From assembly GCA_000002445.1 (NCBI GenBank), contig CM000208.1, positions 3,104,001 through 3,168,000 on the forward strand: a DNA stretch of 64,000 nucleotides, read 5' to 3'. Numbering within the stretch: position 1 is the stretch's first letter; the number at the start of each line of letters is the position of its first letter. The stretch comes from Trypanosoma brucei. Lineage: Eukaryota. Of this stretch, positions 1 to 64,000 are shown piece after piece. The notes beneath the pieces are model-generated. The model searched no databases. It was not told the origin of the DNA and saw only the letters and a list, made by a program, of their open reading frames with translations. The position numbers and the translations under genes are program-made.

Positions 1-393
1 CTTCGTTTGGACCGAGTTATTGACGTGCTGGAGGAAGGCGGGGACGGCACAGGCACTTCTGGTAGCGACCGCGCGTCAACAGTCATCGAGCTGAGTGAAT
101 CTGCGCAAGCGATTGCTTCTTCCCTGCTGTCTCTACTGGGGACCCTGACACCCGCACAACGCCACAGGACGCTTATGCTCTTCTGTGAACGCTGGCGCGT
201 CGCACTTCCTCGTAGCTTGGGCGCCGTATGGGACGATGACGGCTGTCGTGAGGTTATACGGCGCGTCGCCGCAAAGGTTGGTCACGTTGTAGATTTTCAT
301 TCACTGGGAACGAGTGAGCGCTCGTCAAGCACGTTGTCAAGCGCATCGGTAATTATTATCCCCAATCGGACCACGGATTTTGATAAGTTTTAA
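1..393 (+). CDS. Probable 3' end of a plus-strand protein-coding gene, 5'-truncated by the window edge. The frame is open from position 1 to the stop at 391-393.
   Basis: The ORF-track ORF at 7-393 begins on a TTG and stays in frame back to base 1 (ctt cgt), so it is open to the window edge. The amino-acid composition looks protein-like rather than low-complexity. No recognisable domain. Confidence 0.35.
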   Translation, partial: LRLDRVIDVLEEGGDGTGTSGSDRASTVIELSESAQAIASSLLSLLGTLTPAQRHRTLMLFCERWRVALPRSLGAVWDDDGCREVIRRVAAKVGHVVDFHSLGTSERSSSTLSSASVIIIPNRTTDFDKF

Positions 394-1129
394 GGGTTTT
401 GGGGGGTTAATGGCACAACAGGAGCCCGAGTCACGTGCCAATACGCCCTCCCGAGCAAAACTCTTTGCCAGATGTAAAGTGGCTTTGTTGGTTTTCCACT
501 CTCCGCCGGGTGTCTTGTTTTGTTTCTATTAGCTAGTGCCATTATAAAAAAATTTGTGGTGAAAACGTTTTTTACAATTTCCTCCCTCCCTATGGACAGA
601 TATTTTAATAAATAGGAACTAACACATGTGCTTACTAACAAAAGTTATGTTGTTGTGCTGGTATCTGAGCGTAGTTGTTGCGCACATATGCGCTAATGGG
701 TTATCGACCTCTCCCGTATTCTACGTTATGGGAGGGGGGGGGGTTTGGTCTTTTGTGTTTTTCCCTGCAGTTGGTACTTAAGCATCATTATGTAACCATG
801 CGCCAAGGAAATTCACCTCCGGCACTGCTAACAAACCTATTTAGGTTACATTAGTGGTAAATATTTTTTTTTTTCAAGTAATAGTGAACCTCTTTTTTCG
901 AAATATTTTCTTAGCAGCATGCATGTCTTATGGGGCGAGCGCTCAACAACGTCTCCGGCGGTGAAATCTTATTTTTTTTTCGTTCCCGATAGCCTGATGG
1001 CCTTAACAAACAAGAGAGAGTCTCTGTCACCCTTTCTTACTTACGGTACCCGTCCCTGTGCTTCGTCAGTGACGTCGCGGTAGCTACACCTGCAACTTTC
1101 AATGGAGAGATTTCCTGCAGGCTGTCGTG

Positions 1130-1185
1130 TACTTTTTCCCTTTTGCTTTCTCTTGTTTTTTTTTTCCGTCCACAACGCACAAAAG
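1130..1185 (+). promoter_or_regulatory. Plus-strand polypyrimidine tract followed by AG (ctttttcccttttgctttctcttgtttttttttccgtccacaacgcacaaaag). Candidate polyadenylation/SL-acceptor signal for plus-strand transcription downstream of the 1-393 gene fragment.
   Basis: Read directly. The strand orientation is opposite to the polypyrimidine tract at 4796-4845. Confidence 0.35.
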
Positions 1186-1519
1186 TGGGATTGGGTTTTG
1201 TGGTGATGACACCACCCCAGTACTTTAGCGGAACATGTTGAGCGTATGAAAACTAAAGCTTATGGGAAAATATCTCATGTGATGCCAGTCGTGCCAACGT
1301 GAGTCGGAGACCAACGTCTCCACGCTACTTGGAGAGACTGAGAATCACTGGCGTACCATACCTGCAAAGCCTCGGGGTGTGCGCTAGTGTTTTATCGGTA
1401 TGATCGCATGCTGCAGGATGCGACAGTTTATTTCTGCCCCCTGTGTCGGGTGCGTGCTCCCCACAGTCCTGGTTAGTGGGGCGAGCAGCTACGATGTTAA
1501 GTGAAAAAAAATTTTAATT

Positions 1520-1591
1520 GATGGCGGAAAAATGGCCGGATGTCGTGCAACATAACAGTAACACACAGCATCGGGCCATTTTTCCGCCATC
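1520..1591. repeat. Perfect 18-bp inverted repeat (gatggcggaaaaatggcc / ggccatttttccgccatc) with a 36-nt spacer. A 10-bp palindrome cggctagccg follows at 1593-1602.
   Basis: Checked base by base. 1520-1537 is the exact reverse complement of 1574-1591. Predicted strong hairpin in DNA or RNA. Confidence 0.95.
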
Positions 1592-3957
1592 GCGGCTAGC
1601 CGTGTGAATACATGGTTCCGCTCACATTTACTAACCCCGAGCGGAGGTGCTTGCTGCCACACGGCTTCAGCCTGCAGGAGATGGGTAGTGTATTATAATT
1701 GTTGTATCCGAAGCACTGAGAGCTGTGCAATGCAAACCTTGTTGGTTGATATTTACACTTGTTGATGGGATTTTCATGCGCGAACCTTCTCCTCATTCGG
1801 ATGAAATTTTCTTTCTTTTAGTCGTGTGGACACGTCTTAACAGTCTTTCGTTGCAAGTCTACCCAGCTCTTTCTTTCCTTTTGTCGTTGTTTACCTGCGA
1901 TTCAAAAAGAATGTGTACCTGAAGAAAAATTATCATGTAATCATTTCATCGAGTGTGTGGTGTGTTATCCCCAAAGCTTGTTGCTTGACGTCGCCGCTAC
2001 CCAGTTGGCACATCGCCCTCCCTTCGTATCACGCCTCACTAACAGGGTCAAGTGGGTGTGTTTTGGTTATGTTTGTTTCGAACTGTGAGGACACAATTCC
2101 ACTCGATTAGAGGCGTTTGTGGAGGGCAACTGTTGGTGCTGTCGTCCACTCACCAAATGTACTTCAGTGAAGCCACTTACTCAGGCGGTAATTACGCTAA
2201 ATCTGTATTTGTTTCTTGTTTTGACCCATCGCGGAGAAATGCCGGTTTGGGGGGAGGGGAGAGGGGCAACACGTGAAGTGCTCCTCGAAGGAGGTCGGTG
2301 GGAAAAACAGAGTGAATGGGAAAAGGGCAGTTGGAAAAGCTCCCCCGAGTGGAACGCCGGTTATGAATGGTGGGAGCAGGTGTATGGACTCGGTTGCTAA
2401 AAGAAGCCAGGGGAAAGGCTTGCCGCAAGGAGTGGATCTCTCAAAGAAGGAAAGGATACACGCTGGTGCCGAAGAAGAGAGCTCCGTTTAGGGAACAAAA
2501 AGGAACAAAGTGGATGTGCAGCGTCCACTCTCTCCGTGGCCTTCCGTTTGTTGAAATTAGTGGGGTATCGGTGGGCATTGCCGACACGTACGGTACATTT
2601 TATCTGCTGACTTCACTTTCACTGAGACAGTTGCCACCTACAGTGCTGACGGTGGGGCCAGTTGAGACACCAACACCGACATTGGGAACACCTGTGTGAA
2701 CTCTAATTTCCCCCCTGTTGTCGATCCCACAGTTGGTATCAGGGAAAATAATATATTCGTTCTCGTGGGAAGGTGTAGCTCTTCCAGTAAGCATTGGACA
2801 TGGAAACATTACGGTGAAAACTGGGATATACTCATGTACAATGGTACTGAAAAAGAAAGCAGGATCTGGTATGCCAGTCGTAACCGTAAAGTGGAACAAA
2901 CCCCAAAAATTGAAATATCTTTTACCAGCGCTGCTTCCCCTTGGAGATAAATCTCCATTACGGTTCCTCGGTGGTGCAGGAAGCGCGGCCAGCACATCAA
3001 GTGATCCGCTTGCCTTCCCCACGTACGCGAAGAACACACGGAGGCATACAGCTGCAAAGATGTTGTATTAGGTTGGCGATGGCAAAATGTGGCCCCTTGC
3101 CGTAGGTGAGACGCCCGTTGGTGTGATGGGGACTTTTGTTTCTCGGTGAAATAGATTTCTTAATGGTAGGACCTGCCCGGAATACCGCACGATGCTCGAG
3201 TCGAAAGGCGTTGGTGCAACGTGGAATGAGCTGCTTGGAACTGTGCCCAGCGCGGTTGGTAACTCACCAAACCATAGACGACCCGGAAACACCGAGAGGA
3301 CCATCATATTAAACGTTGAAGACGTTCTCGTGATCTTCTTTACTCGGCCGAAAACACGAGGGGGACTCCGGCGGCGTGATCGCCCCCGCCCATGGCCAGC
3401 GAATGGCAGTCGGACATATACCTCGCGACATTGAATAAATTCCTTATATTTCTTTCTTCTATGTGAACGGCAGATCGCCCACCTGCTCGAATGAACAAAA
3501 CTGCCACAGAAGTTCTCACCATTTACCTTGCACGCCCTGTGGGCAAATTCGAGGTTGTCAAGTCTACGGTGAGGTTATGGAACTAACAAAGTAAACTGCT
3601 GTGCGGTACGTGGCCTTCCGTGACGGAATCCCTGCGCCGCCTGCACCGTCAGTTTGCTCGGAGGCCCCCCTGGTGTAAGAGTGTGGATTGATGATCTTGA
3701 CACTGTTGTATAGTTGCCAGCCGTTATTGTGGGGAAAGGAAAAGCAGTTTCAAACGAGCGAACCGTCACATGGCGAGCGCGGCAGTGATGTTGCACGTGC
3801 ACGCCCTCATCCTTAGCCAAAGGTGTTTTTTTACGCGCTGCTTCCGTTTCGGGAAACCTCACGAGGGCTGCAGCTCGAGATTTTTATTTGGCATACTTCG
3901 ATGATTTCCCACAACCTTTGCACACCAATTTGGTAAATACGGGAGGTACGGGGGCCG

Positions 3958-3960
<3 letters not shown>

Positions 3961-4003
<43 letters not shown>
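3961..4003. repeat. (AC)21 dinucleotide microsatellite.
   Basis: Read directly: 43 nt of uninterrupted acac... Confidence 0.95.
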
Positions 4004-4004
<1 letters not shown>

Positions 4005-4379
4005 CAACCATAGCTTTTAAAGGAGTAGGTGTAAACGATACATCAACAGAATTTTTGTTTTGCTTGGGAAGTGCCACTTTAGGGGATGGGGAACAATTTA
4101 TGGTCGATGATGAGGCTTCCCGGGCATTTTGGAAAAGAAGGATGGAATTGCTCAGGGTCTGGTGGTTAAAGTTTTGCAACGGGAGTGTGCCGAGCCCCTT
4201 CCCACAACTTTTTCCTCACTCGAGTGAGTGGCCCGACTTTTACGTGTCGTCTCCCGGTTGTTTCGGTGGCGATGCTTCTGAATGTTTTCAGTCTAATGAA
4301 CAGGAAGAAGGAGCCGTGCCCCTCAGTAGGAAAGGTGGCGTACGGTGGATCATTTCGCACAGCATTGGAGGGCTTCGGA

Positions 4380-4401
4380 TGTGTGTGTGTGTGTGTGTGT
4401 G
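4380..4401. repeat. (TG)11 dinucleotide microsatellite, complementary in sense to the (AC)21 tract ~380 bp upstream.
   Basis: Read directly: tgtgtg... 22 nt. Confidence 0.95.
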
Positions 4402-4795
4402 AAATCCTTCCCATACTGCAGGGATAAAAAAGGGTTTCCCGGATTCTATCCTCTTGTCTGTGTTTCCCGATGTCGCGGCAGACCCCTTTTAGGCTGCTAC
4501 CGTGGATTTTACATGCAGTAGGGCTTTGCTGAGAGAAGGTGCGCGGGTAGGTCAAAAGAAAAAGACAAAAAACGTAGGGAAAAGTGATCATTTCGCCAGC
4601 GTCTGAAAAGAAAATCCCCACTTTACCAATTTTTCTAACGGCGAGGGGCTTCACCACGAATAATTTTATAAGCGCAAGTTCGTGCGTCGCCGGTGTCAGG
4701 GGAAGTGGGCTTCATCAGGGCAAACGGCAGTGACACCAACATTCGCTCGCTCCTGTACAAAAAGAAAATGAATAAGGTGCAAAAGGTAATAAATC

Positions 4796-4845
4796 AAAAG
4801 AAAAAAAAGGAAAAGGGCGAAAAGGAAAAAAAACGAAACGTCTTA
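4796..4845 (-). promoter_or_regulatory. Long polypyrimidine tract on the minus strand (purine-rich on plus: caaaagaaaaaaaaggaaaagggcgaaaaggaaaaaaaacgaaacg), ~0.85 kb downstream of the stop of the 1251-aa gene. Candidate polyadenylation / trans-splicing signal.
   Basis: Read directly. In trypanosomatids, polypyrimidine tracts direct coupled polyadenylation of the upstream mRNA and SL addition to the downstream one. Confidence 0.4.
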
Positions 4846-5670
4846 ACTAAGTTGGTGTACAAGACACGAAAATTTATATCGTCCCTTCAATAAGGAGCGG
4901 ACTTCATGTTGAACGCCCAGGCACACACAATCTCCCCGTCAGTTGTGGTGGGAAGCGACTAGAGAGGACGCGGTGTGCCAAACTTTCTCGTCACCACTGG
5001 ACCCCGTAGTGCTGTAACTGTGTTTTCGTGTGTGCAGAGGGGAGGATCATATTCTGCCGCGTCGGTACGACACATGGCGCCGCATTTTGTTAGTGTCAGA
5101 AGGACACGCCCTTCGTGGCAGTAGCCGCGGATGGCGGACGGTTTTCTTTTTTCTCCCCCCCCCCTGCACATCTCTACCCCTCATGCGCAAACCTTTCCAT
5201 CGTTAATTTGCCGTCATGGTACAACATTCCCCCAATCGTTCCGGGCGGTCGTTCTAATACACAACGTAGTCCCAATCCTAACCCTTTTCCGGTTCCAACA
5301 TTTTGATGCAATATTTTTTTCCGCATGGAGTAATGACCCTTTCCTCGCAGCACCATGCATTTCCGTTACACAGTTCCCATGTTTCCACGCAGTCGCAGTG
5401 TGTGCGACCACCGCTTCTGAGTTCTCTGTTTAACAAACAATATAATGCACATGCCCACCGAGTAAAACACCCCGCAACCAGCCAAAAGGGGGAAAAAAAG
5501 ACGTCCGCTACTCGATTCCCGCTTCTTCACCGCACTCACCTTTACGAGCGCAGCATGGTACGGAGCGTACACGGCACTCACCATCCTCGATGGCGTTTGC
5601 GGCGTCTCTGGAGCTGGCTCCGGTTGCAATAACCCTTTTTTTTCCCCTGTCACCCACGTTCTTCGCTATG

Positions 5671-8600
5671 TTAGCTGTGAAACCAGCGGACGAGGTATTC
5701 GGGATAACTTCGCGTACCGGGTGACGGCACCGACAATTCCCACTGACCTGCCGCGGGCCCGCTGCCTCTCACCATCGCGCATCGCTGCACAACAAAGAGG
5801 CCGGTGTCAGGCCCCGCTGACGGTACGCAACATGTTTCCATTTCGTCCTCATCACTCACCACAGCCCCCAGTGCGACGCGGAACACGATTGCCCACGTGG
5901 CCCACGGGTTGTCATCGTTGCGTGTTTGTTTTTTGGCCTCCATCCACGGCGGAACAAATGCAAACCGGCATTTTTCTTCTTTAGTCCCCTCGAGACATAT
6001 TTGCCATGCCTCCTCCTCGTCCTTGCAGTTGTACCACAAGAATCGTTCGTTGACCTCACAATCGTCGCTGCACGGTAAGAAGTGAGGTTGCTCTCTCAAC
6101 GCCACCGGCACTGAAAAAGAACTACACCCGCGCGCCAGCACCAGTTGCTGGCGATATTTCCAATATGTTTCCCACAAGTAAATGTTACGGTTGAGAAACA
6201 CCGCGGTGCCCTGAGGTGATCGGTGCATGAGAACGCGGTTGTCTGGAAACAACGAGACAGGCCCCATGTTTTTTTGCGCTGTCCAATACGGCGGGTAGGA
6301 AACCTCCTTGGTAAAGAGGTATTGACGTTCGTCACAATCATAGTTTACTTTGATAAGGCGCCGTACGAAGCCTCTTGCATCCAGCAGACTCCAACGAGGC
6401 TCCAGTTTACCCGTCAAACGGTCAGCGACTTCCAGAAACACATTAAACATTTCCCTTATCTGTTGCTCGGCCTGGCCGCATCCAGTCACCACACCTGAAG
6501 AGGCCCTGTCGTCACTAGCGTTGCGATGGGGAGAAGATTTGGTCTGCGGCAGGGTGCCACGAAGGTATGGGAGTACTTCAGCGTGTAGAGTCACTCCAAA
6601 GTCAGCAGCGTCATCCTGAGCGGTTTTCGTCCCGTATTTGTGCACCTTCAGGGAGTTTGAAAAAAATCCGAGCGTCGTATTTCCAAAGTCATCATGTGTG
6701 AAGTTGGACATGCAGATATCGCCATGGGTTACCTGGCACGAGTGAATGTCAATAATAGCCTGCAAGGCGCCGTGGAGCCATCGAACCCCGTGTTGTTTGA
6801 TTCTTTTTAAGATGTCCTGGGGTGAGCTAAATCGCACTTGTGTTCCGCCCCGGGGTAGATGAAAATATATTTGATTTGTGTGCTCATCACCGAATACTTC
6901 AATTGCAGAGGTCACGCGACAGGACGCGCACGTCTCCTGAAGTCGCAGCTCACGTTCCATGAGGGTTTTGAATACCTTGGTTGTTTGTACCGAAGACTCA
7001 TTTTCATATTTTGGGAATGTATACCGCTTGAGCCAGCATGGTGTAACGGTGCCGCTGATGGGATCCACATACTCAGCGCACAACAGGGCAAACTCGATTT
7101 CGCTGATCTCTTTTCCATCTTTTAACACCATCCCCTGATAGGTTGCAGGTTTGTGGGGTTCCAATACATTTCGGGGCTCAACCACAACGTGCTTGTAACT
7201 CACTAAGGTACGTTCACGCTCGTATTTTACATAGCGCCGAATTTCACATTTTTGGTGCGCGCAACGGGCGCAGGAGGAAGGCAGCAATTTGAAGAACCCA
7301 ATATTTTCTGGCAGGTGCACACTGTAGATATTGTATAACTCGCACGTGGCGGCGTCTACCTCCGTAAACACTTGGTGAAAAAGCAAACTTTCCTTTGTGT
7401 CCCCTTCACGTTGTTCGCTCGACTTCAATTTTTCCTTCTTAGCGGTAGATTTGGAGGTTCGCCCCCCTACGTCATGCGTTGCGTGCCGCAGTGACGCAAC
7501 ACTCTTCATTTTGCTGTCCCGCGCTCTGTAATATTCCTTGCACGTTTCCCGTAGTCGCTGGTGCGTATCAACAGCGTGTGCTCCCGAAAGCGCAAACCCC
7601 GCAATAAGCCCGATGATTCTCACCTCATCCGCGAATTCCAGCGTCCTCTCATCTTCTGTTTCATCAGATTCTTCCAACGAATCGCTGTCGCCGGTGCAGA
7701 GTGCTTGTATCGCGGTCTGTATGTCAAACAGCGCACTGAGTGTCTGTCCCGTCCCCGCCACCACTGTTACATCAGCAGTGGCACCGGTGTGCTGCTTGAA
7801 AAAGCTGTGGGCGAGGCTTTGCGCGGTTTTCCACAACTCAAATGCCTCGATCAACTTGCCGGTCACGTGCTTTGGAAAGCAAGTTGCGACAATTGTCCTC
7901 CTTAGATCCTCACGCTTTGCCACCGCCTCACATTTTGTGCACCACCGGAAATCACAGCAGGAACGCTCGACGGGTAAAACGGTCGTTGCGGTATCCCTCG
8001 CAGCGACTTCATCCGCGATGTGAACAAATACATGCATTCTGATGAACATGTGCACGTTGACCTTGAGCCGCGACCATCCCTCACAATCCCTGTGCAGCTG
8101 TTTCAACCACGAAAACGGAACTGCCTCGGTTGTGAGTTGGTAACAACGCTGAATAGCGGCTAGTACTACACAGATGCTGTGCTGCGTCGTCGAAGCTTTC
8201 GTTTCCGAAACTGCGTATTCCTCATCAGCGACACTTTCATCCGGCTCGTCCACGCTAAGTTCCTCCAGTTCGCTCAACTCCAGTGGGGTCCCCGCTTCTA
8301 ACGCCAAGAGTCCACTGTCACACAGCTCTTGGGCTTCTTGTGAAGAGTTCTTTCCAGTACGAAACAGCGATTGCAGAAAGCTCACAACGGCATTCTTCTT
8401 TCGTTTTCGGGGGCGCCGCGCACCATCTGTGTGGATTGCTTCCTCATTTTCTTGACACAAACGCCGGCAATCCTCATGCCAGCCCTGGCAGAAGGCGTAG
8501 ACCTCAAAGTCATGGTTCAGCACACCCGTCAACTCACCGCTCCCGCCTCTGTCGGGGTGGTGCACGAGCAAAAGTGCTCTGTAAACCTTTCTGCACTCAT

Positions 8601-9426
8601 TGCGTTCGTTTACAAAACCCCACTTCCGCTGCAGCTGAACTATCGCAAAATGCTGGAAGGATATAGGCATCAACGCAATATTAGCCGAGGCACGGTACTC
8701 GCTAATATCCGTGAGACCCTCCCACCCGCATGCCACTCGGTAATCTCTGTAGTGTTGGACGATACGGCATGTCTCAAAGGAGAGCAGGCAATGCTGTGGT
8801 TCGAGTAGTTCCTCGAAGCGCCTCCGGGCCCCCTGTTCGTTACGGGGGTACCCGTACTGTCTCCTAAGCTTAATTTTAAGAATTAGACGATCAACATGCC
8901 GAGTGAGTAGCGTTACAACGCAGAAGTTTAAAGCAACAGAAAGCACTGTAGTTGCAATAACTTGCCCAACCACTGGAATGGAACCCAACCCGATCAGCGA
9001 TCCAATGGCGTATCCAATCGCCAAGCCAGTGGCTGCGGTTCCAACCTCCTTGCCAATGCGCAACGCCAAATCCGTACGATCCATTGGCAATCCCAATACG
9101 TTAAGCGCCCCACGCCGGTAGTCGCTGACAGCGCGGAATGACTCGTATGCAGCGACCGCTGCCGCCGCTATCGGGTTGGCCACAGTTGCCGAAAAGACAA
9201 GGTTGGTTGTGATGCTCACACCCGTGCGAGCAGCACCATCAACAATATCTCCCCTCTTCAAAGCAAGAACCGACTCGTGGGAGTTTGTTGGGGAAACGGT
9301 GTGATCCGATGCATTCTGAGGTGTAAGCGACAGTTGAATGTTTTCCTGCGTCGGGTCCTCCTCTCGTCGTTTTGATTCATCATCATCAACAATAATAAAC
9401 TCACTGGCATCTTCCTTATCCGTCAT
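5671..9426 (-). CDS. Large multidomain protein (1251 aa). It has hydrophobic transmembrane segments (about aa 131-175), a DnaJ/J-domain with an HPD motif (about aa 280-300), and a C-terminal region with alpha-kinase-like motifs.
   Basis: One ATG-initiated 1251-codon ORF. The N-terminal stretch GLAIGYAIGSLIGLGSIPVVGQVIATTVLSVALNFCVVTLL is hydrophobic. KVYRALLLVHHPDRGGSGE matches the J-domain helix II/III plus HPD loop. Near aa 900-935, THGDICMSNFTHDDFGNTTLGFFSNSLKVHKYG resembles the TDPQI..DFGDGNLG..FF..H.CN segment of alpha-kinases such as eEF2K, but the catalytic Gln of that motif is not conserved. Confidence 0.8.
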   Translation of the reverse strand: MTDKEDASEFIIVDDDESKRREEDPTQENIQLSLTPQNASDHTVSPTNSHESVLALKRGDIVDGAARTGVSITTNLVFSATVANPIAAAAVAAYESFRAVSDYRRGALNVLGLPMDRTDLALRIGKEVGTAATGLAIGYAIGSLIGLGSIPVVGQVIATTVLSVALNFCVVTLLTRHVDRLILKIKLRRQYGYPRNEQGARRRFEELLEPQHCLLSFETCRIVQHYRDYRVACGWEGLTDISEYRASANIALMPISFQHFAIVQLQRKWGFVNERNECRKVYRALLLVHHPDRGGSGELTGVLNHDFEVYAFCQGWHEDCRRLCQENEEAIHTDGARRPRKRKKNAVVSFLQSLFRTGKNSSQEAQELCDSGLLALEAGTPLELSELEELSVDEPDESVADEEYAVSETKASTTQHSICVVLAAIQRCYQLTTEAVPFSWLKQLHRDCEGWSRLKVNVHMFIRMHVFVHIADEVAARDTATTVLPVERSCCDFRWCTKCEAVAKREDLRRTIVATCFPKHVTGKLIEAFELWKTAQSLAHSFFKQHTGATADVTVVAGTGQTLSALFDIQTAIQALCTGDSDSLEESDETEDERTLEFADEVRIIGLIAGFALSGAHAVDTHQRLRETCKEYYRARDSKMKSVASLRHATHDVGGRTSKSTAKKEKLKSSEQREGDTKESLLFHQVFTEVDAATCELYNIYSVHLPENIGFFKLLPSSCARCAHQKCEIRRYVKYERERTLVSYKHVVVEPRNVLEPHKPATYQGMVLKDGKEISEIEFALLCAEYVDPISGTVTPCWLKRYTFPKYENESSVQTTKVFKTLMERELRLQETCASCRVTSAIEVFGDEHTNQIYFHLPRGGTQVRFSSPQDILKRIKQHGVRWLHGALQAIIDIHSCQVTHGDICMSNFTHDDFGNTTLGFFSNSLKVHKYGTKTAQDDAADFGVTLHAEVLPYLRGTLPQTKSSPHRNASDDRASSGVVTGCGQAEQQIREMFNVFLEVADRLTGKLEPRWSLLDARGFVRRLIKVNYDCDERQYLFTKEVSYPPYWTAQKNMGPVSLFPDNRVLMHRSPQGTAVFLNRNIYLWETYWKYRQQLVLARGCSSFSVPVALREQPHFLPCSDDCEVNERFLWYNCKDEEEAWQICLEGTKEEKCRFAFVPPWMEAKKQTRNDDNPWATWAIVFRVALGAVVSDEDEMETCCVPSAGPDTGLFVVQRCAMVRGSGPAAGQWELSVPSPGTRSYPEYLVRWFHS

Positions 9427-10248
9427 TTTTTTCCTCGACCCACCCTTATGATCCCAACCACGGATAACTTTAAAGCTTCTTCTTTCCCTTTGGAGGCCCT
9501 TCCCGAGGGCAGCGGTGAGGCAGACGACGTATGGGGGAATCGGATATTAAAAAAACGGGAAGAGGAAAATGACGACGCTCGGTTGAACAATGGGATGATA
9601 CTTCACACCATAAATTTTTGCAATCTTCAAAAACCTCTCCGATATTCATCACGTATTTCTTTGCCTTCACACAAAAGCGGCGTACCGAGCACTCGAGTGT
9701 TCCACATGTATCTGAACTTTTGACTAAGTGGTAGCCCCAATTTATTGAGGAGCCAAACGATAGAACCCGTGAGGTAAAATTGAGTGAAAAAAACAATGGA
9801 AAATGAAGCTGCGCCGTGAAACCGGCAGTCCCTGCTGCTGGCGGGGGCCCGCACCACCTCCTGCGGCAACGCACGTGATATAAATAACGGAAGGAAGGAG
9901 GGGGGATGGAAAGATGTAACAACGCAAAAAAAAAAAAAGAAAAAAAAAGCATATGTAAAAATTAAAAAAACTCGTTTTGCGCAGAATAAAATCATCCCAC
10001 TGCAAAAACCACGTGCCAATTAGAGCGGTACGTGAAGTTTAAGTTTGGCTGCCCACCATACATGATATAACACACCAAGAGGGGTGCCAACAGGAAACCC
10101 ATGGGGACTGCAACAATAATTATGCTAAGAGAAAGCACCACCACCAGCACCTCCGTTTCACTTCCAGTAAGAGTGGTAGTTGTCTTGCATCGTTTTTTTT
10201 TTTAATTATGGTTAATATTGCCTTTTTGCATCGATGGGAAGTAGAAGA

Positions 10249-10260
10249 GGGGGGGGGGGG
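10249..10260. repeat. G12 homopolymer run. Similar G or C runs of 7-12 nt occur at 734-743 (G10), 5155-5164 (C10), 13216-13225 (C10), 17127-17142 (C7aC8), 18489-18496 (G8), 20892-20901 (C10) and 21670-21676 (G7).
   Basis: Counted directly in the sequence. All are intergenic. Confidence 0.9.
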
Positions 10261-11007
10261 AAGTCGCCAATGCTATTGCAACTTTTCCGGGCGATATCGC
10301 ACAGTTGCGGTCAGCAAATACGAATACTAAACTGAAGGGACGTCCGTGCGCCGCGAGTACCTTCCACTGACTTCTTCCTGCAATTAATACCAAACGACTA
10401 ACAGTGCATCGGAAAAAGGGAGTTGGGAAAGGTACCGAGGACAGCGCGGATGGTTTCCCTTATGCAAACAGAGGACACATTAAGGAGCACATCGCTCTCA
10501 ACGATCAAAAACACTTGCTGAGAGAAATGTTCCCCAATCCGTCGCATGAGCTTAATTACGAAGACAAGTAAACGTATAAATATAAATATATATATATAAA
10601 TATATATATATATTATCCCAAAACACGACTTCCATATTGAAACAAACCCTGCTAACGCTACGCTTTATCTACCTTTTAACATCCCCTTCGGCACTAATTG
10701 CATCGGGAAGTGTTGTTTACCGCACAACGTCACTCACTGGAACACGCGCACAGGAAGGCGGAGCATGCTGGAAAGGGATTAATTATGAAACCACAACAAC
10801 TTTATCAGGCAAGGAGGAGGGCGGGGAAAATACACTGGTAAGTGATGCAAAGCGCATTGTAAGAATCACACACGCTATTGCAATAAACAAAAGAGGAGCT
10901 GCGTAACACTTGTAATGTTCCAATTAACCCCATGCACGTTTCGTAAATAGATGTGTTGCGCCAGCCGACAGGCTGTGAATCTGACCACGAATTCGAGCAC
11001 GTACAGA

Positions 11008-12771
11008 TTACGCCTTCTTTGCCTTTCTGTTTTTGTAACACTGACAGCAAAGCGCAACGGATATGGCACCTACAAAGATAAGCAGAAGAAATGTCGCAAG
11101 GAGGAAGCGAAACAACACTTGAAGCAAAGTGCAGTCCGGCCAAACCTGCCCCTGAACCGACTGCATCACGTATGTAACAAAGGGCGTGGGGTAGGTTGGG
11201 GGATAGTGTCGGTCGGGAATGCCAGCACCACGTTCGTCACGTTCTTGGCGAAACATGGTTTCACATTCTTGTTGTTTAGCTAATGTGGCATCCTCAATCC
11301 ACCCATACTCGTTTGCCTTTGCTTTGTATAGTTGACAACCCGACTTATGTGTAAGGGCACTAAGCGGCAGCGTTAGGTGCAGGGCCACTGCTCCATTTTC
11401 AGGAATGCTGTGAATTAGAATGGAAGCGTTCACATCCCTCTCGAATTGCTCTCGACGTTCCTCGTGCGCGCTTGTCTCTGACAACTCAAACCGAGCCTTT
11501 GAATTCGCTGTTAACTTCAACACACCGAAGTTACGCTCAACATAAACCCCAACCCGTCGTCTGCTCGGAAACAGAGACGTGAGGATTGTTGGCAGCGCAA
11601 CGAAACTAGCCGTGCTATGCGTGAGCCCAGAACTTGTGGCCTCTATAATGGGATATCCAAGTGTCCTCATGGCGGCTTTTCGGGTGTCCATCCCGATTTC
11701 ACCCAAGTGGACGTCACCACTCATAAAGATTACCCGATCAGTCCGGAACTGCCGCAGTAGTGCAAAGAGTCGGTCACGGGATCGGGGGAAGGCAGCCCAG
11801 CTTTCCGACACCTTCTCGTCTAACATAATTTGCACACCATTTGCTACCACCGTAAGAGCACAACGCTCACGACCGGTCGCTGGGTTACGCCCCGCCACGT
11901 CGTCCCTAAGTCGCTCTTCCAACCACTGCCACTGTGTTTCACCTAACATATTTCCACTCCGAGTAGCGTTGGATGGATCTCTGAAGTATCGCGCGTCCAG
12001 TAGCAGAAAACAAAAAGCGTTATCATAAAAATGTTTCATTACATTTACCGCAGCGGTTGCTGCGGTGTCACTGCCAGCCGTAGAACTTAACAATTCAACT
12101 GGAACGGCCTCAAAGTGGTAAACTCCTTGCCGCTTTCTCCTTGGATCAGTGCGAGGCACTCCCAGAAAGTCTAAATAGAACTGCTGCATCGCGTCCTTGT
12201 CGGAGAATTCTGCTCCCCCGTCATTCTTTCCCATGTCATGATCATCCCATACGCCGATGACGCGATGCTCCTCCCCTTCCCCTTCCCCTTCCACACGTTT
12301 GCCAACCTCTTCACTAGAAGATGGAATGTTAGTACGTTTTCGCTTAGCAACGCAAGTGTGGCGGAAAGCAACGTATTGCGGGGCGTTAGCTTGATGGACA
12401 AACTTGGCCTGTGCAGCCTTTAAGTCAAGTGGCGGTGGAGTTTTCCGGAGTATCACAGTTCTGTCCGCGTACACGGCGTCACCAGTCCATATCAGTGCAT
12501 CTACCGGGCGCCGCGAAATGCATTGTCCCATTTGTTTGGCTACGGAGCCGTTGAGGCGTTGCTCAACCGTAGTGGCGATGACGTCCCAGTAGTTTTGATC
12601 ACCGTCGTGTCGGTTACAACTGAGAAACACAGCCTGCCCCATGGTGTGGTTTATCCCATACACCTCAGCACCAATGCTTCTCCGCACCGTCGATTGAAGT
12701 GCCAACAGAATGAAGGCGATCAAAACCATTAAAACAACCGGTGCCGTTCTGTAAACGCCTCGCCTTAACAT
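11008..12771 (-). CDS. PhoD-like / calcineurin-like metallophosphoesterase (587 aa), with an N-terminal signal or transmembrane segment and a C-terminal transmembrane segment.
   Basis: Long ORF. The motifs IWTGDAVYADR, WDDHDMGKNDGG and VIFMSGDVHLGEIG resemble the metal-binding motifs of PhoD-family phosphatases (GDxxYxD, WDDHE, GD.H). There are hydrophobic stretches at both termini. Confidence 0.6.
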   Translation of the reverse strand: MLRRGVYRTAPVVLMVLIAFILLALQSTVRRSIGAEVYGINHTMGQAVFLSCNRHDGDQNYWDVIATTVEQRLNGSVAKQMGQCISRRPVDALIWTGDAVYADRTVILRKTPPPLDLKAAQAKFVHQANAPQYVAFRHTCVAKRKRTNIPSSSEEVGKRVEGEGEGEEHRVIGVWDDHDMGKNDGGAEFSDKDAMQQFYLDFLGVPRTDPRRKRQGVYHFEAVPVELLSSTAGSDTAATAAVNVMKHFYDNAFCFLLLDARYFRDPSNATRSGNMLGETQWQWLEERLRDDVAGRNPATGRERCALTVVANGVQIMLDEKVSESWAAFPRSRDRLFALLRQFRTDRVIFMSGDVHLGEIGMDTRKAAMRTLGYPIIEATSSGLTHSTASFVALPTILTSLFPSRRRVGVYVERNFGVLKLTANSKARFELSETSAHEERREQFERDVNASILIHSIPENGAVALHLTLPLSALTHKSGCQLYKAKANEYGWIEDATLAKQQECETMFRQERDERGAGIPDRHYPPTYPTPFVTYVMQSVQGQVWPDCTLLQVLFRFLLATFLLLIFVGAISVALCCQCYKNRKAKKA

Positions 12772-13885
12772 TCTTTTCTTCGGTCTACTTGACCCCTCTC
12801 CCGCGTTATTTATGACCGCTTAAACGTTGGAAAATCTCAAAAAAAAAAAGACTCGATAAAAGACCCACCAGCATGCATTTGCACTGGCTTTATTCAGATG
12901 ATATTCCCAGTAAACAAAAAGTTATGATAAAACTAGGACCGGGCAACTAAAACGTCACTAAATGGGCACGGAACTCAATTCACACTCAAACCAGGTCCAT
13001 GTAGCGTCAAATTGTATCGACTTTATCAGCGCACGTCTGTGTGATCGGTGACACAATTGAAATCTACACAATCATGGTAACGCGTGTCACCTGCTTCAAC
13101 CAAAGCCACTTCTCCCAATTCAACACCATCGTTGCTTCGGGTGGAAACAGGGGAGAAAAAGCGATTTCCATATGTGATAAATTGGTGTTTGTCCTTCACA
13201 GTTTTTTCGTCCCTCACCCCCCCCCCAAATAAAAAAACAACAATTTTTAGCAGTGTGATCATGAAAAAACAAAAAAAACACACTTGCGCTCGTCACTACA
13301 TCATGCATGCCCGCACTGACTTCTTCTATCCCCCCTTTTTTATTTCACACGTATATTTTTAAAGGGGTGCGCGAGCATAGACAACTTTGCGTATGGTTAT
13401 TTTGGTACGCTTTGATGATGAGTGTGTTCAGATGATCGGCGCCCTCGCCCTACCTGCCATACATATACCATTGGTACTTATCCATACATGTATGTCTTTG
13501 CTTTTCTACGTATCATTTCGTTCGCACATGCCCTTGCAGAGATGTGAGGAAAAAGTGTTTGAAGTCAGGTGGGAATTGCTTGTGGTGAATCTTTCGGAGA
13601 AACACGCAAAAAATAACAGTGATGATAATTGTTCTAACATTCACATGGAAACATGTGGTTTAGCCAACGAAGAGGTGTGCGCGCTCGAGGGGCGCTGAAA
13701 ATGTTCTCCAACCCAGTGCCCTGGCCCATGACGTCACATTGCCATCACCAAATTTTCTAGAAGGAATGCAATAGACAAAGAGCAACTAAAAAAAAAAAAA
13801 AGCAAACAAAAAACAAAATATAAACACATTACGTTGTAGAGAAGACGAAATTAGCATTGTATTCGATTTTCGCAGTCTAATATAT

Positions 13886-15202
13886 CTAGTGAGCCAATAG
13901 TGACATCTGTTTTTTCAGTGCCTTCCATTCTAGTTTCTCCTTCTCAAGAACAGTAACTGCATTCGTTGCCTCCTTGAGCTTCGTCTCTTGCCTCTTGACA
14001 TTAATATCGTGCTCTTTGAGCCGCTTGGCGACATCCTCTTCCAACTCCTCGTACCGCCTGTGCATCCTTAGAGCATACCTTTCCATGGTTGCCACTTGCC
14101 TGCGGAGGCCGTCCAGTTCCGGATCGTTGGAGACTCGGGGGAGATATTCCCCCGTGAACCTCGCCGGATCTGTCGTTCTAGTTGCATTTGTTTCGACTGG
14201 GCTCAGTATTTCTTCACCATTCACCAAACGTGGCGATGCAAGTTCCTGCTTCTCAGTATCAGCTTCCACTCGCACCGACGTGCCGTCGCCCTTTTCATCT
14301 CCGCACTTCTTTTCACCTTCCAGTGGATCGGAGTGCCGATTCTCTGCAATCAATAAGTTACCGTTGAGCAACAGTCCATTGTTTTGAGATGTTTTGTTGT
14401 GCCTGCGCAGCCGACTCTGAAGCTCACTGCGCTCTTCAAGTGCACGTTGGATGGCAATTCGGAGTTCCGCCACCTCCGCTTCTGCTGCCTCTCCCATAGC
14501 TTGCAACATGCTGCGACCGCTGCGTTGCATACTTCCCACTTCCTGTTTATATTCGTGTTCGATGCGGCTCAGAGTCCTTTCCTGCAACACCATCTGCTGT
14601 GTATATGTTTCTATGCACTCCACCTGCATGGCGAGTTCTACTTCACGATCACGAGCCATTCGGCTCATCTTGCGAATACTTTGGTGGAACACGGTGGCGG
14701 GGTGATCTAGGGCGTGCGACATGCTGCTTCGGAAAAAGCGGTAGATGCCGTTCGCATTGCGGCGTAATAAGTTGATGTTCTCCCATTCCTCAACCGATGG
14801 CGTACAGTCGCATTCCGTGTCGTTATTCAATTCCTCGTCTGACTGCGTGCGCGACTTTCCCAATGCCGTTTCCACATCACTGAGTTGCTGCAACAACATG
14901 TCCCGACGCCTCTGCTGGTGAAGGAGTTGCGTTTTCCTTTCGAAAAGCATGCCCTCGAGCATATCGAGGTGCTCGATGGAGTGTAAATAACTCCGCACGG
15001 CATCCGTCTCAGCGTTGACTTCCTTTACTCGTTCCAAAATCATTCCCTTTTTTCTATCTAAATCGTTGATCTGATCTTTCAGCTGGCTAAGGAGGGATTC
15101 CTTTTGCCTTTGCTCTACTTCCATGTCCTCCTCTCTCTGTTTTAAAGCTGCAAGCTTTTGTTGAGCAGCTTCAATTTTTCTTTCCAACTCATCGTCTTTC
15201 AT
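13886..15202 (-). CDS. Coiled-coil protein (438 aa), hypothetical.
   Basis: Long ORF in the PTU orientation. It has heptad-like, charged, Q/E/R/L-rich sequence throughout, for example LKQREEDMEVEQRQKESLLSQLKDQINDLDRKK. No catalytic motif. Confidence 0.6.
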   Translation of the reverse strand: MKDDELERKIEAAQQKLAALKQREEDMEVEQRQKESLLSQLKDQINDLDRKKGMILERVKEVNAETDAVRSYLHSIEHLDMLEGMLFERKTQLLHQQRRRDMLLQQLSDVETALGKSRTQSDEELNNDTECDCTPSVEEWENINLLRRNANGIYRFFRSSMSHALDHPATVFHQSIRKMSRMARDREVELAMQVECIETYTQQMVLQERTLSRIEHEYKQEVGSMQRSGRSMLQAMGEAAEAEVAELRIAIQRALEERSELQSRLRRHNKTSQNNGLLLNGNLLIAENRHSDPLEGEKKCGDEKGDGTSVRVEADTEKQELASPRLVNGEEILSPVETNATRTTDPARFTGEYLPRVSNDPELDGLRRQVATMERYALRMHRRYEELEEDVAKRLKEHDINVKRQETKLKEATNAVTVLEKEKLEWKALKKQMSLLAH

Positions 15203-15941
15203 TCTGTGTAGTGGAGCCGCAAGACTGAAACCCTAGTGCTCTCCGTCAACGGTAATTTTTTTTTTTAAAAGAAATGTAATCTATAACCTGTTGGGGGCTG
15301 TTGCTGCTACGAGATGTTACATGAGTACATCAAATACAAACAAACATATACATAATAAAGCAGAAGAGATGGAGGAATACAAGACTTGAGACTTACGCAT
15401 GCACCAAACAAGGTGCAAAAATAAATGACCTCTTTGAGAAGCGTAGAGATTCCTCACCACGGTTAACAACAAGGTGGGGGAGGGTGGGAATGGGAGAGGA
15501 AGTAGTCGTTGGTGTCTGAGGAGGATGGGGAATAAATAACTGTATTATCTAATCACTCCTCTTCCGCCTCTTTATTTCCTCCTTTTCATGTAATATGTAC
15601 ATTTAATGTCCAAAAAAAAAAAAAAGAAACACACACACACACACACACAAGGGCGAAGGCTAAGAAGGTTAGAGAAGTGTGGCTTTTATCTGCCTGCTTA
15701 CATGCGGAAAACGAGGAGAGTTTAAGCGGGCACATCGCGCCAGAAAAATCCAATGCATATCCCCTCGCTCTTATCTACTTGAACACTCTAATCGTAGATG
15801 AAATGTAACCTTTAAAAGCCAGTAAAGCTTCTCAACAAAGAACTGCTAGCACCAACTTTGTACCCGACAGCACTCTTCTTCTTTTTTTTTTCCTCGCCTC
15901 ATTCCTCAACTAATAAAACCTCATAACGCAACTCAGTTACT

Positions 15942-16298
15942 CTACGCACTAACACCATTTGCATTGGGGACAGCATCTCCACTCTCCACCTGCTGAATGA
16001 CAATCAGGAGATATTTCGTGTCGGGTGCGACGAGTACTTCATGTTTTTTCGTCCGAACGCGAAGGAAGAGAAGTTCATTGTTGTTATCTATTTCAAGCAC
16101 AGCATTTCGGGCTTTCATGGCTAAACTTTGGAACAATGCACTGTACTGCACTGCGAGGAGCCGTGAGTGCTCTTGAAACGTGTGACGAATAGGGATTCCA
16201 TCCGTGTTGACGATGATTATACCCTGAACACCTGGATGGTTTGTAATTTGCTTCAGTAGTTCTTCAATGTCGCCGCTCCCGCCTCCAATTGCAGCCAT
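15942..16298 (-). CDS. Dynein light chain, Roadblock/LC7 family (118 aa).
   Basis: GVQGIIIVNTDGIPIRHTF...YSALFQSLAMKARNAVLEIDNNNELLFLRVRTKKHEVLVAPDTKYLLIVIQQ lines up closely with DYNLRB (GVQGIIVVNTEGIPIKST...[26 protein letters not shown]). The size is typical for the family. Confidence 0.8.
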   Translation of the reverse strand: MAAIGGGSGDIEELLKQITNHPGVQGIIIVNTDGIPIRHTFQEHSRLLAVQYSALFQSLAMKARNAVLEIDNNNELLFLRVRTKKHEVLVAPDTKYLLIVIQQVESGDAVPNANGVSA

Positions 16299-17013
16299 TT
16301 TTGCTTAAATGTATCCTTGTTCTTTTTTTTTTCTCTCCACCCTTCCTTTAGGTTTCGTTTTCTTCTCGTAGACCCCGCTTGGGTCCCCTTTTCTTTTCTG
16401 TGATTGTATGATTTGCGCTTATGGTTGCGCCACCTCTCCAATTGAGTTTGGTGAACCTGCTGATGTCGAAGGAAGAATTAAGGCAAAGGTAACAAATCTG
16501 ATATAGTTTTATAAGAAGGGCATTACTAAACCGTACATATACGCAACATTTCCCTCTCCCTCGTAATTGACGGGTGACACACAAGTACGATATGTAGAGG
16601 TTAAACAAACAAATAAACACACACAGATAGACACACACCGTAAAGGGAGAGAGTATTATTTAATGGTGATTAAACCTCACTTTATCAGATGTAAACACAC
16701 CACTTGCGGAACCTCACTGGGGTTCATGTAGAAGTGGCGCCTCTGTACACGCAATGAGGCATCGTACTCGCTTTTAATTCTCTTTCTTTTCTTTTTCTTC
16801 ACAGAAAAAAAAACTATATGCACATCATTTAATCCAAGGTTATACACCTATGAAACCGATGGTGTTGCCGTTAAACGTGTTTGTATATCATTTCGATGCT
16901 ATAACTGCCAGGGAAATTGATGGTACGGTGGCGAAATAACGCTCTTCAGGCAGTTGCGAGACACTCCAAAATTTGTGAGTTGGTTGCGAGGGCGACATTC
17001 AGACATTCTGGCA

Positions 17014-17050
<37 letters not shown>
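17014..17050. repeat. (TA)n microsatellite of ~18 units with one interruption. Others lie at 10575-10614 (TA/TAAA-rich) and 54781-54802 ((TA)11).
   Basis: Read directly. All three are intergenic. Confidence 0.9.
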
Positions 17051-17052
<2 letters not shown>

Positions 17053-17140
17053 AATATAACCTATCAGCAACAGTGCGGAATAGATGGATATCACAGCAAC
17101 GTGTACCACACCATTTCTCCTCCCCCCCACCCCCCCCGCT

Positions 17141-18346
17141 TCATATTTGTTTCCAGAGTTCTCGGTCACTTCCGAGCTTCGTTAACTCAAATACTGACGA
17201 GAAAACCACGCCACCCACAACTGATGCGCCTACGTTTGCAACAGTACCCTTAAACAACCCTCGCCATCCCTCCGCTGATAAAAGGTCACGTACTACAGTA
17301 CGCAAAGAGGTGTACTGGGCGCCCTTGACAGCTCCAGAAACTGTAGGGAGAGCCTGCATCCTCGTATGTAGCACATCAACGGGATTAAATAAAAACGATG
17401 TTACGCAACTTGCGACCACACCCGCAAAGGCGTTCAGTGCGGGGTTGTCTGTTGGGGAAAGAAGCCAATTTTGCTGCCATGGTGACTTTTTCTCCCCAAC
17501 GAGGCTCATCTCCCGCTCCCAGCGCGAGAGGGTTGGTTCTGCCATTGTATATAGAATAGCTTTTGACCTGCTGTAGAGTGCCCACCACACGCCACTTGCG
17601 GGGAGTGTCATGATACCGGGCAGAAGCCCAGCGTAGAGACCACGCAATTTGTATCGAGCAGTGCCCCAACTTGTACCGATGCCGGGTTGCTTGTAGAGAT
17701 TACTGACCTCCCGTAAAGTGTCACGGAGTGATCCGTAGGTGTTGCTGCTACTCATGCCATACCCCGCAGTCATTTGGCGGTTGCACACAACCACAATGGG
17801 AGTTACAAGAAGAAGTGATGCTAGCTCCCCCGCCATGCCACCCACAGCTGCTGAGAAACTGTTGGTCCGGAAATCACGGCCGCGCTCAGGAGCAACGTTC
17901 GCGTCGGCGAATGCGACATCCAGTGCCTCTTTCGTCCATTCCATCGTGTGGAGATAGACCAGTTCGCCTATAAGGTTTCCTATCATTGCCGCCCCAACAC
18001 CACGATAAATAGCCCGAAGACCCCTCACTTTCTTACTCGAGTTGTTGCCACCGCCCACTTCACCACGGTATGCAGAGGCTATGATGGAGAATACGGATGG
18101 AGGTTTCGCTTCCCTTGTGATGCGCTTACGGGATATGGCAAGGTAAAGTGGATGCAGCAGCAACGTTCGTAGCATTGCGTTAAAGCTGACTAACACAAAC
18201 CATGTATCTTTGTGAAGATCAGAGAAACTGCGGTTCACTGCATTTCTAGACAGTGACGTTGGTGACGGTGCGCTAGACGGATACTCAACCTTTGATGAAC
18301 TACCAGATGTAATGTCGTCAACGGCAGCGATGTTGGTGATACTCAT
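17141..18346 (-). CDS. Mitochondrial carrier family protein (401 aa, with an N-terminal extension).
   Basis: Repeated carrier signatures such as PVDVLHTRMQ (Px[DE]xx[KR]xR-like), glycine-rich transmembrane helices (GLYAGLLPG, GVGAAMIGNLIGE), and a tripartite arrangement. Confidence 0.7.
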   Translation of the reverse strand: MSITNIAAVDDITSGSSSKVEYPSSAPSPTSLSRNAVNRSFSDLHKDTWFVLVSFNAMLRTLLLHPLYLAISRKRITREAKPPSVFSIIASAYRGEVGGGNNSSKKVRGLRAIYRGVGAAMIGNLIGELVYLHTMEWTKEALDVAFADANVAPERGRDFRTNSFSAAVGGMAGELASLLLVTPIVVVCNRQMTAGYGMSSSNTYGSLRDTLREVSNLYKQPGIGTSWGTARYKLRGLYAGLLPGIMTLPASGVWWALYSRSKAILYTMAEPTLSRWEREMSLVGEKKSPWQQNWLLSPTDNPALNAFAGVVASCVTSFLFNPVDVLHTRMQALPTVSGAVKGAQYTSLRTVVRDLLSAEGWRGLFKGTVANVGASVVGGVVFSSVFELTKLGSDRELWKQI

Positions 18347-18910
18347 CTAACTTAATGTGAGGACGTCCACTATGTTTTTTTTTTAAAGGTGAAAACAAAC
18401 ACACACTGTTCCCAATTTATGTGTACAATGCTGAAGGGTACAAGAGAACTTTTTTTATTGATTTTTTTTGTTTTTAATAAAGCAGGGAGGGGGGGGCAAA
18501 GCAGCGCTAGTCCCGAGCCCAATAAAAATGTCATTTGATTAACTGCATGCAAAGACAGGTAAACGAAGTGGGGTTAAAAGGGGAAAAGGAGCGGAAGGAA
18601 AGGTTCCTCCTCCTCCCTCCGACTCCCAAAGTTTATTGGATTTTCACTGTTATCGATATCGCTAAAGCTGCTAAAAAAAATATGTTCGCAGACAAGAGAG
18701 GGCAAATGTGAGCCTCACATTGAAAAATAAACTCCATAAATCCGTTTTGTACTCTACAAAAAAAAAACAGCCATAGAGCTGTTGTCAGCGCTGCAAGCAG
18801 TGGTAAACACATATGCCCAGCATCAGATAATGCAAGTACTTGTGTGTACCACACTTTCCTAACCTCCCCCCCTTTTCTCTTTAGATGTGACAGGTAAGCT
18901 GTTTTATCAC

Positions 18911-20368
18911 CTACTCGACTACCACAACCTCATTGTCAAGAACGCGTCCGTTCCCAATGATCAGAGGCTCTTCCTTCAAATTTTTAATAACCACATTCCC
19001 TCTAACGGAAACGTCGGCACCAAATTCCACCAATCCACGGACGGTAAGTGATGTGCATTGTCGCAAGGATGGCACTCCTCCCTTCACAAGCTTTTCGAAT
19101 CCGTCAATCATCTTGTAATGCTCACCGTCAAGATCAATAGCTGGTGGCTTTCCATTTCGCTCCTCACACAGAACAAGACGCTGATCCTCCGTCACCTGAT
19201 ACGCATCAGACCTTAACGCAAGTAGATCACTGCAAGTCTTCACAGGTGCAAACCGCTCCCTTGGAACCACTACTGCTTCCGATCTATCAAATAGAGAAAT
19301 TGCGGCACCCATCGCCACCTCCAGCTGGTACACCTTCGTTGATTGACTGTCCTGCGGGTTCACCGTCTTGGGGTTTCGCATCACTGGAAGCCGCAGCACT
19401 CCCAACTGCTCGTCCATCATCTTCTTCAATTCCATGAGATTTATCCAAATGTTGTTCGTATTAAAGAAACAGTGCTTCGCGATGTTTTGAAAGCTATCCT
19501 CATCTTCTTTTGGACACTGAGCAGATTCGCGAAGAACAAAACGTCGTCGCGTTTGTCCAGTAGTCTCGTCAATGACATCCTTGTACGCCAAGTGGCCTCC
19601 CTTTTTGTCTGACTCCGTACGGCGACACACCTCCATGAGAAACCCCAGCTGTTTTTCGTGCATATAGTCCAGAAGCCTCACATCTAGTGTCGCGCCAAGG
19701 TTGTCTCCGTTTGATATAAACATGTAGCGGTAGCCTTTGCCCAACAGGTAATCCAACTTACCACTACTGTAAAGCACCGTATATACGTCCCCGTGTCCTG
19801 GTGGTACCCACTCGCACGTTGGGTCAGCCTCGTAGGTGACGGGAAAGAAATTGTCTTGCCTTATCTTGGGCACTCTGTTTTGCATGAGTTCGATGTCTGA
19901 GTCAAACACCTCGTACAAGGTAGGATACTTCCGAAGAAAATTCTTAGTTTCTCCCGATGTGGAAAACGAGTTCATCAGCATAAACGGCACGTTACAGTTA
20001 CGCACTTGACGAAAATGCTCCAACTGCAGGGCTGTGAAGTCAAGAAACGTCTGGCCATTCTTCACCTGTAGCAGGCTCTTGGGGCCGTTCAACCCCATCC
20101 CGGTACCAAGACCGCCGTTGAGTTTAAGAACGACCGCTTGTCGCAGTAACGCAGTGTTTTCTCCCTTCGTTTCGATACCCTGAAGGAAGGGAAGAGATTC
20201 CACCGGAAATATTGACTTCTCGGGTATATAGCCGGTTTCTCCTTTCCGGACAAGAGCGTGTTGGATGAGGAAAATATGAATACACTTCTCCTCAACACCT
20301 GATGCCTGCATTTTTTCCAAGCAGGCCAAAGCTGCCCCTGAAAAGGCTGAAGGAGGGTTTAGCGGCAT
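18911..20368 (-). CDS. UGP: UTP-glucose-1-phosphate uridylyltransferase (UDP-glucose pyrophosphorylase), 485 aa.
   Basis: LKLNGGLGTGMG nucleotide-binding loop, NSFSTSGETKNFL, VPPGHGDVY, and a C-terminal left-handed beta-helix region typical of eukaryotic UGPase. The ORF-track ORF (18911-20521) begins inside an upstream (TTG)n repeat that translates as poly-Cys. The first credible start is the Met of MPLNPPSAF, the cat triplet at 20366-20368. Confidence 0.85.
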   Translation of the reverse strand: MPLNPPSAFSGAALACLEKMQASGVEEKCIHIFLIQHALVRKGETGYIPEKSIFPVESLPFLQGIETKGENTALLRQAVVLKLNGGLGTGMGLNGPKSLLQVKNGQTFLDFTALQLEHFRQVRNCNVPFMLMNSFSTSGETKNFLRKYPTLYEVFDSDIELMQNRVPKIRQDNFFPVTYEADPTCEWVPPGHGDVYTVLYSSGKLDYLLGKGYRYMFISNGDNLGATLDVRLLDYMHEKQLGFLMEVCRRTESDKKGGHLAYKDVIDETTGQTRRRFVLRESAQCPKEDEDSFQNIAKHCFFNTNNIWINLMELKKMMDEQLGVLRLPVMRNPKTVNPQDSQSTKVYQLEVAMGAAISLFDRSEAVVVPRERFAPVKTCSDLLALRSDAYQVTEDQRLVLCEERNGKPPAIDLDGEHYKMIDGFEKLVKGGVPSLRQCTSLTVRGLVEFGADVSVRGNVVIKNLKEEPLIIGNGRVLDNEVVVVE

Positions 20369-20468
20369 CGTGTGACACAACAGCACACACTGACACCGTT
20401 CCGAGGTATCTGATCTTATGAGCTTGCGTATTTTTCTGTTCGTTCTGAATTGTGTGCGCGTTTTTAAA

Positions 20469-20470
<2 letters not shown>

Positions 20471-20557
<87 letters not shown>
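20471..20557. repeat. Compound microsatellite (ACA/CAA)14 followed by (TCAA)11, in the 5' flank of UGP. On the coding strand it reads (TTGA)11(TTG)14.
   Basis: Read directly. This repeat creates the spurious poly-Cys, poly-Gln and poly-Asn ORFs in the track. Confidence 0.95.
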
Positions 20558-20831
20558 GCAACAAACATTCCAAGAAAAGGATGAGAGAAGGAAGTGCACG
20601 AAGTGACAACAAGGAAAGCAAAAGGTCGCTACCACCACACACACACACACACACACATGTGCATACTTCCCCAATCACTGGTCATTTTACGTGAATTCTT
20701 CCTGTTGAAAATCATACTGCATTAAATTTATTCCCTCTAAAAGGAAACAACATACGGTAACGCGAGAGTGACTTTAACTGGTCCTGCTACTGTGTATTTG
20801 AAACTGCCACCACATCAGGACTGACGCACCG

Positions 20832-20933
20832 AGCGATTATTCCTTTTTTTTTTTGTGTGTGTGTGTATGTGTGTGAGTGTGTGTTCGTTAACCCCCCCCC
20901 CTACACACACACACAAAAAAAGGAATAATCGCT
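20832..20933. repeat. ~100-bp imperfect palindrome: agcgattattcc-T11-(GT)n ... C10 ... (AC)n-A7-ggaataatcgct. It directly abuts the stop codon of the 181-aa gene (TAG at 20932-20934).
   Basis: The outer 12-bp arms are exact reverse complements (20832-20843 vs 20922-20933). The inner T-run/(GT)n pairs with (AC)n/A-run. The central loop contains C10. Confidence 0.9.
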
Positions 20934-21477
20934 ATGTGGTCAAGTGTGCAAACATCTCATGGAGCTCATGCTCTCCAACCCCCTCTTCATCGTCGTCATC
21001 AATATCTTCCCATTCTTCATGTTGGCATATCTTATTAATAGCTTTTTTACCTGTTCGCAACAGGATAGCTTCCTCAATAGCACCGAGTTCCTTCCGGTGT
21101 TTTTCCTCCTGTTCCTTTTGCAACTGCCGAATGTACTTCCCTAATTCCCGCCGCTCCATCTTGGCATCTTCACCCTTCCTAATCCTCTGCCGTCGCGCCT
21201 CCAGTTCACGTGTGTGTTCCTTTAGCACCATCCGTTCGGCCGCTTGCCGCTTTAGGAGTTTGCTACGCTCCGTCCGCAAGGCTGCAAAAACGTCTTGATC
21301 GCGTTTACCTGACCGCTTGTGGCCAGTCATCTTTTTTATTCTCAATGGCACAGTTTTGACCCCACGAGCAGCCGCAATCACAGCAGCAACGGAATCCAAA
21401 CAGCTACCCTTTTTAGCGCCCCTAACCTTCTTCTTGCGGAGGACACGGGAGTTACCCCCAACTCGGCGTTTGCCCAT
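20932..21477 (-). CDS. Small, highly basic coiled-coil protein (181 aa) with an acidic C-terminal tail. Hypothetical, possibly nucleolar or ribosome-biogenesis related.
   Basis: ATG ORF in the PTU orientation. Lys/Arg-rich N-terminus (MGKRRVGGNSRVLRKKKVRGAKKG) and an acidic tail (EDIDDDDEEG). Sized to fit the gap. The TAG stop at 20932-20934 was verified on the minus strand. Confidence 0.5.
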   Translation of the reverse strand: MGKRRVGGNSRVLRKKKVRGAKKGSCLDSVAAVIAAARGVKTVPLRIKKMTGHKRSGKRDQDVFAALRTERSKLLKRQAAERMVLKEHTRELEARRQRIRKGEDAKMERRELGKYIRQLQKEQEEKHRKELGAIEEAILLRTGKKAINKICQHEEWEDIDDDDEEGVGEHELHEMFAHLTT

Positions 21478-21664
21478 ACCCCCCAGTGAGCCTCACTAAA
21501 AGTAATGAAAGGAACAGAGTAGCGTAAATGTCATTTCATAAACCATTTGGTTCATAATCGGAAGAAAATAAAGTTATATACACGAGATACACTGCAATAG
21601 AAATTGTCTTTTTTTAAAAAAAAACTGGTAATAGTTTACATTCACACTAAGGTGAAGTGTGTCT

Positions 21665-21704
21665 GGGGAGGGGGGGACGGAATGTCAAACAACGTCCCCC
21701 TCCC
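21665..21704. repeat. G-rich/C-rich imperfect inverted repeat (ggggagggggggacgg ... cgtccccctccc) in the intergenic region between the 181-aa gene and the IQ-motif gene.
   Basis: Read directly. ~12-bp stem with a 2-G bulge and a ~13-nt loop. Confidence 0.8.
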
Positions 21705-21915
21705 TTAGGGAGTGTGTAAATGTGTGAGAATGGAGCCCTTCGTGATTATTTGTATTGTTACCCACTCCTTCGTCCCAATGCCTCGTCAAAAAACCGCTCT
21801 TTTCCTCTTGAGGATCTCTGACCCCCAATTGTTACATGTAGTTGACACACACAATAATGAAGATAGGGAAGTCGTCGTGTTTTTTTTCCTTTTTGAACTC
21901 CCCTCACAAAATACC

Positions 21916-24474
21916 TCAAAGTTGAGAAGTACCGAATCTGGAAGACCCAACCCCGCCCATGGTGGTTGAATCGTGGGGTGCCACCGGACATATACGCCGA
22001 AGCTGTACATAATCAGCCCCACTACTGCAACTCTTAAAGAGCTGTGGTGGAGGGTTTATTTCACTTCGTTGGAGAGGTTGCATGGGTTCTGGTCTCAACT
22101 GACGCGATACCCGTAAAAGTGGAAAACGTGGCTTCTGCGTTGTGTGGCCCTGACTGATACCTGTTTCATCCCTACGGATAACCTGATCATTACCGCCGCA
22201 ACGCCCACCTCCCCTGGGTGGTTCGGCTACTGTGCATCCCTCAGAGGAATAGTGGCCTGTTGGCAAGTGACTGGCACTTTGGGGTAGCTGAGTCCCACTT
22301 TTAGTGCCACTCTCCTCCAGTTCTTCCACCCTTTGACTTCGCTCCCCGCTGACTAAAGATGTAGTAAATGTTCCACGATGAGTAGTGTTGTAGACATATT
22401 GCCTGCCAGAACCATTGCTTATGGGGTCTAAAGACCTCCGCCCCACCAAGTTTTCATTACCATAACCTGAGGTGAGCATTTCGCTGCGCCGCTCCACATC
22501 AAAAGAAGTTTCACGTGGGCTCGTGGCAAGCGTGCTGTGAATATTGTTTACATCATAAGATGGAAATCTCTCACGTGAAGGGTTTTGCACCACCTGATGC
22601 CATGAGGACGCAACTGAGGCAAAATGTTGACTATGTAAGGTGGGTCGACTGTGCTGCAGCTGCGGTGCATGACGTGACGCACCTGATTTTGTTAGCAAGG
22701 GTAGTACGGTGATGAATGGTAATCCTTGTCGTTGATGGCGGGGAGACACTAATCCTTGGACAGTAACTGACATAATCGGCGACACAACAGTGGTGTCCTG
22801 GTACACTTCGCATGGAATATTTCCCGAGATGGAGTACTGTCCGGTCGGACTCCCTCCCTGTGCATCATTCTTTGTCACAAAAGACCTAGCGTTGCCGGTC
22901 TCCTCTCCGCGCCTACCGATAAAACCTCTAAGTGTCTTTACACGCTGCTTTATCCACTTCCTCCGTTCCTCGGCTGCGGCGCTACGCATTGGCCGATCCA
23001 AGAACTGCAGTGGGATAACCATATACTCCTCTAGCATCTTATGACGCTTTTCCTGTTCTTCACGGAAAAGCTTTTCTGCCTTTCGAACCACCCATGGTTC
23101 GTCCAGTTGCACCAGTAGATTCGCGTAAAGCGGCGGTGCGGTACCCACCGATTGAATCAGTGATGAAGCGAAATCTAGTCTTCGAAACATCTCCCCCCGA
23201 CGTCGCTGAATATCTGCTTCAACTGCTTTCCGCTCCACGGATTCTGTGCATACGAGGAGTTCGAGAAATGCACCTATCAGTTGTTTAAGTGATCCGTCGT
23301 TCCCGCACGGAGTTACTACGTGGGGTGGCCTTTTAGTTCCCGTGTCATCTTCTGCTAACTGAGGAAGCGCTTGCGCGCCCTTACACGAGGGCAAATCTAT
23401 TTCCCTACCACCAATGTCCAATTTCTCTCCCCCTGCCCGAGGGCATTGGGGCAGCCAACTTTCAAAAAGTTCGCCTAGACACCGTCGTGTGCCCTCTTCA
23501 CTATGCAGGGCAGAGGTCCACGGTAATTCGTTGATGGTTAAAGGCAGCTTTCCGCCACTCCCAGCAGTGTGCGCATCCGTTTCCTCTGCTGCCCTCGTAA
23601 GACAGTCACTATCAACATCTTCGACCTTTAGCGGAGGGGGTGGAATGGCGCCACAACCAGTGGTTTGCAGTATCTCATCTTCAAGCACCACACGCGGGAT
23701 CATGGGTGTCAACACCGTGTTAGCTACTCTGCTCATCATGTGTTGTATTTGCAGGACCTCCATACGCTCTTCACGCATGATAGCCAGTGCCCTCGAGGCG
23801 TATTGGGACTCGTACGCCCGCCGCTCGTCACGTTGAAGCGAAAGGTTTTCCCGACAACGATGTGCCACACATCGTTGCAAAAAGAACCGTATAAGAGAAA
23901 TAGCCTGATTGTACTTCATATTTTTGTACATCCAGTGGACAAAGTGCCGCTCCTTCTGGGACCGAAAAACGCGCTGCAAAAAGCGAGCAGCTAATTCTTT
24001 CCTTCTGGAAATGCGCGTCAGCCGACTTCGCAAGAATGGAACGAGCACACTAATTGCAGTCCTCTGGCGAATACGCTTCCGCTGTTGACGGTCACGCCAC
24101 ATACATTGAATCTTATAAGCAGCCCTTACTTTTTCAACGGTTTCGAGTCGGACCTGCTTTCGGTACCGGATCAGGACGCGGCGCATGGCGGCAGCGAAAA
24201 GCAGCGAAAGGGCACAGATGAAAAGAGGCCTAACTTTCCGTCGAAGTGAGAGATGCCTGTAGAGGAAACGCTTCGGCATGTTGCTTGCAAGCCGTCTGTA
24301 CCTGGACAGTTGCTCTTGTGATGCTAGCGACGTTCTCGCGCTTGCTACATATCTTCCTACACATGAGCTTGGCTGTCTGCTTTCAATCGAAGCGCGGCGT
24401 CGTGAGAACTCGGTTTGTTTGCCAGCCAGCGTAGATCCCCAGCCTTTCTTGCTGTTGGAGGTGAAGCCGTCCAT
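21916..24474 (-). CDS. IQ-motif-containing protein (852 aa), hypothetical.
   Basis: N-terminal tandem IQ-like motifs (AAYKIQCMWRDRQQRKRIRQ, AARFLQRVFRSQKERHFVHW, ISLIRFFLQRCVAHRCR). The rest is low-complexity and Ser/Thr-rich. A polypyrimidine tract plus AG lies upstream of the 24474 ATG on the minus strand. Confidence 0.6.
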   Translation of the reverse strand: MDGFTSNSKKGWGSTLAGKQTEFSRRRASIESRQPSSCVGRYVASARTSLASQEQLSRYRRLASNMPKRFLYRHLSLRRKVRPLFICALSLLFAAAMRRVLIRYRKQVRLETVEKVRAAYKIQCMWRDRQQRKRIRQRTAISVLVPFLRSRLTRISRRKELAARFLQRVFRSQKERHFVHWMYKNMKYNQAISLIRFFLQRCVAHRCRENLSLQRDERRAYESQYASRALAIMREERMEVLQIQHMMSRVANTVLTPMIPRVVLEDEILQTTGCGAIPPPPLKVEDVDSDCLTRAAEETDAHTAGSGGKLPLTINELPWTSALHSEEGTRRCLGELFESWLPQCPRAGGEKLDIGGREIDLPSCKGAQALPQLAEDDTGTKRPPHVVTPCGNDGSLKQLIGAFLELLVCTESVERKAVEADIQRRRGEMFRRLDFASSLIQSVGTAPPLYANLLVQLDEPWVVRKAEKLFREEQEKRHKMLEEYMVIPLQFLDRPMRSAAAEERRKWIKQRVKTLRGFIGRRGEETGNARSFVTKNDAQGGSPTGQYSISGNIPCEVYQDTTVVSPIMSVTVQGLVSPRHQRQGLPFITVLPLLTKSGASRHAPQLQHSRPTLHSQHFASVASSWHQVVQNPSRERFPSYDVNNIHSTLATSPRETSFDVERRSEMLTSGYGNENLVGRRSLDPISNGSGRQYVYNTTHRGTFTTSLVSGERSQRVEELEESGTKSGTQLPQSASHLPTGHYSSEGCTVAEPPRGGGRCGGNDQVIRRDETGISQGHTTQKPRFPLLRVSRQLRPEPMQPLQRSEINPPPQLFKSCSSGADYVQLRRICPVAPHDSTTMGGVGSSRFGTSQL

Positions 24475-24816
24475 CCTCTACAAAGGGGCGCTAAACAATG
24501 TGATAAATGCTTGCCCACTGCCTCTTCCACTTCTGTTTCAGTCGCAGAGAAACACAACAACAACAACGAAAGCAATAAATGATTCAAGAAAAAGAGAAAA
24601 CAATAATAATTGATTTGTGTGCTCAGCAGAATCTGGATAACCCGAAAATACTGCAGTGCATCCGGACACTGAGAACCACATTACCCTATATCGTAAAAGT
24701 GGCATCATCCGCTCAATCTTTTACGCTGTGTTTTATCCATCCTTTGGTCACACACAGAGTAGGCTCCATCCAGAGCAACAAACGTTCACCGTGAAGGCTT
24801 CCTTTCAATTCCCACT

Positions 24817-26409
24817 TCAGGTCCATGGCAAGCCATTTGGTACAAACAGTGCGCCTATACAATTCCAGAGCAGGAATATACGAACCATTACAACTGTGTT
24901 CCCTCCCCACGGGTCACACACAAACTGCCGACCCCAAAGCCAATACAATGCCGGAGAAGACATGACTAGACGATTCACCACATTAACATGCGCCATAGTG
25001 GCGCCAAAAGCGAGAATCACGAGAAGACAGATGATGTTGGAAGACTGAACAAGGTTCTCCATTAGTTTGTAAATTGAAAACAGGCGTTGCTTTTTATTTC
25101 CACACCGGTCTTCCCGGCAATCGCTTCTCGGTTCTTGATATTCTTTTGAAATATTTGACTCAGTTTCCATACTCCGCGCCAGAGCAGGCTGAACTATAAA
25201 CAGAACAAAGCCGCGCACGGTAAAAAACATAATGGGAGCACTGATGAGTACATTCGGTGCATTGCCCCAACGGTAAGACTGCAGGAACCCGACATTCCAG
25301 TACCGCTTTTGCATCCAACCGTAGAATGCCCAGAAGCGGCCGCCGATTGCGGCTCTGGACATGTCATCCCACAATGGAACGAAACGGCTATAACACAAGT
25401 AGTTTAGCCCGAGATATGGTGTAATGATGATAACCACCTCAATCAACACAATCACACATCTTGCTAAGCTCGGCCACCGACGAATTGGAGAGGTTACGCC
25501 ATACCGCTTGGCGTATCGCTTTCTGTAGGTGTCAAAAAAAAACACCTGCAAGAAGACAGGATACAGGACGAATCCAATGTATGTTGTCGCGTTGGATCGA
25601 GCACAACCTGCCACGGCGAAGCACAACACGGCCCCTGCCTCAGCAGCAGCAGTTCGCCACTTCCCTTGAGGTGAAACGATAAGCATATACACGCCAAGAA
25701 ACGTTGCAAAGGAGAAAACACTTTCCGTGTAAAGCACCACGCTGAACACAGCCGTAGGACTTAGCATCCACATCAGCACTGTTGCACCTACTTCCTTCCA
25801 TAGCCTAGCGTTCAAGTGTTCCTTCACCGTCACCTCGTGCCGATAATACGGAGGCGGCAGCGGAAGGCTGTCCAACCAAGTTCCGGATGTCATTGACATT
25901 GCTTTATCCTTTTTATTGGTGTAATCCACGCCATGGGACCCACTGAGCAGGGTAAGGATGGTGATGCGCCGCAAACAGACAGCCGCGGCACCACCCATGG
26001 CAACATTCAGCAACGCCACCTGAAAGGTAACTGGCACCGCCGTCAAAAATTCCGGTAAAAGCACGTCGTTTAACCATGAAACTGTCCGAACAATAAATGG
26101 AACGAGTGGGAAGAACGCGCAAACATTTTCATGGGAGTACCCATGTTTGGCCACGTGGAAGAAATGCACACCATCCCAACTCCGAGGAAAGTTTAACAGA
26201 CTCCACGTACTGTTCATATCATCATATAGCAAAGTCCCGCTGTCCCATAGCAGCTCCGTGCCATAAATATGCGGAAGTGCAACGCGAAGGAAGAGCATCA
26301 GCAGCAACAAGAACATGCGCGACCCGGACACAAGAAAAAACAGTTTCACATCCGAGCAGTAGGCGATTCGTTCAAGACCCTCGAGTCTTTGCGCACGAGT
26401 TGGCGACAT
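24817..26409 (-). CDS. PIGV: Multi-pass membrane glycosyltransferase, GPI mannosyltransferase II (PIG-V/GPI18)-like (530 aa).
   Basis: Many hydrophobic transmembrane helices. The N-terminal lumenal motif WDGVHFFHVAKHGYSHENVCAFFPLVPF resembles the conserved PIG-V/Gpi18 motif (WD..HF..IA.HGY..E...AFFP). This assignment is from memory of the family motif only. Confidence 0.5.
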   Translation of the reverse strand: MSPTRAQRLEGLERIAYCSDVKLFFLVSGSRMFLLLLMLFLRVALPHIYGTELLWDSGTLLYDDMNSTWSLLNFPRSWDGVHFFHVAKHGYSHENVCAFFPLVPFIVRTVSWLNDVLLPEFLTAVPVTFQVALLNVAMGGAAAVCLRRITILTLLSGSHGVDYTNKKDKAMSMTSGTWLDSLPLPPPYYRHEVTVKEHLNARLWKEVGATVLMWMLSPTAVFSVVLYTESVFSFATFLGVYMLIVSPQGKWRTAAAEAGAVLCFAVAGCARSNATTYIGFVLYPVFLQVFFFDTYRKRYAKRYGVTSPIRRWPSLARCVIVLIEVVIIITPYLGLNYLCYSRFVPLWDDMSRAAIGGRFWAFYGWMQKRYWNVGFLQSYRWGNAPNVLISAPIMFFTVRGFVLFIVQPALARSMETESNISKEYQEPRSDCREDRCGNKKQRLFSIYKLMENLVQSSNIICLLVILAFGATMAHVNVVNRLVMSSPALYWLWGRQFVCDPWGGNTVVMVRIFLLWNCIGALFVPNGLPWT

Positions 26410-27772
26410 TCTACTCGACGCACAGGTTGTACAAGTGGTCCTACGAGGTCCCCTCTCACCTCTTATCCGAGTGGTGTGTGTTTGTGTGGGTTGGCGGTAT
26501 TGATATGGTGGACAATGATTTAAAAAAAAAAGAAAAGTATGACGTTTTGCAGCTGAAGATAAGACAAAATAAATAAGGAAGCAATAACCTCAGTTTTCCC
26601 CGCTTAATCCAACACCTCCGTTCGCTACAGTTTGTGTAATACAAATTTAACTTGTGTAAGTCGCACGCCACAGAAACGCGGTAGAATGGCTTGTAGATCG
26701 ACAAAGGTATATGTTGCGATGTTAATATAGATCCCTCTCCATTGCACAGTCCGGAAGGGTGTTGTCCGCACCGATTAACACTGCGGCAGGCATCGTAAGC
26801 GGCAAAGCGTATCACCGCTCGAGAAGCGGTGAAGAACAGTTGGGGAGAAACTGATCAACACATTAAGTGTACACGCGTTTGATACGCACACTTGTACAAC
26901 GTCGATGCGCTGACTGCGCTAGTCGCAGACATACAGGTGCTGGTGACCACAACTCCCAAGGTGCTATTTAAAAATTATATAGAGATCACGATAAGCGAAC
27001 TCATAATCGTAGAACCAAGCTCCTTCTCGTCCCGTTGAATTCATTGAAAACTTTTCCATTGGTTGAGCCATCCGTACTGATTCCTTTTTTCCTTTTATTT
27101 GCCTCCCGTTGCGTAGCACTCCTTATCCTACAGTGCGCACCATCGTAACTTGTGACCGTCGGAAAAGGTGAACCTTCAATCCGGTAACTGTACCTCAGCC
27201 TTATGTCCTATCTCTGCCTCCGTATGCACGTGGGGGTTGTGAGCCCCCTATTGGTAACGGAGTGTGCGCGATATGTCTGGAACTTACCTCCTACGTCTTA
27301 CCAAAGGCACAAAGCGGCCATAAACAATCCCCGTCCAACAAAACTTTTTTCACAGGAAATTGGCTCCACAGCACAGCAACCGCCTAAGGCAAGTGACGAT
27401 GAAAAACACAGCCGCAACGGTGTGAAAACTGTCGATTTTTTCGCCAACGGATTGCCTTCTCGTGCTCATAACTATGAGGAAAAAAGGCCCAGTTGCATGG
27501 AGCTAAATTAGGAGCCAACCGCACGATCCGAAGGAGCGAGAAAAGCTTAGAAATACGACGAGAAACACTCATGGACTGGTGTGATGTTCACTTTCTTCAT
27601 TACCAGAGGCATGAAATGTGTACTAATGAGGGGCAGATAACGCTTGTCATAATAAAATGATTTCTACGTGGAATAGGTACGGTCATGGTGAATCTCGCGT
27701 ATACCCCCTCATTCCTTTACCTCCATTGAAATTCGCATATATTGCATAGTCAGTGAAGACCCTTCCACAATA

Positions 27773-28804
27773 TCAGCCGTGGGTGTGGTGGTGGACGTAT
27801 TCCATCATCCACTGTGCCTTGGTACTGCGACAAAGTGGGCAACACCGCGGGTCGTTGGCCAATGAAGCGCGTTGACGTCCTATGCTGTATTTTTTCTTGC
27901 GCAGATGTGGTCTCCGGGCTAGTTGCCTTGCCCTCTCCTCCTTCGCCGCTTCCGCTTCGTATTCAAGCCAGCTCTGAGCGACCTCGCCACGTAAAAGCGT
28001 GCGCGGTCGGGCCGCATAGACATGAAAACACCGAAGACAGCGGAAGAGAGTCTTTTCGCTACTTTGCACTAGCTTACTTTTAGTTACGGTACGATGCAAC
28101 AGAAGGCTATGTTCCACTACCTCACGACTGGCTGAACATGGAGACAGGTACTTCGATAGTTTCAGTGCTCCTACTGGAGCCAGCGCGACGTCAACATGTG
28201 GCGACACCTCTTTTGTGGTGGGAGCACGCTGATGAGATTGTCGGAATGCGCGCCTCTCTTCCAGCAACCACTTGCTGTCTTTCCGTAGGCGGACGCAGTG
28301 TCGACCAGCTTCGTTGAAAATGTTTCGAAGTGCTCTTTGTTGAGTCTCGTAAGACTCAATTGAGAAGAGTTGAGGCGAACTATTGGTGCCGTCGCGCTCA
28401 TCATTTGCTTGCCGGGCACCCCCCTCTCCATCGGTAGCGCTGCGTGAGTTGGGCAACACAAAGGTCGGTGTTCGACTTGCTGCCATAGCAGCCTTCTTTA
28501 ATTTCGTTGCACGAGGCGTTGGTACAAGGTACTCGTCGGCGACAGATGACGTTGAGCCCAGCGCCGCCGGTCTCACTGCATCAAACGCACCATTGGAGAC
28601 CATAGACTCCTCAACAACACCACTGGAGGTTGCTTCTGTCGTGCACGTGTCGCGCACGCGGTCCAGTTCGGCAAGCAGCGGTCCGCGATATGTCATCCGC
28701 CCAGGAGCTGGTCGCCGCTGGGGGATCAGGTTCTGGGGAAGCAGCCGTGCAGCCCCCGGAGTTAACGACTTTTGTAACAGTGACGACGAAAGGTGGCGTG
28801 GCAT
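27773..28804 (-). CDS. Hypothetical protein (343 aa) with a Cys-containing C-terminus (CLRCFHVY...CCPLCRS).
   Basis: ATG ORF in the PTU orientation filling the gap. No recognisable domain. The C-terminal Cys/His arrangement may be a small zinc-binding motif. Confidence 0.5.
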   Translation of the reverse strand: MPRHLSSSLLQKSLTPGAARLLPQNLIPQRRPAPGRMTYRGPLLAELDRVRDTCTTEATSSGVVEESMVSNGAFDAVRPAALGSTSSVADEYLVPTPRATKLKKAAMAASRTPTFVLPNSRSATDGEGGARQANDERDGTNSSPQLFSIESYETQQRALRNIFNEAGRHCVRLRKDSKWLLEERRAFRQSHQRAPTTKEVSPHVDVALAPVGALKLSKYLSPCSASREVVEHSLLLHRTVTKSKLVQSSEKTLFRCLRCFHVYAARPRTLLRGEVAQSWLEYEAEAAKEERARQLARRPHLRKKKYSIGRQRASLANDPRCCPLCRSTKAQWMMEYVHHHTHG

Positions 28805-29157
28805 TACAAACTACTAACCATCACGTTCATAAATCTGGGGTGAATGAAGATCAAGTGGGAAACAACTTTAAAAACAAAGGGCAACACAATACTAATTATG
28901 TGCATATTCTGTTAATTACCATGGCGGACATGTTCTACGGTTATTGCCTAGTCTTGTGGCAAATATTAATCGTCGTTAGTACCTAACCAAAACCTACGCT
29001 TATCCCCGACTGACGAGGGGCATGTTACGAATTATCCCTGACCTCTTCCTTTTTATACGCCAGCTCGTTAATTATGTACAACCAGAGGTCTGTTCCCTTT
29101 TGCCGCCGATGCGCCCAAATATGACAAGCACCGCCCCCTCCGAAGTGTGACGTTAAG

Positions 29158-32100
29158 TTACTTCACTTTTCTCTTCGCTACTTTTTCAGTTTTCTTATTT
29201 GTTTCTCCATTCGTTCCCTTACTTTTTCCATCCTGCTCAGCCACCGCTGACCTTTTCTTACCCTTATCTGCACTGCTCTTCCGGCTGTCATGCTGCGACT
29301 GTCGGACTTCTAACTTCGTCTTGCTGCCCTCCCGCCGGGGCCGCTTTGAACTCTTACCTTCTTTCCCCTCATTTATGTTCGATCTCTTTCTGCGCAGTGC
29401 ACCGCGAGCCGCGGCCACAATGGCGTCCTTATCCATTACATTATGCACACGGGACGAGACCCCCTTTGTCTCCATAACTTCATTGGTTGCAGTCTCTTCC
29501 TCGGACGTGAGCGACCTCAGTGCGGTCGGCAGCAGAGCACCGCGACTAATACGGAGGATATCATCGTGGAGTTTGCTGCAGTGGTTCCGCGGTGCATGCG
29601 AAGTAATAGTAATTACACTGATGGAACGAGGGGCAAGACAATCGTAGAAAACCATTGAGCGGTCCCTCGTAGCGGCGCGCACACTCCTTACCACATGAGC
29701 CGCCGGCTCTCGTTCAACAAGTTCACTAATATAAATGCGGCTCTTCGCCGCCTCCAGCTCATCTAACCTCCATACTCGCGCTGTCGCCGGAGAATCTGTC
29801 GACTCTCCTGCCACTGTCCCTGCACCCGAGATGCCACTCCCAACGCCGTTCGCCCCTGCTGCTTTAACCTTTTCAATGGAAGGAGGTGCGATAAGACGGT
29901 CCGTTTGTAGAAGTAGGCATGGGTGCAGGACCATTTGGAAGTCAAAGTCACTGGGATTGGGCGTGAAGACAGCAGCTTCGAGGTGTGACGGAGAATCGTT
30001 TTCACTAACCAGGTCAATAAGTACCGAAAGAGCTGCCTTCGCGAGCTGCACAACGCGATGGACGATTAAAGGTCTCGGTGTATGCACTGTGAAAGGACTT
30101 TCCAATGGTGCGTAAGGTGTGGCAATGAACATACCTCGTTCTTCACCCATGGAGCGCACAAGTGCTGCTGCTTCAGCCTGCTCTTTGCTGTCCATTGAGT
30201 ACGGAAGCACAAGTGGCTCTTTCCAGTCATGACAAGCTAGCAGCTGTAGGAAACGCAGGAACCCACTTGCGGGAGTTTTGGGGGGCACGGCCCCCAAATA
30301 TGCATTAGCAACTAGAAGCTCCACCGCCTCCGGGACAATAAATTCATACAAGAGCATGGCACTCATCCACCGGCTAGCGATGCGTGTGGCTGTGGCGTAG
30401 CTACTGTGTCCGAAGGATATTGTGCGGAGAAATTTGGCGTGCTGTGCGCTCCAAAAAAGCTTCCGCTCAATCGTGGATGCTTCAGACTCGCGTCCAAGGG
30501 CTCTTAGAAGAGACACTTCACGGTAGTGGGCTATATAGAGTCGGAAGAGATAGCCCTTGAAAATGATATCCACCGAATGAGCTGTGCACGATGACCGTAT
30601 ATGCAACTTCTCAGTTTCTTTGCCGCATGTCTCCCCCTCTCCTTGACGGCTGATATGCTCTTCACGCTCTTTTTTTAACTTTCCTTCTTTCCCTTCGATG
30701 GATGTTCCTCCATCAACCTTACCTTCGTCGTCTCCATATTGTTCCTGTAGTACCTTTGAAAGTTGAGCACAAATAGCTCCCTTCATTGTTGCGATAGCTT
30801 CTACAGTGTCGGGAATTTTGTTCCTGTCGTCAATTGTCAATACGCCGTGCACTGGCTCGATGGTGGGCGCAACACTGAGTCCGGCAAAACATGGTTGGGT
30901 GATGTCATCAGTTGTGTACGTGAGCGCAATGTGGGGACGAACGGGGAACGTTGCAGTGTGACGTTCGCTGGCTGAGACGATATCCAAAGAGGTAATTTTG
31001 CACGGCAGTGCAGTGCGTGGGATATCCACCACCATTGTTTCGACGGCTCGGCAGGCGTCCAGAAGTGACTTCTCCACCAGCGGCGCTGTGTCGCGCCACT
31101 CTGCGCCAACACGCTCCGCCAAAACACCCTCAAGTCCGTTCAGCAGCACTGCAACACGTGCAGACGCTCCAATGTGCTTCTCTAGAGCAAATTGAACCAC
31201 ACGTCGCACAACTGTTGTAGCTGGAAGCACAATAGCGTGGCTAGCAGCATCATGGTCAAATGTCCACAGTACGCATCGGTAAATTCCACCGTCGGGAAAT
31301 TGCCGCGTTGATGTTATATCGTTACCCCAGAAGTTGTTGAAGCGGCTGACGGCTTCCGTATCTTCCAATGGTGGGCCACGAGTTAGGCGGTTGCGACCTT
31401 CAGCTTCGGTCGCCAGCCGGACAGCGACATGTGCAGCATCGGCACTCCGGCGCCACATTGTTACATAACTCGCACGCACACCTAAGGCCTCACACACAAC
31501 CAAATAAAGTTTCTGCGTGACTTCCTCCGGTCTTAAATATGCGGCACCCCCCGTTTTCCCGTTCCCTGCAGAATTTGTCTCTGCAAAGTGAGCCTCAAGG
31601 CCAGAAACCACGAGACAAACATCCATACTTAATTGCAGTGGCTGAAAGGGAGTTTTCAGTAGCACCTCTGAGGAGCGCTGGTACTGCATTGCATCGTCCG
31701 CAGCCTTTTTAACAACCTGTTTTAAGAAGGATGTGGAGGTACGAAATAGCAGGTTCATAGTCTCTCCCTCAAGACGCAGAACGGCCACGTCACTTCGATT
31801 ACCCAGTGATAAAGCACCCGCAACCTCTTCGTGGTTTTTGCCCTCTCCGTCATTGTTGAGAGTAGCGTAGCTCTCTGTCAATGTCAAACCGCGCGAAAGG
31901 TAGACCCATACGGCACGCACAACGTTCTCCTCCGACATGCTTGGTGATACAACACCTTCTTCCACGAGCCGCAATATGACCGCAGAGAGATGAAAGCCAC
32001 TGAGTGCCTCAGGATGCCCTGAAGTACGGGCCATTATTCCAGTGTGATGTGCCCAGCAGTTGAGGAACACAGCCGCGCGCTGAAGGGAGTTGCTATTGGA

Positions 32101-32868
32101 AAATAGGTTGTGCAACTTGCGCAGATGAGTAGTCATGAGTGCGTCTTCCAGCACAAGATGACTGTAGTAGGGGTGTTTGCGGATGGCTGCTACGCTGGCG
32201 ATGCGCCCTGATACAGATATTGGTTGGAAATGCAGATCCACGTGAAATACCTCGCGTCGCGTCGCGTTGCTGCTGTCCCTGAGAAAGACAATACGAATTA
32301 TGTACTTCTCTTCATTAACCCAGCAGTCACCGAAGGGAACGCGCTGGATATCCCACCGTATATATTTTCGCCTTTGTCTCCCATCTTCCTTAACATCCGA
32401 ACTACCGTCTCCATTTCTTCCACCTTCACTAGCCCCACCGTTTTTTCCTGTCTCCTCCTGAACCATACGCTTCGCATATTTACGTAGGAACCTCTCTACC
32501 TTCAACAGAAACTCATGTCGCCGATCCAGATACAAACCAATCTGAACGTCTTTGAGTGAACACACCTCCTCCGGCACAGTGAGTACGAGATCCGCACCTA
32601 CGCCACGTTTCAGTTGCGTTTCGTAGAAGGGCGTGGAGTGCACACACGTACGCAGTAGAAAGCTTCCTGCAGCCTGCACGGGGTCGGTTGCATTTTGTCC
32701 TATTGGCTCAGAAACGCTATCGAGCGCCTGTGCACCCGTGCACGAAGCGGTGCTGTAGTTGTTCTTCTGGTAGAATTCATTTAAACATGCGTGCAGCTGC
32801 CGCAACCGCAGTTCCACATGTCGTATGAGCTCCTCTGACCACTGCAGATGGTATGGCGTAGGGAGCAT
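29158..32868 (-). CDS. Large conserved-looking protein (1236 aa), possibly a Nrap/NOL6/UTP22-like nucleolar RNA-associated protein.
   Basis: The 1236-aa length matches yeast Utp22 (~1237 aa). It has a basic, Lys-rich C-terminal tail. The Nrap assignment is a recollection-level guess, with no diagnostic motif confirmed. Confidence 0.6.
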   Translation of the reverse strand: MLPTPYHLQWSEELIRHVELRLRQLHACLNEFYQKNNYSTASCTGAQALDSVSEPIGQNATDPVQAAGSFLLRTCVHSTPFYETQLKRGVGADLVLTVPEEVCSLKDVQIGLYLDRRHEFLLKVERFLRKYAKRMVQEETGKNGGASEGGRNGDGSSDVKEDGRQRRKYIRWDIQRVPFGDCWVNEEKYIIRIVFLRDSSNATRREVFHVDLHFQPISVSGRIASVAAIRKHPYYSHLVLEDALMTTHLRKLHNLFSNSNSLQRAAVFLNCWAHHTGIMARTSGHPEALSGFHLSAVILRLVEEGVVSPSMSEENVVRAVWVYLSRGLTLTESYATLNNDGEGKNHEEVAGALSLGNRSDVAVLRLEGETMNLLFRTSTSFLKQVVKKAADDAMQYQRSSEVLLKTPFQPLQLSMDVCLVVSGLEAHFAETNSAGNGKTGGAAYLRPEEVTQKLYLVVCEALGVRASYVTMWRRSADAAHVAVRLATEAEGRNRLTRGPPLEDTEAVSRFNNFWGNDITSTRQFPDGGIYRCVLWTFDHDAASHAIVLPATTVVRRVVQFALEKHIGASARVAVLLNGLEGVLAERVGAEWRDTAPLVEKSLLDACRAVETMVVDIPRTALPCKITSLDIVSASERHTATFPVRPHIALTYTTDDITQPCFAGLSVAPTIEPVHGVLTIDDRNKIPDTVEAIATMKGAICAQLSKVLQEQYGDDEGKVDGGTSIEGKEGKLKKEREEHISRQGEGETCGKETEKLHIRSSCTAHSVDIIFKGYLFRLYIAHYREVSLLRALGRESEASTIERKLFWSAQHAKFLRTISFGHSSYATATRIASRWMSAMLLYEFIVPEAVELLVANAYLGAVPPKTPASGFLRFLQLLACHDWKEPLVLPYSMDSKEQAEAAALVRSMGEERGMFIATPYAPLESPFTVHTPRPLIVHRVVQLAKAALSVLIDLVSENDSPSHLEAAVFTPNPSDFDFQMVLHPCLLLQTDRLIAPPSIEKVKAAGANGVGSGISGAGTVAGESTDSPATARVWRLDELEAAKSRIYISELVEREPAAHVVRSVRAATRDRSMVFYDCLAPRSISVITITSHAPRNHCSKLHDDILRISRGALLPTALRSLTSEEETATNEVMETKGVSSRVHNVMDKDAIVAAARGALRRKRSNINEGKEGKSSKRPRREGSKTKLEVRQSQHDSRKSSADKGKKRSAVAEQDGKSKGTNGETNKKTEKVAKRKVK

Positions 32869-33384
32869 ACAGGCGGCACACTAAAACTAAGAAAGGCTGG
32901 TCGCAAACCACAACAATGCAAGATTTGAAAGGGAAGACATGAGTACAAGTGCAGTGGCACGCCAAGATCTAAGTGAAACGAAGGCAACAGCAGTCAAGAA
33001 AAAAGGCACTGTTCCACATGCAATAGCTTTGTTCGTTCCCACCTGAAGGACAAAAGTCAACGTTACAAAAAGTGGCGGGTTTATGAACAACACACATATA
33101 CCCAATAAACTGAGGTTTGTAATTGCATATCGCCTACGATGTTGCCACCGGCTGCGTTCCACCGAATTGCATCGCCTCTTCATAATCGCAACGATACTGC
33201 AGTCCCTGCGCAACACGTGACATCTGGAGGCGAGCTACCGCTACGGTCCCGGAAACACCGTCGCACGAACAATAGGAAGGGTTCTAGCAACAACATGTCC
33301 TCACGACTTCCACAAAGTTCGAGAACACGCCGATAAGGGCGTCCTTCCTTTTCAAATACTTGGCTACACGCACCGCGCAGTGAA

Positions 33385-34542
33385 CTAAAGCTTCGTGACG
33401 TCTTTTCTTGCCCACACCTCCACACGCCCGTCCAGACCTGCTGTGGCAAAGAGCGGACGTTCCGTATCCGACAGCTTCTCAGCAGCACCAGGTCGGGGAT
33501 TCAGAGCAGTCAAACAACATACAAAATTAATAGTATTTTTGTGACGGCTACGCTCCTCCTCAAACATGTTTACTCTACCGACGCGCGCGTCCCCCTCAAA
33601 CTTCGCACGGGCTAACTGTTGGGTCGTTACTATCTCCTTTGCATGAGCCACAACCCACTTCCCTGTCATCCTCCACCCCCGTTCTTCCTCGAGTGCGAAA
33701 ATTACAGGGTAATAATCAAATCCACCACCAACTAGTTGATCCTCGTCAATAAACGCAAGCGCCCTCAGTGGCAGTATCGTCATATTTATTGTGTGTAGTG
33801 TTACTGCCTCCTTTCCTCCCTCCACTATTTCGGAATAAACGACATCGAGGACTGATACGCGGCTATCGTGTGTAGACACTGCGAGACGCTGACCCGAGGG
33901 CGTCCATGTTACGGCGTGCACCCACGCACTGAATTTCTTCTCAAAGTAAACATAACCAAACGGCCTGCTTTTGGTTGTATCAAGTTTCTTCATATATGTT
34001 GAAACGAGTAGTAGGTTACCGTCTGCACCACCTGATGCAAGAAGGGCATCGTCTGAAGGATGCGGGGCTAGCGCGGTGACAGTACTTGTGTGGCCGGTCA
34101 ACAAACGACATATCCACCACTGTTCACTACACTCAAAGCGTCCAACGGCGATGTTGGCGTCCGCAGACCCTACGTATATCTTGGACCCTGAGAAATTCCA
34201 CGCACAGCAAGTCAACCCACGTTTCACGCCAACGTCAAGCAACACCATCTGCGGCTTCCACTTCTCCTTACTATCACGGTACCACACGTACGCCATACGA
34301 TCGTGCGCACACGAAAGAATTTTGCCTGTAGTCCCGTGCCATGCGGTAGCGGACACTGATTGATCGTGCTGTTCCAGGGTAGCTTCAACTCCCCAAGTTG
34401 AGCAGTCGCTGATGTCATCGCACCGCACAATAACAAGTTGGTGGTTGTTTGGGGAAAAAATAGCCTCCGAAAAGTCACGGTTGAAGGAGAAAGCAACGAC
34501 CGGAGCCCCCAAAACGGTGTTTTTTTCTTTTTGAGGTCTCAT
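33385..34542 (-). CDS. ARPC1: Arp2/3 complex subunit ARPC1 (p41), WD40 protein, 385 aa.
   Basis: FSPNNHQLVIV...LEQHDQSVSATAWHGTTGKILSCAHDRMAYVWY lines up with ARPC1 (AICPNNHEVHIY...[32 protein letters not shown]). PFGYV...AWVHAVTWTPSGQRLAVSTHDSRVSVLD lines up with PFGQL...[28 protein letters not shown]. The ORF-track ORF (to 34794) has an 84-codon non-homologous leader. The start was set at the Met of MRPQKEKNTVLG (cat at 34540-34542), giving the usual ~385 aa. Confidence 0.8.
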   Translation of the reverse strand: MRPQKEKNTVLGAPVVAFSFNRDFSEAIFSPNNHQLVIVRCDDISDCSTWGVEATLEQHDQSVSATAWHGTTGKILSCAHDRMAYVWYRDSKEKWKPQMVLLDVGVKRGLTCCAWNFSGSKIYVGSADANIAVGRFECSEQWWICRLLTGHTSTVTALAPHPSDDALLASGGADGNLLLVSTYMKKLDTTKSRPFGYVYFEKKFSAWVHAVTWTPSGQRLAVSTHDSRVSVLDVVYSEIVEGGKEAVTLHTINMTILPLRALAFIDEDQLVGGGFDYYPVIFALEEERGWRMTGKWVVAHAKEIVTTQQLARAKFEGDARVGRVNMFEEERSRHKNTINFVCCLTALNPRPGAAEKLSDTERPLFATAGLDGRVEVWARKDVTKL

Positions 34543-34823
34543 CGACGGTGCGCACACCGAGCAATCTCTCGGTGAAGCTCGGGTTACACCACCTCCTCTT
34601 CTGTTCCTATTACTGCTACCCTCTTCTACGGAGGGAAAGGCGGGTAAGCCCTGAGGAGTTACAGGACCGATACGTAAAAAAAAAACGGGAACAACAGGGG
34701 GTGCTGGTATCGATAAGTTGGTCAAAAGCATAAGACAACGGTACAAACCACAGGGGAATAGTGCTAAACTTCGCCACTGCTCTGAGAAGCACATATTGTT
34801 ACAAAATATATCGATGAGTATAG

Positions 34824-37610
34824 TCAGACGCGCGACATCGATAGGGCAGGGTCAGTGACTAGGGATTTAACAGATACCACAGGTGGCCGCCAATCCGGGC
34901 TAGTTCGGGGGTTGTGATACGAAACACGGCGCAACCCAGCCTTCAGCCCCTGTAAACTGTCACGTGTGCCCTTCTTCGGACTTTGATCAGCGTCACCTCG
35001 CTGTAGGAGTTCCTTCTTAACATCCACGACAAACCTTCCACATTTCTCAAAGTTGGTCGAAACGAGAACAATTTGGCATTCTTGTTCAGCATATATTTTT
35101 GTAACGTTTTGGATATCCTTTCGAGCGAGATTCAGCGCGAGAGCCGCGCAGCGAGTGAATGTCCTCTTAACACCAATACCATAGCGGTCGCAGTCACGGC
35201 TCAGCGCAAGTTCTTCAGCGAGAGAAACCAAATGAATGACGTCCTGGTATTTCTGCAAAAAACGCAACAAGGCGGTGCGACGCGCCTGCTGTATTTGCCG
35301 TTTTTCGCCGCCACACTCACAATAAAGAGGGTCTGACAGCAGACGCACTGGGGTTGCCGCTGCTGCGGCGTTCACCCGCCTTCCTCCGCCGCGTTGCAGT
35401 GCTACAAGAGAAGAATATGGAATCACCACAGCCGAGTAAAAAGATACAAACGGAAGAAAATATTCTTCAATATTTGCGAGCACATCGGCTGCGAGCACAG
35501 CAATCGCAGCACCCTTAGGGACAAATGTGGGGGCTTGTGGGGCCATCGTGGTAAAAGAGTTCATACGTCGTTGCGCCACTCGAAGTAGCGGCCGTATGTA
35601 CGGTTCCAGTCGTGGGTCAACGCGTGGATCAACGCGCAGTTGCAGCAGTGCCAACTCCAACGCCTCACCATAAGCAGGATAAAGTGAAAGAACTTCCTTT
35701 TCCAGTTCCGGAGCAACTTCGCTTGTGCTCAGAGCGGTCCGTTGTGTATTGCATTTTTCCAGTAGAGTCTGTGGAACTGTGTTACCCACACAGGGATATC
35801 TCTCGAGCAAGCTTTTAATGGCCATTTCTTGCCAATCAAAAATGGAGAGCACCGTCGAAACTCCGACTGATTCTGCGCCCGCCGCCGCAATAAGATACGC
35901 GTAGGTTTGTGGCGTTGGAGCGATGTTGTACTTGGATTGCATGAGCTGTAAAACCTCTTGCGCGTCACGATGCGTAACAGCACAAGCAAGAACTGCGTGG
36001 AACGCACTGCGGGTGAGGGGAGCTCCTGCCTCCACTAAAACCTCGAGAGTTGTCCGCGCGTCGGAACCATACCCTGCACGGGCGTACGCCAGCAGCAAAT
36101 TAGTATATACCGCTGGTGTGAGTCCCCCCACTCCACACTGTTGCCGTGCCTCATGGTAAAACCCAAAGCCCATCGTCGGCTCCTGAGCACTTGCGCAGCA
36201 CGCGATGAGGGCTGCATACGTGTCTGGAGTTGGATCAAATCCCCCATCCCGGAGCTGGCGGTAGAGCGCGAGAGCGACCTCCAAACGGCGGGGGTTTTCT
36301 GATGCCCTACCTGCCGCTTCGATGAGAGCTGTGTACAGATCGACAGAAACGGGGACAACACGCGCAGCTTCGCTTTTTACAAGAAGCTCCTGCGTCATCG
36401 CAAAATCCGCTGTGTTACCACTGCAGCGGGCAAGAGCAACCAACGCAGCGGTAACATCATCTGCGGTAATGACAAAAGTGCCACATTCAGCATGCTGCAT
36501 GAAGCGTTGAAACAACGAGTGAGCAATATCGAACTTCCGTGTTTGCGCACAGCTCGTAATGGCCATGATGTGGTCTTCCGCACTCACAGCTATCAGGTGC
36601 TGCCGCAATTCCCCCTCCACACTTTCAACGACATTGTCTAACGCAAATGTTGTCTCTTCCACCACTGCTTTATGCACCCTTTGATGCGACGTACCTTTAG
36701 CTTTCCTTTCCCAGCCACCTTCCCGAATCACTTGACGATTTAATTTTTTTTCGATATGGTTATTTAAATCACTGAGAGCGATTATCTCTTCTAGGCATTC
36801 CACTGCAAGCGCGTACGCACCTGTTAAGCCGCAAACCACCAATAACGCCCTTCGTATTTCAACTGTTACAACGTCGGGGAGTGTCCACTTTAATAAATTT
36901 CCATTGTTTTCACCACAAGTGTACAAAGAGTTGTGCTGCTCCTCGGTGGTAGCACTCCAGTGACGCAGTCGCTGAGCCAACATCTCCACTTCACGCAACT
37001 CCCTTTGTAGTTCCCTCTCGCTGAGTACATCACCCAATGCAGATGCAGCCTCCGTTGCGTCCTTCAACATGCCGATCGCGCGACGCAGCACAGCCCGAAC
37101 GTCCAATACGTCGGAGAGGGACCTTGTCACACGATCAAGAACCTTTAACGCATCGTTTTGATCTTCACAACTTTGAACAACGTAACCCCCTTCTCCCGGA
37201 TTTTCTGCAAGTTGGGACTTCAGCCGGCCGACTTCATCGAGAAGGTCAGCGAGGACACGCAGGGGGTGAGGGGCACATGGCGCTGACATGAGAGCTACAA
37301 GACTCTCGAAATGCCCGTGCTGCACACGATAGAGATATGCTAAGGGAGAGGTGATACCTGTAGTAGAGCGACCACGCTCTCCGGGTACGCCATAGTTTAA
37401 AGAGCTCTTGTTTTCTGCGATCCTTGTAGTTTCTTTGATACTCGATGCAACATCCCGAGTCACGTTTTTAGGTTGTTTATGCGAACCGGACAACGGCTCA
37501 AGGGACTGGTCAAATACAGCAGGAAAATAACGGTGCTTGCGGGACAGAAGAAAAGCCTTTGTTGCAGTTACATCAAATGACTTTCCCCTCCTAAGAAGAG
37601 TCAGTGTCAT
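34824..37610 (-). CDS. Pentatricopeptide-repeat (PPR) protein (928 aa), presumably mitochondrial RNA-binding.
   Basis: Tandem ~35-aa helical repeats with PPR character (LYTALIEAAGRASENPRRLEVALALYRQLRDGGFDPTPDTYAALIACCASAQEP; AVYTNLLLAYARAGYGSDARTTLEVLVEAGAPLTRSAFHAVLACAV). PPR proteins are abundant in trypanosomatids. Confidence 0.65.
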   Translation of the reverse strand: MTLTLLRRGKSFDVTATKAFLLSRKHRYFPAVFDQSLEPLSGSHKQPKNVTRDVASSIKETTRIAENKSSLNYGVPGERGRSTTGITSPLAYLYRVQHGHFESLVALMSAPCAPHPLRVLADLLDEVGRLKSQLAENPGEGGYVVQSCEDQNDALKVLDRVTRSLSDVLDVRAVLRRAIGMLKDATEAASALGDVLSERELQRELREVEMLAQRLRHWSATTEEQHNSLYTCGENNGNLLKWTLPDVVTVEIRRALLVVCGLTGAYALAVECLEEIIALSDLNNHIEKKLNRQVIREGGWERKAKGTSHQRVHKAVVEETTFALDNVVESVEGELRQHLIAVSAEDHIMAITSCAQTRKFDIAHSLFQRFMQHAECGTFVITADDVTAALVALARCSGNTADFAMTQELLVKSEAARVVPVSVDLYTALIEAAGRASENPRRLEVALALYRQLRDGGFDPTPDTYAALIACCASAQEPTMGFGFYHEARQQCGVGGLTPAVYTNLLLAYARAGYGSDARTTLEVLVEAGAPLTRSAFHAVLACAVTHRDAQEVLQLMQSKYNIAPTPQTYAYLIAAAGAESVGVSTVLSIFDWQEMAIKSLLERYPCVGNTVPQTLLEKCNTQRTALSTSEVAPELEKEVLSLYPAYGEALELALLQLRVDPRVDPRLEPYIRPLLRVAQRRMNSFTTMAPQAPTFVPKGAAIAVLAADVLANIEEYFLPFVSFYSAVVIPYSSLVALQRGGGRRVNAAAAATPVRLLSDPLYCECGGEKRQIQQARRTALLRFLQKYQDVIHLVSLAEELALSRDCDRYGIGVKRTFTRCAALALNLARKDIQNVTKIYAEQECQIVLVSTNFEKCGRFVVDVKKELLQRGDADQSPKKGTRDSLQGLKAGLRRVSYHNPRTSPDWRPPVVSVKSLVTDPALSMSRV

Positions 37611-37980
37611 GACTCACCGATTCAGTGTCTTGGGTACCATTTACAGCACCGATACATAAGCAGAATTGAAGAAGCACAAGGAGAGAAGACACAGCAATTC
37701 CACTGAAAACACGAAAAGAAGGGGCATATGCAGAGGCGGATTAATAACGTGTTTGTACCTGAGAAAATTAGTTTAGAAGATATGTAAGAAAAGAGGCTGC
37801 ACGCACTTGAACACACACGAGTCAGTTATTGGGTCCTGCGCATGCTCAAACACTGTCTGAAGTAAGAAGCGACTCGGCCACTTACTGCTCACCTCGAAGA
37901 CTACCTGAACTCTTTGATGCACGCGTATACATATATTTGTATCTTGTGTTATTTAGGGTTACTTGTCATCCTTCCCACAA

Positions 37981-39813
37981 TCAGAGTAAGTTCGCTAACA
38001 AGGGCATCAGCACCTCTCCCCAGTTCTCATCCCACGTTCCGGGCTCGTTTTGTGCCACCTGCCTTCTTTTTTCCAGTAAGGGTCCATTGGTCAGGATCAA
38101 CTGCTTCCACATAACTTGCCCTAGCTCTTCAGCATTGCTGAAAAACCAACCTCGTTTGTCATCTAGTAGTTCATGAAGTGATTTGTAACGTAGGGCTACA
38201 ACAGGAAGACCGGAGCCCAGCATGTCCACTGCTTTCATTGGCAGGTCCAGACCACTCGATGAGTTGTGCATACATAGTCCCACATCTGCTGCACCAAGCG
38301 CCATAGCATAATGCTTATACGACTGCATGTACATCGTTGTGACTACCACGAGTGAAGACAAGTGAGCTTCAGCGACAGCCATTTCAAACCGCTTGCGAGC
38401 TACACCCTTTCCTGTCACAAGGAGCCATACGGACTTCGACGCAGTTGGTTTGCTATCCTTACCCTGAGAGCACTCCTGAAGTTTTTCATCGACCTGTTTT
38501 AAAGCCTCCACCACCATCGTATAGTCATCGTCTGGTGTCCAACTTGTGGAAGCGACTATGAAGATGCCACGACTGTCAGTCGCAGCTGTAGATTGTAACA
38601 CCCAATCTGGCGGCAGTGAACACCCTATCACTTCCTCACCATCTTGGGAATGTGCACTCATGACGGGGCGAATCACCTCCTGCACGAAACGACTTCTTGG
38701 CACGAGACCAAAAAAAGATGGAGCACAGTCGTACATAACCCAGACGTCATCAACACGATTCGCCACCTTTGACTGCTTGCTGACATCTAACAAAGCCCTA
38801 CGCATTGCTTTGCTAACTGTAATGTTGCGATCACCGAAGCACAAATTACATTCAAGTAAGCGATACAACCACACCGCTACTGCCGGGCGCCCATCACTTC
38901 GCAGAACTGTGTAACCGAAGTTATGCCAGTCCACCACGAGAGCCGGGGACAGGACGAATTTCGGGCAGGAGTTGGAATTTGTGGGGCCCTTCTTCGTAGG
39001 ATTCTTCTCCACAGGTAGCTGCCGCTGACGTTGCAATTTTATACCCTCAGTGATCTCCTTGAGGGCGGTGCTTAACCACGAGCCTGTTAAAATGATACAG
39101 TAATAAGTTACGGCGTTGGCAACAAACGCACATGGTTGTACAATGTACTTCACCACCGGCACGAAGGGCACTGCAGGGGGCGATTGCATAAGAATAAGAT
39201 CCACTAACATCAACTGCCCACGACTATTTACAAACATCATTGACGCGCGGACGAGGACCCAAGTGAACACCACAGCACAAGCGCATGCACGGTAAAATGT
39301 AGATGCCAACCAGTGCAACTTTGGATGTGGGAACAAGATACGAAACCACAAGGGTGGAGTTATCGGAGGAATCAGATATGCCGTTTCGACGACACATTCG
39401 AACTTTTCTACGCTAGAATCGTCATAGGAGCCGTCTATATTTTTCTTTTTCTCCCTCAACTTGAGTTCTTCACTTAGACGATTCCCCATGTCGAAGCCAA
39501 CCAACACTACCTCCTGAAACATGCCACATTTCGCCAAACTTAAGGCATGGTACTGCATCCGAGGTGATCTGGCGAAGTCACCGCCAACAACAACTACCAC
39601 GCGGCGCAACACAGCCTTGCTATTCCGGTGTTGTGCACCCGTGGCCTTATCACCTCGGCTCTCTATCTCTGCGATATGTTCACGCGCTTGTTTCCATTTC
39701 TTGCGACCCGACTCAGCCCGTACCACCAATGACACGGTTATAGAAAACCAAATAGCAAGAAAACAAAACGTAGGAAATGATATTGTCCACACAAGATCAT
39801 CGTAGCTAAACAT
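37981..39813 (-). CDS. ALG1: Chitobiosyldiphosphodolichol beta-1,4-mannosyltransferase ALG1 (610 aa, with an N-terminal transmembrane anchor).
   Basis: [35 protein letters not shown] matches the ALG1 N-terminus ([30 protein letters not shown]). [29 protein letters not shown] matches the ALG1 C-terminal motif ([24 protein letters not shown]). An N-terminal hydrophobic segment [23 protein letters not shown] is present. Confidence 0.85.
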   Translation of the reverse strand: [610 protein letters not shown]

Positions 39814-40097
39814 CCCTGGGTGATCTAAACTTTCCCTTGGGGAGAAACTTCATAAAATCCACAAATTCCGTGGAGGGTAAGAGTGAGGCAGGGGGCGGTA
39901 ACATTTTGAGGGTTAAGAGCGTGCCACAGCAATGAAGTATGTAAACGTGCCCCCAAACCGTAAGGGCAGTGTCGGTGGTACGCAAACATAAACGAAAAAC
40001 ACAGGGCGACGAGCGGTTAACCGCTTTCAAGGTGTTCCACGACGCCCTGGTAACGCCCTCACGGCATCACCGCCCACCAGTTTCTGCCTTCAAACAC

Positions 40098-42884
40098 CTA
40101 TTCCAACGATAACCCTTCTTCAGATACCGCAACTTGATCAATAACGACAGGCATCACTGGTTTGTCGTCTCCGTTCCTCTCCACCTGCGACACGGAGAGC
40201 ACAACTGACTTTCCAGCGGTGACAAACCCAAAAACTGTGTGTTTTCCGTTTAGCCACGGTGTAGCTTCACCTAAAGTGATAAAAAATTGTGATTCGTTTG
40301 TATTCGGTCCGCGGTTTGCCATACACAGCCACTGCACCCTTGGGTAAGAAAAGAAATCCATTGCGTCAACGCCTTCGTCCTCGAATGGCTCACCGAACGA
40401 GCTCAGTCCCCCGGTGCCATCACCATGTGGACACCCACCCTGTATCATGAAACCCGGTACAACTCGATGGAAGGTGAGAGTGTTGTAGAACCCACGCCTT
40501 GACAGTGTGGAAAAATTGGTTACTGCTTTCGGGGCGAATTGAGGCATAAGGCGTACTGTTATTGTACCGAACGTACGGACAGATATGGTAGCACCAACAC
40601 AAATATCGGTCCACGACACAACCCGAGTTGAAGCGGCGGAGATAATACTTTGAACTCGCCGCTCCTCCACTTCACCGTCAAATCCACAGCTATTCTCGCT
40701 TGCTTTGCTATGTTCCACCTCCGAAGTTGTTCTTTCTTCCTCATCCCTCGGAGCCAAAACTTGGAGAGAGGACTGCAACTGCAGCAAATCATCACAGTCG
40801 AAATCCCGTTTCGCACGCAGCGTAGACAGGAGAAGTGCGCGCTGCCTCTCGTTTCCCGTGTCATCTTCTGTATTTTTATCTGTGTTGGGAATGCCAACAG
40901 CGCTTTGCATGACGAAATCGGTTAGGGAGATTTCGTATTTTGTGTACAGCAGAAGGGCATTTCCTCCCAGGGATGTTGTACAAATCGTCGGGTCATCAGC
41001 ATAAGAGTTATGCTCCTCCGTAAAGCCAGCCGAGGGCGTTGCACAGCTTGCCGCTTCAAAAAGTCGCTTAATGTCTTCCTTCGAAAGCGCACAACCAACC
41101 GGAGACTGTGCGACGAGGTTCTTCAGAGCTTGACTAGCGGGGACACACAACCTCAGTAACTTAAGGGGGGCAGCAAAACATCTAAATTCTCCACAGGCCA
41201 TCTGCGAAAAGGAATTTATGATCCCCATGGGCATGCTGTCACCACGAACATCAACTTCCGATTCTCCAATTGAACACGGAAGTTTCTCGATGTAGAAACT
41301 TGACTTCAGAGCCCCCGCTTCCTTCGCCGAAGGAGCTGCACGAAACGTCGCAATACGTCGACCACCCACACATTCCCTGGACGGCTCTGGCACCACAGTT
41401 ATTTCTGGGACAAAAATCCACACGCCACGGGGCGAGGAGTTAAAACTATCCTTGATAACTGCATTAAACACGAAACCTCGCAGGTTGCTTTTCGCCTCTT
41501 GTAGAGTACACAGCTCACCAAGTTGAGGACAAGGCACTTCACTCGTTTCACTGCTGCAAAGGCATACTCCGCTAGCAAACTCGAAGAGATGCAGGAGGAC
41601 GCAAACAGCGCCCCGACGCAGGGAAGCACTAGACACCGTGAAATAGTTTCCGGTTGGTGAAAAATCAACACTAAGTGGTATGATCACCTTCCCTGTTTTC
41701 GCGGCACATGTGACTTCACGCACCAAGGCAAAAAAACCCGTCTTTTGTCGTCTCTCGAATGTGATCCATTGCCTGACTTTCAGTGGATCTGCTGCACTGC
41801 GCGATGGGAAGCCCCCAACAACCCGGAGAGAAAGGATTGTTCTTCCTTCATCGTTCAGATGCTCAACAATTCGCGCGTAGTCCACGATTCCCTCCTCGTC
41901 AACAAGGACAATCAATCCACTCGGAAGATGCTGCTGGCAACAGACTATCAAATTTGCACAACTCAACGCCACAGTAGGAATGGGCTGGCCTTCCTTTGTG
42001 AAATCAGAGCCGCAGAGACGTGACGACTTCTCGACCCCGCACGGAATGAAGACAACACCGTTGGTATCATCGTCTCGTTTCGCGAAGAAGGCAATGTACG
42101 GTTGATAATCGTGATGAAACAAAAACGGTCGTGGGGTGAATGACTCTTTCCACGGTTGCGTAGCAGAAGGGTGGCACCGACGGGCGGCATTAAACTGAAG
42201 TGAAAACCGCCCTTCGAGCGCCATGAGTGGGCCATTCACACGAGATACCTCGACGTTTACACTGATATTCCCAGTATCATCAGCAGCATGCGGAGTGACG
42301 CAGACGAATAAAATACATGAGTTTACCGGGTCCGGCAGGACAAAGTGAAGGCCTGCATTAGTGACCTCCTCTGATTCCACGCTTTTGGGGAAAAACTTTC
42401 TGTACTCTCCCGTGAAGAAAACGCCACGGGGAAGCTTACGCCAAGCACGCACCACTCCTACTGCGTCAACGGTTACAATCAGCGCACCGTTATCATCTGC
42501 TAATGTGGCAATGTCCTGCACAGGACTTCCATGCCGGTAGCTTCGTTCATACAAGAAGGAGCAAGGGTATCCCTCCGCGCTCAGCATATCCATGGTGCTT
42601 TGCTGCTTCTTGCATTTGCTCACCCCTTCTTGTACATCATCGCTGGTATCAATAGGTTCATCATTTAGATCGCTGGGCCCCAGTGAACGAGGTCGTTTCC
42701 CACGCACACTCTCTTCTCCAGCACGCGTAGGTTCAGCGCTATCAGCTTCGGAGGTGTTCACAAGCAGCACAGGAATAGTCGGGAGGAAATCTTCCTCCTC
42801 GTCTTCGCTGTTTTCATTGCTCGACCGATGTGCCTGCATCTGCCACGTCCGTTTCGCTCTTTCTCTGTCCACCCACCGCCGCAC
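40098..42884 (-). CDS. Large protein (928 aa) with a C-terminal cyclophilin-type peptidyl-prolyl cis-trans isomerase domain (the last ~180 aa, about 40098-40640). The N-terminal ~740 aa are of unknown function.
   Basis: The C-terminus FHRVVPGFMIQGGCPHGDGTGGLSSFGEPFEDE...ANRGPNTNESQFFITLGEATPWLNGKHTVFGFV is a clear cyclophilin signature. The upstream region has no confirmed domain. It could be beta-propeller-like, by analogy with PPWD1-type architectures. Confidence 0.75.
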   Translation of the reverse strand: MRRWVDRERAKRTWQMQAHRSSNENSEDEEEDFLPTIPVLLVNTSEADSAEPTRAGEESVRGKRPRSLGPSDLNDEPIDTSDDVQEGVSKCKKQQSTMDMLSAEGYPCSFLYERSYRHGSPVQDIATLADDNGALIVTVDAVGVVRAWRKLPRGVFFTGEYRKFFPKSVESEEVTNAGLHFVLPDPVNSCILFVCVTPHAADDTGNISVNVEVSRVNGPLMALEGRFSLQFNAARRCHPSATQPWKESFTPRPFLFHHDYQPYIAFFAKRDDDTNGVVFIPCGVEKSSRLCGSDFTKEGQPIPTVALSCANLIVCCQQHLPSGLIVLVDEEGIVDYARIVEHLNDEGRTILSLRVVGGFPSRSAADPLKVRQWITFERRQKTGFFALVREVTCAAKTGKVIIPLSVDFSPTGNYFTVSSASLRRGAVCVLLHLFEFASGVCLCSSETSEVPCPQLGELCTLQEAKSNLRGFVFNAVIKDSFNSSPRGVWIFVPEITVVPEPSRECVGGRRIATFRAAPSAKEAGALKSSFYIEKLPCSIGESEVDVRGDSMPMGIINSFSQMACGEFRCFAAPLKLLRLCVPASQALKNLVAQSPVGCALSKEDIKRLFEAASCATPSAGFTEEHNSYADDPTICTTSLGGNALLLYTKYEISLTDFVMQSAVGIPNTDKNTEDDTGNERQRALLLSTLRAKRDFDCDDLLQLQSSLQVLAPRDEEERTTSEVEHSKASENSCGFDGEVEERRVQSIISAASTRVVSWTDICVGATISVRTFGTITVRLMPQFAPKAVTNFSTLSRRGFYNTLTFHRVVPGFMIQGGCPHGDGTGGLSSFGEPFEDEGVDAMDFFSYPRVQWLCMANRGPNTNESQFFITLGEATPWLNGKHTVFGFVTAGKSVVLSVSQVERNGDDKPVMPVVIDQVAVSEEGLSLE

Positions 42885-44025
42885 CCCGCTTTTATCCTCA
42901 CGGTGGCAGAGCGGCCCAACTACTAGTCTTCGTCAAAGAAAAGAATGGAGAAAGTCCTTGCATTCTGTGCCATACGAGAAGCAATCTCGAATATGTCACC
43001 CCGCTACGGGTGATACATCAGCTAGTACGCACATTTTTGAGACCCCAGGGAACGTAAAAAGTTCGACGCAGTACAAGGCGAAATGACAGCGGTGGGATGC
43101 AACTGAAAACACGTCCGACTACTCCAGAAGTGGAAAACGGAGAATGGAACATGACCCAATAGCAGCAGAAAAGGAGTTTGGGACACAGTCCTACAATGGG
43201 ACAAAAAGAATTGCAGAAAGGAAGGGAATAGCCAGCCTAGAAGGGGGTGACGAACGAAAACTTTTCAGATGCAACCCTCGCTGCCCTCGTATTCGTTATT
43301 TTCCCTTCACCAAAAAGGAGGTACACATCACAGAGAGGATTGCTGCACCATCTTTCCATCAAAACCCCAACCAACGAAAAAAAAGTTTGCGGTATTTACC
43401 TTCCATAGTTTCAAACACGTTCGCACCAGAGTCCACACTTGTTAGGTTCGCCAATAATGTACACTGTACCTACCACCTTTTTTTAAATCTCATGAACATT
43501 TCCCCAAATATACCAGCGTATGCTTCTGTTCGTTTTTATATTGGCTACGCTATGTAACCAAATGCGGATAAGGTAACAATATTCACCTTCTTTCCCTCGC
43601 CACTCTACAGCAACACGACGGTTACCACGTTAATGTGTGATGCTGAAAACCTTTCGTGTTGGTAATTGAAGCCACCACTGGTAGGCACCTAACCCCCGTA
43701 AGAGAAAACACCCGAAAGAGGAACAATATTTATTTCCTTCAAACAACTCAGAACTCACTAGCGAAAGCCGCTCGACGGCAAACAAGATAAAAAAGGTAGA
43801 AAAAGGTGTTTCCATTCAGGCTGGGATAGTAGATGAGATGACGTGTCGGCACCGAAATGAACTTTAGCTCATCGTGTTGCTGCCCGACAACTGAATCACG
43901 CACGACCTATCCTCTTAGCAGGTCCTTATTCTCCCTCCGCTTGTGTTTCCATATGTACTTTCTGTTACACCTATTTTACGTGAACGCTTTCACCCAGTCA
44001 AAGGAGTATCCAAATGCCTCCATCC

Positions 44026-45414
44026 TCAGAGAGAAATTACGTCGACTGTTTGCACAAACCATGTAGTGTAATGTGCAAATTTTCCCAATCGTGGCTTGTA
44101 AATACACCACGAGAGGAAACTCAAAATCCAGCGGCTAAAATTAGAGTGAGGCGCCCAATTGGGCCTTTCGCTAACTGTACGTAGTCTTCGCACGTCCATG
44201 CCTGACGCAAGCCCGGAAACACTGTATGACAGAGATACTGCGACGCCGCGCGCCACTGCTCCCTGACGTGAGGTACGGATGGCGTCGACTCGTTGACGCT
44301 GGGTAACTTTCTTTCTTGACCGCTCTGCTCGCTTCATGGCTTTCTTACTCACTTTTTGGGCTCGGTTTGAGGTGACCATTTCACTGCTGCCCTCAGGACT
44401 GTCCTTCAATTCATCAAACCCCTCCTCCACGTTTTCCCCGTCCATGTCTGAGTTTGTAGACGCATCGCTATTGTCTCCACCCTCCTGTTCTTCAAAAATG
44501 AGCATGAAATGTGTGCAAGCGGAAGGTGTGTATTCAGGGAGATCACTTCCCAGTGCGCCCACAAGTGTCTCTTGCATTGCACCATGCGGATACGATCCAG
44601 GTTTTGTGATGCTTGCCTCATCTGCTGCAGTTGGGATCTCACGACTCGCCCCCCGAGGATCAAAGAGGGGAATGTCCCACGCCCAACAGTGTGACGCTTC
44701 CTTACTCAACCGAGTAACGCTGCCCACGCCACCATGGTCAACTAAAACCAGCTGACAGCGGCGGTTTGGAAGTTCGATACGGATGCTAACAGCATGTACT
44801 GTGTCGCGGACTATCAGATCAAAATGCAGACGCTTACGCCCTGGCGTTTCATCAGTCTGCAAGTAGCAGTCTCGTATGGTGGCGCTAGGGGAGAGACCAG
44901 GTCTCACTTTGCCTTCATACCGCAGAACAGACTCATCGCTTACGCAAGGAGGTGTGAAGCACACATTCCCACACGACAATAGTTCCCAGTAATCAACCAT
45001 ACCGTGCACATTATCGACTACGATATCTGGTAGCCCATCCCGTCTTTTACTTCCCGACGAGGGAACGACGTTACAATAAGTTCCTACATCATTTATATGC
45101 AACACGCGATGTCGAGAAGGAACGTGTGAAGAAAGGGAGAGCGTACCACCCTTTATGTTGGCGGAGAGCTTCATGCTAAGACGGTAGCTACGCATTAAGT
45201 ATGTCTCGCACAAAATCTCCCCTTTAAGTGCGACCTGATCACCAATCTCTTGCCGGCATTGCCCATCGGACATGTGAACTACCTCGCTGATGCTTAGTGT
45301 GATCTCATTTTTGAAAAAAGAAAGTACACCACGATAGGCCACATATCCAATCGCTGCAGCAACTACGACCTTGGCTACGGAGCGAGAGCTCATCATTACC
45401 CAACTGTGCTTCAC
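44026..45414 (-). CDS. Hypothetical protein (462 aa) with an N-terminal hydrophobic signal/anchor and an acidic C-terminal region.
   Basis: ATG ORF in the PTU orientation. N-terminal hydrophobic stretch AKVVVAAAIGYVAYRGVLSFF. The C-terminal part is rich in D/E/S (EEQEGGDNSDASTNSDMDGENVEEGFDELKDSPEGSSE) and ends in a basic tail. Confidence 0.5.
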   Translation of the reverse strand: MKHSWVMMSSRSVAKVVVAAAIGYVAYRGVLSFFKNEITLSISEVVHMSDGQCRQEIGDQVALKGEILCETYLMRSYRLSMKLSANIKGGTLSLSSHVPSRHRVLHINDVGTYCNVVPSSGSKRRDGLPDIVVDNVHGMVDYWELLSCGNVCFTPPCVSDESVLRYEGKVRPGLSPSATIRDCYLQTDETPGRKRLHFDLIVRDTVHAVSIRIELPNRRCQLVLVDHGGVGSVTRLSKEASHCWAWDIPLFDPRGASREIPTAADEASITKPGSYPHGAMQETLVGALGSDLPEYTPSACTHFMLIFEEQEGGDNSDASTNSDMDGENVEEGFDELKDSPEGSSEMVTSNRAQKVSKKAMKRAERSRKKVTQRQRVDAIRTSRQGAVARGVAVSLSYSVSGLASGMDVRRLRTVSERPNWAPHSNFSRWILSFLSWCIYKPRLGKFAHYTTWFVQTVDVISL

Positions 45415-45981
45415 TTTCCGGTTAAGAAGAGAAGAGATGTCAACAGTTTAGATTATAAGTTGGGAAGCGTAGAGAGATGGAATGAACTTACAATCACAGC
45501 AATATACATGAAGTGCAGGAAGCTATCAGTGTGGTGCGGGGAGTAAAAGGGTGCCAAGCATGAAATGCCAGTAACATAAAACTGCACATACTATATTCCC
45601 GCGAAGATGAAGGGGATGAGTTCAAACCAACATAAAAAAAACACCCCTTCAGGGAAAGGCCGAAGAATGGAAATGTAAGCCGAAGGTAGCAGGTGACAGC
45701 ACAAACCCTGGCCCATGCAGCATGACAGCTTCCACAAGCATTCGGCGATCTGCGCGTAGCACACAAGGATAAATCTGTCATCTCTCACTAGACGAAAGAG
45801 GTGATGACCGCGAGGCCCCGGTAGATAACTGTAGTAGTACTTCTAAATCGAATTGCATAATATTTCCATTGTTCGGGTGTACTATAACTCTCATGGGAAG
45901 CGAAAAGCCGAAACCAAAAATGACCTCTGCAAAGTGGGAGAGGAATGGTAAAGTCATTTTTTTTAAAAAAAGAGAAACAAC

Positions 45982-47841
45982 TCACATCTTTGACGTGTAG
46001 TTGTGATACATTCTACTTTCTGAGGAAGTGGGTGCTCTGTTGAATACTTCCCGTAACTTTTCCCAGTACACCTGTGCGATTGTTGACACGGCGCCTCCGT
46101 AGCCCCTTGAAGTTATTTCCTGCAACATAGATGATGTGTGTCCTGTCAACGTCGTCACAAAATTCCGGAGATCTCTATTGAGCACAATGAAAGGAAATCC
46201 CTCACACTGTTCATTTGCCATACACCATACATGCGAAAGAAGTTCCCCCAACTTTGGCTGTAGAGGTCTACACCGGTTGCGGATGAAACTATCGATCACT
46301 TCGGTGGCCAACATATTTGTCCTGCATTCCACATTGATCCAAGGCTGATGCCGGCCGAGGAAGTTCATTGCTGCATTCGACAGCTTCTCCCCAACCACTT
46401 GCTTACTATTCTCAACGATTTCACTCACGTGGCTCCCAATAAGGGATTTGCTCTGCTCATTGCTTGCTCCGTTAAGAATAAGTGCAGCAACCTCCTGGCA
46501 CTCTTTTGAAACACCGCTGATCAAAACGTTTGACCTCGACACCTGTGCCGGCATTGAATCGATTCCACCTTTGGCACTATAATACGAACCTTGGCGGGAC
46601 CACCGCGAGGGAATTTGGGCGTCAGCTCTGCCAGTGGACGACGGCACTGCCTCTTGCAACGGGATAACATCATCGCACAGTGGGTTAGCACACACCACGT
46701 AGGCATATGCAGCAACAAAAAGCTCTGCAACAGAAACAACAGAGCAAGGATGTGTGGCGTAGTAGTGCCGGGCAAACCTCTCATAACGTGCCAACCCCGT
46801 ATTCATTCGTTTCAACAACTTATTGCGACCCTTCGACCTCCTTGACGAACCGAGAGGAAGTTTCACACGGTCCTTTTGATATCGTTGGAGCAAAGGATTC
46901 CCTCTCTCCAACACATCGACATACCCATCTTCCTCGCATTCACCTCTTATGAACCTGAGTAGCGGCTCCCTGAGCTCCGATAGTACAAACTGCATATACT
47001 CCAACCACATGCTTTTTTGCGCAGCGCGAGTTCCGAGCGGCGTTCCGGAGCCGGTTCCCGGTAGCACACCAAACCAGTGCTCACTATTTGGCAGGTACAA
47101 TTCAACACAGAGAGAGAAGGCTGCCAGAGGTTCGGCAACTACTGTGTTGGTCTCCACAGACTTCACATAAAAGGGATACCTGTCGCGTAGAGTGTGGTTG
47201 GCTGAAATGGGTTGAAGCTCCGCTTCGCACGGGATACAATACGCGCGGCACAACCACAGAAAGGCAATCGCTGCCGGGTCGTCGTAGCAGCCACGCAGGT
47301 AGAAACCATTCTTCGGCGTGATCGATTTCATCGAGGTTTTCTTACTTGCTGCCTCTACAACGGCAGCCCTGGCGTTTGCTGTGCGAAGCACAGCATCCAT
47401 TACAGGAAGCATCGAGGGTGCGGGATAAAGTTTAAGCAAGTAAAAGAACTCCGAACAAAAGGTTTCAGCGGCAACCTGGAGAGATATTGTCCCACGCAAA
47501 CCAACCCACGTTTTGTAGTAAAGACATTTTGTGAATTCATACCACCGCGGCTTTGTCAGCGGCACAATCTGACCGTCAACAGACATGGTCAGAGCATTAG
47601 GAGCCCGACCCACTTGGTTCTCTCCCATACTGCTCTGTTGTGCAGATCCTTCAATGCATTCATCAGGGGCGTCACCAAACAGCGCCTGGTTCCGCAGCGC
47701 CCAGAGGTGGGCTCTTTGAGAAACAGTCATTAGGGGATAAACATCGCGGCAAAATACCTTTCCCACCATGACCTTGGCAATTTCCAAGACAAGCACATTT
47801 AAGCACTCGTTAGATGAGTTGGGGAGGGATGGCGCCTTCAT
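45982..47841 (-). CDS. Hypothetical protein (619 aa), with no recognised domain.
   Basis: Long ATG ORF in the PTU orientation with globular-looking composition. It fills the gap between its neighbours. Confidence 0.55.
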   Translation of the reverse strand: MKAPSLPNSSNECLNVLVLEIAKVMVGKVFCRDVYPLMTVSQRAHLWALRNQALFGDAPDECIEGSAQQSSMGENQVGRAPNALTMSVDGQIVPLTKPRWYEFTKCLYYKTWVGLRGTISLQVAAETFCSEFFYLLKLYPAPSMLPVMDAVLRTANARAAVVEAASKKTSMKSITPKNGFYLRGCYDDPAAIAFLWLCRAYCIPCEAELQPISANHTLRDRYPFYVKSVETNTVVAEPLAAFSLCVELYLPNSEHWFGVLPGTGSGTPLGTRAAQKSMWLEYMQFVLSELREPLLRFIRGECEEDGYVDVLERGNPLLQRYQKDRVKLPLGSSRRSKGRNKLLKRMNTGLARYERFARHYYATHPCSVVSVAELFVAAYAYVVCANPLCDDVIPLQEAVPSSTGRADAQIPSRWSRQGSYYSAKGGIDSMPAQVSRSNVLISGVSKECQEVAALILNGASNEQSKSLIGSHVSEIVENSKQVVGEKLSNAAMNFLGRHQPWINVECRTNMLATEVIDSFIRNRCRPLQPKLGELLSHVWCMANEQCEGFPFIVLNRDLRNFVTTLTGHTSSMLQEITSRGYGGAVSTIAQVYWEKLREVFNRAPTSSESRMYHNYTSKM

Positions 47842-49013
47842 TCATATGATTGTCTAAAACTTTTACGGAGTACACTGGAAATATTACAGAATGCAAATGA
47901 AAATATAAAGGAAAGCGGGAGGAAGCAAAAAAAAAAAACGGGCAGGGCAAACTATTGTTTTATCATTGCTCTTGACAGGAAGTACCATGGACCAAATAGC
48001 CGTACCAACACCATACAAACATGGGGAAGTGGAAATAGAGCACATTCGTCTACACGTGCGCTCTTTCAGTGCCTTTACTTGCTGAAAAACACCCTACAAG
48101 AACAAAAAAGGGAGGATTACGTCTGCATTTAGTCAGAAACGACTAGCTTTGCGATACATAACTTCGTGTTCGACAGATGAGACGAGAATTGGTGGAGAGA
48201 GGTTTGTTACACTTTCATAAGGGGGAGTCCGTCGAAATACGAGTAGATAACACCCACATACAACATAAATAAATAAATATATATATGTTAGCCTCCTCCG
48301 CAAACATACGTACGAACACTTCGTTTGCAGTGCTGTTGCCGCGTCCGCCTCAATTGCTGGAACCAAAAAGAAACAAAAAAATGTGAAAGTACCCAAATAT
48401 AAGGAGGAAAAAAGATTGAAAGCGGATATAGCAAAAGGGAAACAGAGAATAGTCAGTTTCATAATCGAATACGCACACTTTCCTATTTTCATTTTCTCTT
48501 TTGTTTTTCCCCCAACTGTTCACTAATTCTTTTTTGTGTGTGTGATGGTGACGTATAAAACACAGGTATACCTGCTTAGCCTCCTCGTAAGTGGGGAGGG
48601 GGAAAGTCGAAACGAGTAATGGAGAAATGAAAAAAAGCAAGAAATCAACATATAATGTCACCGCTAAGGTAATAGAAAAAGAGAAGGCGGAAAGGGTACG
48701 CCGCTCAGCGGATGCAGCTAGAAAAATAAAAATATGGAACCCACTATATTTCAGACCCGCATTGCTTTATTCGCAAATCAAATGCCATCGTTGGAACATG
48801 AAACAGAACTGTTTGACACGTGTTCAATCGCTTGCTTTGCAAACAAGAAGAAAAAACTAAGTGCAAGCGTCACTTGTAAACGGTAAGTGGTGATCCGCCA
48901 TATTACGAATGGAAAAGGCCATGACCTCTCCAACAACACGTGTTAACTTCTGTGTAGAAAAGTTTGTCTTATACAACGCATTCCTACACTTAAGTCCGAA
49001 TATCGAACGGTCA

Positions 49014-52000
49014 TCAAGCCCCAAGATTTATCTGATCACCTGTTACGAAGAACCCACCGTACTCATCACCTGAAAACATGTACACGCCGCCCCTCATGGT
49101 GTCCCACATGAGTGCCACACTATTCACGACCCCGCAGCGAAATCGTGTTGAACCAGAGGCGGCAGTCGGTAGGGGAACGCTACTATCATCACCGTCTAAC
49201 ACAGACGACCTCGTTTCAGTTCCACGCTTTGTTATTATTCGCCGTAGTGACTGGAGAGAGACAAACTCGAATGGGGTATCACCAGAGAATAAAGTAGCAC
49301 TTTCCTTCACATCTTTAGATCCGCAGCGAGCATTTGACGTTGAGTTTTCAACACCGTCATCTTTTAGTGCTGACAGCAACTGACCCAAAAAGGAGGGACA
49401 TGGATTGAGGCATGAGGCACCGCTCAACGAATTAGGCGCCTCTCCCGGAGTACGCGCGGAGAAACTTAGTCGGCTACTATTTTTCACTCCTTTGGCACTC
49501 AAATTCCCACCACTGGCTGTAAGTTGGCAATCGCGAAAGGGGAAGGGAAACGGAACAACGCTTAGCATATCCACTGTACTCTGTAAAACTGTACTCACAC
49601 CGTACCTTTCCACAAGATCCGACATCAGAGATTGGTGCTGGATGATTCTGGAATGCTCACTTTGTTGGGAAGAAAAATCACTAAAAGTGGTGCCGCTCCC
49701 CATGTCACTTTCCTTACTTGAGTCGTCACTTTCCGTCATATCTATCTTCGGAAATGGGCTCTGCATCCTGTCAGAGTCGGCAAGGGCTGCATACGAACAT
49801 CTCGCTCGCTTAGTGGGTGTACGCCTTCCAGCAGCCGGGGTCACATCATCCGGATGATCATCTTCTCTTAGGTTTACGTCCTTCACTCGAGCTCCTGTGA
49901 GGGCGTTGAACACGTGCACTTTGCTATGAAGACCTCCAACAGCCACGAGCACAACTGATTCACTTCGGTCAGCATCACATCTTCCCACTACACCTTCGTC
50001 TTGTTCGACCCCGTGGTACGGTGAAGGGTATGAGGAGATGCCGTGACCGTCAAGTGCACAAAATACGTTTGTAGGGTTAGCAGCCTCAACAGAAAAGAGC
50101 ATCCCTGAGCTCCTCCTCCGTTGTTGCGGCCACTTTGGCACGACAGCAACAGAGCATGGCAACAGATAAATAGGGGCCCTCTTCGCCTTCGGGTGAGTGG
50201 TGGCCACTCCATTCTGTGTTAAAGGAAAGTGAGGTTGCGTGGGGCAAACGGGAATTACTCGTACGACACTTCCGCTCGCCACGTCAAATACAAGGCAAAC
50301 GTACGCCCCAGGGTTATACTCAAGTGGTTGCTCGTGCGAAGGCAAAGATCGATTCGGCCCAACAGAGGCCATGATGCAGAGGTACCGGCCATTCTCGGCG
50401 GTAGGCTCAATGACAGGGCTCCCACCATCCGCAGAACATCTGCAAAACCCACATTGAAATTGCCCCCTCCCCGCCGTTTCACCGAGGGACTCTGTCGATT
50501 TTCCCATACCCGTGCTGTGTCCACTGGTGGCTGTAGCGCCGTCGTTTCTCGAGTTATTCCGCCGCAATGAGTCATCACTATAATACCTGCACGACGGAGA
50601 TCGAAACAGTGCGCTTTTGGATGAATGGCAACACCGACACTGTGTTGGTTTCACGTTGCTTACTTCACATTCACCCCACACTGGACAACCAGATGCAGTC
50701 ATCGAAAGGAGATGATAGGGCTCGGGTGGAGCTGCATACCGAGAGTCTTTCGGAGATGGCCGTACGCGAGCAGCGTGACACAGGGCGTGTGGTACCTCAA
50801 CGAACACCAAACGTGAGCCCGTCCGGTAGAAGATTACATCCTCATCAGTTGACTGATAATCCTGTTTTGCTATCTTGTCGCATTTCCTCAATGAAGCACG
50901 ACCAACACCCTCGCGATGGCGGTGTTTCAACTGAAGTGAAGCAATGGGATTAGCATACTGATTAGCGTGCGGGCGGCTACGCGAATAGGAGGGACGTTGA
51001 CGCTGATTACTTCTCACTCCATTTCCTTCCACTTCCGAATCGCATGAACGACGCAGGATAAAATCATCACTCGGTGCGGAGTGTGTGCTATCATGTTGCA
51101 GGACGTCGCGGAGGATGCGCCTGCCTATGCGACTACTGACTCTCGTCTCCACCCCTGCAGGAACTCCCTCGTCACTTACCGCCCTGGACATGCGCGTGAG
51201 CAGAGGTTCATGTTCATCACTCTCGCGCGCTACGCAGCGCCGATCAAATTGAATAGTTTGCGATCCTGCATAAAAAAATTCTGGCACTTCTGAGTCGCTG
51301 GAATGTGTTGTGATTTCAGACAAGGGACTCCCAGGGGTGTCCCCATATCTGTCATTAGATGAACGCTTCACACTCAGCGAAGCAGGGAGCCCACGCTGTC
51401 CCACTTCAATGACGCCCTCTGCAGGATTTGTTATGTTGTTCTCGTTCCATGCATCATACATCGATAATTGTCCGTAGTGACTGATCGTATAAAACGCCTG
51501 TTTTAGCGGCGAAAATAGAATGTCTTGGACGGGGAACGTTGCAATGCTCTGTATAACTGACCCGTTTACAGGGTTCCAGCGGATGATGGTGTTATCACAA
51601 CCACAGGAGAGGCACTGCAAAAACGATAGATGGAAGTGAGCAGCGCGTCGCCATGTAGAGGTATTCGAATCAGATGGTGACGTTTGTACCATCCTCTCTC
51701 CTTGCCAGAAACGGGGGTCCACCCACCGCGCGACAGTCACTGGTGTCCTGTGCACCTTAAACGTGCCATAAAGTCTGTCGGCACTGTCTTGACTGTCAGC
51801 GCTTGTTGCGCTAAGTGACGCCGTTACATCATTCGAACGACAGTCATCGTTACAATGTAGAGAATAAATTAAAACTTTCCCCACGTCCTCGTCCTCCTCT
51901 TGATTCACCTGCTCTTGCTCCGACCCCGATGACGAAACGTGTTGCACTGAGCATAGCAGAAAACGTCCACACGGAGAGAATGATAAAAGCAAAGCCAATT

Positions 52001-54773
52001 GCTCATACCAGCGCAGCTCGCTTGAATTAGAAACTAAAAGCACATCAATAATTACCCTTTCAGAGAATTTCCCATGCTGACATTCATCATCTGGAACTCC
52101 ACCCTCGTTCACATAATTGCGCATGCTGAACACTATAAGTCGTCCTTTTGTTGTTAACAGTGCTAACAACGACCCACAAGGTGTGACTGCTATGACTTGC
52201 ACTTCGTTCGTCACTTGTTCATCGGAACGTTCCAACCCGTTTTCAACCAAACCAGCACTATCTCCTTCAGAGGCTGAAGGTCGCGCTAACCCGGAGCTCA
52301 ACAATCCTGCCCCCGAGCTCATTAGTAAGTGTCTCATCATTTGAACTTGATTATGCATAAAAGCCTCCAAAATCTCACCGGAGTCTTCCCACGACGGTGC
52401 TACACTCGGACCACCGTTGGGGTTATCGGCAAGTTGAATTATCTCAATTGACGGAGCATCATCAGACACCACAGCCTCCTCAATGGAAGTTTGCTGCCCG
52501 ATTGCCATCCTCGACGGCTGACTGTGAATCTCTACTCCATTTACGTCATGTAGGCCCAGTCCATTGACGGTTGTTACCCCGCTCAGCAGTAGTGCCCGTG
52601 CTGCTGCATTTTCCATAGCCTTCAACTGTACATCGAATGGAAGGTCGTTTTCCTGCAGACTAAGTAGCATTCTGGTTTTGCTGAAGGCCTGCTTAAGAAG
52701 ATGATGAACGGAGGGGCGCGGTCGATTGACTCGCTGCACCATCTGAGAGGACTTACCGGATATTAGCATCTCCAATATTGACTCCCTGATGCCGCTTTCC
52801 ACAGTGCCACCAGGGTGGACGTAGCTTCCGCCGCAAAAACCGTTGCCCCCCAACCAGCCATTGTCCTCGTCAAGAAACAGTTTATTACATAGAAGAAGCT
52901 GTCGTTGGACTTCAGGGGACGCTCGTGACACGGCAAGAGATTCATAGGCAGCTCCCTTCAACTTCTCTATGAGAAGCTGTGCGATATTGCCTTCCATTCG
53001 TACTTGTCCCCACTGAGAGTACCTTGTTGCCTGAACATCACAAGCCGCAGTCCGTTCCTGGTTCCCGCACACACCAGAGACTTGGCCGTCTGGGGATGTG
53101 CACGTGGTAGCAGCGCTCCCGGAACCGGCAGCAGCAGTGCTCCTCGCGGTGCAACCACTAAAGTCGCATACTTCCCTTTCCAGTTGCATGGCGCAGTGGT
53201 GGTACCAAATTCCCACAGCCGCTCTCATGGCGGGACCTTGAGAAACATGCTGACACTCGCGATCCTTTCCCTGCGAAACCCCACCTGCTTCACTGGTGCC
53301 CTGGCGGGGGGTGCCTGCGCGCAACACCGAAGATACCTCCGCCATAGAGCCGACAAGCCACGCAAAGAACTGAATGCGCATGGCCGTTTGTGCACAAAAC
53401 AGCTTTTCTTCCTGTGATGGGTGCACACTGACTTCATAACTGCTATTGGTTGCCTCCTCGAACACAGGTAAAGCTGCTTGCCGCACGACATCCATGATCC
53501 GATCCCACCGTTGTTGGGGCGAGGCCCATTCCGAATGAGCTGCTTCTTCTTCAACCAGTACAGCATCTCCGCACGGTAAACCGGTTGCGTCCTCACTCAC
53601 CGGGCCAACGCCCTCGGGTGAGAGGCAATACGCGGAGTTGCGGGAAAGCTGCTCCAAGATCCACATAGAAACCGCTTCCATATTCCTCCTAAAGACGGAT
53701 TCCTCCCGACAAAACAGGGCACAAATACCGTCAGCTATGTCAGCAACATCAGATTTCCCCGCCACCAGCGCAGCTGCCACTGAAGGGCAGGATTTCCCAT
53801 TCGATGCCGGCTTCAATGAGGAGCCACCGTTCCCGTTACCGCAGCGAACCCCCGAACAGTCATCCACACCACCAGTGGTCGATGATTTCAGTTGGTGCGT
53901 CTCCAGCAGCAACAGCTGCAGTTTTTCTTGAAGGTCCGAAAGTTTACTAACAACATTCTGTCTGTCGCAACACCACCGTTGTGGGGCGAGTTCAGCTAAT
54001 GCGACTGCTTCAGTCAAGCACAATTGCGTCCACAGCAACTCAACATAAGCAAAAAAAATTTCAATGATCGAAGTTTCTGTGGACTGTGCCGCGGCAACGG
54101 TAGAGCTTACATCAGATGCCTCACCATCAGGGATCCCTATAACCACTGTAAGCAAACTATGCAACAGGGGTGAAAGCGAAGCCACACCCTCTTCCTCGCT
54201 GGGGGAGTGTGCGCCACGATATAATCGACTCATCGGTGACGTGGCCAACTTGCACAACCTGAGGAAGACAGACTCGCCCCCGTAACCAGCACCATTTTCA
54301 CTAACCGAAGATAACAGAGCACAAAAAAGTGACGAATTTGAATCCTCCACTGGTAACCCATGTAGCAGCTTCTCAAAACTCACGTCATTAATCCTGTCAT
54401 CACATGTGTGATCACTTTGCGTTGACCCAGCTGTGACCGTGCAGGGAGCACCTTGGTTGGGACGAGCAAAGTCGTTTCCGTCGTTAAAATCCTCCGTTGA
54501 GAATCGTACGCTATTTTCAGTGGCATCTCCGCCTCCCTTCATGGTGGCGGGTACTTCTCCCACACGAAGTTGAGTTTCCATCTCCAGTGCCTTTGCGGTT
54601 TCAGTGAGGCCGAGCCCCAGGAGCAGATTCTTTAACAAGCTGCTGTTCTCGACCAACTCGGTCGTTCCTACATTAAATGACCGAGAGGAGTTGCGTTTGG
54701 TGCTCATTCTCCCAAGGGAACTTAGTATATTTTCCCCTCCCTGCATAGTGGCGATGGACAAAATAAACACCAA
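49014..54773 (-). CDS. Very large hypothetical protein (1919 aa). It has an N-terminal LisH-like motif and a central beta-propeller (WD-like) region. The rest is Ser-rich and low-complexity.
   Basis: A single uninterrupted 5.76-kb ORF. LLKNLLLGLGLTETAKALEMETQL near the N-terminus resembles a LisH dimerisation motif. The middle region has WD-like strands (GRLIVFS, TIIRWNPVNGSV, GQLSMYDAWN). Confidence 0.65.
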   Translation of the reverse strand: MVFILSIATMQGGENILSSLGRMSTKRNSSRSFNVGTTELVENSSLLKNLLLGLGLTETAKALEMETQLRVGEVPATMKGGGDATENSVRFSTEDFNDGNDFARPNQGAPCTVTAGSTQSDHTCDDRINDVSFEKLLHGLPVEDSNSSLFCALLSSVSENGAGYGGESVFLRLCKLATSPMSRLYRGAHSPSEEEGVASLSPLLHSLLTVVIGIPDGEASDVSSTVAAAQSTETSIIEIFFAYVELLWTQLCLTEAVALAELAPQRWCCDRQNVVSKLSDLQEKLQLLLLETHQLKSSTTGGVDDCSGVRCGNGNGGSSLKPASNGKSCPSVAAALVAGKSDVADIADGICALFCREESVFRRNMEAVSMWILEQLSRNSAYCLSPEGVGPVSEDATGLPCGDAVLVEEEAAHSEWASPQQRWDRIMDVVRQAALPVFEEATNSSYEVSVHPSQEEKLFCAQTAMRIQFFAWLVGSMAEVSSVLRAGTPRQGTSEAGGVSQGKDRECQHVSQGPAMRAAVGIWYHHCAMQLEREVCDFSGCTARSTAAAGSGSAATTCTSPDGQVSGVCGNQERTAACDVQATRYSQWGQVRMEGNIAQLLIEKLKGAAYESLAVSRASPEVQRQLLLCNKLFLDEDNGWLGGNGFCGGSYVHPGGTVESGIRESILEMLISGKSSQMVQRVNRPRPSVHHLLKQAFSKTRMLLSLQENDLPFDVQLKAMENAAARALLLSGVTTVNGLGLHDVNGVEIHSQPSRMAIGQQTSIEEAVVSDDAPSIEIIQLADNPNGGPSVAPSWEDSGEILEAFMHNQVQMMRHLLMSSGAGLLSSGLARPSASEGDSAGLVENGLERSDEQVTNEVQVIAVTPCGSLLALLTTKGRLIVFSMRNYVNEGGVPDDECQHGKFSERVIIDVLLVSNSSELRWYEQLALLLSFSPCGRFLLCSVQHVSSSGSEQEQVNQEEDEDVGKVLIYSLHCNDDCRSNDVTASLSATSADSQDSADRLYGTFKVHRTPVTVARWVDPRFWQGERMVQTSPSDSNTSTWRRAAHFHLSFLQCLSCGCDNTIIRWNPVNGSVIQSIATFPVQDILFSPLKQAFYTISHYGQLSMYDAWNENNITNPAEGVIEVGQRGLPASLSVKRSSNDRYGDTPGSPLSEITTHSSDSEVPEFFYAGSQTIQFDRRCVARESDEHEPLLTRMSRAVSDEGVPAGVETRVSSRIGRRILRDVLQHDSTHSAPSDDFILRRSCDSEVEGNGVRSNQRQRPSYSRSRPHANQYANPIASLQLKHRHREGVGRASLRKCDKIAKQDYQSTDEDVIFYRTGSRLVFVEVPHALCHAARVRPSPKDSRYAAPPEPYHLLSMTASGCPVWGECEVSNVKPTQCRCCHSSKSALFRSPSCRYYSDDSLRRNNSRNDGATATSGHSTGMGKSTESLGETAGRGQFQCGFCRCSADGGSPVIEPTAENGRYLCIMASVGPNRSLPSHEQPLEYNPGAYVCLVFDVASGSVVRVIPVCPTQPHFPLTQNGVATTHPKAKRAPIYLLPCSVAVVPKWPQQRRRSSGMLFSVEAANPTNVFCALDGHGISSYPSPYHGVEQDEGVVGRCDADRSESVVLVAVGGLHSKVHVFNALTGARVKDVNLREDDHPDDVTPAAGRRTPTKRARCSYAALADSDRMQSPFPKIDMTESDDSSKESDMGSGTTFSDFSSQQSEHSRIIQHQSLMSDLVERYGVSTVLQSTVDMLSVVPFPFPFRDCQLTASGGNLSAKGVKNSSRLSFSARTPGEAPNSLSGASCLNPCPSFLGQLLSALKDDGVENSTSNARCGSKDVKESATLFSGDTPFEFVSLQSLRRIITKRGTETRSSVLDGDDSSVPLPTAASGSTRFRCGVVNSVALMWDTMRGGVYMFSGDEYGGFFVTGDQINLGA

Positions 54774-55366
54774 CGGGCGCTATATATATATATATATATA
54801 TACGAAAATAACACCAACTACCGCTTCACACCTGTGTGTCTACTGTCCCTTCCCACCTCCTTCTCTTTTCTCCCAACTGGCAACGAGAGGAAAAAAAAGG
54901 GGAAAGCTTCGGTCAAGTTAGGTGAAAACAATTTACCAAGTAAAAGCGTGATATTGACTCACACCAAAAGATTTGAACAGACGCAGCGGGTAAAGGGAGC
55001 TAGCTTCACAATATCCATAGCTTCCTCCGACTTTTTCGGGCTTTTCCTTATTCTTTTTTTGTCCTCGTTCCCACTCATTCGGATATCTCCAGGGTCATTT
55101 CGCCCCCTACTCCATCTCTCCCCTTCGTTTCTGTCTCTTCTTTGCAATTTTTCATCCAAACGCGTGACGAATGGCGAAACGATCGGAATAATATCCTGAG
55201 CCACTGCCAACTCACCTTTAAAACAAAACAAAAAGAGAAAACACAAACCAAAGGAAACAGAGGTTAACCAATCCTGAAGGATATGCTGCAACATACGTGC
55301 CCGGAACGCAGAAGCGCAGTGAAGAGTAAAGCGTATACGGTGCTAACAGTGACGAGGATGATGATA

Positions 55367-58300
55367 TCATTCGCCTTGAGGATACAACCATGGGGGAGAT
55401 GACCTGCCGCCGAAGGCACCTTGAAGTGTAAGGTGTTTGTGGCGCAGGAGCGCCAGTATTGTCATGAATTGCGCGCTCTCATCCGGTGAGTTCCAGGATG
55501 GAATGACGGTTGGAATAACGGGGAACATTGACAATAAAGATGTGCTGTTTTCCTTCTCAGCGCTTATGCCACCTCGCTTCTGCTGCACGCTGCAGCTCCT
55601 CAGGGCCGCATTTGCGCGACCGCCCCCCGACGCAGCAGTTTCCAACGTAGCCACGCGTTGGCGCCGCACGGATCCTAAGGAGGAGGGGGGTTCATTTCCT
55701 AGCGGAGAATAACCGTGACTTCCAGCGCCGCCATCCGCCACGTAGTCGATCACCCCCCGCTGAGCTTGAGGTAGTTGAATCTGCTCCATTCCAACATCGT
55801 CAAGATAGGCGTCTAACAGTTCAAACGCTTCCCCAGGTGTTTGGGTGACTGAAACAAGGAAGTCAACGGCGTTTTGTACTGTGGCTGCGCGTATCGGGTC
55901 AAGAGGCGAAAGCATTAATTCAACTTCACACAAAACGCTTAAGTACAAGGCCTTCACATCTCCTGTACAACTGACCACGGGGTAAGCGACACGGTTCAGT
56001 GGCCGCTGGTTCAGTGTCGATTTGTTCTCCACCCCAGTGAGTGAGGTTTGCACCTTTTTCGATGCGGCAACCTGTGTATGGCCTTGCACAGTAATCTTCT
56101 TTCGTGTTGTTTGTCGAAGAGGTTTTACAGAAGGAGTTGGTTTTCGTGGCAAGTTTGTCTGGAACTCATTGGGCGATACTCCAGCGAAGCTGCCGTTCAC
56201 ACTGCAACTGCCACGGTCTGGTGCCGGGACGGGGTTCGAAGTTTTCACCGAGCCGGCGCCGCGCAAAAGCATCGCCATGAGGCGTGTGATAACAAAGTGG
56301 CATTGCGGGAGGGGCTCAGTAGGTGCATCATCAAACAGAGACTCCGCCATGACCACTGCAGGATCATCCCGTCGGTAGTAATGTCCATGCCCAAAATGCG
56401 CCGCTGGATAGGAAGGTGCTGCTGGCGTTTGAATAAACGCGAGGCGACCGTCAGTTGCAGCAGTCCCGGAGGACCCCCCTTCAACAGCGCGGGCAGAACT
56501 TTTATCTAGACTGCACGCAAGCCTCGAGTACGCAGTTCCAGGTACCAACAAACCCCCGATTTCCTCTTTCAGGGTAGGAGGTCCACTATCATTCTGCAAG
56601 GTTCCGTTTCCATCATCCACCAACACACATGTCAGCGACCCCCGCCGCGTTATCGTCACCGGAGTCCCTTTACCACTCGCCCGCTTCTTGCGGTATTGTG
56701 GCGTCGTTGGAGGAAGAGTAGATGGGGCGCAGCTGTCAGGATTTACAACTTCGGTGAAATGTGCGGAGGACGATGCGCCAGCGAGAGCCGAGAAGCGGCC
56801 CAGTAGTTCTTCTTCCAGAAGCAACCGATATATGTCACAAACCCACTTACGAAAGAACAACACTTGCCGCTGATCCACAGAGGAGGCAGCAGGGATCAGT
56901 AGCTCCAAAATGATGGTAACCACACGGAAGCAAAGGAGGGAAATTTCCTCCTGAATCTGTTCACGCATGGCTTGTGCGGCAAAGACACCACTATGAACCT
57001 CTTTGCTCACTGCTTGCAGCTCGACCCAGACACAATAAATAATCGTTGACCCGTCGCCGTCCCCGTATTGCTGCAGCGTTGTCCTTCCAGAATCGTCGAT
57101 CACTGAAGTTTTCTCTTCTTCCTTCCCTTCGTCATTGATCCCTGACGTGAAATCTGCTGATACTGCAGGGCCAATACACCCCCCTTTTTGGAGGGAACGA
57201 AGCAGGGAGAACAATGCAATATCACCGGGGTACAACCCATTACTGGATCCTGACGAGAAGGCAATACCCGTTCCTCCCGTCTGCTCGTTTTCATTTGCGT
57301 TGTCTCCCAATGTAGCAATTCCGGCGTAGTTACTGCCACCCCCCACCGCAGAAAACGCGTTGGGGCGGACAGTGTTGCCCGCTTTCCGGCTCAAGCAGTC
57401 GTGGGGCAAACCAGAGGGCACCACATTTGCTCCGCCTTCGTCCGACGCAACATTATCAGCGCGCCACGAAAAGTCGCGGAAATAGCCACGGAGGGACGGA
57501 AATAGCACCGAGAGAAAATTCACTGCCTTCTGTGATGGAAACAAACCAGAAGGCATTGGGGAATCCCCCTTATTTGATCCCTCTCGAAAACAATTACCAG
57601 ATGTTGAACGGTCACCCGCTTGGTCTTCATGCTGTCCATCCCCAAACCTCGTCAATGTGCTCTGCAGCGAACGGGCAACACAGGTTTCCCCACTAGCAAG
57701 CATATCAGCAAACACACTGAGGTACAGTGCAATCTTGTTCATGCTACGGATGGGGGTGGCGCCTGCCGAGAACGAAGAGGGGGCCGATGATTCTGCATTG
57801 AAGGAGCCATTGTCAACGCGGGTCATGCTTTCGTTATCCTCCACACTGTAACCACCACGCCTCAAGTTGAGGGAGTCCACGAGCGACACATGGCTACCAA
57901 GCCGCGAAATATTCCCGTTGCTATTCGCAATATTACCTTTGCTTCCTGCGTGACTGGACTTTCCAGAAACTGAGTAAACCGGTTCGTCGTGTGTGACACT
58001 AGACATTTGACGCTTGGCACCGGTAGTTTTGCCACTACATTTGGTTGGTTTCGAACCTAGTATCTGTACTATGATGGCTGCATCGTCCCTGGATAGTCGG
58101 CCCGTTAGTAACTCAAGAAACTCCTCCACATATTGTTGCCTTCGAACCGCTTCATTGCCACTCGACTGCAGCGGGTCCTCTGGGAAAAGCTGTTTCCCCC
58201 TCAGCGAGTACGGAGCGCAGTTTCTCACAACCTCACTGCAGTCATCGAGGCGTCCGACCGTCTCCTCTTGACCACCAGTGTTTGTAATAACACTCAGATC

Positions 58301-58885
58301 TACTGGAGGCGCTAATTTTACATCGCAGGAACTACAACTATCGGCACAGGTCTCTGTGGGGCTACACGTGTCCTGACAGTTTTTTCTTTTCGAGGGGGTG
58401 GTGAACGGGGGACGAGGAACCTCAATCGTAACGGACGGAGCGAAAGACTCCGACGCATCAGTAGTCTTCTTTGCCTCACCTTCTTTGCCGACTGAGTAAC
58501 GGCCCCACAGCTGATCCAGCGTATGACACCTTTCAGAAAGTTCTGTCAATAGGTGAAAATCCTCCCGAAGAAGACTTTCCACCTCGTTGAAACGCCGAAG
58601 TTCCCCCAGGAGACGTCTCACAAGAGAATCAAACGCATGGACAAAAGCCCGACATTCTTCCTCTCTTAAATGTGGGTCAAAGCGGATTAGAGTTAGGGCG
58701 AGTTCCAGAATATACGTCTTGCTTACACTACATTCGTTTCGTTCAAGCGACTGCATCAACAGGGTGAAATCACCCCTTATCAAAGACGTTATGCAGGGAA
58801 TGGATATGTTCGCATGCGATGCTGCGGTAGTTGTTTGCATTCCCTTCAATGGAGAAGATGCTGCCGAAAGAGAGTAACACTCCAC
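55367..58885 (-). CDS. Large hypothetical protein (1172 aa), mostly low-complexity and Ser/Gly/Ala-rich.
   Basis: A single uninterrupted 3.5-kb ORF in the PTU orientation. No recognisable catalytic motif. Confidence 0.55.
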   Translation of the reverse strand: MECYSLSAASSPLKGMQTTTAASHANISIPCITSLIRGDFTLLMQSLERNECSVSKTYILELALTLIRFDPHLREEECRAFVHAFDSLVRRLLGELRRFNEVESLLREDFHLLTELSERCHTLDQLWGRYSVGKEGEAKKTTDASESFAPSVTIEVPRPPFTTPSKRKNCQDTCSPTETCADSCSSCDVKLAPPVDLSVITNTGGQEETVGRLDDCSEVVRNCAPYSLRGKQLFPEDPLQSSGNEAVRRQQYVEEFLELLTGRLSRDDAAIIVQILGSKPTKCSGKTTGAKRQMSSVTHDEPVYSVSGKSSHAGSKGNIANSNGNISRLGSHVSLVDSLNLRRGGYSVEDNESMTRVDNGSFNAESSAPSSFSAGATPIRSMNKIALYLSVFADMLASGETCVARSLQSTLTRFGDGQHEDQAGDRSTSGNCFREGSNKGDSPMPSGLFPSQKAVNFLSVLFPSLRGYFRDFSWRADNVASDEGGANVVPSGLPHDCLSRKAGNTVRPNAFSAVGGGSNYAGIATLGDNANENEQTGGTGIAFSSGSSNGLYPGDIALFSLLRSLQKGGCIGPAVSADFTSGINDEGKEEEKTSVIDDSGRTTLQQYGDGDGSTIIYCVWVELQAVSKEVHSGVFAAQAMREQIQEEISLLCFRVVTIILELLIPAASSVDQRQVLFFRKWVCDIYRLLLEEELLGRFSALAGASSSAHFTEVVNPDSCAPSTLPPTTPQYRKKRASGKGTPVTITRRGSLTCVLVDDGNGTLQNDSGPPTLKEEIGGLLVPGTAYSRLACSLDKSSARAVEGGSSGTAATDGRLAFIQTPAAPSYPAAHFGHGHYYRRDDPAVVMAESLFDDAPTEPLPQCHFVITRLMAMLLRGAGSVKTSNPVPAPDRGSCSVNGSFAGVSPNEFQTNLPRKPTPSVKPLRQTTRKKITVQGHTQVAASKKVQTSLTGVENKSTLNQRPLNRVAYPVVSCTGDVKALYLSVLCEVELMLSPLDPIRAATVQNAVDFLVSVTQTPGEAFELLDAYLDDVGMEQIQLPQAQRGVIDYVADGGAGSHGYSPLGNEPPSSLGSVRRQRVATLETAASGGGRANAALRSCSVQQKRGGISAEKENSTSLLSMFPVIPTVIPSWNSPDESAQFMTILALLRHKHLTLQGAFGGRSSPPWLYPQGE

Positions 58886-59436
58886 AACTTTTTGTCAACG
58901 ATGAGGTAAATTGGTGGTGTCAATACTAGGAGGCAGCGAGTAAGCGCACTAACCCTGTGATGATCCCACGACTGCCCTACTATATCAGCAACTTAATACC
59001 TGTCTTCACAAGAAACACCCCAGCGCAGAAAAACCAAAGTTGCGTTTAATTTCTTCCACGGACGCTGGAGAAGAAAGAAACAGACACTGATAAATGCTCC
59101 CTCCAATTACCCAATACGACTTCAACTCTCTGCATATACACTTTAAAGCCTAGGGTAAACATAAGGTGGAAAAAGAGAGGACAGGGAGGAGTTTGATGGA
59201 TGAAAGTTACCTGCAGGTGAAGCGCGTACTGACACGCACAAACACATCACATGACTCAAGAGAACCTTTACACCATCTGTCCATTATACGTAGTGATCCC
59301 TAACCACACCGGTTACTGTTGTGGCTATGGGTTAATTAAAGTGTCTCTTTACTTCATCCTCCTCTTTACACTTAATCGAAACATGAACTCACATCGCAAA
59401 AACTCCCTGTTCACTCATCATTCGTCCTTCGGTACT

Positions 59437-62256
59437 TCATTCAGTAACTTCCGCGGCAGGTTTAAGAACGTCTCTTTGCATCTTTGTCATGTCAATAATG
59501 TACTGTAGTGAAAAGTAGTTTTCCCTCGCTAAATCTCCCAGTGCTCTATGCCTCTGCAGGCTGCGCTGAAGCACCTTTAGTGGAGGTATGATTAGACTAC
59601 GGTCGCAAGAAAAGCTTCCCGCACACTCGCTTGAATGCAGCAGGATGGACTGTGCCCACAACAGAGCGCGTTCAAGTCCACGACTTTCCTCCACCTCACT
59701 GCTCACCCACTTCAGTAACAACGAAAATAAAACAGAGGGAACAGAAGAAACGGCCACAGGGATAGCACTTTGTGGCATCCTTCGCATGCACTCGATTCCA
59801 AGCATTCTATCTCCAAGATTCAGCGCGCCTATGAGCGCCATCACAGACTCACCGCGAGCCAACTGATCGCGCACCTGCTGCGTTGTAATGTTTGCAGTCA
59901 ACTGAAGGGGCTGAAACCTCGGTCTCGCAACGTGGGTAGAAAACACCAACAACCCAACACTTGTTGCTGCCACAAATTCCGTACCAGTTGAAGCGAAAGC
60001 GACGGACATCGTACGGGCCGATAGAGCTGTTTGACGCTTGCCTGTAGCGAAGTGCCGATGCTTGCTCCCCGGCATCTCCAATAGTTTGCCACGTCGGAGG
60101 TGAATGTCGGTGTCATCCACATCAATATCGTCGATGTGTCCCGCTTCCGTCATTTGACGCCACTGATATTGTTCCTCCGCTCCTTGCACGTCGAGGTTAG
60201 TCGTAATCGGCCACTTCTTCAGCATATAACCCTGCTTCGCGTGGTATAGAACGATCCACTTAGAGTCTCCACCGGCAACAATTTTTTCACCCTCCGGCGA
60301 AAAGGCGATAGTCGTAAACCGTGCGTTATAATTGGCACTGCGCGGCCCAACTGACTTACACCATCCCCCAGCTGCGTCAAAACTAGTTTGAAACGTTTTA
60401 ATCACTATTGGCTCCGTGGGCACCAATGTCTCGTAGACAGTAACTTCCTGCTTCATTGTCAGCACCGCTAGATAACGGCCACTGTTGCTGAACGATAAGC
60501 TGAGGACCTCAGAGCCAACGTTGGTCACCTCCACAGTGCCCTTCAACCTGTCCCCTCCGTCCCCATGCGCGAAGAGGTCCCAAACAGCAAGATTGTGGTC
60601 AAGTGAGCCGGAGACAAGGGCCGTACCGGATGGGTGGAATGCAACGCAGGCAATGGGCGCCTCGTGTCCCTGAAGCTGATCGATGAGTTTTCCCGTTTGC
60701 ACAGCGAATAGGTAAATGCGATCTGTCTGTCCGCTCCCCACAGCTAGCACCTCTCCTGACGGATCAACCGCAACACAGGAGAGTTGCGCTTGTTCAGGTG
60801 CCGAATAGACACGAAAGTGGCGATACCGTACAAGATCGTAACCTCTAGCCGTGCCATCTCGGCTACAAGTGAAGAATGCATTTGTTGCAGCACTTGTCGC
60901 GATACCTGTGACAGGGGCCGTGTGCTCAGTGAAGGTCACGTAACACTGGCCCGTGGACGCTCTCCAAACCTTTACCTTTCCATCGTCACCACCCGAAATT
61001 ATACTGCTAGCGTCAGCAGTGATTGCAGTACGGTTAATATCATAGTAGTGCGACTGCTCCTTCAGGACATATGCCTCAGACTTCCAATCCCAGACGAGAA
61101 TTTGTTTGAGGTGTGCACTTCCAAAAGCGATAAAATCGCCACTCGCATTGAATGCTGCAGCCGTAAGAGACTGCGCTGATATGGACAGTAAATGAACAAG
61201 GGGAAACTCTGCTTCACCGCTACCCCCCAGGGAGTGGATGGCGAAGATACCAGAATTGTATCCAATGGCTAGAAGCCCACGGGGTCGGTGGAAAGCGGTG
61301 ACGGATACATTCCCCTTGTGCGTCAGCATATGTTTTTTGTCTACCTCGAATGCGTATCGAAGAATATCTGGAAGAAACGTATCATCAGCGACAGAGACAC
61401 GCACACCCTCAATCTTCAGTTGCTCCAGCCGCTGCTTTTCAAGGAAGGATTTCGGAATGGCCGCACCCTCATCATCTTCCGCATGGGTATATTCATCTTC
61501 CTCACTTTGTGCTCCAACGCGGGCGTTTAGCTTTGCAGAGGCGATAGCTCTCATAACTTCTTGCCTCGTCGTTCGTGTTTGTTTCCACGTCATGACCACA
61601 TTGTCGACCGACACACTCACTACACGATTGCAGGCACTATCAACAAACCATGCACCACAGACTGCAGCACGATGACCCACCAAAGCATTGTGTTGAAGAG
61701 CCATTCCTTTTTGTTGGACGCGGCACTGTCGAGGACAAATTTTCATTCGTGCGTCCTGTCCGCTGAGTAGGATATGCTCACTATCAGGAGTCCACTCAAT
61801 GCACATGATCGGAAGTGTGAGCGCGTTGTGAAGGTTCTCCACACGGTGGCAGCCGTGGTAAGAAACAATGCGCTGAGCAGGGGCTGTGTACACCTGGAGG
61901 GTGGTGTCAAGAGCAAGAGCTACATATCTCCCGCATGGGCTGAACTTGACACAGGAAACCTCACAATCCGGCGGAAACGAAATGGTATCCAACACAACCG
62001 CCGCAGATAAAGAATAGAAAAAACCAACACCACGTCGGCCTATGGCCACTATAAGATCACCGTCAGACGATATGTCAAAGCATTGAATGTTGCTGTTGCT
62101 GCAAGGAAGTGAGTGATGTCCCTCTTGTTGCAGCTTGATGCTGGAGATATAGTTGTTGACCGGCGAGTACAACTGGCGGCCATCAGGGGAAAAAGCAACG
62201 TTGCCACCTGTGTATAGCATGCCGTGAACGGAGGCCAGCTGAAAGTTTGTCTCCAT
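59437..62256 (-). CDS. PWP2: Periodic tryptophan protein 2 (PWP2/UTP1)-like WD40 protein, a small-subunit processome component (~939 aa).
   Basis: METNFQLASVHGMLYTGGNVAFSPDGRQLYSPVNNYISSIKL matches the PWP2 N-terminus (FSNLLGTVYRRGNLNFTCDGNSVISPVGNRVTVFDL). Multiple WD repeats follow, and the C-terminal region resembles a Utp12 domain. An in-frame upstream ATG at 62316 would add 20 aa (MEASGCSNINLATSKVKKKR). I placed the start at the Met that aligns with PWP2 orthologues (cat at 62254-62256). The 62316 start is not excluded. Confidence 0.75.
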   Translation of the reverse strand: METNFQLASVHGMLYTGGNVAFSPDGRQLYSPVNNYISSIKLQQEGHHSLPCSNSNIQCFDISSDGDLIVAIGRRGVGFFYSLSAAVVLDTISFPPDCEVSCVKFSPCGRYVALALDTTLQVYTAPAQRIVSYHGCHRVENLHNALTLPIMCIEWTPDSEHILLSGQDARMKICPRQCRVQQKGMALQHNALVGHRAAVCGAWFVDSACNRVVSVSVDNVVMTWKQTRTTRQEVMRAIASAKLNARVGAQSEEDEYTHAEDDEGAAIPKSFLEKQRLEQLKIEGVRVSVADDTFLPDILRYAFEVDKKHMLTHKGNVSVTAFHRPRGLLAIGYNSGIFAIHSLGGSGEAEFPLVHLLSISAQSLTAAAFNASGDFIAFGSAHLKQILVWDWKSEAYVLKEQSHYYDINRTAITADASSIISGGDDGKVKVWRASTGQCYVTFTEHTAPVTGIATSAATNAFFTCSRDGTARGYDLVRYRHFRVYSAPEQAQLSCVAVDPSGEVLAVGSGQTDRIYLFAVQTGKLIDQLQGHEAPIACVAFHPSGTALVSGSLDHNLAVWDLFAHGDGGDRLKGTVEVTNVGSEVLSLSFSNSGRYLAVLTMKQEVTVYETLVPTEPIVIKTFQTSFDAAGGWCKSVGPRSANYNARFTTIAFSPEGEKIVAGGDSKWIVLYHAKQGYMLKKWPITTNLDVQGAEEQYQWRQMTEAGHIDDIDVDDTDIHLRRGKLLEMPGSKHRHFATGKRQTALSARTMSVAFASTGTEFVAATSVGLLVFSTHVARPRFQPLQLTANITTQQVRDQLARGESVMALIGALNLGDRMLGIECMRRMPQSAIPVAVSSVPSVLFSLLLKWVSSEVEESRGLERALLWAQSILLHSSECAGSFSCDRSLIIPPLKVLQRSLQRHRALGDLARENYFSLQYIIDMTKMQRDVLKPAAEVTE

Positions 62257-62711
62257 TCTTTTTTTTTTTACCTTGCTTGTCGCGAGGTTGATGTTGCTGC
62301 AGCCGCTCGCTTCCACTACCCGTATTCACGTACGGTTGCCTTCACTTTCACCTGGACTTTATTGCTACCCGCAGGTTTCCAACGAACCAGAAAAATAAAA
62401 CGACGAAAGAGGGGAAACCAGAGCGCATACATGAGGGATCAGCAAACAACAATTGCAACAAGCATCTGAAGAGCAAAAGTTACCTACGCTCCATTTTGAA
62501 GTGGGTTCACAGAAAAAAAAATGACTCTAAACGGGTTATTAGCGCTATAAATATAGTAATTTAAAGAGATTATGTGCACCCACACGACTTCTTCCTCCAC
62601 CCTTATCTTCCTTCATTACCGCTTATTTACTTATTCGCACCACTAGGATAATCGTATTATCTTTTCTACTCGGTATGATTTTATTTCTGCGAGGCGGCGC
62701 TACCACACCCT

Positions 62712-64000
62712 TCAGCACATGGTATCGGCTATCACTTCGTCGTCGAGATCCGCATCAAAGTGTCCAACTACACACCACTGTGTACTCATTTCCCGATGGA
62801 AGTCGGACATTGAAGAAATGGTTTGTGGAAACTGCGCCGACACAGCGTCATAGAAGTACTGCGATGTACTCATAAGAACCTCATCATTTGCGTCAACACG
62901 ACGCAGTAATGGCGCATAAACTTCCATCTTCAGCTCGCTCGTTGGCACCAGGCCAGTTCCGACAAGCGCCGCAGTCGCGCGCAATATCCAAGTGACACTC
63001 AACTTGTCGCTGATTCCAAAACCCGCCGCAGAGCGAACAGTGAACATAGCTGCATTGACGAAGCTAGCATCCACACGTTCAACACGGCTGGCAATCACCG
63101 AGTACGAAAACGCAAAGCCACCGAGAGCGCTCGTACCCTTTGTGGACATCATATTCAGGGCTGTATCCCTCAGGGTAGAAAATTGTTCATCTGTAATACT
63201 GGCAGACCTACAGAGGGCGGCAACGGCAATACCAGCTGCAACAGCCGTCGCCGGTGTCTCAGCACGTTCCCATATAGGTTTCACAATATCCATCAATTTT
63301 GTAATATGGCTCAGGGTTTTACTGAGATTGCTGTAGCGCATGACTACGGAGATGAAGCGGCACATAACACCACGCAGTAAAGGTGAGTCAACGGCCCCTT
63401 TCTTTGCCACGACAGTGCCAAGAATAAGGTCAGCGTACCTCTCCGAGCGCTGCAGCAATTGGATCACAACGCGGAGCGCCAACACTCGAGCCTCCCCGAC
63501 GTCACAGAGCGCTGCATTGAACATGGCGAGTGCCATGGTTCCCTCCACCATCGCCTCCTTACCACTTGCAGGGTAGCCCATTAGTTGAAGACATAATCTC
63601 ACCACTGCAAGAACAACACCCCCATCGTTGCGCACAAAAAGAACTTTCGAGCAGCGTCCAGCGACGGTGTTTGTCGACCCAGCACTTACACGGCGTGGAG
63701 CGTACGTTAAGAGATCCTGGATGCATTCCACAGCCTGAACCTTTTGCATGGATGTACCGTAGTCAAGACCCCTGTTGTAGAAGGCCATAAGGGAGTCAAA
63801 GAGACGTGCTTGCCCGCCCTCACCGAGTACACTAAACTCGGGTTCCGTATCCGTGACCATGGCACGAGCGGTGACACCTAGAGTCTCTTGGAATACTCCC
63901 AGGTACTGTAGTAGATACCGTCCCACAGCGCGTTTGCTGGTGGTAAGATCTTGCTGCTCCTCCTCTTCCAGCGAGTCAACAATACGCCGTTCAATGGAGT
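62712..64000 (-). CDS. Helical-repeat (ARM/HEAT-like) protein, 5'-truncated by the window edge. At least 429 aa are visible.
   Basis: The ORF-track ORF 62712-63926 begins on a GTG. The minus-strand frame stays open upstream to base 64000 (…SIERRIVDSLEEEEQQDLTTSKRAVGRYLLQY…), so the true start lies beyond the window. Sequence is Ala/Leu/Val-rich with paired amphipathic helices. Confidence 0.6.
   Translation of the reverse strand, partial: SIERRIVDSLEEEEQQDLTTSKRAVGRYLLQYLGVFQETLGVTARAMVTDTEPEFSVLGEGGQARLFDSLMAFYNRGLDYGTSMQKVQAVECIQDLLTYAPRRVSAGSTNTVAGRCSKVLFVRNDGGVVLAVVRLCLQLMGYPASGKEAMVEGTMALAMFNAALCDVGEARVLALRVVIQLLQRSERYADLILGTVVAKKGAVDSPLLRGVMCRFISVVMRYSNLSKTLSHITKLMDIVKPIWERAETPATAVAAGIAVAALCRSASITDEQFSTLRDTALNMMSTKGTSALGGFAFSYSVIASRVERVDASFVNAAMFTVRSAAGFGISDKLSVTWILRATAALVGTGLVPTSELKMEVYAPLLRRVDANDEVLMSTSQYFYDAVSAQFPQTISSMSDFHREMSTQWCVVGHFDADLDDEVIADTMC

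Follow-up and report, generated by a model that had tools for sequence, protein, structure and literature searches.

Does the 5277-bp gap at positions 394-5670 of the analyzed DNA hold the site at which two converging Pol II transcription units terminate? The window, a stretch of 64,000 nucleotides, corresponds to v4 positions 3,104,001-3,168,000 of chromosome 10 of T. brucei TREU927, and ten of its proteins match exactly; the gap lies at v4 3,104,394-3,109,670. On the left, a plus-strand ORF open at the window edge stops at 391-393, and on the right a run of 19 large minus-strand ORFs extends from 5671 to 63926. This arrangement was described in the initial annotation, whose coordinates are all correct. 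The gap was also called unusually long. This holds relative to the spacers between the window's own minus-strand ORFs (median 566 bp, maximum 1938 bp, n=18). For convergent units elsewhere in T. brucei, published windows range from 2.8 to 22.6 kb with flanking genes included, which is no direct measure of gap length (Tschudi 2012, PMC3447711).

Table 1. Features in and beside the gap (window coordinates)
Feature	Position	Strand	Basis or remark
Last 130 codons and stop of receptor adenylate cyclase GRESAG4 (ACP4)	1-393	+	phmmer, codon score
Convergent strand-switch region	394-5670		between Tb927.10.13040 (+) and Tb927.10.13070 (-)
GRESAG4 probable 3'UTR	394-1127	+	predicted
Polypyrimidine tract 1128-1173, AG 1184-85	1128-1185	+	spliced-leader acceptor of Tb10.NT.141; tract scan
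Tb10.NT.141, 596-nt processed novel transcript	1186-1782	+	Kolev 2010, Table S7
72-nt hairpin	1520-1591		within Tb10.NT.141; 18-nt perfect arms, pairing imperfect out to 28 nt
Second polypyrimidine tract and AG	1858-1909	+	tract scan; 76 nt downstream of Tb10.NT.141 3' end
Unannotated frameshifted trans-sialidase family pseudogene (catalytic domain and linker helix)	~2478-3592	+	
ORF Tb10.389.0410 / Tb927.10.13050, "hypothetical protein, unlikely", 76 aa	2841-3071	+	inside pseudogene
(CA)22	3960-4003		length-polymorphic
ORF Tb10.389.0400 / Tb927.10.13060, 141 aa, "T. brucei spp.-specific protein"	4166-4591	-	
(TG)11	4380-4401		length-polymorphic; inverted relative to (CA)22, 376 bp away
Polypyrimidine tract 4840-4788, AG 4754-53	4753-4840	-	tract scan
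Tb927.10.13070 probable 3'UTR	4841-5670	-	predicted from place between stop codon and polypyrimidine tract
Tb927.10.13070 (Tb10.389.0390, EAN78681.1, 1251 aa)	5671-9426	-	exact protein match; first in coordinates of the minus-strand run

The left boundary is a real gene end, as had been supposed, by both codon usage and homology. Frame 1 of positions 1-390 has a codon score (log2-likelihood per codon) of 0.145, whereas the remaining frames score -0.18 and -0.38; 130-codon chunks of real genes have a mean of 0.14 (sd 0.05). The product matches the C-terminal tails of ~1240-aa T. brucei receptor adenylate cyclases (phmmer E 6e-31), which are GRESAG4 both by name and by Pfam architecture, and shares 98.5% identity with the T. 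b. gambiense orthologue over residues 1080-1209 of the latter. Because of its place in the gene order between PKAC3 (13010) and UGP (13130), the gene is identified as Tb927.10.13040 (Tb10.389.0430, EAN78678.1, 1209 aa). The sequence after its stop codon is T-rich on the plus strand (AT skew -0.11 to -0.23) and lies upstream of splice signals. Because polyadenylation in trypanosomes is coupled to downstream trans-splicing, this segment is probably the GRESAG4 3'UTR. The plus-strand arm is thus part of a transcription unit, as proposed, but not of a long one: the unit has GRESAG4 as its only gene, plus two small transcripts that are non-coding.

The plus-strand polypyrimidine/AG signal is present where it was first placed, and it precedes Tb10.NT.141, whose 5' end at v4 3105186 falls at window position 1186 (offset 3,104,000, anchored on two annotated ORFs). 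This transcript had been published, but was overlooked in the initial annotation. It is of low abundance, at 0.47 RNA per cell (Kolev 2010, Table S7). Its longest ATG ORF is 34 aa, it is missing from the homology and peptide tables of the same study, and it is probably non-coding. The hairpin within it, which is unique in the window, and both microsatellites were confirmed as structured elements. The hairpin RNA has an MFE of -49.9 kcal/mol (z -8.9). Other T. brucei strains carry its central 36 nt in inverted orientation: the sequences from T. b. gambiense and T. b. equiperdum are identical at 70/72 positions to the reverse complement, compared with 50/72 in direct orientation. The second plus-strand tract probably served as the splice acceptor of the former trans-sialidase gene, and probably also sets the Tb10.NT.141 poly(A) site.

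No intact gene was found within the gap. Among stop-to-stop ORFs of ≥60 codons, none combines length with gene-like codon usage: those of ≥100 codons score -0.09 to 0.09, and the sole high-scoring ORF (0.151; 4672-4890) is a Lys-rich, low-complexity frame of 73 codons. The gap's minus strand has no Pfam match. A tRNA scan of 394-5670 found none, and an Rfam scan returned 0 families at the gathering score, with sub-threshold matches to generic hairpins at the E-value level only. A Pol III gene, which such regions were said often to hold, is absent here. The claim that the gap contains no credible gene is borne out with regard to intact genes, but the gap is not featureless: in addition to the long non-coding RNA, it carries a pseudogene that had been missed.

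This pseudogene matches Pfam BNR_3 with 35.3 bits (cut-off 27; E 1e-8), with a further frame also matching. It aligns to residues 31-344 of T. cruzi trans-sialidase 1S0I (E 1.7e-22), with residues 52-151 and 373-403 matched in a different frame. The damage amounts to 3 in-frame stops (tblastn) and at least 3 frame changes. The relic is common to T. b. gambiense and T. b. equiperdum, and is absent at the corresponding loci of the other species compared. The gap is thus long and gene-free because it holds the remains of what was the second gene in the plus-strand unit, a trans-sialidase family member with many frameshifts and stops.

If the two annotated ORFs Tb927.10.13050 and Tb927.10.13060 were real small genes, the gap would consist of ordinary spacers around them. 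The annotations of TREU927 and T. equiperdum include both, and Tb927.10.13060 is preceded by a minus-strand polypyrimidine tract and AG. However, Tb927.10.13050 is a fragment of the pseudogene. The frame of Tb927.10.13060 runs through (TG)n and is broken by microsatellite indels; across three subspecies it encodes 141, 79 and 139 aa. Its codon usage is non-coding (score -0.02). In T. b. gambiense, the CA tract has a 23-nt deletion and the TG tract has changes of 2 and 4 nt. Neither ORF is detectably transcribed in procyclic RNA-seq (Kolev 2010, Table S2). It had been reasoned that minus-strand mRNA across the gap would speak against a strand switch, and these annotated ORFs yield no detectable transcript. 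Tb927.10.13060 is probably no protein gene, and it is extremely unlikely that the gap is merely spacers around small genes.

On the right, the minus-strand polypyrimidine signal is likewise at its described position, where it probably sets the poly(A) site of Tb927.10.13070. From ~5000 onward, the GC skew has the sign seen in minus-strand genes.

Published genome-wide tables already contain the two unit ends. One Pol II unit ends at Tb10.389.0430 (GRESAG4, +), the opposing minus-strand unit from Tb10.05.0270 to Tb10.389.0390 ends here, and a new unit of "Divergent" type begins at Tb10.389.0470; of the ten +/- junctions on chromosome 10, the gap is the last (Kolev 2010, Table S14). The nearest convergent strand-switch region (cSSR) has been placed 5262 bp from Tb927.10.13070 and 8607 bp from Tb927.10.13090 (Schulz 2016, S6 Table, PMC4721952). 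Because 8607-5262 equals 12771-9426, the gene at the gap's right edge can be identified as Tb927.10.13070. In cells that lack both base J and H3.V, antisense RNA over Tb927.10.13070 rises from 0.028 to 0.477 RPKM (17-fold, adjusted P 0.010), and that over Tb927.10.13090 from 0.018 to 0.113 RPKM (6-fold, adjusted P 0.035), according to the same table. Tb927.10.13060 is among the cSSR-proximal genes, and in one sheet of S2 Data its log2 RPKM is -1.99 in wild type, which is low but not zero, and 0.74 in the double null, a signal that may be sense or antisense (Schulz 2016, PMC4721952). The supplements of Reynolds 2016 (PMC4721609) and Kim 2021 have no entry for genes of this locus.

Because plus-strand read-through into Tb927.10.13070 is mutant-dependent, the site acts as a barrier in wild type. 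H3.V, H4.V and base J reportedly mark Pol II termination sites in T. brucei. This genome-wide rule and the mutant phenotype together suggest that all three marks are present at the gap. The unit ends and the antisense rise agree with the proposal that two converging units terminate here. The gap is a genuine convergent strand-switch region, correctly recognized but ordinary, and Pol II very probably stops in it.

DCL2-dependent siRNAs occur at every convergent unit surveyed (Tschudi 2012, PMC3447711). The gap is most likely the siRNA locus CTU43 of that study, judging from order and from the 190-kb spacing to CTU42, with coordinates given in v5 and the v4-to-v5 shift estimated; both come last among the convergent junctions of chromosome 10. 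CTU43 has 5255 siRNA reads, equal between strands, of which 4.9% are left in dcl2-/-, and they are DCL1-independent (Tschudi 2012, PMC3447711). Unlike the gap, CTU43 spans 22.6 kb, four times longer, and must include GRESAG4 and neighboring genes. Because of this width, siRNAs could arise partly outside the gap, and may mostly do so, for example over GRESAG4.

The width and equal strands of CTU43 would also be compatible with antisense transcription across the entire GRESAG4 unit, as expected if the minus-strand unit had no real stop here. It would then continue from the 1251-aa gene through calpain to Vps16, crossing the gap as a spacer and reading GRESAG4, which would have its own promoter, in antisense. 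The ancestral order of these three genes is co-directional, and low antisense transcription does occur at convergent units (Tschudi 2012, PMC3447711). However, the mapped minus-strand unit stops at Tb10.389.0390 and restarts at Tb10.389.0470, and no minus-strand transcript of Tb10.389.0400 was detected (Kolev 2010). Moreover, the sole read-through found is on the plus strand and needs the mutant. Continuous minus-strand transcription is therefore quite improbable.

Under termination in the gap, Pol II arriving from the right would make the long minus-strand unit, with its last mRNA probably polyadenylated near 4900-5000. The very short unit made by Pol II from the left would comprise Tb10.NT.185, GRESAG4 and Tb10.NT.141, and this polymerase would reach at least ~1800-1900. 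In the intervening ~3 kb, both polymerases would be halted by chromatin dependent on base J and histone H3.V. Leftover transcript overlap would probably form double-stranded RNA, which the nuclear Dicer DCL2 would convert to siRNAs.

T. brucei ORC1/CDC6 sites and early origins sit at transcription-unit boundaries. The gap might therefore serve mainly as a replication origin, ORC-binding site or other chromatin boundary, with termination secondary, a role compatible with the termination explanation. That location of origins speaks for such a role; no direct support was found at the gap. However, the gap holds no centromere-type repeat arrays or AT-rich blocks, and it changes at a roughly neutral rate, with 2.1 substitutions per 100 bp versus 0.55 in flanking genes. 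The documented phenotype is one of termination (Schulz 2016, PMC4721952), and a different main role has very little probability.

As a termination site, the gap resembles other T. brucei cSSRs: gene ends converge, two mapped Pol II units finish there, removal of base J and H3.V lets transcription run into the opposing unit, and no intact gene is present (Schulz 2016, PMC4721952; Reynolds 2016, PMC4721609). It differs from a typical one in nothing essential, having a one-gene arm, no Pol III gene and a decayed-gene spacer. One- and two-gene Pol II units occur elsewhere, and a short chromosome 7 unit, from Tb927.7.7480 (TbSA B2 trans-sialidase) to Tb927.7.7470 (ACP3 adenylate cyclase), similarly lies between a divergent and a convergent switch and likewise combines a cyclase of the GRESAG4 type with a member of the trans-sialidase family (Kolev 2010, Table S14). 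The chromosome 7 unit starts with an intact trans-sialidase, whereas in the chromosome 10 unit the cyclase comes first and the trans-sialidase is a dead gene.

The origin of the short arm is suggested by synteny. In T. b. gambiense the order is Vps16(-), calpain(-), a 4.9-kb gap, GRESAG4(+), a 5.26-kb gap and the 1251-aa gene(-). In T. cruzi, T. theileri, T. rangeli, L. infantum and T. vivax, a single strand carries the 1251-aa gene, calpain and Vps16 next to one another. The lone GRESAG4 gene thus lies in reverse between genes adjacent in relatives, and the entire plus-strand unit is a lineage-specific insertion into the spacer between two otherwise co-directional genes. Synteny-break and insertion sites in trypanosomatids reportedly hold retroelements and expanded surface-protein families. 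Unlike at synteny breaks, gene order at this locus is intact and the reversed insertion is merely added. Like such sites, the spacer holds either the GRESAG4 and trans-sialidase insertion, as in T. brucei, or retroelement sequence, which is a degenerate non-LTR retroelement in T. vivax and retroelement traces in L. infantum.

The gap at 394-5670 is bounded by two genes whose 3' ends face each other. On the left, a plus-strand frame that is open at the window edge stops at 393, and on the right lies the first of 19 large minus-strand ORFs, a run that reaches 63926. This convergent layout, recognized in the initial annotation, is shared by T. b. gambiense. The gap measures 5277 bp; by comparison, the spacers among the 19 minus-strand ORFs have a median length of 566 bp, and the longest is 1938 bp. 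Each flank is the terminal gene of a mapped Pol II unit: Table S14 of Kolev 2010 lists a unit "Tb10.389.0430 -> Tb10.389.0430, +, Divergent" and, as its neighbors, "Tb10.389.0470 -> Tb10.389.1070, -, Divergent" and "Tb10.05.0270 -> Tb10.389.0390, -, Internal." The earlier view that two PTUs converge here is correct in that both units end at the gap, but the plus-strand "PTU" is a single GRESAG4 gene.

The left flank had been proposed to be a genuine gene end, and the evidence agrees with this assignment. Coding potential was scored with a codon-usage log-likelihood built from the 19 window genes, on which 130-codon gene chunks yield 0.14 +/- 0.05 per codon; bases 1-390 score 0.145 in frame 1 and strongly negative in the other frames. 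A word-indexed homology search with the 1-393 peptide gave no match, and an exhaustive phmmer search matched it to the extreme C-termini of ~1240-aa proteins (best E 6e-31) that have receptor adenylate cyclase architecture and carry the names GRESAG4 or ESAG4. The T. b. gambiense orthologue (1209 aa, 98.5% identity across the tail) has all the Pfam domains, with the periplasmic-binding-like domains, one cyclase domain and C-terminal tail of a receptor-type cyclase, of which the window holds the tail only. PDEA is Tb927.10.13000, PKAC3 is Tb927.10.13010 and UGP is Tb927.10.13130. Because the cyclase lies, by gene order, between PKAC3 and UGP, it is Tb927.10.13040 (ACP4).

The initial annotation found no credible gene in the gap and no tRNA by eye, and our scans bear this out. 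Gap ORFs of at least 100 codons have codon scores of -0.09 to 0.09, and only a short, Lys-rich ORF of low complexity scores high. Pfam had no match in the gap's three minus frames. ARAGORN detected no tRNA or tmRNA in the gap, and no Rfam family reached its gathering score there; at the level of E-values, only generic miRNA-like scores were obtained for a hairpin, far below the cut-offs. Pol III genes (tRNA, snRNA, 5S), which are frequent but not obligatory in convergent strand-switch regions (cSSRs), were thus not found in the gap. Neither the gap nor the hairpin behaves as a dispersed repeat, since neither has more than one copy in the window or in any locus fetched. Relative to T. b. gambiense and T. 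b. equiperdum, the gap carries 2.1 differences per 100 bp, compared with ~0.55 for flanking coding sequence and 1.3-1.45 for the next spacer, a pattern that points to neutral evolution.

Two ORFs are annotated inside the gap, Tb927.10.13050 and Tb927.10.13060. Both are among the ORFs for which Kolev 2010 detected no transcript, and neither shows the gene-like codon usage, frame conservation in close relatives and detectable mRNA expected of a protein gene. Codon usage in Tb927.10.13060 is non-coding. Indels in the microsatellite shift its frame, so that it measures 141 aa, 79 aa and 139 aa in three subspecies. In T. b. gambiense, the CA microsatellite of the gap is shorter by 23 nt and the TG microsatellite by 2 nt; in T. 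b. equiperdum, the TG microsatellite is shorter by 4 nt.

Locations of features in the window and, where a locus is named, in comparison loci
Feature	Position	Strand	Remark
Polypyrimidine tract and AG	1128-1173, AG 1184-85	+	Directly before 5' end of Tb10.NT.141
Tb10.NT.141, processed transcript	1186-1782 (3105186-3105782)	+	Kolev 2010 Table S7
Hairpin	1520-1591		Perfect 18-nt arms
Second polypyrimidine tract	1858-1892	+	Begins 76 nt past 3' end of Tb10.NT.141
Relic, T. cruzi trans-sialidase residues 31-344	2478-3425	+	E 1.7e-22
Relic, residues 52-151	2546-2848	+	Better alignment, in another frame
Tb927.10.13050 (Tb10.389.0410)	2841-3071 (3106841-3107071)	+	Kolev 2010 Table S2
Relic, residues 373-403	3500-3592	+	Linker helix
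CA microsatellite	3960-4003
Tb927.10.13060 (Tb10.389.0400), 141 aa	4166-4591 (3108591-3108166)	-	Traverses (TG)n; Kolev 2010 Table S2
TG microsatellite	4380-4401
1251-aa gene, Tb927.10.13070 (Tb10.389.0390)	5671-9426	-
175-aa ORF	~9450-9980	-	Directly upstream of 1251-aa gene
Tb10.NT.142	12935-13531	-	Between PhoD-like gene and 438-aa gene
Mitochondrial carrier	17141-18346	-
Arp2/3 41-kDa subunit	33385-34794	-
Hairpin counterpart, T. b. gambiense	L006 17814-17885
Hairpin counterpart, T. b. equiperdum	L007 17832-17903
Divergent spacer calpain(-)/GRESAG4(+), T. b. gambiense	L008 5107-10000
Non-LTR retroelement, T. vivax	L009 1262-5837		Opposite strand
Matches to T. vivax element, L. infantum	L005 17003-17194, 18260-18421		Same opposite strand

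Six-frame translations of the gap, with stops masked as X, were scanned against Pfam. The sole match is to BNR_3 (PF13859), the trans-sialidase catalytic domain, which is detected in two plus frames at 35.3 bits (cut-off 27). Segments of a T. cruzi trans-sialidase can be aligned with this region (see table). Toward the C-terminal lectin-like domain, only the linker helix is detectable, and nothing is recognizable past 3592. The relic has at least three frame changes and at least three in-frame stops, three of which are seen by tblastn (E 8e-24). With its reading frame broken in this way, it is a pseudogene rather than a member gene. Tb927.10.13050 (76 aa, "hypothetical protein, unlikely") is a piece of the relic, and the previously unannotated pseudogene therefore corrects this annotation. 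The "empty" stop region is, on inspection, a dead gene. The relic is also found in T. b. gambiense and T. b. equiperdum, and is absent from the loci of the other species. A non-LTR retroelement (ingi or DIRE) was also considered as a source of the gap sequence, but Pfam scans of six frames returned no reverse-transcriptase or endonuclease similarity.

Comparison with other trypanosomatids shows the setting of the single-gene unit. A calpain-like peptidase gene and then Vps16 come after the 1251-aa gene, on the same strand as it, in T. cruzi, T. theileri, T. rangeli and L. infantum; past Vps16, those fetched loci that extend so far have a protein kinase and a phosphodiesterase. T. vivax keeps this order and shared orientation. 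None of the calpain, Vps16, kinase and phosphodiesterase genes is inside the window. Against this conserved row, T. b. gambiense, in window orientation, has Vps16(-), calpain(-), a 4.9-kb spacer, GRESAG4(+), a 5.26-kb gap and the 1251-aa gene(-). Thus, one GRESAG4 gene has been inserted backwards in T. brucei, with a divergent switch on one side and a convergent switch on the other. The locus serves as a worked example of how a surface-protein gene inserted backwards in a conserved row forces stop and start regions around itself. Decay of a calpain, Vps16 or kinase gene was rejected as an origin of the gap, as tblastn revealed no trace of them there and these genes are intact further left.

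The orthologous spacer varies widely in length, from 0.4 kb in T. rangeli and 2.1 kb in T. theileri to 6.5 kb in T. cruzi and L. infantum and 9.9 kb in T. vivax. In T. vivax, the opposite strand of the spacer contains a non-LTR retroelement in fragments, with RVT_1 and zinc-finger ORFs; in L. infantum, the spacer has two weak, collinear matches to this element. T. brucei has the GRESAG4 and trans-sialidase insertion instead, for a total of 13.8 kb, and neither tblastn nor tblastx found remnants of the T. vivax element in its gap. Because a single spacer has such species-specific contents, it appears to be a site of recurrent or ancient insertion. On chromosome 7, a Pol II unit of two genes, Tb927.7.7480 -> Tb927.7.7470, appears in Table S14 of Kolev 2010; its members are TbSA B2, from the trans-sialidase family, and ACP3, a GRESAG4. 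The two families are paired there just as they are in ACP4 and the pseudogene, although in the opposite gene order. The two pairings may represent a duplicated cassette, which we offer as a parallel and not as a result.

The divergent spacer on the other side of GRESAG4 is 4.9 kb in T. b. gambiense and has three small annotated ORFs; its plus frames lack Pfam matches. By coordinates, Tb10.NT.185, a novel 1763-nt plus-strand transcript of Kolev, falls within the corresponding TREU927 spacer, just upstream of GRESAG4.

Published mutant data provide evidence that transcription terminates at the gap. In J-null H3.V-null cells, antisense RNA rises from 0.028 to 0.477 RPKM for Tb927.10.13070 (17-fold, adjusted P 0.010) and from 0.018 to 0.113 RPKM for Tb927.10.13090 (6-fold, adjusted P 0.035) (Schulz 2016 S6 Table, PMC4721952). 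The starts of these genes are placed 5262 bp and 8607 bp, respectively, from the nearest cSSR (PMC4721952). The difference of 3345 equals 12771-9426 in the window, which fixes the gene IDs, and the distances make window 4164, where Tb927.10.13060 has its 3' end, the edge of the cSSR. RNA antisense to these genes is plus-strand, and therefore comes from transcription of the GRESAG4 unit that reads through the gap. Thus, loss of base J and H3.V leads to read-through and to antisense RNA in the opposite unit. Together with the Kolev unit ends, these data support the initial reading of the gap as a convergent termination region. The mutant phenotype also suggests that H3.V, H4.V and base J are physically present on the region. 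In Schulz 2016 S2 Data, Tb927.10.13060 is among the cSSR-proximal genes, and one sheet, of sense or antisense values, gives it log2 RPKM of -1.99 in wild type, 0.00 in J-null and 0.74 in double-null cells (PMC4721952). The supplements of Reynolds 2016 (PMC4721609) and Kim 2021 have no entry for these genes.

DCL2-dependent small RNAs were reported at 49 of 49 convergent units surveyed (Tschudi 2012, PMC3447711). The siRNA-producing convergent transcription unit CTU43 (v5 3,163,700-3,186,300) is the last chromosome 10 entry in that study. It gave 5255 reads (2726 top, 2529 bottom), a number that falls to 4.9% of wild type in dcl2-/- cells, compared with 91% in dcl1-/- cells (PMC3447711). The gap is the tenth and last +/- junction of chromosome 10 in the Kolev table, and the CTU43-CTU42 distance of 190 kb matches the v4 distance to the previous junction, which is itself extrapolated from gene-ID spacing. 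By order and spacing, we infer that the gap probably corresponds to CTU43, which is defined in another assembly version and, at 22.6 kb, is four times as wide as the gap. The two siRNA-producing pseudogenes described by Tschudi 2012 (PMC3447711) are located elsewhere.

The two mapped units end at the gap, and the barrier between them requires base J and H3.V. Processing signals extend plus-strand transcription to at least ~1900 and minus-strand transcription to at least ~4750. Polymerases would stop in the ~2.9 kb between these points, which comprise the pseudogene and two microsatellites, and the chromatin marks would sit within the same stretch. Leak-through transcription would generate dsRNA that could be processed by DCL2.

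The polypyrimidine tracts, microsatellites and hairpin noted initially were all recovered at their reported positions. The two annotated ORFs of the gap fix the offset between Kolev and window coordinates, so that the window spans Tb927_10_v4 3,104,001-3,168,000; ten of the proteins it encodes agree exactly with T. brucei brucei TREU927 chromosome 10 entries. The offset places the hairpin inside the plus-strand transcript Tb10.NT.141 (596 nt, 0.47 RNA per cell; Kolev 2010 Table S7), whose longest ATG ORF is 34 aa. The hairpin, which occurs once in the window, has an RNA MFE of -49.9 kcal/mol (z -8.9). Relative to TREU927, T. b. gambiense and T. b. equiperdum carry the 36 nt between its arms in the reverse orientation: in both, the hairpin is identical at 70/72 positions to the reverse complement, versus 50/72 in direct orientation. 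This inversion produces 26 apparent substitutions in one 250-bp bin. It is a palindrome-flanked inversion polymorphism within Tb10.NT.141, a small structural difference that is easily testable.

A broader reading would make the short plus-strand unit, along with the chromatin marks, part of the stop mechanism, with the very stable hairpin of the spliced non-coding RNA Tb10.NT.141 as an entry point for the nuclear Dicer DCL2 that seeds siRNAs and repressive chromatin, and would make GRESAG4 and the trans-sialidase a mobile two-gene module, comparable to TbSA B2-ACP3 on chromosome 7, that creates strand-switch pairs where it lands. We regard this combination as highly improbable. The reference genome contains the locus, as do three published genome-wide data sets, so the gap is an already catalogued cSSR and, as a termination site, is nothing new. 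What this analysis adds is minor: the pseudogene, the one-gene nature of the plus-strand unit as revealed by comparison, and the hairpin flip.

Several observations concern the neighboring minus-strand genes. Directly upstream of the 1251-aa gene is a 175-aa ORF described as a "T. brucei spp.-specific protein" (T. b. gambiense CBH16483.1), which from ID order is presumably Tb927.10.13080. Another novel transcript of Kolev, Tb10.NT.142, is also 596 nt and is present at 1.74 RNA per cell. The Arp2/3 41-kDa subunit is annotated as 469 aa in TREU927 and 385 aa elsewhere in T. brucei subspecies, and the mitochondrial carrier as 344 aa and 401 aa, respectively; both disagreements are probably start-codon misannotations.

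Follow-up and report, generated by a model that had tools for sequence, protein, structure and literature searches.

What does the long reading frame at this Trypanosoma brucei locus encode, and does its product belong, as a first-pass annotation proposed, to a membrane-localised phospho-signalling module in which a J-domain is fused to an alpha-kinase-like (pseudo)kinase? Within the 64,000-nucleotide window, which is the whole stretch of DNA that was analysed, a single frame running from ATG to stop (5671..9426, minus strand) specifies the 1251 aa that had been claimed, followed by a stop codon, and corresponds to XP_827793.1 (UniProt Q388T9). The 90%-identity cluster of P0001, which is 99% identical to it, holds entries from T. 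b. brucei TREU927, T. b. gambiense and T. equiperdum. The gene is single-copy and conserved in trypanosomatids, and because the protein is conserved at full length in 30 kinetoplastid sequences, the frame represents a real gene; the database searches of this analysis returned no occurrence outside kinetoplastids. The reading that we favour, with a probability of roughly 0.6, is that of an acidic tail, a Gly-rich hairpin anchor, a J-domain with its HPD tripeptide, a linker, a pseudokinase of the eukaryotic protein kinase (ePK) fold and a pseudo-PARP, which together would make a membrane-localised Hsp70 adaptor carrying two dead enzymes and not a phospho-signalling enzyme.

How might such an adaptor work? 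We envision that the hairpin tethers the protein to an organelle or the ER membrane with both ends in the cytosol, and that the J-domain would there recruit cytosolic Hsp70 and trigger its ATPase. The pseudokinase/pseudo-PARP cassette may descend as a single unit from a kinase-PARP ancestor that was probably active; presumably non-catalytic today, it could serve as a platform for binding partners or clients, and might thus lend specificity to chaperone recruitment. We found the combination of anchor, J-domain, pseudokinase and pseudo-PARP in no characterised protein. Its unusual part is the union of the J-domain with both pseudoenzymes, as a J-domain and an ePK domain alone have a precedent in GAK/auxilin-2 (DNAJC26), which holds the two in one polypeptide and whose J-domain brings Hsc70 to a membrane-associated process. 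GAK differs in having the reverse order, its kinase being active and N-terminal and its J-domain C-terminal, and in its PTEN-like and clathrin-binding regions, and it has neither a membrane anchor nor a PARP fold; no sequence relationship between it and the T. brucei protein was detected.

The N-terminal region (aa 1-60; 9247..9426, minus) is poorly conserved, differing in length and sequence among orthologues. Its acidity had been pointed out before and is plain from the first 30 aa (12 D/E vs 4 K/R); by composition, it resembles neither a signal peptide nor a basic presequence. There follows a conserved pre-anchor module (aa 62-130; 9037..9243, minus) for which a Pfam search returned no family. 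In the alignment, G106, L111, G112, D119 and L122 of this module are invariant and N84, P85, Y94, Y103, I124, G125, K126 and E127 nearly so, and the module includes a moderately hydrophobic helix (aa ~72-93, mean hydropathy 1.45). The hydrophobic multi-helix segment previously placed at aa 131-175 resolves into two conserved stretches, aa 131-150 and 155-176, which are separated by the invariant P151, G154 and Q155 and form a Gly-zipper-like hairpin (aa 131-176; 8899..9036, minus). Kyte-Doolittle windows reach a maximum of 2.27 here, and the means over 29 orthologues are 1.68 and 1.57 for the two stretches, consistent with the conserved hydrophobic helices of about 20 residues that mark hairpin-anchored proteins. 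Judged by hydropathy, the hairpin is probably a membrane anchor, with insertion and topology as predicted above, and the weaker third hydrophobic segment at aa 72-93 could alter that topology.

Between anchor and J-domain lies a highly conserved region (aa 177-252; 8671..8898, minus) with invariant D179, R180, Y193, F204, L214, V223, Q224 and Y226 in its first part and Y229, R230, G234, W235, E236, D240 and Y244 in its second; a family search of this region gave no match. Beyond the J-domain, a long linker (aa 321-734; 7225..8466, minus) contains a basic patch, acidic stretches of low complexity and conserved islands separated by variable inserts, and gave no match to a Pfam family or a PDB entry. 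Its last ~45 residues (aa 690-734), which adjoin the kinase N-lobe in sequence, are modelled by AF2 as helices with a pLDDT of 79-90.

In the two-domain AF2 model of the C-terminal cassette (pTM 0.75; pLDDT 77.7), built like the other AF2 models from an alignment that is shallow (23 sequences), the pseudokinase is followed directly by the PARP fold. Outside kinetoplastids, the nearest relatives combine kinase and PARP in one fusion protein and lack a J-domain, and among 1.84 billion proteins these fusions are the PARP-containing matches beyond the family itself that reach E<=1e-3 with the C-terminal profile. Single-stretch matches extend across the kinase C-lobe and the PARP domain in P0035 (profile positions 216-597) and P0037 (151-488), both of which are Pkinase+PARP by Pfam. 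Further kinase+PARP fusions are P0041-43, P0056 and P0058, and a DnaJ match was found in none of these or of the former two. Such proteins, from dinoflagellates and uncultured protists (e.g., Symbiodinium natans CAE7536487.1), share the collinear order of (pseudo)kinase then PARP and have similar catalytic loops of their own (IHGG, IHGN, VHGD). However, their PARP domains are recognised by Pfam and retain H-Y-E, they lack the J-domain, no hydrophobic hairpin was seen in them, and other modules, such as YTH, occupy their N-terminal part. The fusions are uncharacterised.

Conceivably, the cassette is an old signalling unit common to kinetoplastids and dinoflagellates, enzymatically intact to this day in the latter, whereas in kinetoplastids a membrane-anchored J-domain took it over and it became a double pseudoenzyme. 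That pseudoenzyme would sense ATP via the Lys-Glu pair that it retains, or NAD+/ADP-ribose via its PARP cleft, and thereby control where Hsp70 is recruited, namely at a specific organelle membrane. We regard this elaboration as unlikely. If true, metabolic state and chaperone targeting would be linked in a new way, and a hidden second member of the PARP family would be added in organisms that have been described as having a single PARP.

Is the kinase-like domain still a kinase? Its assignment to the ePK fold (aa ~735-1030; 6337..7224, minus) is based on structure and profiles alike. Foldseek found 1608 matches to the model in the PDB at E<=1e-3, led by FGFR1, HPK1, MARK2 and Ack1, and the best 50 of these are all ePKs, although TM-scores for the C-terminal models are moderate (0.45-0.6). 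Hhalign aligns the domain with Polo-like kinase (probability 95.6%, E=1.3e-8), the C-terminal profile search recovers real kinases, and Pfam reports Pkinase (PF00069) at 15.8 bits (E=0.0098), under the gathering score of 31.7 bits. The domain thus combines a bilobal ePK fold, a beta3 Lys and an alphaC Glu with a sub-threshold Pfam score and the loss of catalytic residues and Gly-rich loop. The retained pair, K800 and E826 (6949..7029, minus), is invariant, each residue in 30/30 orthologues; E826 is in register with the alphaC Glu of Polo-like kinase, and K800, which lies within a predicted N-lobe strand (AF2 model residues 105-114), is inferred to be the beta3 Lys from the motif CWLKRY.

The catalytic centre has fared differently. 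The segment comprising catalytic loop, beta7-beta8 turn and DFG equivalent (aa 899-923, VTHGDICMSNFTHDDFGNTTLGFFS; 6658..6732, minus) aligns by hhalign with IIHRDIKLGNFLMDSTGKVKIADFG of Polo-like kinase and is degenerate. Across the 30 orthologues, H901 is universal, but the HRD-Asp (D903) is kept in four and N908 in 14; the catalytic-loop Lys is replaced (C in 12, R in 9, and others), and the DFG-Asp position holds F (10), V (8), T (4) and others, with Asp in a single sequence. The string DDFG belongs to the beta7-beta8 turn and is no DFG motif, whose position is occupied by G920-F921-F922. GxGxxG is absent, an insertion standing in place of the Gly-rich loop (seen in the sequence and as a low-pLDDT model segment, 71-84), and by alignment and hhalign the activation segment is very short and lacks an APE motif. 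Given the loss of the HRD-Asp, the catalytic-loop Lys and Asn, the DFG-Asp and the Gly-rich loop, we class the domain not as a kinase but as an ePK-fold pseudokinase. It is probably catalytically dead, in line with the earlier suspicion that it may be a pseudokinase. CASK, however, works without a DFG-Asp, and T. brucei and T. congolense retain both D903 and N908; since T. brucei keeps these together with K800 and E826, some residual or atypical activity is possible there. An atypical active kinase or a nucleotide-dependent switch, whether Mg-independent as in CASK or allosterically responsive to ATP, is nevertheless distinctly unlikely, even if limited to African trypanosomes: the invariance of K800, E826 and H901 would agree with it, but a conserved function cannot rest on D903 and N908, kept in only 4/30 and 14/30 orthologues, and the remaining catalytic elements and the APE motif are missing.

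On profile and alignment evidence, aa ~253-320 (8467..8670, minus) is a J-domain with helix I, helix II, an intact HPD and helix III, as the first-pass annotation had recognised from the core KVYRALLLVHHPDRGG (aa 280-295). The Hsp70-activating tripeptide H290-P291-D292 (8551..8559, minus; coordinates confirmed by translation) is present in 29/29 orthologues covering the region. Searched against the PDB by hmmsearch, the orthologue profile retrieves J-domains only, namely TIM14/Pam18 (E=0.0017) and the J-domain of SV40 large T (E=1.2), and hhalign against six J-domains, each verified by Pfam as PF00226, gives a probability of 93.9% (E=1.6e-7, 53 columns), rising to 95.2% against Pam18. Pfam itself finds no DnaJ (PF00226) match in the T. 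brucei protein and sub-threshold ones in 5/26 orthologues (best E=0.035), with none of the 26 reaching the gathering score of 27.8 bits. Similarity across helices I-III and the HPD are thus in place, and a score below the Pfam gathering level marks the domain as a divergent member and is no evidence against homology. The protein is predicted to be a kinetoplastid-specific type III J-domain protein with an Hsp70 co-chaperone role.

TIM14 is the best sequence match, with similarity limited to ~30-50 residues, and the resemblance to TIM14/Pam18 and other small membrane-anchored type III J-proteins (DNAJC15/19) includes a hydrophobic anchor and, after it, a minimal J-domain of three helices containing HPD-[KR]-GGS. 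Those proteins, however, are ~17-kDa subunits of the mitochondrial inner-membrane import motor with one TM helix, whereas the T. brucei protein has 1251 aa, an acidic N-terminus unlike a presequence, a two-helix hairpin and a C-terminal extension of 930 aa. Might the J-like segment be a relic that no longer engages Hsp70, in an otherwise pure membrane scaffold? Relic J-like domains such as that of Pam16 typically lose the HPD, which here is invariant even in family members that are ~30% identical, and the basic residues of helix II and the HPDRGG context are kept as they are in Pam18 and SV40 T antigen, whose J-domains are functional. We therefore consider a relic very unlikely, the sub-threshold Pfam score and the atypical sequence downstream of helix III notwithstanding. 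It would also fit a relic that no entry of the orthologue's size stands among the entries covered from Table 1 of a Leishmania HSP40 compendium of 72 members (PMC9141911).

A separate domain at the C-terminus (aa ~1043-1251; 5674..6300, minus) had been overlooked. The C-terminal third is indeed kinase-like, but it comprises two domains, pseudokinase and pseudo-PARP, in place of a single alpha-kinase domain. The best 50 Foldseek matches of the aa ~1043-1251 model are all PARPs. Pfam gives no direct PF00644 match in the T. brucei protein or 26 orthologues; the homology to PF00644 members emerges through relatives, hhalign connecting the domain to the PARP domain of P0035 (probability 97.2%, E=3.8e-11), which in turn matches PF00644 at E=1.7e-22, and the C-terminal profile reaching into the PARP domain of P0040 (E=7.5e-4 among 1.84 billion proteins). 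ERFLWYNC (aa 1127-1134; 6025..6048, minus) corresponds by hhalign and MAFFT to the E-x-L-F/W-H-G-T/S strand of the NAD site (FLWHGT, YLFHGT, LWHGS). Across 30 orthologues, E1127, W1131 and C1134 are invariant. The PARP His, replaced by Y1132 in T. brucei, is mostly C (11), Y (5) or A (5), with H in 4 and other residues in the rest, and the adjacent Gly position varies (A9/P7/T6 and others). In the last PARP strands (5698..5736, minus), aligned by MAFFT to YREFVVYD...CYPEF of canonical relatives, L1231 takes the position of the catalytic Glu (I15/V11/L4), followed by a conserved YPE at aa 1241-1243 (Y1241 29/30, P1242 28/30, E1243 30/30). GxGxYF, the nicotinamide-stacking Tyr motif, is absent in all orthologues, where a variable Pro-rich stretch replaces it, as mapped in a variable and low-confidence part of the alignment.

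With the ART/PARP fold present and neither an H-Y-E nor an H-Y-[ILVY] triad retained, the domain is classed as a pseudo-PARP and not as an ADP-ribosyltransferase. Does it nonetheless bind NAD+ or ADP-ribose, or act as a mono-ADP-ribosyltransferase in some lineages, as a second trypanosome enzyme or reader of ADP-ribosylation coupled to Hsp70? The four sequences with the His (FLWHAC/FLWHTC) are from stercorarian trypanosomes of the T. cruzi clade, active mono-ARTs such as PARP10, 14 and 15 normally have a hydrophobic residue in place of the Glu, and H-Y-E is complete in the relatives P0035, P0037 and P0040. We give this idea only a slight chance, as the His is gone in 26/30, T. brucei among them, the Gly after it is never conserved, the Tyr motif is lost throughout, and the best structural matches include the inactive domains of TASOR, PARP13 and RCD1. 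The inactive PARP folds of TASOR, PARP13/ZAP and plant RCD1/SRO1, among the nearest known parallels, act in unrelated contexts (chromatin silencing, antiviral RNA sensing and plant stress), are 13-15% identical, and occur without a fused kinase fold or J-domain.

That the protein joins a J-domain to an alpha-kinase-like domain has next to no chance of being right: a superficial resemblance to eEF2K motifs speaks for it, and a kinase-like model alone does not exclude it, as alpha-kinases and ePKs are distantly related in fold, but Alpha_kinase (PF02816) has no match at E<=10 in the T. brucei protein or at E<=1 in 26 orthologues, every kinase-type Pfam or profile match is to conventional Pkinase, and the HxDxxxxN loop, alphaF DxxxxG and alphaC Glu are in register with Polo-like kinase in the hhalign alignment. 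The quoted motif THGDICMSNFTHDDFGNTTLGFFSNSLKVHKYG (aa 900-932) equates residue for residue with the ePK HRDxKxxN catalytic loop, the beta7-beta8 turn and a degenerate DFG. An alpha-kinase identity is accordingly rejected on the Pfam result, which the annotation itself had named as decisive, on the ePK motifs and on the ePK-only best 50 in Foldseek; no profile match was found, fold and motifs are nearer to ePKs than to alpha-kinases, and the likeness to eEF2K, TRPM7 and MHCK-A is confined to a general bilobal shape. The domain being an ePK and not an alpha-kinase, the argument that the Gln of a D-x-Q motif is replaced falls away.

The analysis thereby corrects the reading of a conserved trypanosomatid gene and adds a PARP-fold domain that Pfam and PDB HMMER searches did not directly detect. 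For parasite biology, the protein is a candidate organelle-specific Hsp70 adaptor; for pseudoenzyme research, it offers two different dead folds kept jointly under purifying selection, with intact-looking dinoflagellate cousins for comparison. By itself, the finding opens no long-standing question. The protein and its orthologues appear in databases as 'hypothetical', 'protein kinase domain-containing', 'DnaJ domain containing', 'J domain-containing' and 'transferase'.

The target gene occupies window positions 5671..9426 on the minus strand, where the ORF listing gives an unbroken, ATG-initiated frame of 1251 aa. P0001, a protein 99% identical to its product, falls in a 90%-identity cluster that also contains T. 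brucei brucei TREU927 XP_827793.1 (UniProt Q388T9) and the proteins of T. b. gambiense and T. equiperdum. The distribution across kinetoplastids, a question raised by the first-pass annotation, proved broad: each trypanosomatid genus sampled has orthologues of full length, 1250-1450 aa and 28-56% identical, and several more divergent assemblies hold further ones. Judged from this conservation, we are dealing with a real gene under purifying selection. Because the database names of its orthologues already carry 'J domain' and 'protein kinase domain', what is new here is the PARP fold, the reading of the C-terminal part as a double pseudoenzyme, and its tie to kinase-PARP fusions of protists. 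Searching the literature for the candidate IDs Tb927.10.13070-13100 and for trypanosome proteins that join J-domain, pseudokinase and PARP returned nothing relevant; neither a paper on the gene nor a characterised protein uniting these three domains was found.

The C-terminal third had been likened to the alpha-kinase fold and suspected of being a pseudokinase; the suspicion stands, the fold assignment does not. Pfam Alpha_kinase has no match at E<=10 in the target, nor at E<=1 in any orthologue, and the sole Pfam kinase signal in the target is conventional Pkinase (E=0.0098, aa 819-916). When aa 690-1251 were modelled with AF2 (pLDDT 77.7, pTM 0.75, from a shallow alignment of 23 sequences), a fold search matched the model to 1608 PDB chains at E<=1e-3, FGFR1, HPK1, MARK2 and Ack1 being the best. 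The register is set by hhalign against a Polo-like kinase from the profile search (95.6%, E=1.3e-8), which places VTHGDICMSNF opposite IIHRDIKLGNF, the alphaC Glu at E826 and the alphaF motif at D939..G944. On Pfam, fold search and this alignment, we reject an alpha-kinase identity. Two candidate DFG motifs were also rejected: 'DDFG' (aa 912-915), part of DDFGN, aligns to the beta7-beta8 turn, and the 'DFG' of DAADFGV (aa 942-944) aligns to the 'DxWxxG' of alphaF. The DFG position itself is held by G920-F921-F922, within the stretch THGDICMSNFTHDDFGNTTLGFFSNSLKVHKYG (aa 900-932).

Across 30 orthologues, K800 (by its inferred role the beta3 Lys), E826 and the HRD His H901 are present in all. 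The catalytic Asp D903, in contrast, is kept in 4/30 and the catalytic-loop Asn N908 in 14/30; the position of the catalytic-loop Lys (C905) is mostly Cys or Arg, and an Asp stands at the DFG position (F921) in only one of the 30. GxGxxG is absent from the orthologue alignment, a variable insertion taking the place of the Gly-rich loop (low-pLDDT residues 71-84 of the AF2 model). Loss of catalytic residues and of the Gly-rich loop thus argues for a kinase fold without kinase chemistry, and on alignment and model aa ~735-1030 are an ePK-fold pseudokinase. It is conceivable that the domain is instead an atypical active kinase, but this conservation pattern speaks against it and makes it unlikely. 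A divergent orthologue from a Logan assembly (P0030) keeps a DFG triplet at the DFG position ('LGDFGS').

What follows the pseudokinase? The lead came from NERFLW..C, RVALGT and YPEY motifs in the alignment, which recall PARP catalytic domains. When 1.84 billion representative proteins were searched by hmmsearch with a profile of the C-terminal part, 20 scored at E<=1e-3; apart from orthologues, whole or fragmentary, these were P0036, P0038 and P0039, which are ordinary kinases, and the relatives P0035, P0037 and P0040. By Pfam, P0035 carries Pkinase (1.7e-13) and, as second domain, PARP (1.7e-22), P0037 carries Pkinase and PARP, and P0040 carries PARP (2.8e-14); P0043, a longer member of P0040's cluster, has a weak Pkinase match too. 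The sub-alignment of aa 1030-1251 matched the PARP domain of P0035 in hhalign (97.2%, E=3.8e-11), and for a separate AF2 model of these residues (pLDDT 79.1, pTM 0.78, again from 23 sequences) the best 50 Foldseek matches were all PARP catalytic domains, including those of PARP15, 14 and 12, tankyrase 2 and the TASOR pseudo-PARP. For the model that covers both domains, the pTM of 0.75 would be compatible with a definite placement of the kinase and PARP folds relative to each other.

The predicted fold core is invariant (L1084, W1085, Y1088, R1092, E1127, W1131, C1134, W1141, G1147, R1183, G1187, E1243). Aligned with the canonical relatives, the PARP His position, Y1132, reads C11/Y5/A5/H4 among orthologues, with His confined to the T. 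cruzi group; the Gly that should follow is conserved in no case, a Pro-rich stretch of variable sequence stands in place of GxGxYF (a mapping made where the alignment itself is variable), and the Glu position, L1231, is always I/V/L, as in mono-ART PARPs. We conclude from alignment and modelling that the PARP fold is kept but the NAD+ site is not, i.e., that this is a pseudo-PARP. Binding of NAD+ or ADP-ribose, or PARP activity in some lineages, would be the alternative; the same pattern of conservation speaks against it, and we consider it unlikely. The four stercorarian trypanosome orthologues with the His (P0003, P0004, P0006, P0007) read 'FLWHAC' or 'FLWHTC'.

Outside kinetoplastids, the PARP-containing relatives reached by the C-terminal profile are all collinear kinase-PARP fusions, and in P0035 and P0037 a single profile match runs across both domains. 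Around P0035 there are further fusions (P0056, P0058) and PARP-only relatives, among them a 'TCCD-inducible-PARP-like' protein from Naegleria and a PARP from Prorocentrum; one cluster contains Symbiodinium natans CAE7536487.1 (P0043), with YTH, the weak Pkinase match and PARP. Since none of these kinase-PARP and PARP relatives has a J-domain, the cassette appears to be the older unit, to which membrane anchor and J-domain look like a kinetoplastid addition. The DFG of P0030 and the PARP His of stercorarian trypanosomes suggest that lineages have decayed the two active sites to differing extents, which would fit progressive decay from an active ancestor. Relatives from dinoflagellates and uncultured protists (P0043, P0062-P0065) have other modules, either YTH (an m6A-reader-type domain) ahead of the pseudokinase-PARP cassette or MORN repeats combined with PARP, each an uncharacterised architecture in itself.

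The J-domain noticed at first pass is borne out, in divergent form. Searched against all PDB sequences, a 26-orthologue profile had two matches only at E<=10, both J-domains (TIM14/Pam18, E=0.0017; SV40 large T, E=1.2). Against six reference J-domains, all confirmed as PF00226, hhalign aligned aa 236-335 (29 sequences) over 53 columns that take in helices I to III and the HPD (probability 93.9%, E=1.6e-7), and against Pam18 alone it gave 95.2%. The Pfam J-domain threshold is never reached by the target or its orthologues; HPD is kept in 29/29 orthologues, and aa 280-295 read KVYRALLLVHHPDRGG. This conservation speaks against a relic J-domain, which is therefore unlikely. With TIM14 as the best match, membership of the mitochondrial import-motor (Pam18-type) family was considered but judged improbable: no more than ~30-50 residues are similar, the protein begins with an acidic stretch, and it differs in size and architecture. 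In the rows covered of a 72-member Leishmania HSP40 table, no entry has the size of the orthologue (1454 aa) (PMC9141911).

How might such a protein work? As first described, the N-terminus is acidic and a hydrophobic segment follows, here placed at aa 131-176. Residues 1-30 contain 12 D/E vs 4 K/R, and a weaker hydrophobic helix (aa 72-93) precedes the segment. The segment is conserved and consists of GLAIGYAIGSLIGLG, an invariant P-x-x-G-Q and VIATTVLSVALNFCVVTLL, its halves having mean hydropathies of 1.68 and 1.57. Pfam matches no known family here, the sub-threshold signals (EI24, UbiA, DUF4396, bPH_10) being unrelated membrane families. We envision that this hairpin inserts into a membrane and tethers the protein so that its N- and C-termini face one side, most plausibly the cytosolic one because the N-terminus is unlike a signal peptide or presequence. 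The J-domain would recruit and activate an Hsp70, and the pseudokinase/pseudo-PARP cassette would confer specificity by binding a client or other partner. Between anchor and J-domain, aa 177-252 (window 8671-8898) rank among the best-conserved parts of the protein: 15 residues are invariant, Y226, Y229, R230, G234, W235 and E236 among them. They match no known family and may be a J-domain extension or a membrane-proximal interaction site.

GAK/auxilin-2 likewise unites a J-domain and an ePK fold in one protein, but with reversed domain order and an active kinase. In its anchor and minimal J-domain the target resembles TIM14-type proteins, and TASOR, PARP13 and RCD1 are known dead PARP folds. 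The target would be a type III J-domain protein with a lineage-specific client module.

Upstream lie a PhoD-like phosphatase that has hydrophobic segments at both termini (11008-12771), a mitochondrial carrier (17141-18346) and UDP-glucose pyrophosphorylase (18911-20521), all on the minus strand; the latter two we take to be TbMCP14 (Tb927.10.13120) and UGP (Tb927.10.13130). These names and IDs are paired in the literature (PMC4422618, PMC7909634). The target would then lie on chromosome 10, three ORFs past MCP14, and its ID, from neighbour positions, is probably ~Tb927.10.13090. Neither ORF 13886-15202 (438 aa) nor ORF 21916-24474 (852 aa) has a Pfam match. The named neighbours are unrelated to the target and share one polycistronic orientation; this context is uninformative.

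Listed ORFs of at least 250 aa in 1-24000 are all on the minus strand, and a plus-strand ORF (7..393) lies at the window's left edge. Downstream of the target, ~5 kb within 1-5670 hold no ORF >163 aa, no tRNA genes were found in 1-5670, and GC skew is positive over 1-4000 and negative from 4001 on. Positions 1-5670 look like a convergent strand-switch (transcription-termination) region. A perfect intergenic (CA)22 microsatellite lies at 3960-4003, and an AT-rich (TA)n tract at 10575-10613 separates the target from the PhoD-like gene.

Follow-up and report, generated by a model that had tools for sequence, protein, structure and literature searches.

Candidate template-switch origin of a strain-polymorphic palindrome at a stop codon of Trypanosoma brucei

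Stem-loops can be functional parts of 3′UTRs in Trypanosoma brucei, as in the case of the 16-mer stem-loop in the procyclin 3′UTR, and elements of this type, which are short and are conserved from one gene copy to the next, have been shown by experiment to act. The procyclin 3′UTR elements are mentioned in PMC3141063 and also figure among the references of PMC2926603. Stems can likewise be the outcome of mutation. In the classical quasi-palindrome model (Ripley 1982; discussed in PMC5453318), a near-perfect inverted repeat is made perfect by a polymerase that briefly uses the complementary arm, and in the four-point model (Loytynoja & Goldman 2017, PMC5453318) a template switch leaves behind a cluster of apparent substitutions and indels, for which confident calls need a fragment of at least 14 bp. 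A mechanism of the same class, hairpin creation by template switch in RNA genes, has been proposed to create and maintain RNA hairpins (Monttinen & Loytynoja 2022, PMC8794818). Our literature search, which was of limited scope, returned no account of short template-switch events in trypanosomatids. Two other kinds of described sequence resemble the locus presented below, namely the mouse TG/CA-hairpin families mir-466 (Rfam RF04052) and mir-297 (RF04217), which have (UG)n and (CA)n arms, and compound microsatellites, in which T(n)(GT)n and (AC)nA(n) tracts of strain-variable length adjoin each other.

Here, we analysed a palindrome on chromosome 10 of T. b. brucei TREU927 that occupies positions 20832–20933 of a 64-kb stretch of DNA (hereafter the window) and ends, on the + strand, inside the stop codon of a gene for a basic protein of 181 aa that is encoded on the minus strand (CDS 20932–21477, stop codon TAG at 20934–20932). 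An earlier note on this DNA had described a near-perfect palindrome with outer 12-bp arms that are exact reverse complements, and every item of that description was recovered at its place. Read along the + strand, the distal 12-nt arm (20832–20843; AGCGATTATTCC, or GGAAUAAUCGCU in mRNA sense) is followed by T11 (20844–20854; A11 in the mRNA, the gene being on the minus strand), by an interrupted (GT) tract of ~13 units that forms the distal microsatellite arm (20854–20885; (AC)n in the mRNA) and by a spacer or loop (20886–20902) consisting of TCGTTAA, a C10 run (20892–20901; G10 in the mRNA) and a single T. The proximal half comprises the microsatellite arm (AC)6 (20903–20915; (GU)6 in the mRNA), A7 (20915–20921) and the proximal 12-nt arm (20922–20933; GGAATAATCGCT, or AGCGAUUAUUCC in mRNA sense), whose first two bases in mRNA sense are the AG of the TAG, so that the hairpin does start at the stop codon, as had been claimed.

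The two 12-mers occur nowhere else in the window, not even with 1 mismatch; 0.17 copies would be expected there, and 2 copies were reached in 1 of 100 shuffles. When the T/A runs and the (GT)n/(AC)n tracts are included, a repeat search gives arms of 36 nt that are 89% complementary and separated by a spacer of 40 nt, and the palindrome is the longest inverted repeat within 150 nt across the whole window. The arms are unequal, with T11 facing A7 and ~13 GT units facing 6 AC units, which leaves a 4-nt bulge and a large loop in the stem. GT/AC tracts of at least 5 units are few in the 64 kb (3 GT and 4 AC), and one GT/AC pair faces head to head at this site, so the scaffold, too, is more than a chance encounter of repeats. 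The locus shares its adjoining, length-variable tracts with compound microsatellites but differs from them in that its halves are mirror images, capped by 12-nt complementary arms that are unique in the window and not of low complexity; slippage alone cannot yield a palindrome with such mirrored halves and caps, and the earlier view that this is a composite structure rather than a plain microsatellite can be kept. The only other inverted repeat within 150 nt in the window that is not built of (AT)n lies at 1520–1591 (GATGGCGGAAAAATGGCCGG...CCGGGCCATTTTTCCGCCATC; 28-nt arms, 89% complementary, 16-nt spacer), within the first ~4 kb, a part that lacks ORFs of at least 150 aa and has a few of 100–145 aa; it has the best raw fold energy in the scan of the window, and its DNA fold has z = −7.1.

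Folding of the 3′UTR, which the earlier note had suggested as a check, gives a very stable hairpin. The mRNA-sense (minus) strand of 20822–20943 folds at −57.4 kcal/mol, compared with −24.2 ± 3.0 in 200 dinucleotide shuffles (z = −11.1), and as single-stranded DNA the segment reaches −34.2, compared with −9.9 ± 2.4 in shuffles (z = −10.1); in neither form did any of the 200 shuffles fold as well as the native segment. By raw energy the segment ranks 5th among the 8518 windows of a sliding 120-nt scan, despite its AT/GT-rich composition, and the four that outrank it are GC-rich coding windows or the 1520–1591 repeat. Both the palindrome and its fold stability are far beyond chance. On this folding model, mRNA of the TREU927 type should carry a Watson-Crick stem of ~33 bp that starts in the stop codon. 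The best Rfam resemblance is to mir-466 (32.5 bits, E = 3.6e-4, gathering threshold 85), mir-297 scoring 28.2 bits against a threshold of 90, and a scan of the whole window gave no match at gathering level. Membership in these two families was rejected, the scores being far below threshold and the match, which occurs on both strands, being compositional. No miRNA pathway is known from T. brucei.

All long ORFs of the window are on the minus strand, and we therefore regard the region as one polycistronic unit. The 181-aa protein is 100% identical to T. b. brucei TREU927 XP_827799 / Q388T3 and to T. equiperdum TEOVI_000424700. The next gene downstream encodes UDP-glucose pyrophosphorylase (UGP, Tb927.10.13130), and because of this adjacency we infer that the 181-aa gene is Tb927.10.13140, which a proteomics paper of 2026 names among the top candidates for trypanosomatid-specific small-subunit ribosome assembly factors (PMC13248013). 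A Pfam search of the protein returned only a sub-threshold hit to DUF7003 (17.8 bits, cut-off 27). The annotated UGP protein of 485 aa starts at the ATG at 20368; an ORF extension over 20369–20521 (minus strand), which begins at a TTG, crosses the (TTG)n/(CAA)n repeat and has a poly-Cys N-terminus, was discarded as an artefact of ORF calling.

The first AG past the T-rich tract upstream of UGP, at 20446–20445, is the predicted UGP splice acceptor. Since the published distance between poly(A) site and splice site has a median of 142 nt (IQR 123–178; PMC2936537), the polyadenylation zone of the 181-aa gene is predicted near 20567–20622 on the minus strand, ~200 nt beyond the hairpin. The 3′UTR would then be about 310–370 nt long, not far from the median of 388 nt in the literature, and its first 112 nt would be the hairpin. 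This rule-based prediction agrees with the earlier proposal that the hairpin lies wholly inside the 3′UTR. The segment at 20915–20929 gives an 11-nt polypyrimidine tract (TTCCTTTTTTT) right after the stop codon, with an AG 14 nt further on. The readthrough motif of tobamoviruses is UAG-CAR-YYA. A readthrough signal was considered for the 181-aa gene, whose UAG-CGA-UUA resembles this motif without matching it and whose context differs in the allele of DAL972 and IVM-t1 (see below), and the idea was dropped; readthrough of the TAG would append 10 residues before the next UAG.

We compared the locus with other Trypanosoma species. The gene order, i.e., an 852-aa-like gene, the 181-aa gene, UGP and a mitochondrial carrier gene, is kept in T. 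conorhini, T. theileri, T. cruzi and T. grayi, and also in T. vivax except for UGP. In the latter species (L003 and L004, 3535–4895) the stretch from the 177-aa orthologue to the mitochondrial carrier gene has no UGP call, which could mean that the gene was lost, has moved or was overlooked; UGP is present at this place in all other species examined. The T. congolense orthologue of the 181-aa protein (P0002) shows 65% identity, and the end of the CDS reads TTGACCAC[A/C]TAG in T. brucei, T. conorhini and T. cruzi. No palindrome follows the stop codon in T. vivax, T. conorhini, T. theileri, T. cruzi or T. grayi, and the equivalent ~135 nt of these five species fold with z of −1.8, −1.2, −0.6, −0.4 and −0.7, values that are not distinguishable from shuffles. 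The T. brucei spacer does not align with those of T. vivax and the more distant species. The earlier note had favoured a structured regulatory 3′UTR element and had itself pointed to orthologous loci as the place where this idea could fail. The comparison of syntenic 3′UTRs for conserved pairing has gone against it: the palindrome is absent from all five species, and z stays between −0.4 and −1.8. The 3′ flanks of the 181-aa orthologues of T. conorhini, T. theileri, T. cruzi and T. grayi have another feature in common, the 8-mer CGATTAAA, usually preceded by [AG][CA] and located 117–223 nt past the stop codon (L005 3751–3758; L006 3797–3804; L007 3661–3668; L008 3675–3682). It is the sole 8-mer common to the four species, is absent from the T. 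brucei and T. vivax spacers and may be a conserved 3′UTR motif.

Within the T. brucei group, four genomes were aligned: the window itself (TREU927), T. equiperdum OVI (L001), T. b. gambiense DAL972 (L009) and T. b. equiperdum IVM-t1 (L010). Over 6.5 kb they fall into two haplotype groups, TREU927/OVI and DAL972/IVM-t1, that are separated by ~45 isolated SNPs (~0.6%) and by changes in microsatellite length. The one complex difference outside simple repeats in this intergenic spacer concerns the stop-proximal arm of the palindrome, at 20914–20929. The distal arm reads A(7–11)-GGAATAATCGCT-CGGTGCGTCA in mRNA sense, and is invariant in all four genomes except that the A-run changes in length (A11 in the window, A9 in OVI, A10 in DAL972 and A7 in IVM-t1). 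Of the proximal arm, only AGCG (20930–20933) is common to the four. TREU927 and OVI have TAG-CG-ATTATTCC-T7–9-(GT)n (allele 1), whose 12-nt arm is the exact reverse complement of the invariant distal arm, and DAL972 and IVM-t1 have TAG-CG-TTTCAAT-(GT)n (allele 2), the two alleles differing by an 8-nt indel and 3 substitutions within 15 nt. The polymorphic cluster proper, ATTATTCC-T7 in mRNA sense in TREU927, lies at 20915–20929 on the minus strand. The OVI assembly, which is independent of that of TREU927, contains both arms and has an N-gap at the centre of the palindrome. Since allele 1 is carried by these two assemblies, each with private SNPs, it is a real haplotype.

The allelic difference has a strong effect on the fold. 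The hairpin that allele-2 RNA forms on the (GU)n/(AC)n core is a modest one, with −32 to −42 kcal/mol depending on the flanks and z of −2.9, whereas the allele of the window reaches −57 to −58 kcal/mol with z of −8 to −11; the absence of the perfect arm thus shifts the fold by ~16–25 kcal/mol. The simple tracts vary as well. Across the four genomes the A/T runs measure 7–11 nt, the proximal GT tract 6–8 units ((AC)n on the + strand, with 6 units in the window, 7 in DAL972 and 8 in IVM-t1) and the G-run 8–10 nt, and the distal AC tract (mRNA sense) differs by about 12 nt. As an alternative to regulation, the earlier note had raised the possibility of a replication-slippage hotspot. Length polymorphism among close relatives, the hallmark of compound microsatellites and slippage hotspots, was found in the T, GT, G, AC and A tracts alike, and one arm carries a complex mutation in addition, so this part of the note is borne out. 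A MITE or other transposon was also considered and rejected: the flanks, CACCG and ATGTG, are not direct repeats and thus show no target-site duplication, no copies of the 12-mer occur in the window besides the two arms, and allele 2 does not qualify as an empty site, having retained the distal arm along with both microsatellites.

Length changes were also seen elsewhere in the spacers around UGP. A (TTGA)n(TTG)n tract (mRNA sense) at 20493–20541 lies immediately upstream of the predicted trans-splice site of UGP. Its copy in the window exceeds those in DAL972 and IVM-t1 by 49 nt and that in OVI by 21 nt, and this T-rich, length-polymorphic tract is presumably a splicing signal. The third GT/AC microsatellite of the spacer, (AC)11 on the + strand at 20636–20657, ~200 nt from the palindrome, varies in length by strain, coincides with an N-gap in OVI and is up to 95% complementary to the GT tract of the palindrome, which would allow alternative long-range pairings. 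The pyrimidine-rich spacer on the downstream side of UGP holds another small complex difference (18477–18490), in which a CTC insertion and a G/A change distinguish strains and OVI has a 12-nt deletion.

We consider that a short template-switch mutation of the quasi-palindrome-correction type, on a (GT)n/(AC)n scaffold, explains the perfect arm best, with a probability of about 0.6 from the comparison of the sequences. What the locus shares with described cases of quasi-palindrome correction is a set of clustered differences between close relatives, an exact reverse complement of adjacent sequence, an imperfect repeat made perfect, microhomology and a fragment of more than 14 nt. The differences are crowded into a stretch of 15 nt between haplotypes that are ~0.6% apart elsewhere. 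The allele-1 segment with its flanks (AGCGATTATTCCTTTTTTTGTGT, 23 nt) is present as an exact reverse complement in IVM-t1, where it lies 64 nt beyond the stop codon, and DAL972 has 19 nt of the segment in the same way, the two matches being 63–64 nt downstream of the TAG; the fragment of 19–23 nt in the other allele exceeds the 14-nt threshold (PMC5453318). The allele-1 segment could thus be copied from genomes with allele 2, where its exact reverse complement already exists, whereas the longest source match for the allele-2 segment in allele-1 genomes is a 7-mer. By a simple arithmetic estimate, the chance that the 8 complex bases alone agree in register is 4^-8. On the two sides of the changed segment, allele 2 already contains the imperfect inverted repeat that the classical model calls for, AGCG/CGCT together with (GT)7–8/(AC)n, and microhomology is found at both proposed switch points, AGCG at one and the GT repeats at the other. 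The locus departs from the described cases in that the change is unpolarised and in that, on a microsatellite scaffold, the point of return is not exactly locatable.

From these comparisons we infer the direction of the change, its mechanism and its neutrality. The starting point would have been a scaffold made of a pair of microsatellites in inverted orientation, which in mRNA sense read (GT)n and (AC)n and lie ~40–50 nt apart. In the lineage leading to TREU927 and OVI, a single replication or repair error would then have occurred, in which synthesis left its template at the microhomology AGCG just past the stop codon, copied ~15 nt (ATTATTCC-T7, the proposed fragment F2) from the complementary version of the distal arm, i.e., with the distal 12-nt arm and the adjoining A-run as the proposed template, and returned to its own template within the (GT)n tract. 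TTTCAAT would have been replaced and the stem lengthened outward by 15–19 bp in one step, the outcome being exact 12-nt arms with mirrored T/A runs and a hairpin that is very stable both as mRNA and as single-stranded DNA. The homopolymer and dinucleotide tracts would keep changing length by slippage. The run lengths do not match in TREU927 (U7 vs A11), and the template-switch model must therefore assume extra slippage; they do match elsewhere, since A7 of IVM-t1 equals the U7 copy of the window and OVI has a T-run of at least 9 nt opposite A9, and the mismatch in TREU927 is easily explained by later slippage. Given the absence of conservation, we take it as most likely that the hairpin is a by-product, neutral or nearly so under selection.

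The two-allele pattern is unrooted and also fits the opposite polarity: TREU927 and OVI may have kept an ancestral perfect palindrome, made by an older inverted duplication or template switch, of which the proximal arm was partly lost in the lineage of DAL972 and IVM-t1 by a complex deletion-substitution, e.g., through microhomology-mediated repair at a hairpin break. Palindromes are described as fragile and deletion-prone (PMC7999016), which would suit such a loss, but this scenario needs an 8-nt deletion and a triple substitution TTT>CAA that have no convincing template. A 7-nt direct match to the allele-2 segment, GTTTCAA, does lie ~110–130 nt downstream as a possible source for templated repair, although by our estimate about 0.05–0.1 such matches would be expected by chance. 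RNAfold also adds some pairing into the conserved end of the CDS (TGAC.CAC / GTG.GTCA), and weak complementarity of this kind would suit an old duplication that copied the gene end; compared with random 10-mers of the window it is not significant by itself (P about 0.16), and we rejected it as proof of an old inverted duplication. As an earlier event would still be required to make the perfect arms, the reversed order takes more steps than a template switch in the TREU927/OVI lineage, and we regard it as a possible but rather unlikely course of events. Chance is a far poorer explanation. Low-complexity tracts could meet by accident, trypanosome spacers being full of homopolymers (in the window, runs of at least 8 nt number 22 for A and 15 for T), and an assembly artefact might be suspected since the OVI assembly breaks at the palindrome. 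The outer 12-mers are neither of low complexity nor repeated in the window, however, and no shuffle folded as well as this longest local inverted repeat of the 64 kb, both arms of which recur in the second assembly. Since the OVI assembly has a further break close by, at a plain (GT)n tract, its gap is the work of simple repeats and does not speak against the palindrome; the presence of both arms in OVI led us to reject an artefact, and we hold chance and artefact together to be very improbable.

The idea of the earlier note that the hairpin is a selected cis-regulatory RNA element, which would control stability, translation or termination of the 181-aa gene or be diced by the RNAi machinery, draws its appeal from a very stable fold that begins at the stop codon, from a predicted position within the mature 3′UTR and from the fact that trypanosome gene expression is mainly controlled via 3′UTRs (PMC2926603). 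The weaker hairpin on the (GU)n/(AC)n core, moreover, persists in both alleles. Against this stand the lack of any structure at the orthologous sites of the five species and the strains themselves, of which two of the four (DAL972 and IVM-t1) are missing the perfect arm and with it the strong stem. The tract lengths drift freely between strains, the allelic difference is one templated block change without covariation, and no Rfam family reaches its threshold. The palindrome is a stem-loop in a trypanosome 3′UTR like that of procyclin, but procyclin-type stem-loops are short and conserved, whereas this one is long, repeat-based, polymorphic and not conserved. We therefore consider selection for a regulatory role improbable.

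On the evidence of the sequence comparisons, the meaning of the palindrome appears to be mutational rather than regulatory, and it is best explained as a further example of a known mechanism, template switching, in a trypanosome. The stem or the polypyrimidine tract TTCCTTTTTTT could in principle affect termination, stability, dicing or processing, and the fact that the hairpin is not conserved argues that none of these effects is required. The case advises caution, as a striking hairpin (z = −11) at a suggestive site can be a mutational by-product, and comparisons of species and strains, both of them cheap, sufficed to reveal its lack of conservation. Because of its hypervariability and the difficulty of assembling it, the site is probably misreported by variant callers as several independent SNPs and indels, and it is a possible strain marker for haplotypes of the TREU927/OVI type and the DAL972/IVM-t1 type. 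As a case study it offers a clean within-species candidate for a template switch on a microsatellite scaffold in a trypanosome, and it illustrates how long perfect stems could originate in one step in 3′UTRs, the site of most regulation in T. brucei. There is a slim chance that this young hairpin already has an allele-specific effect, be it on stability, translation or Dicer cleavage or as a cryptic signal for trans-splicing or polyadenylation; if so, the locus would show, caught in nature, how a structured cis-element is born, in an organism whose gene regulation is almost entirely a matter of 3′UTRs.
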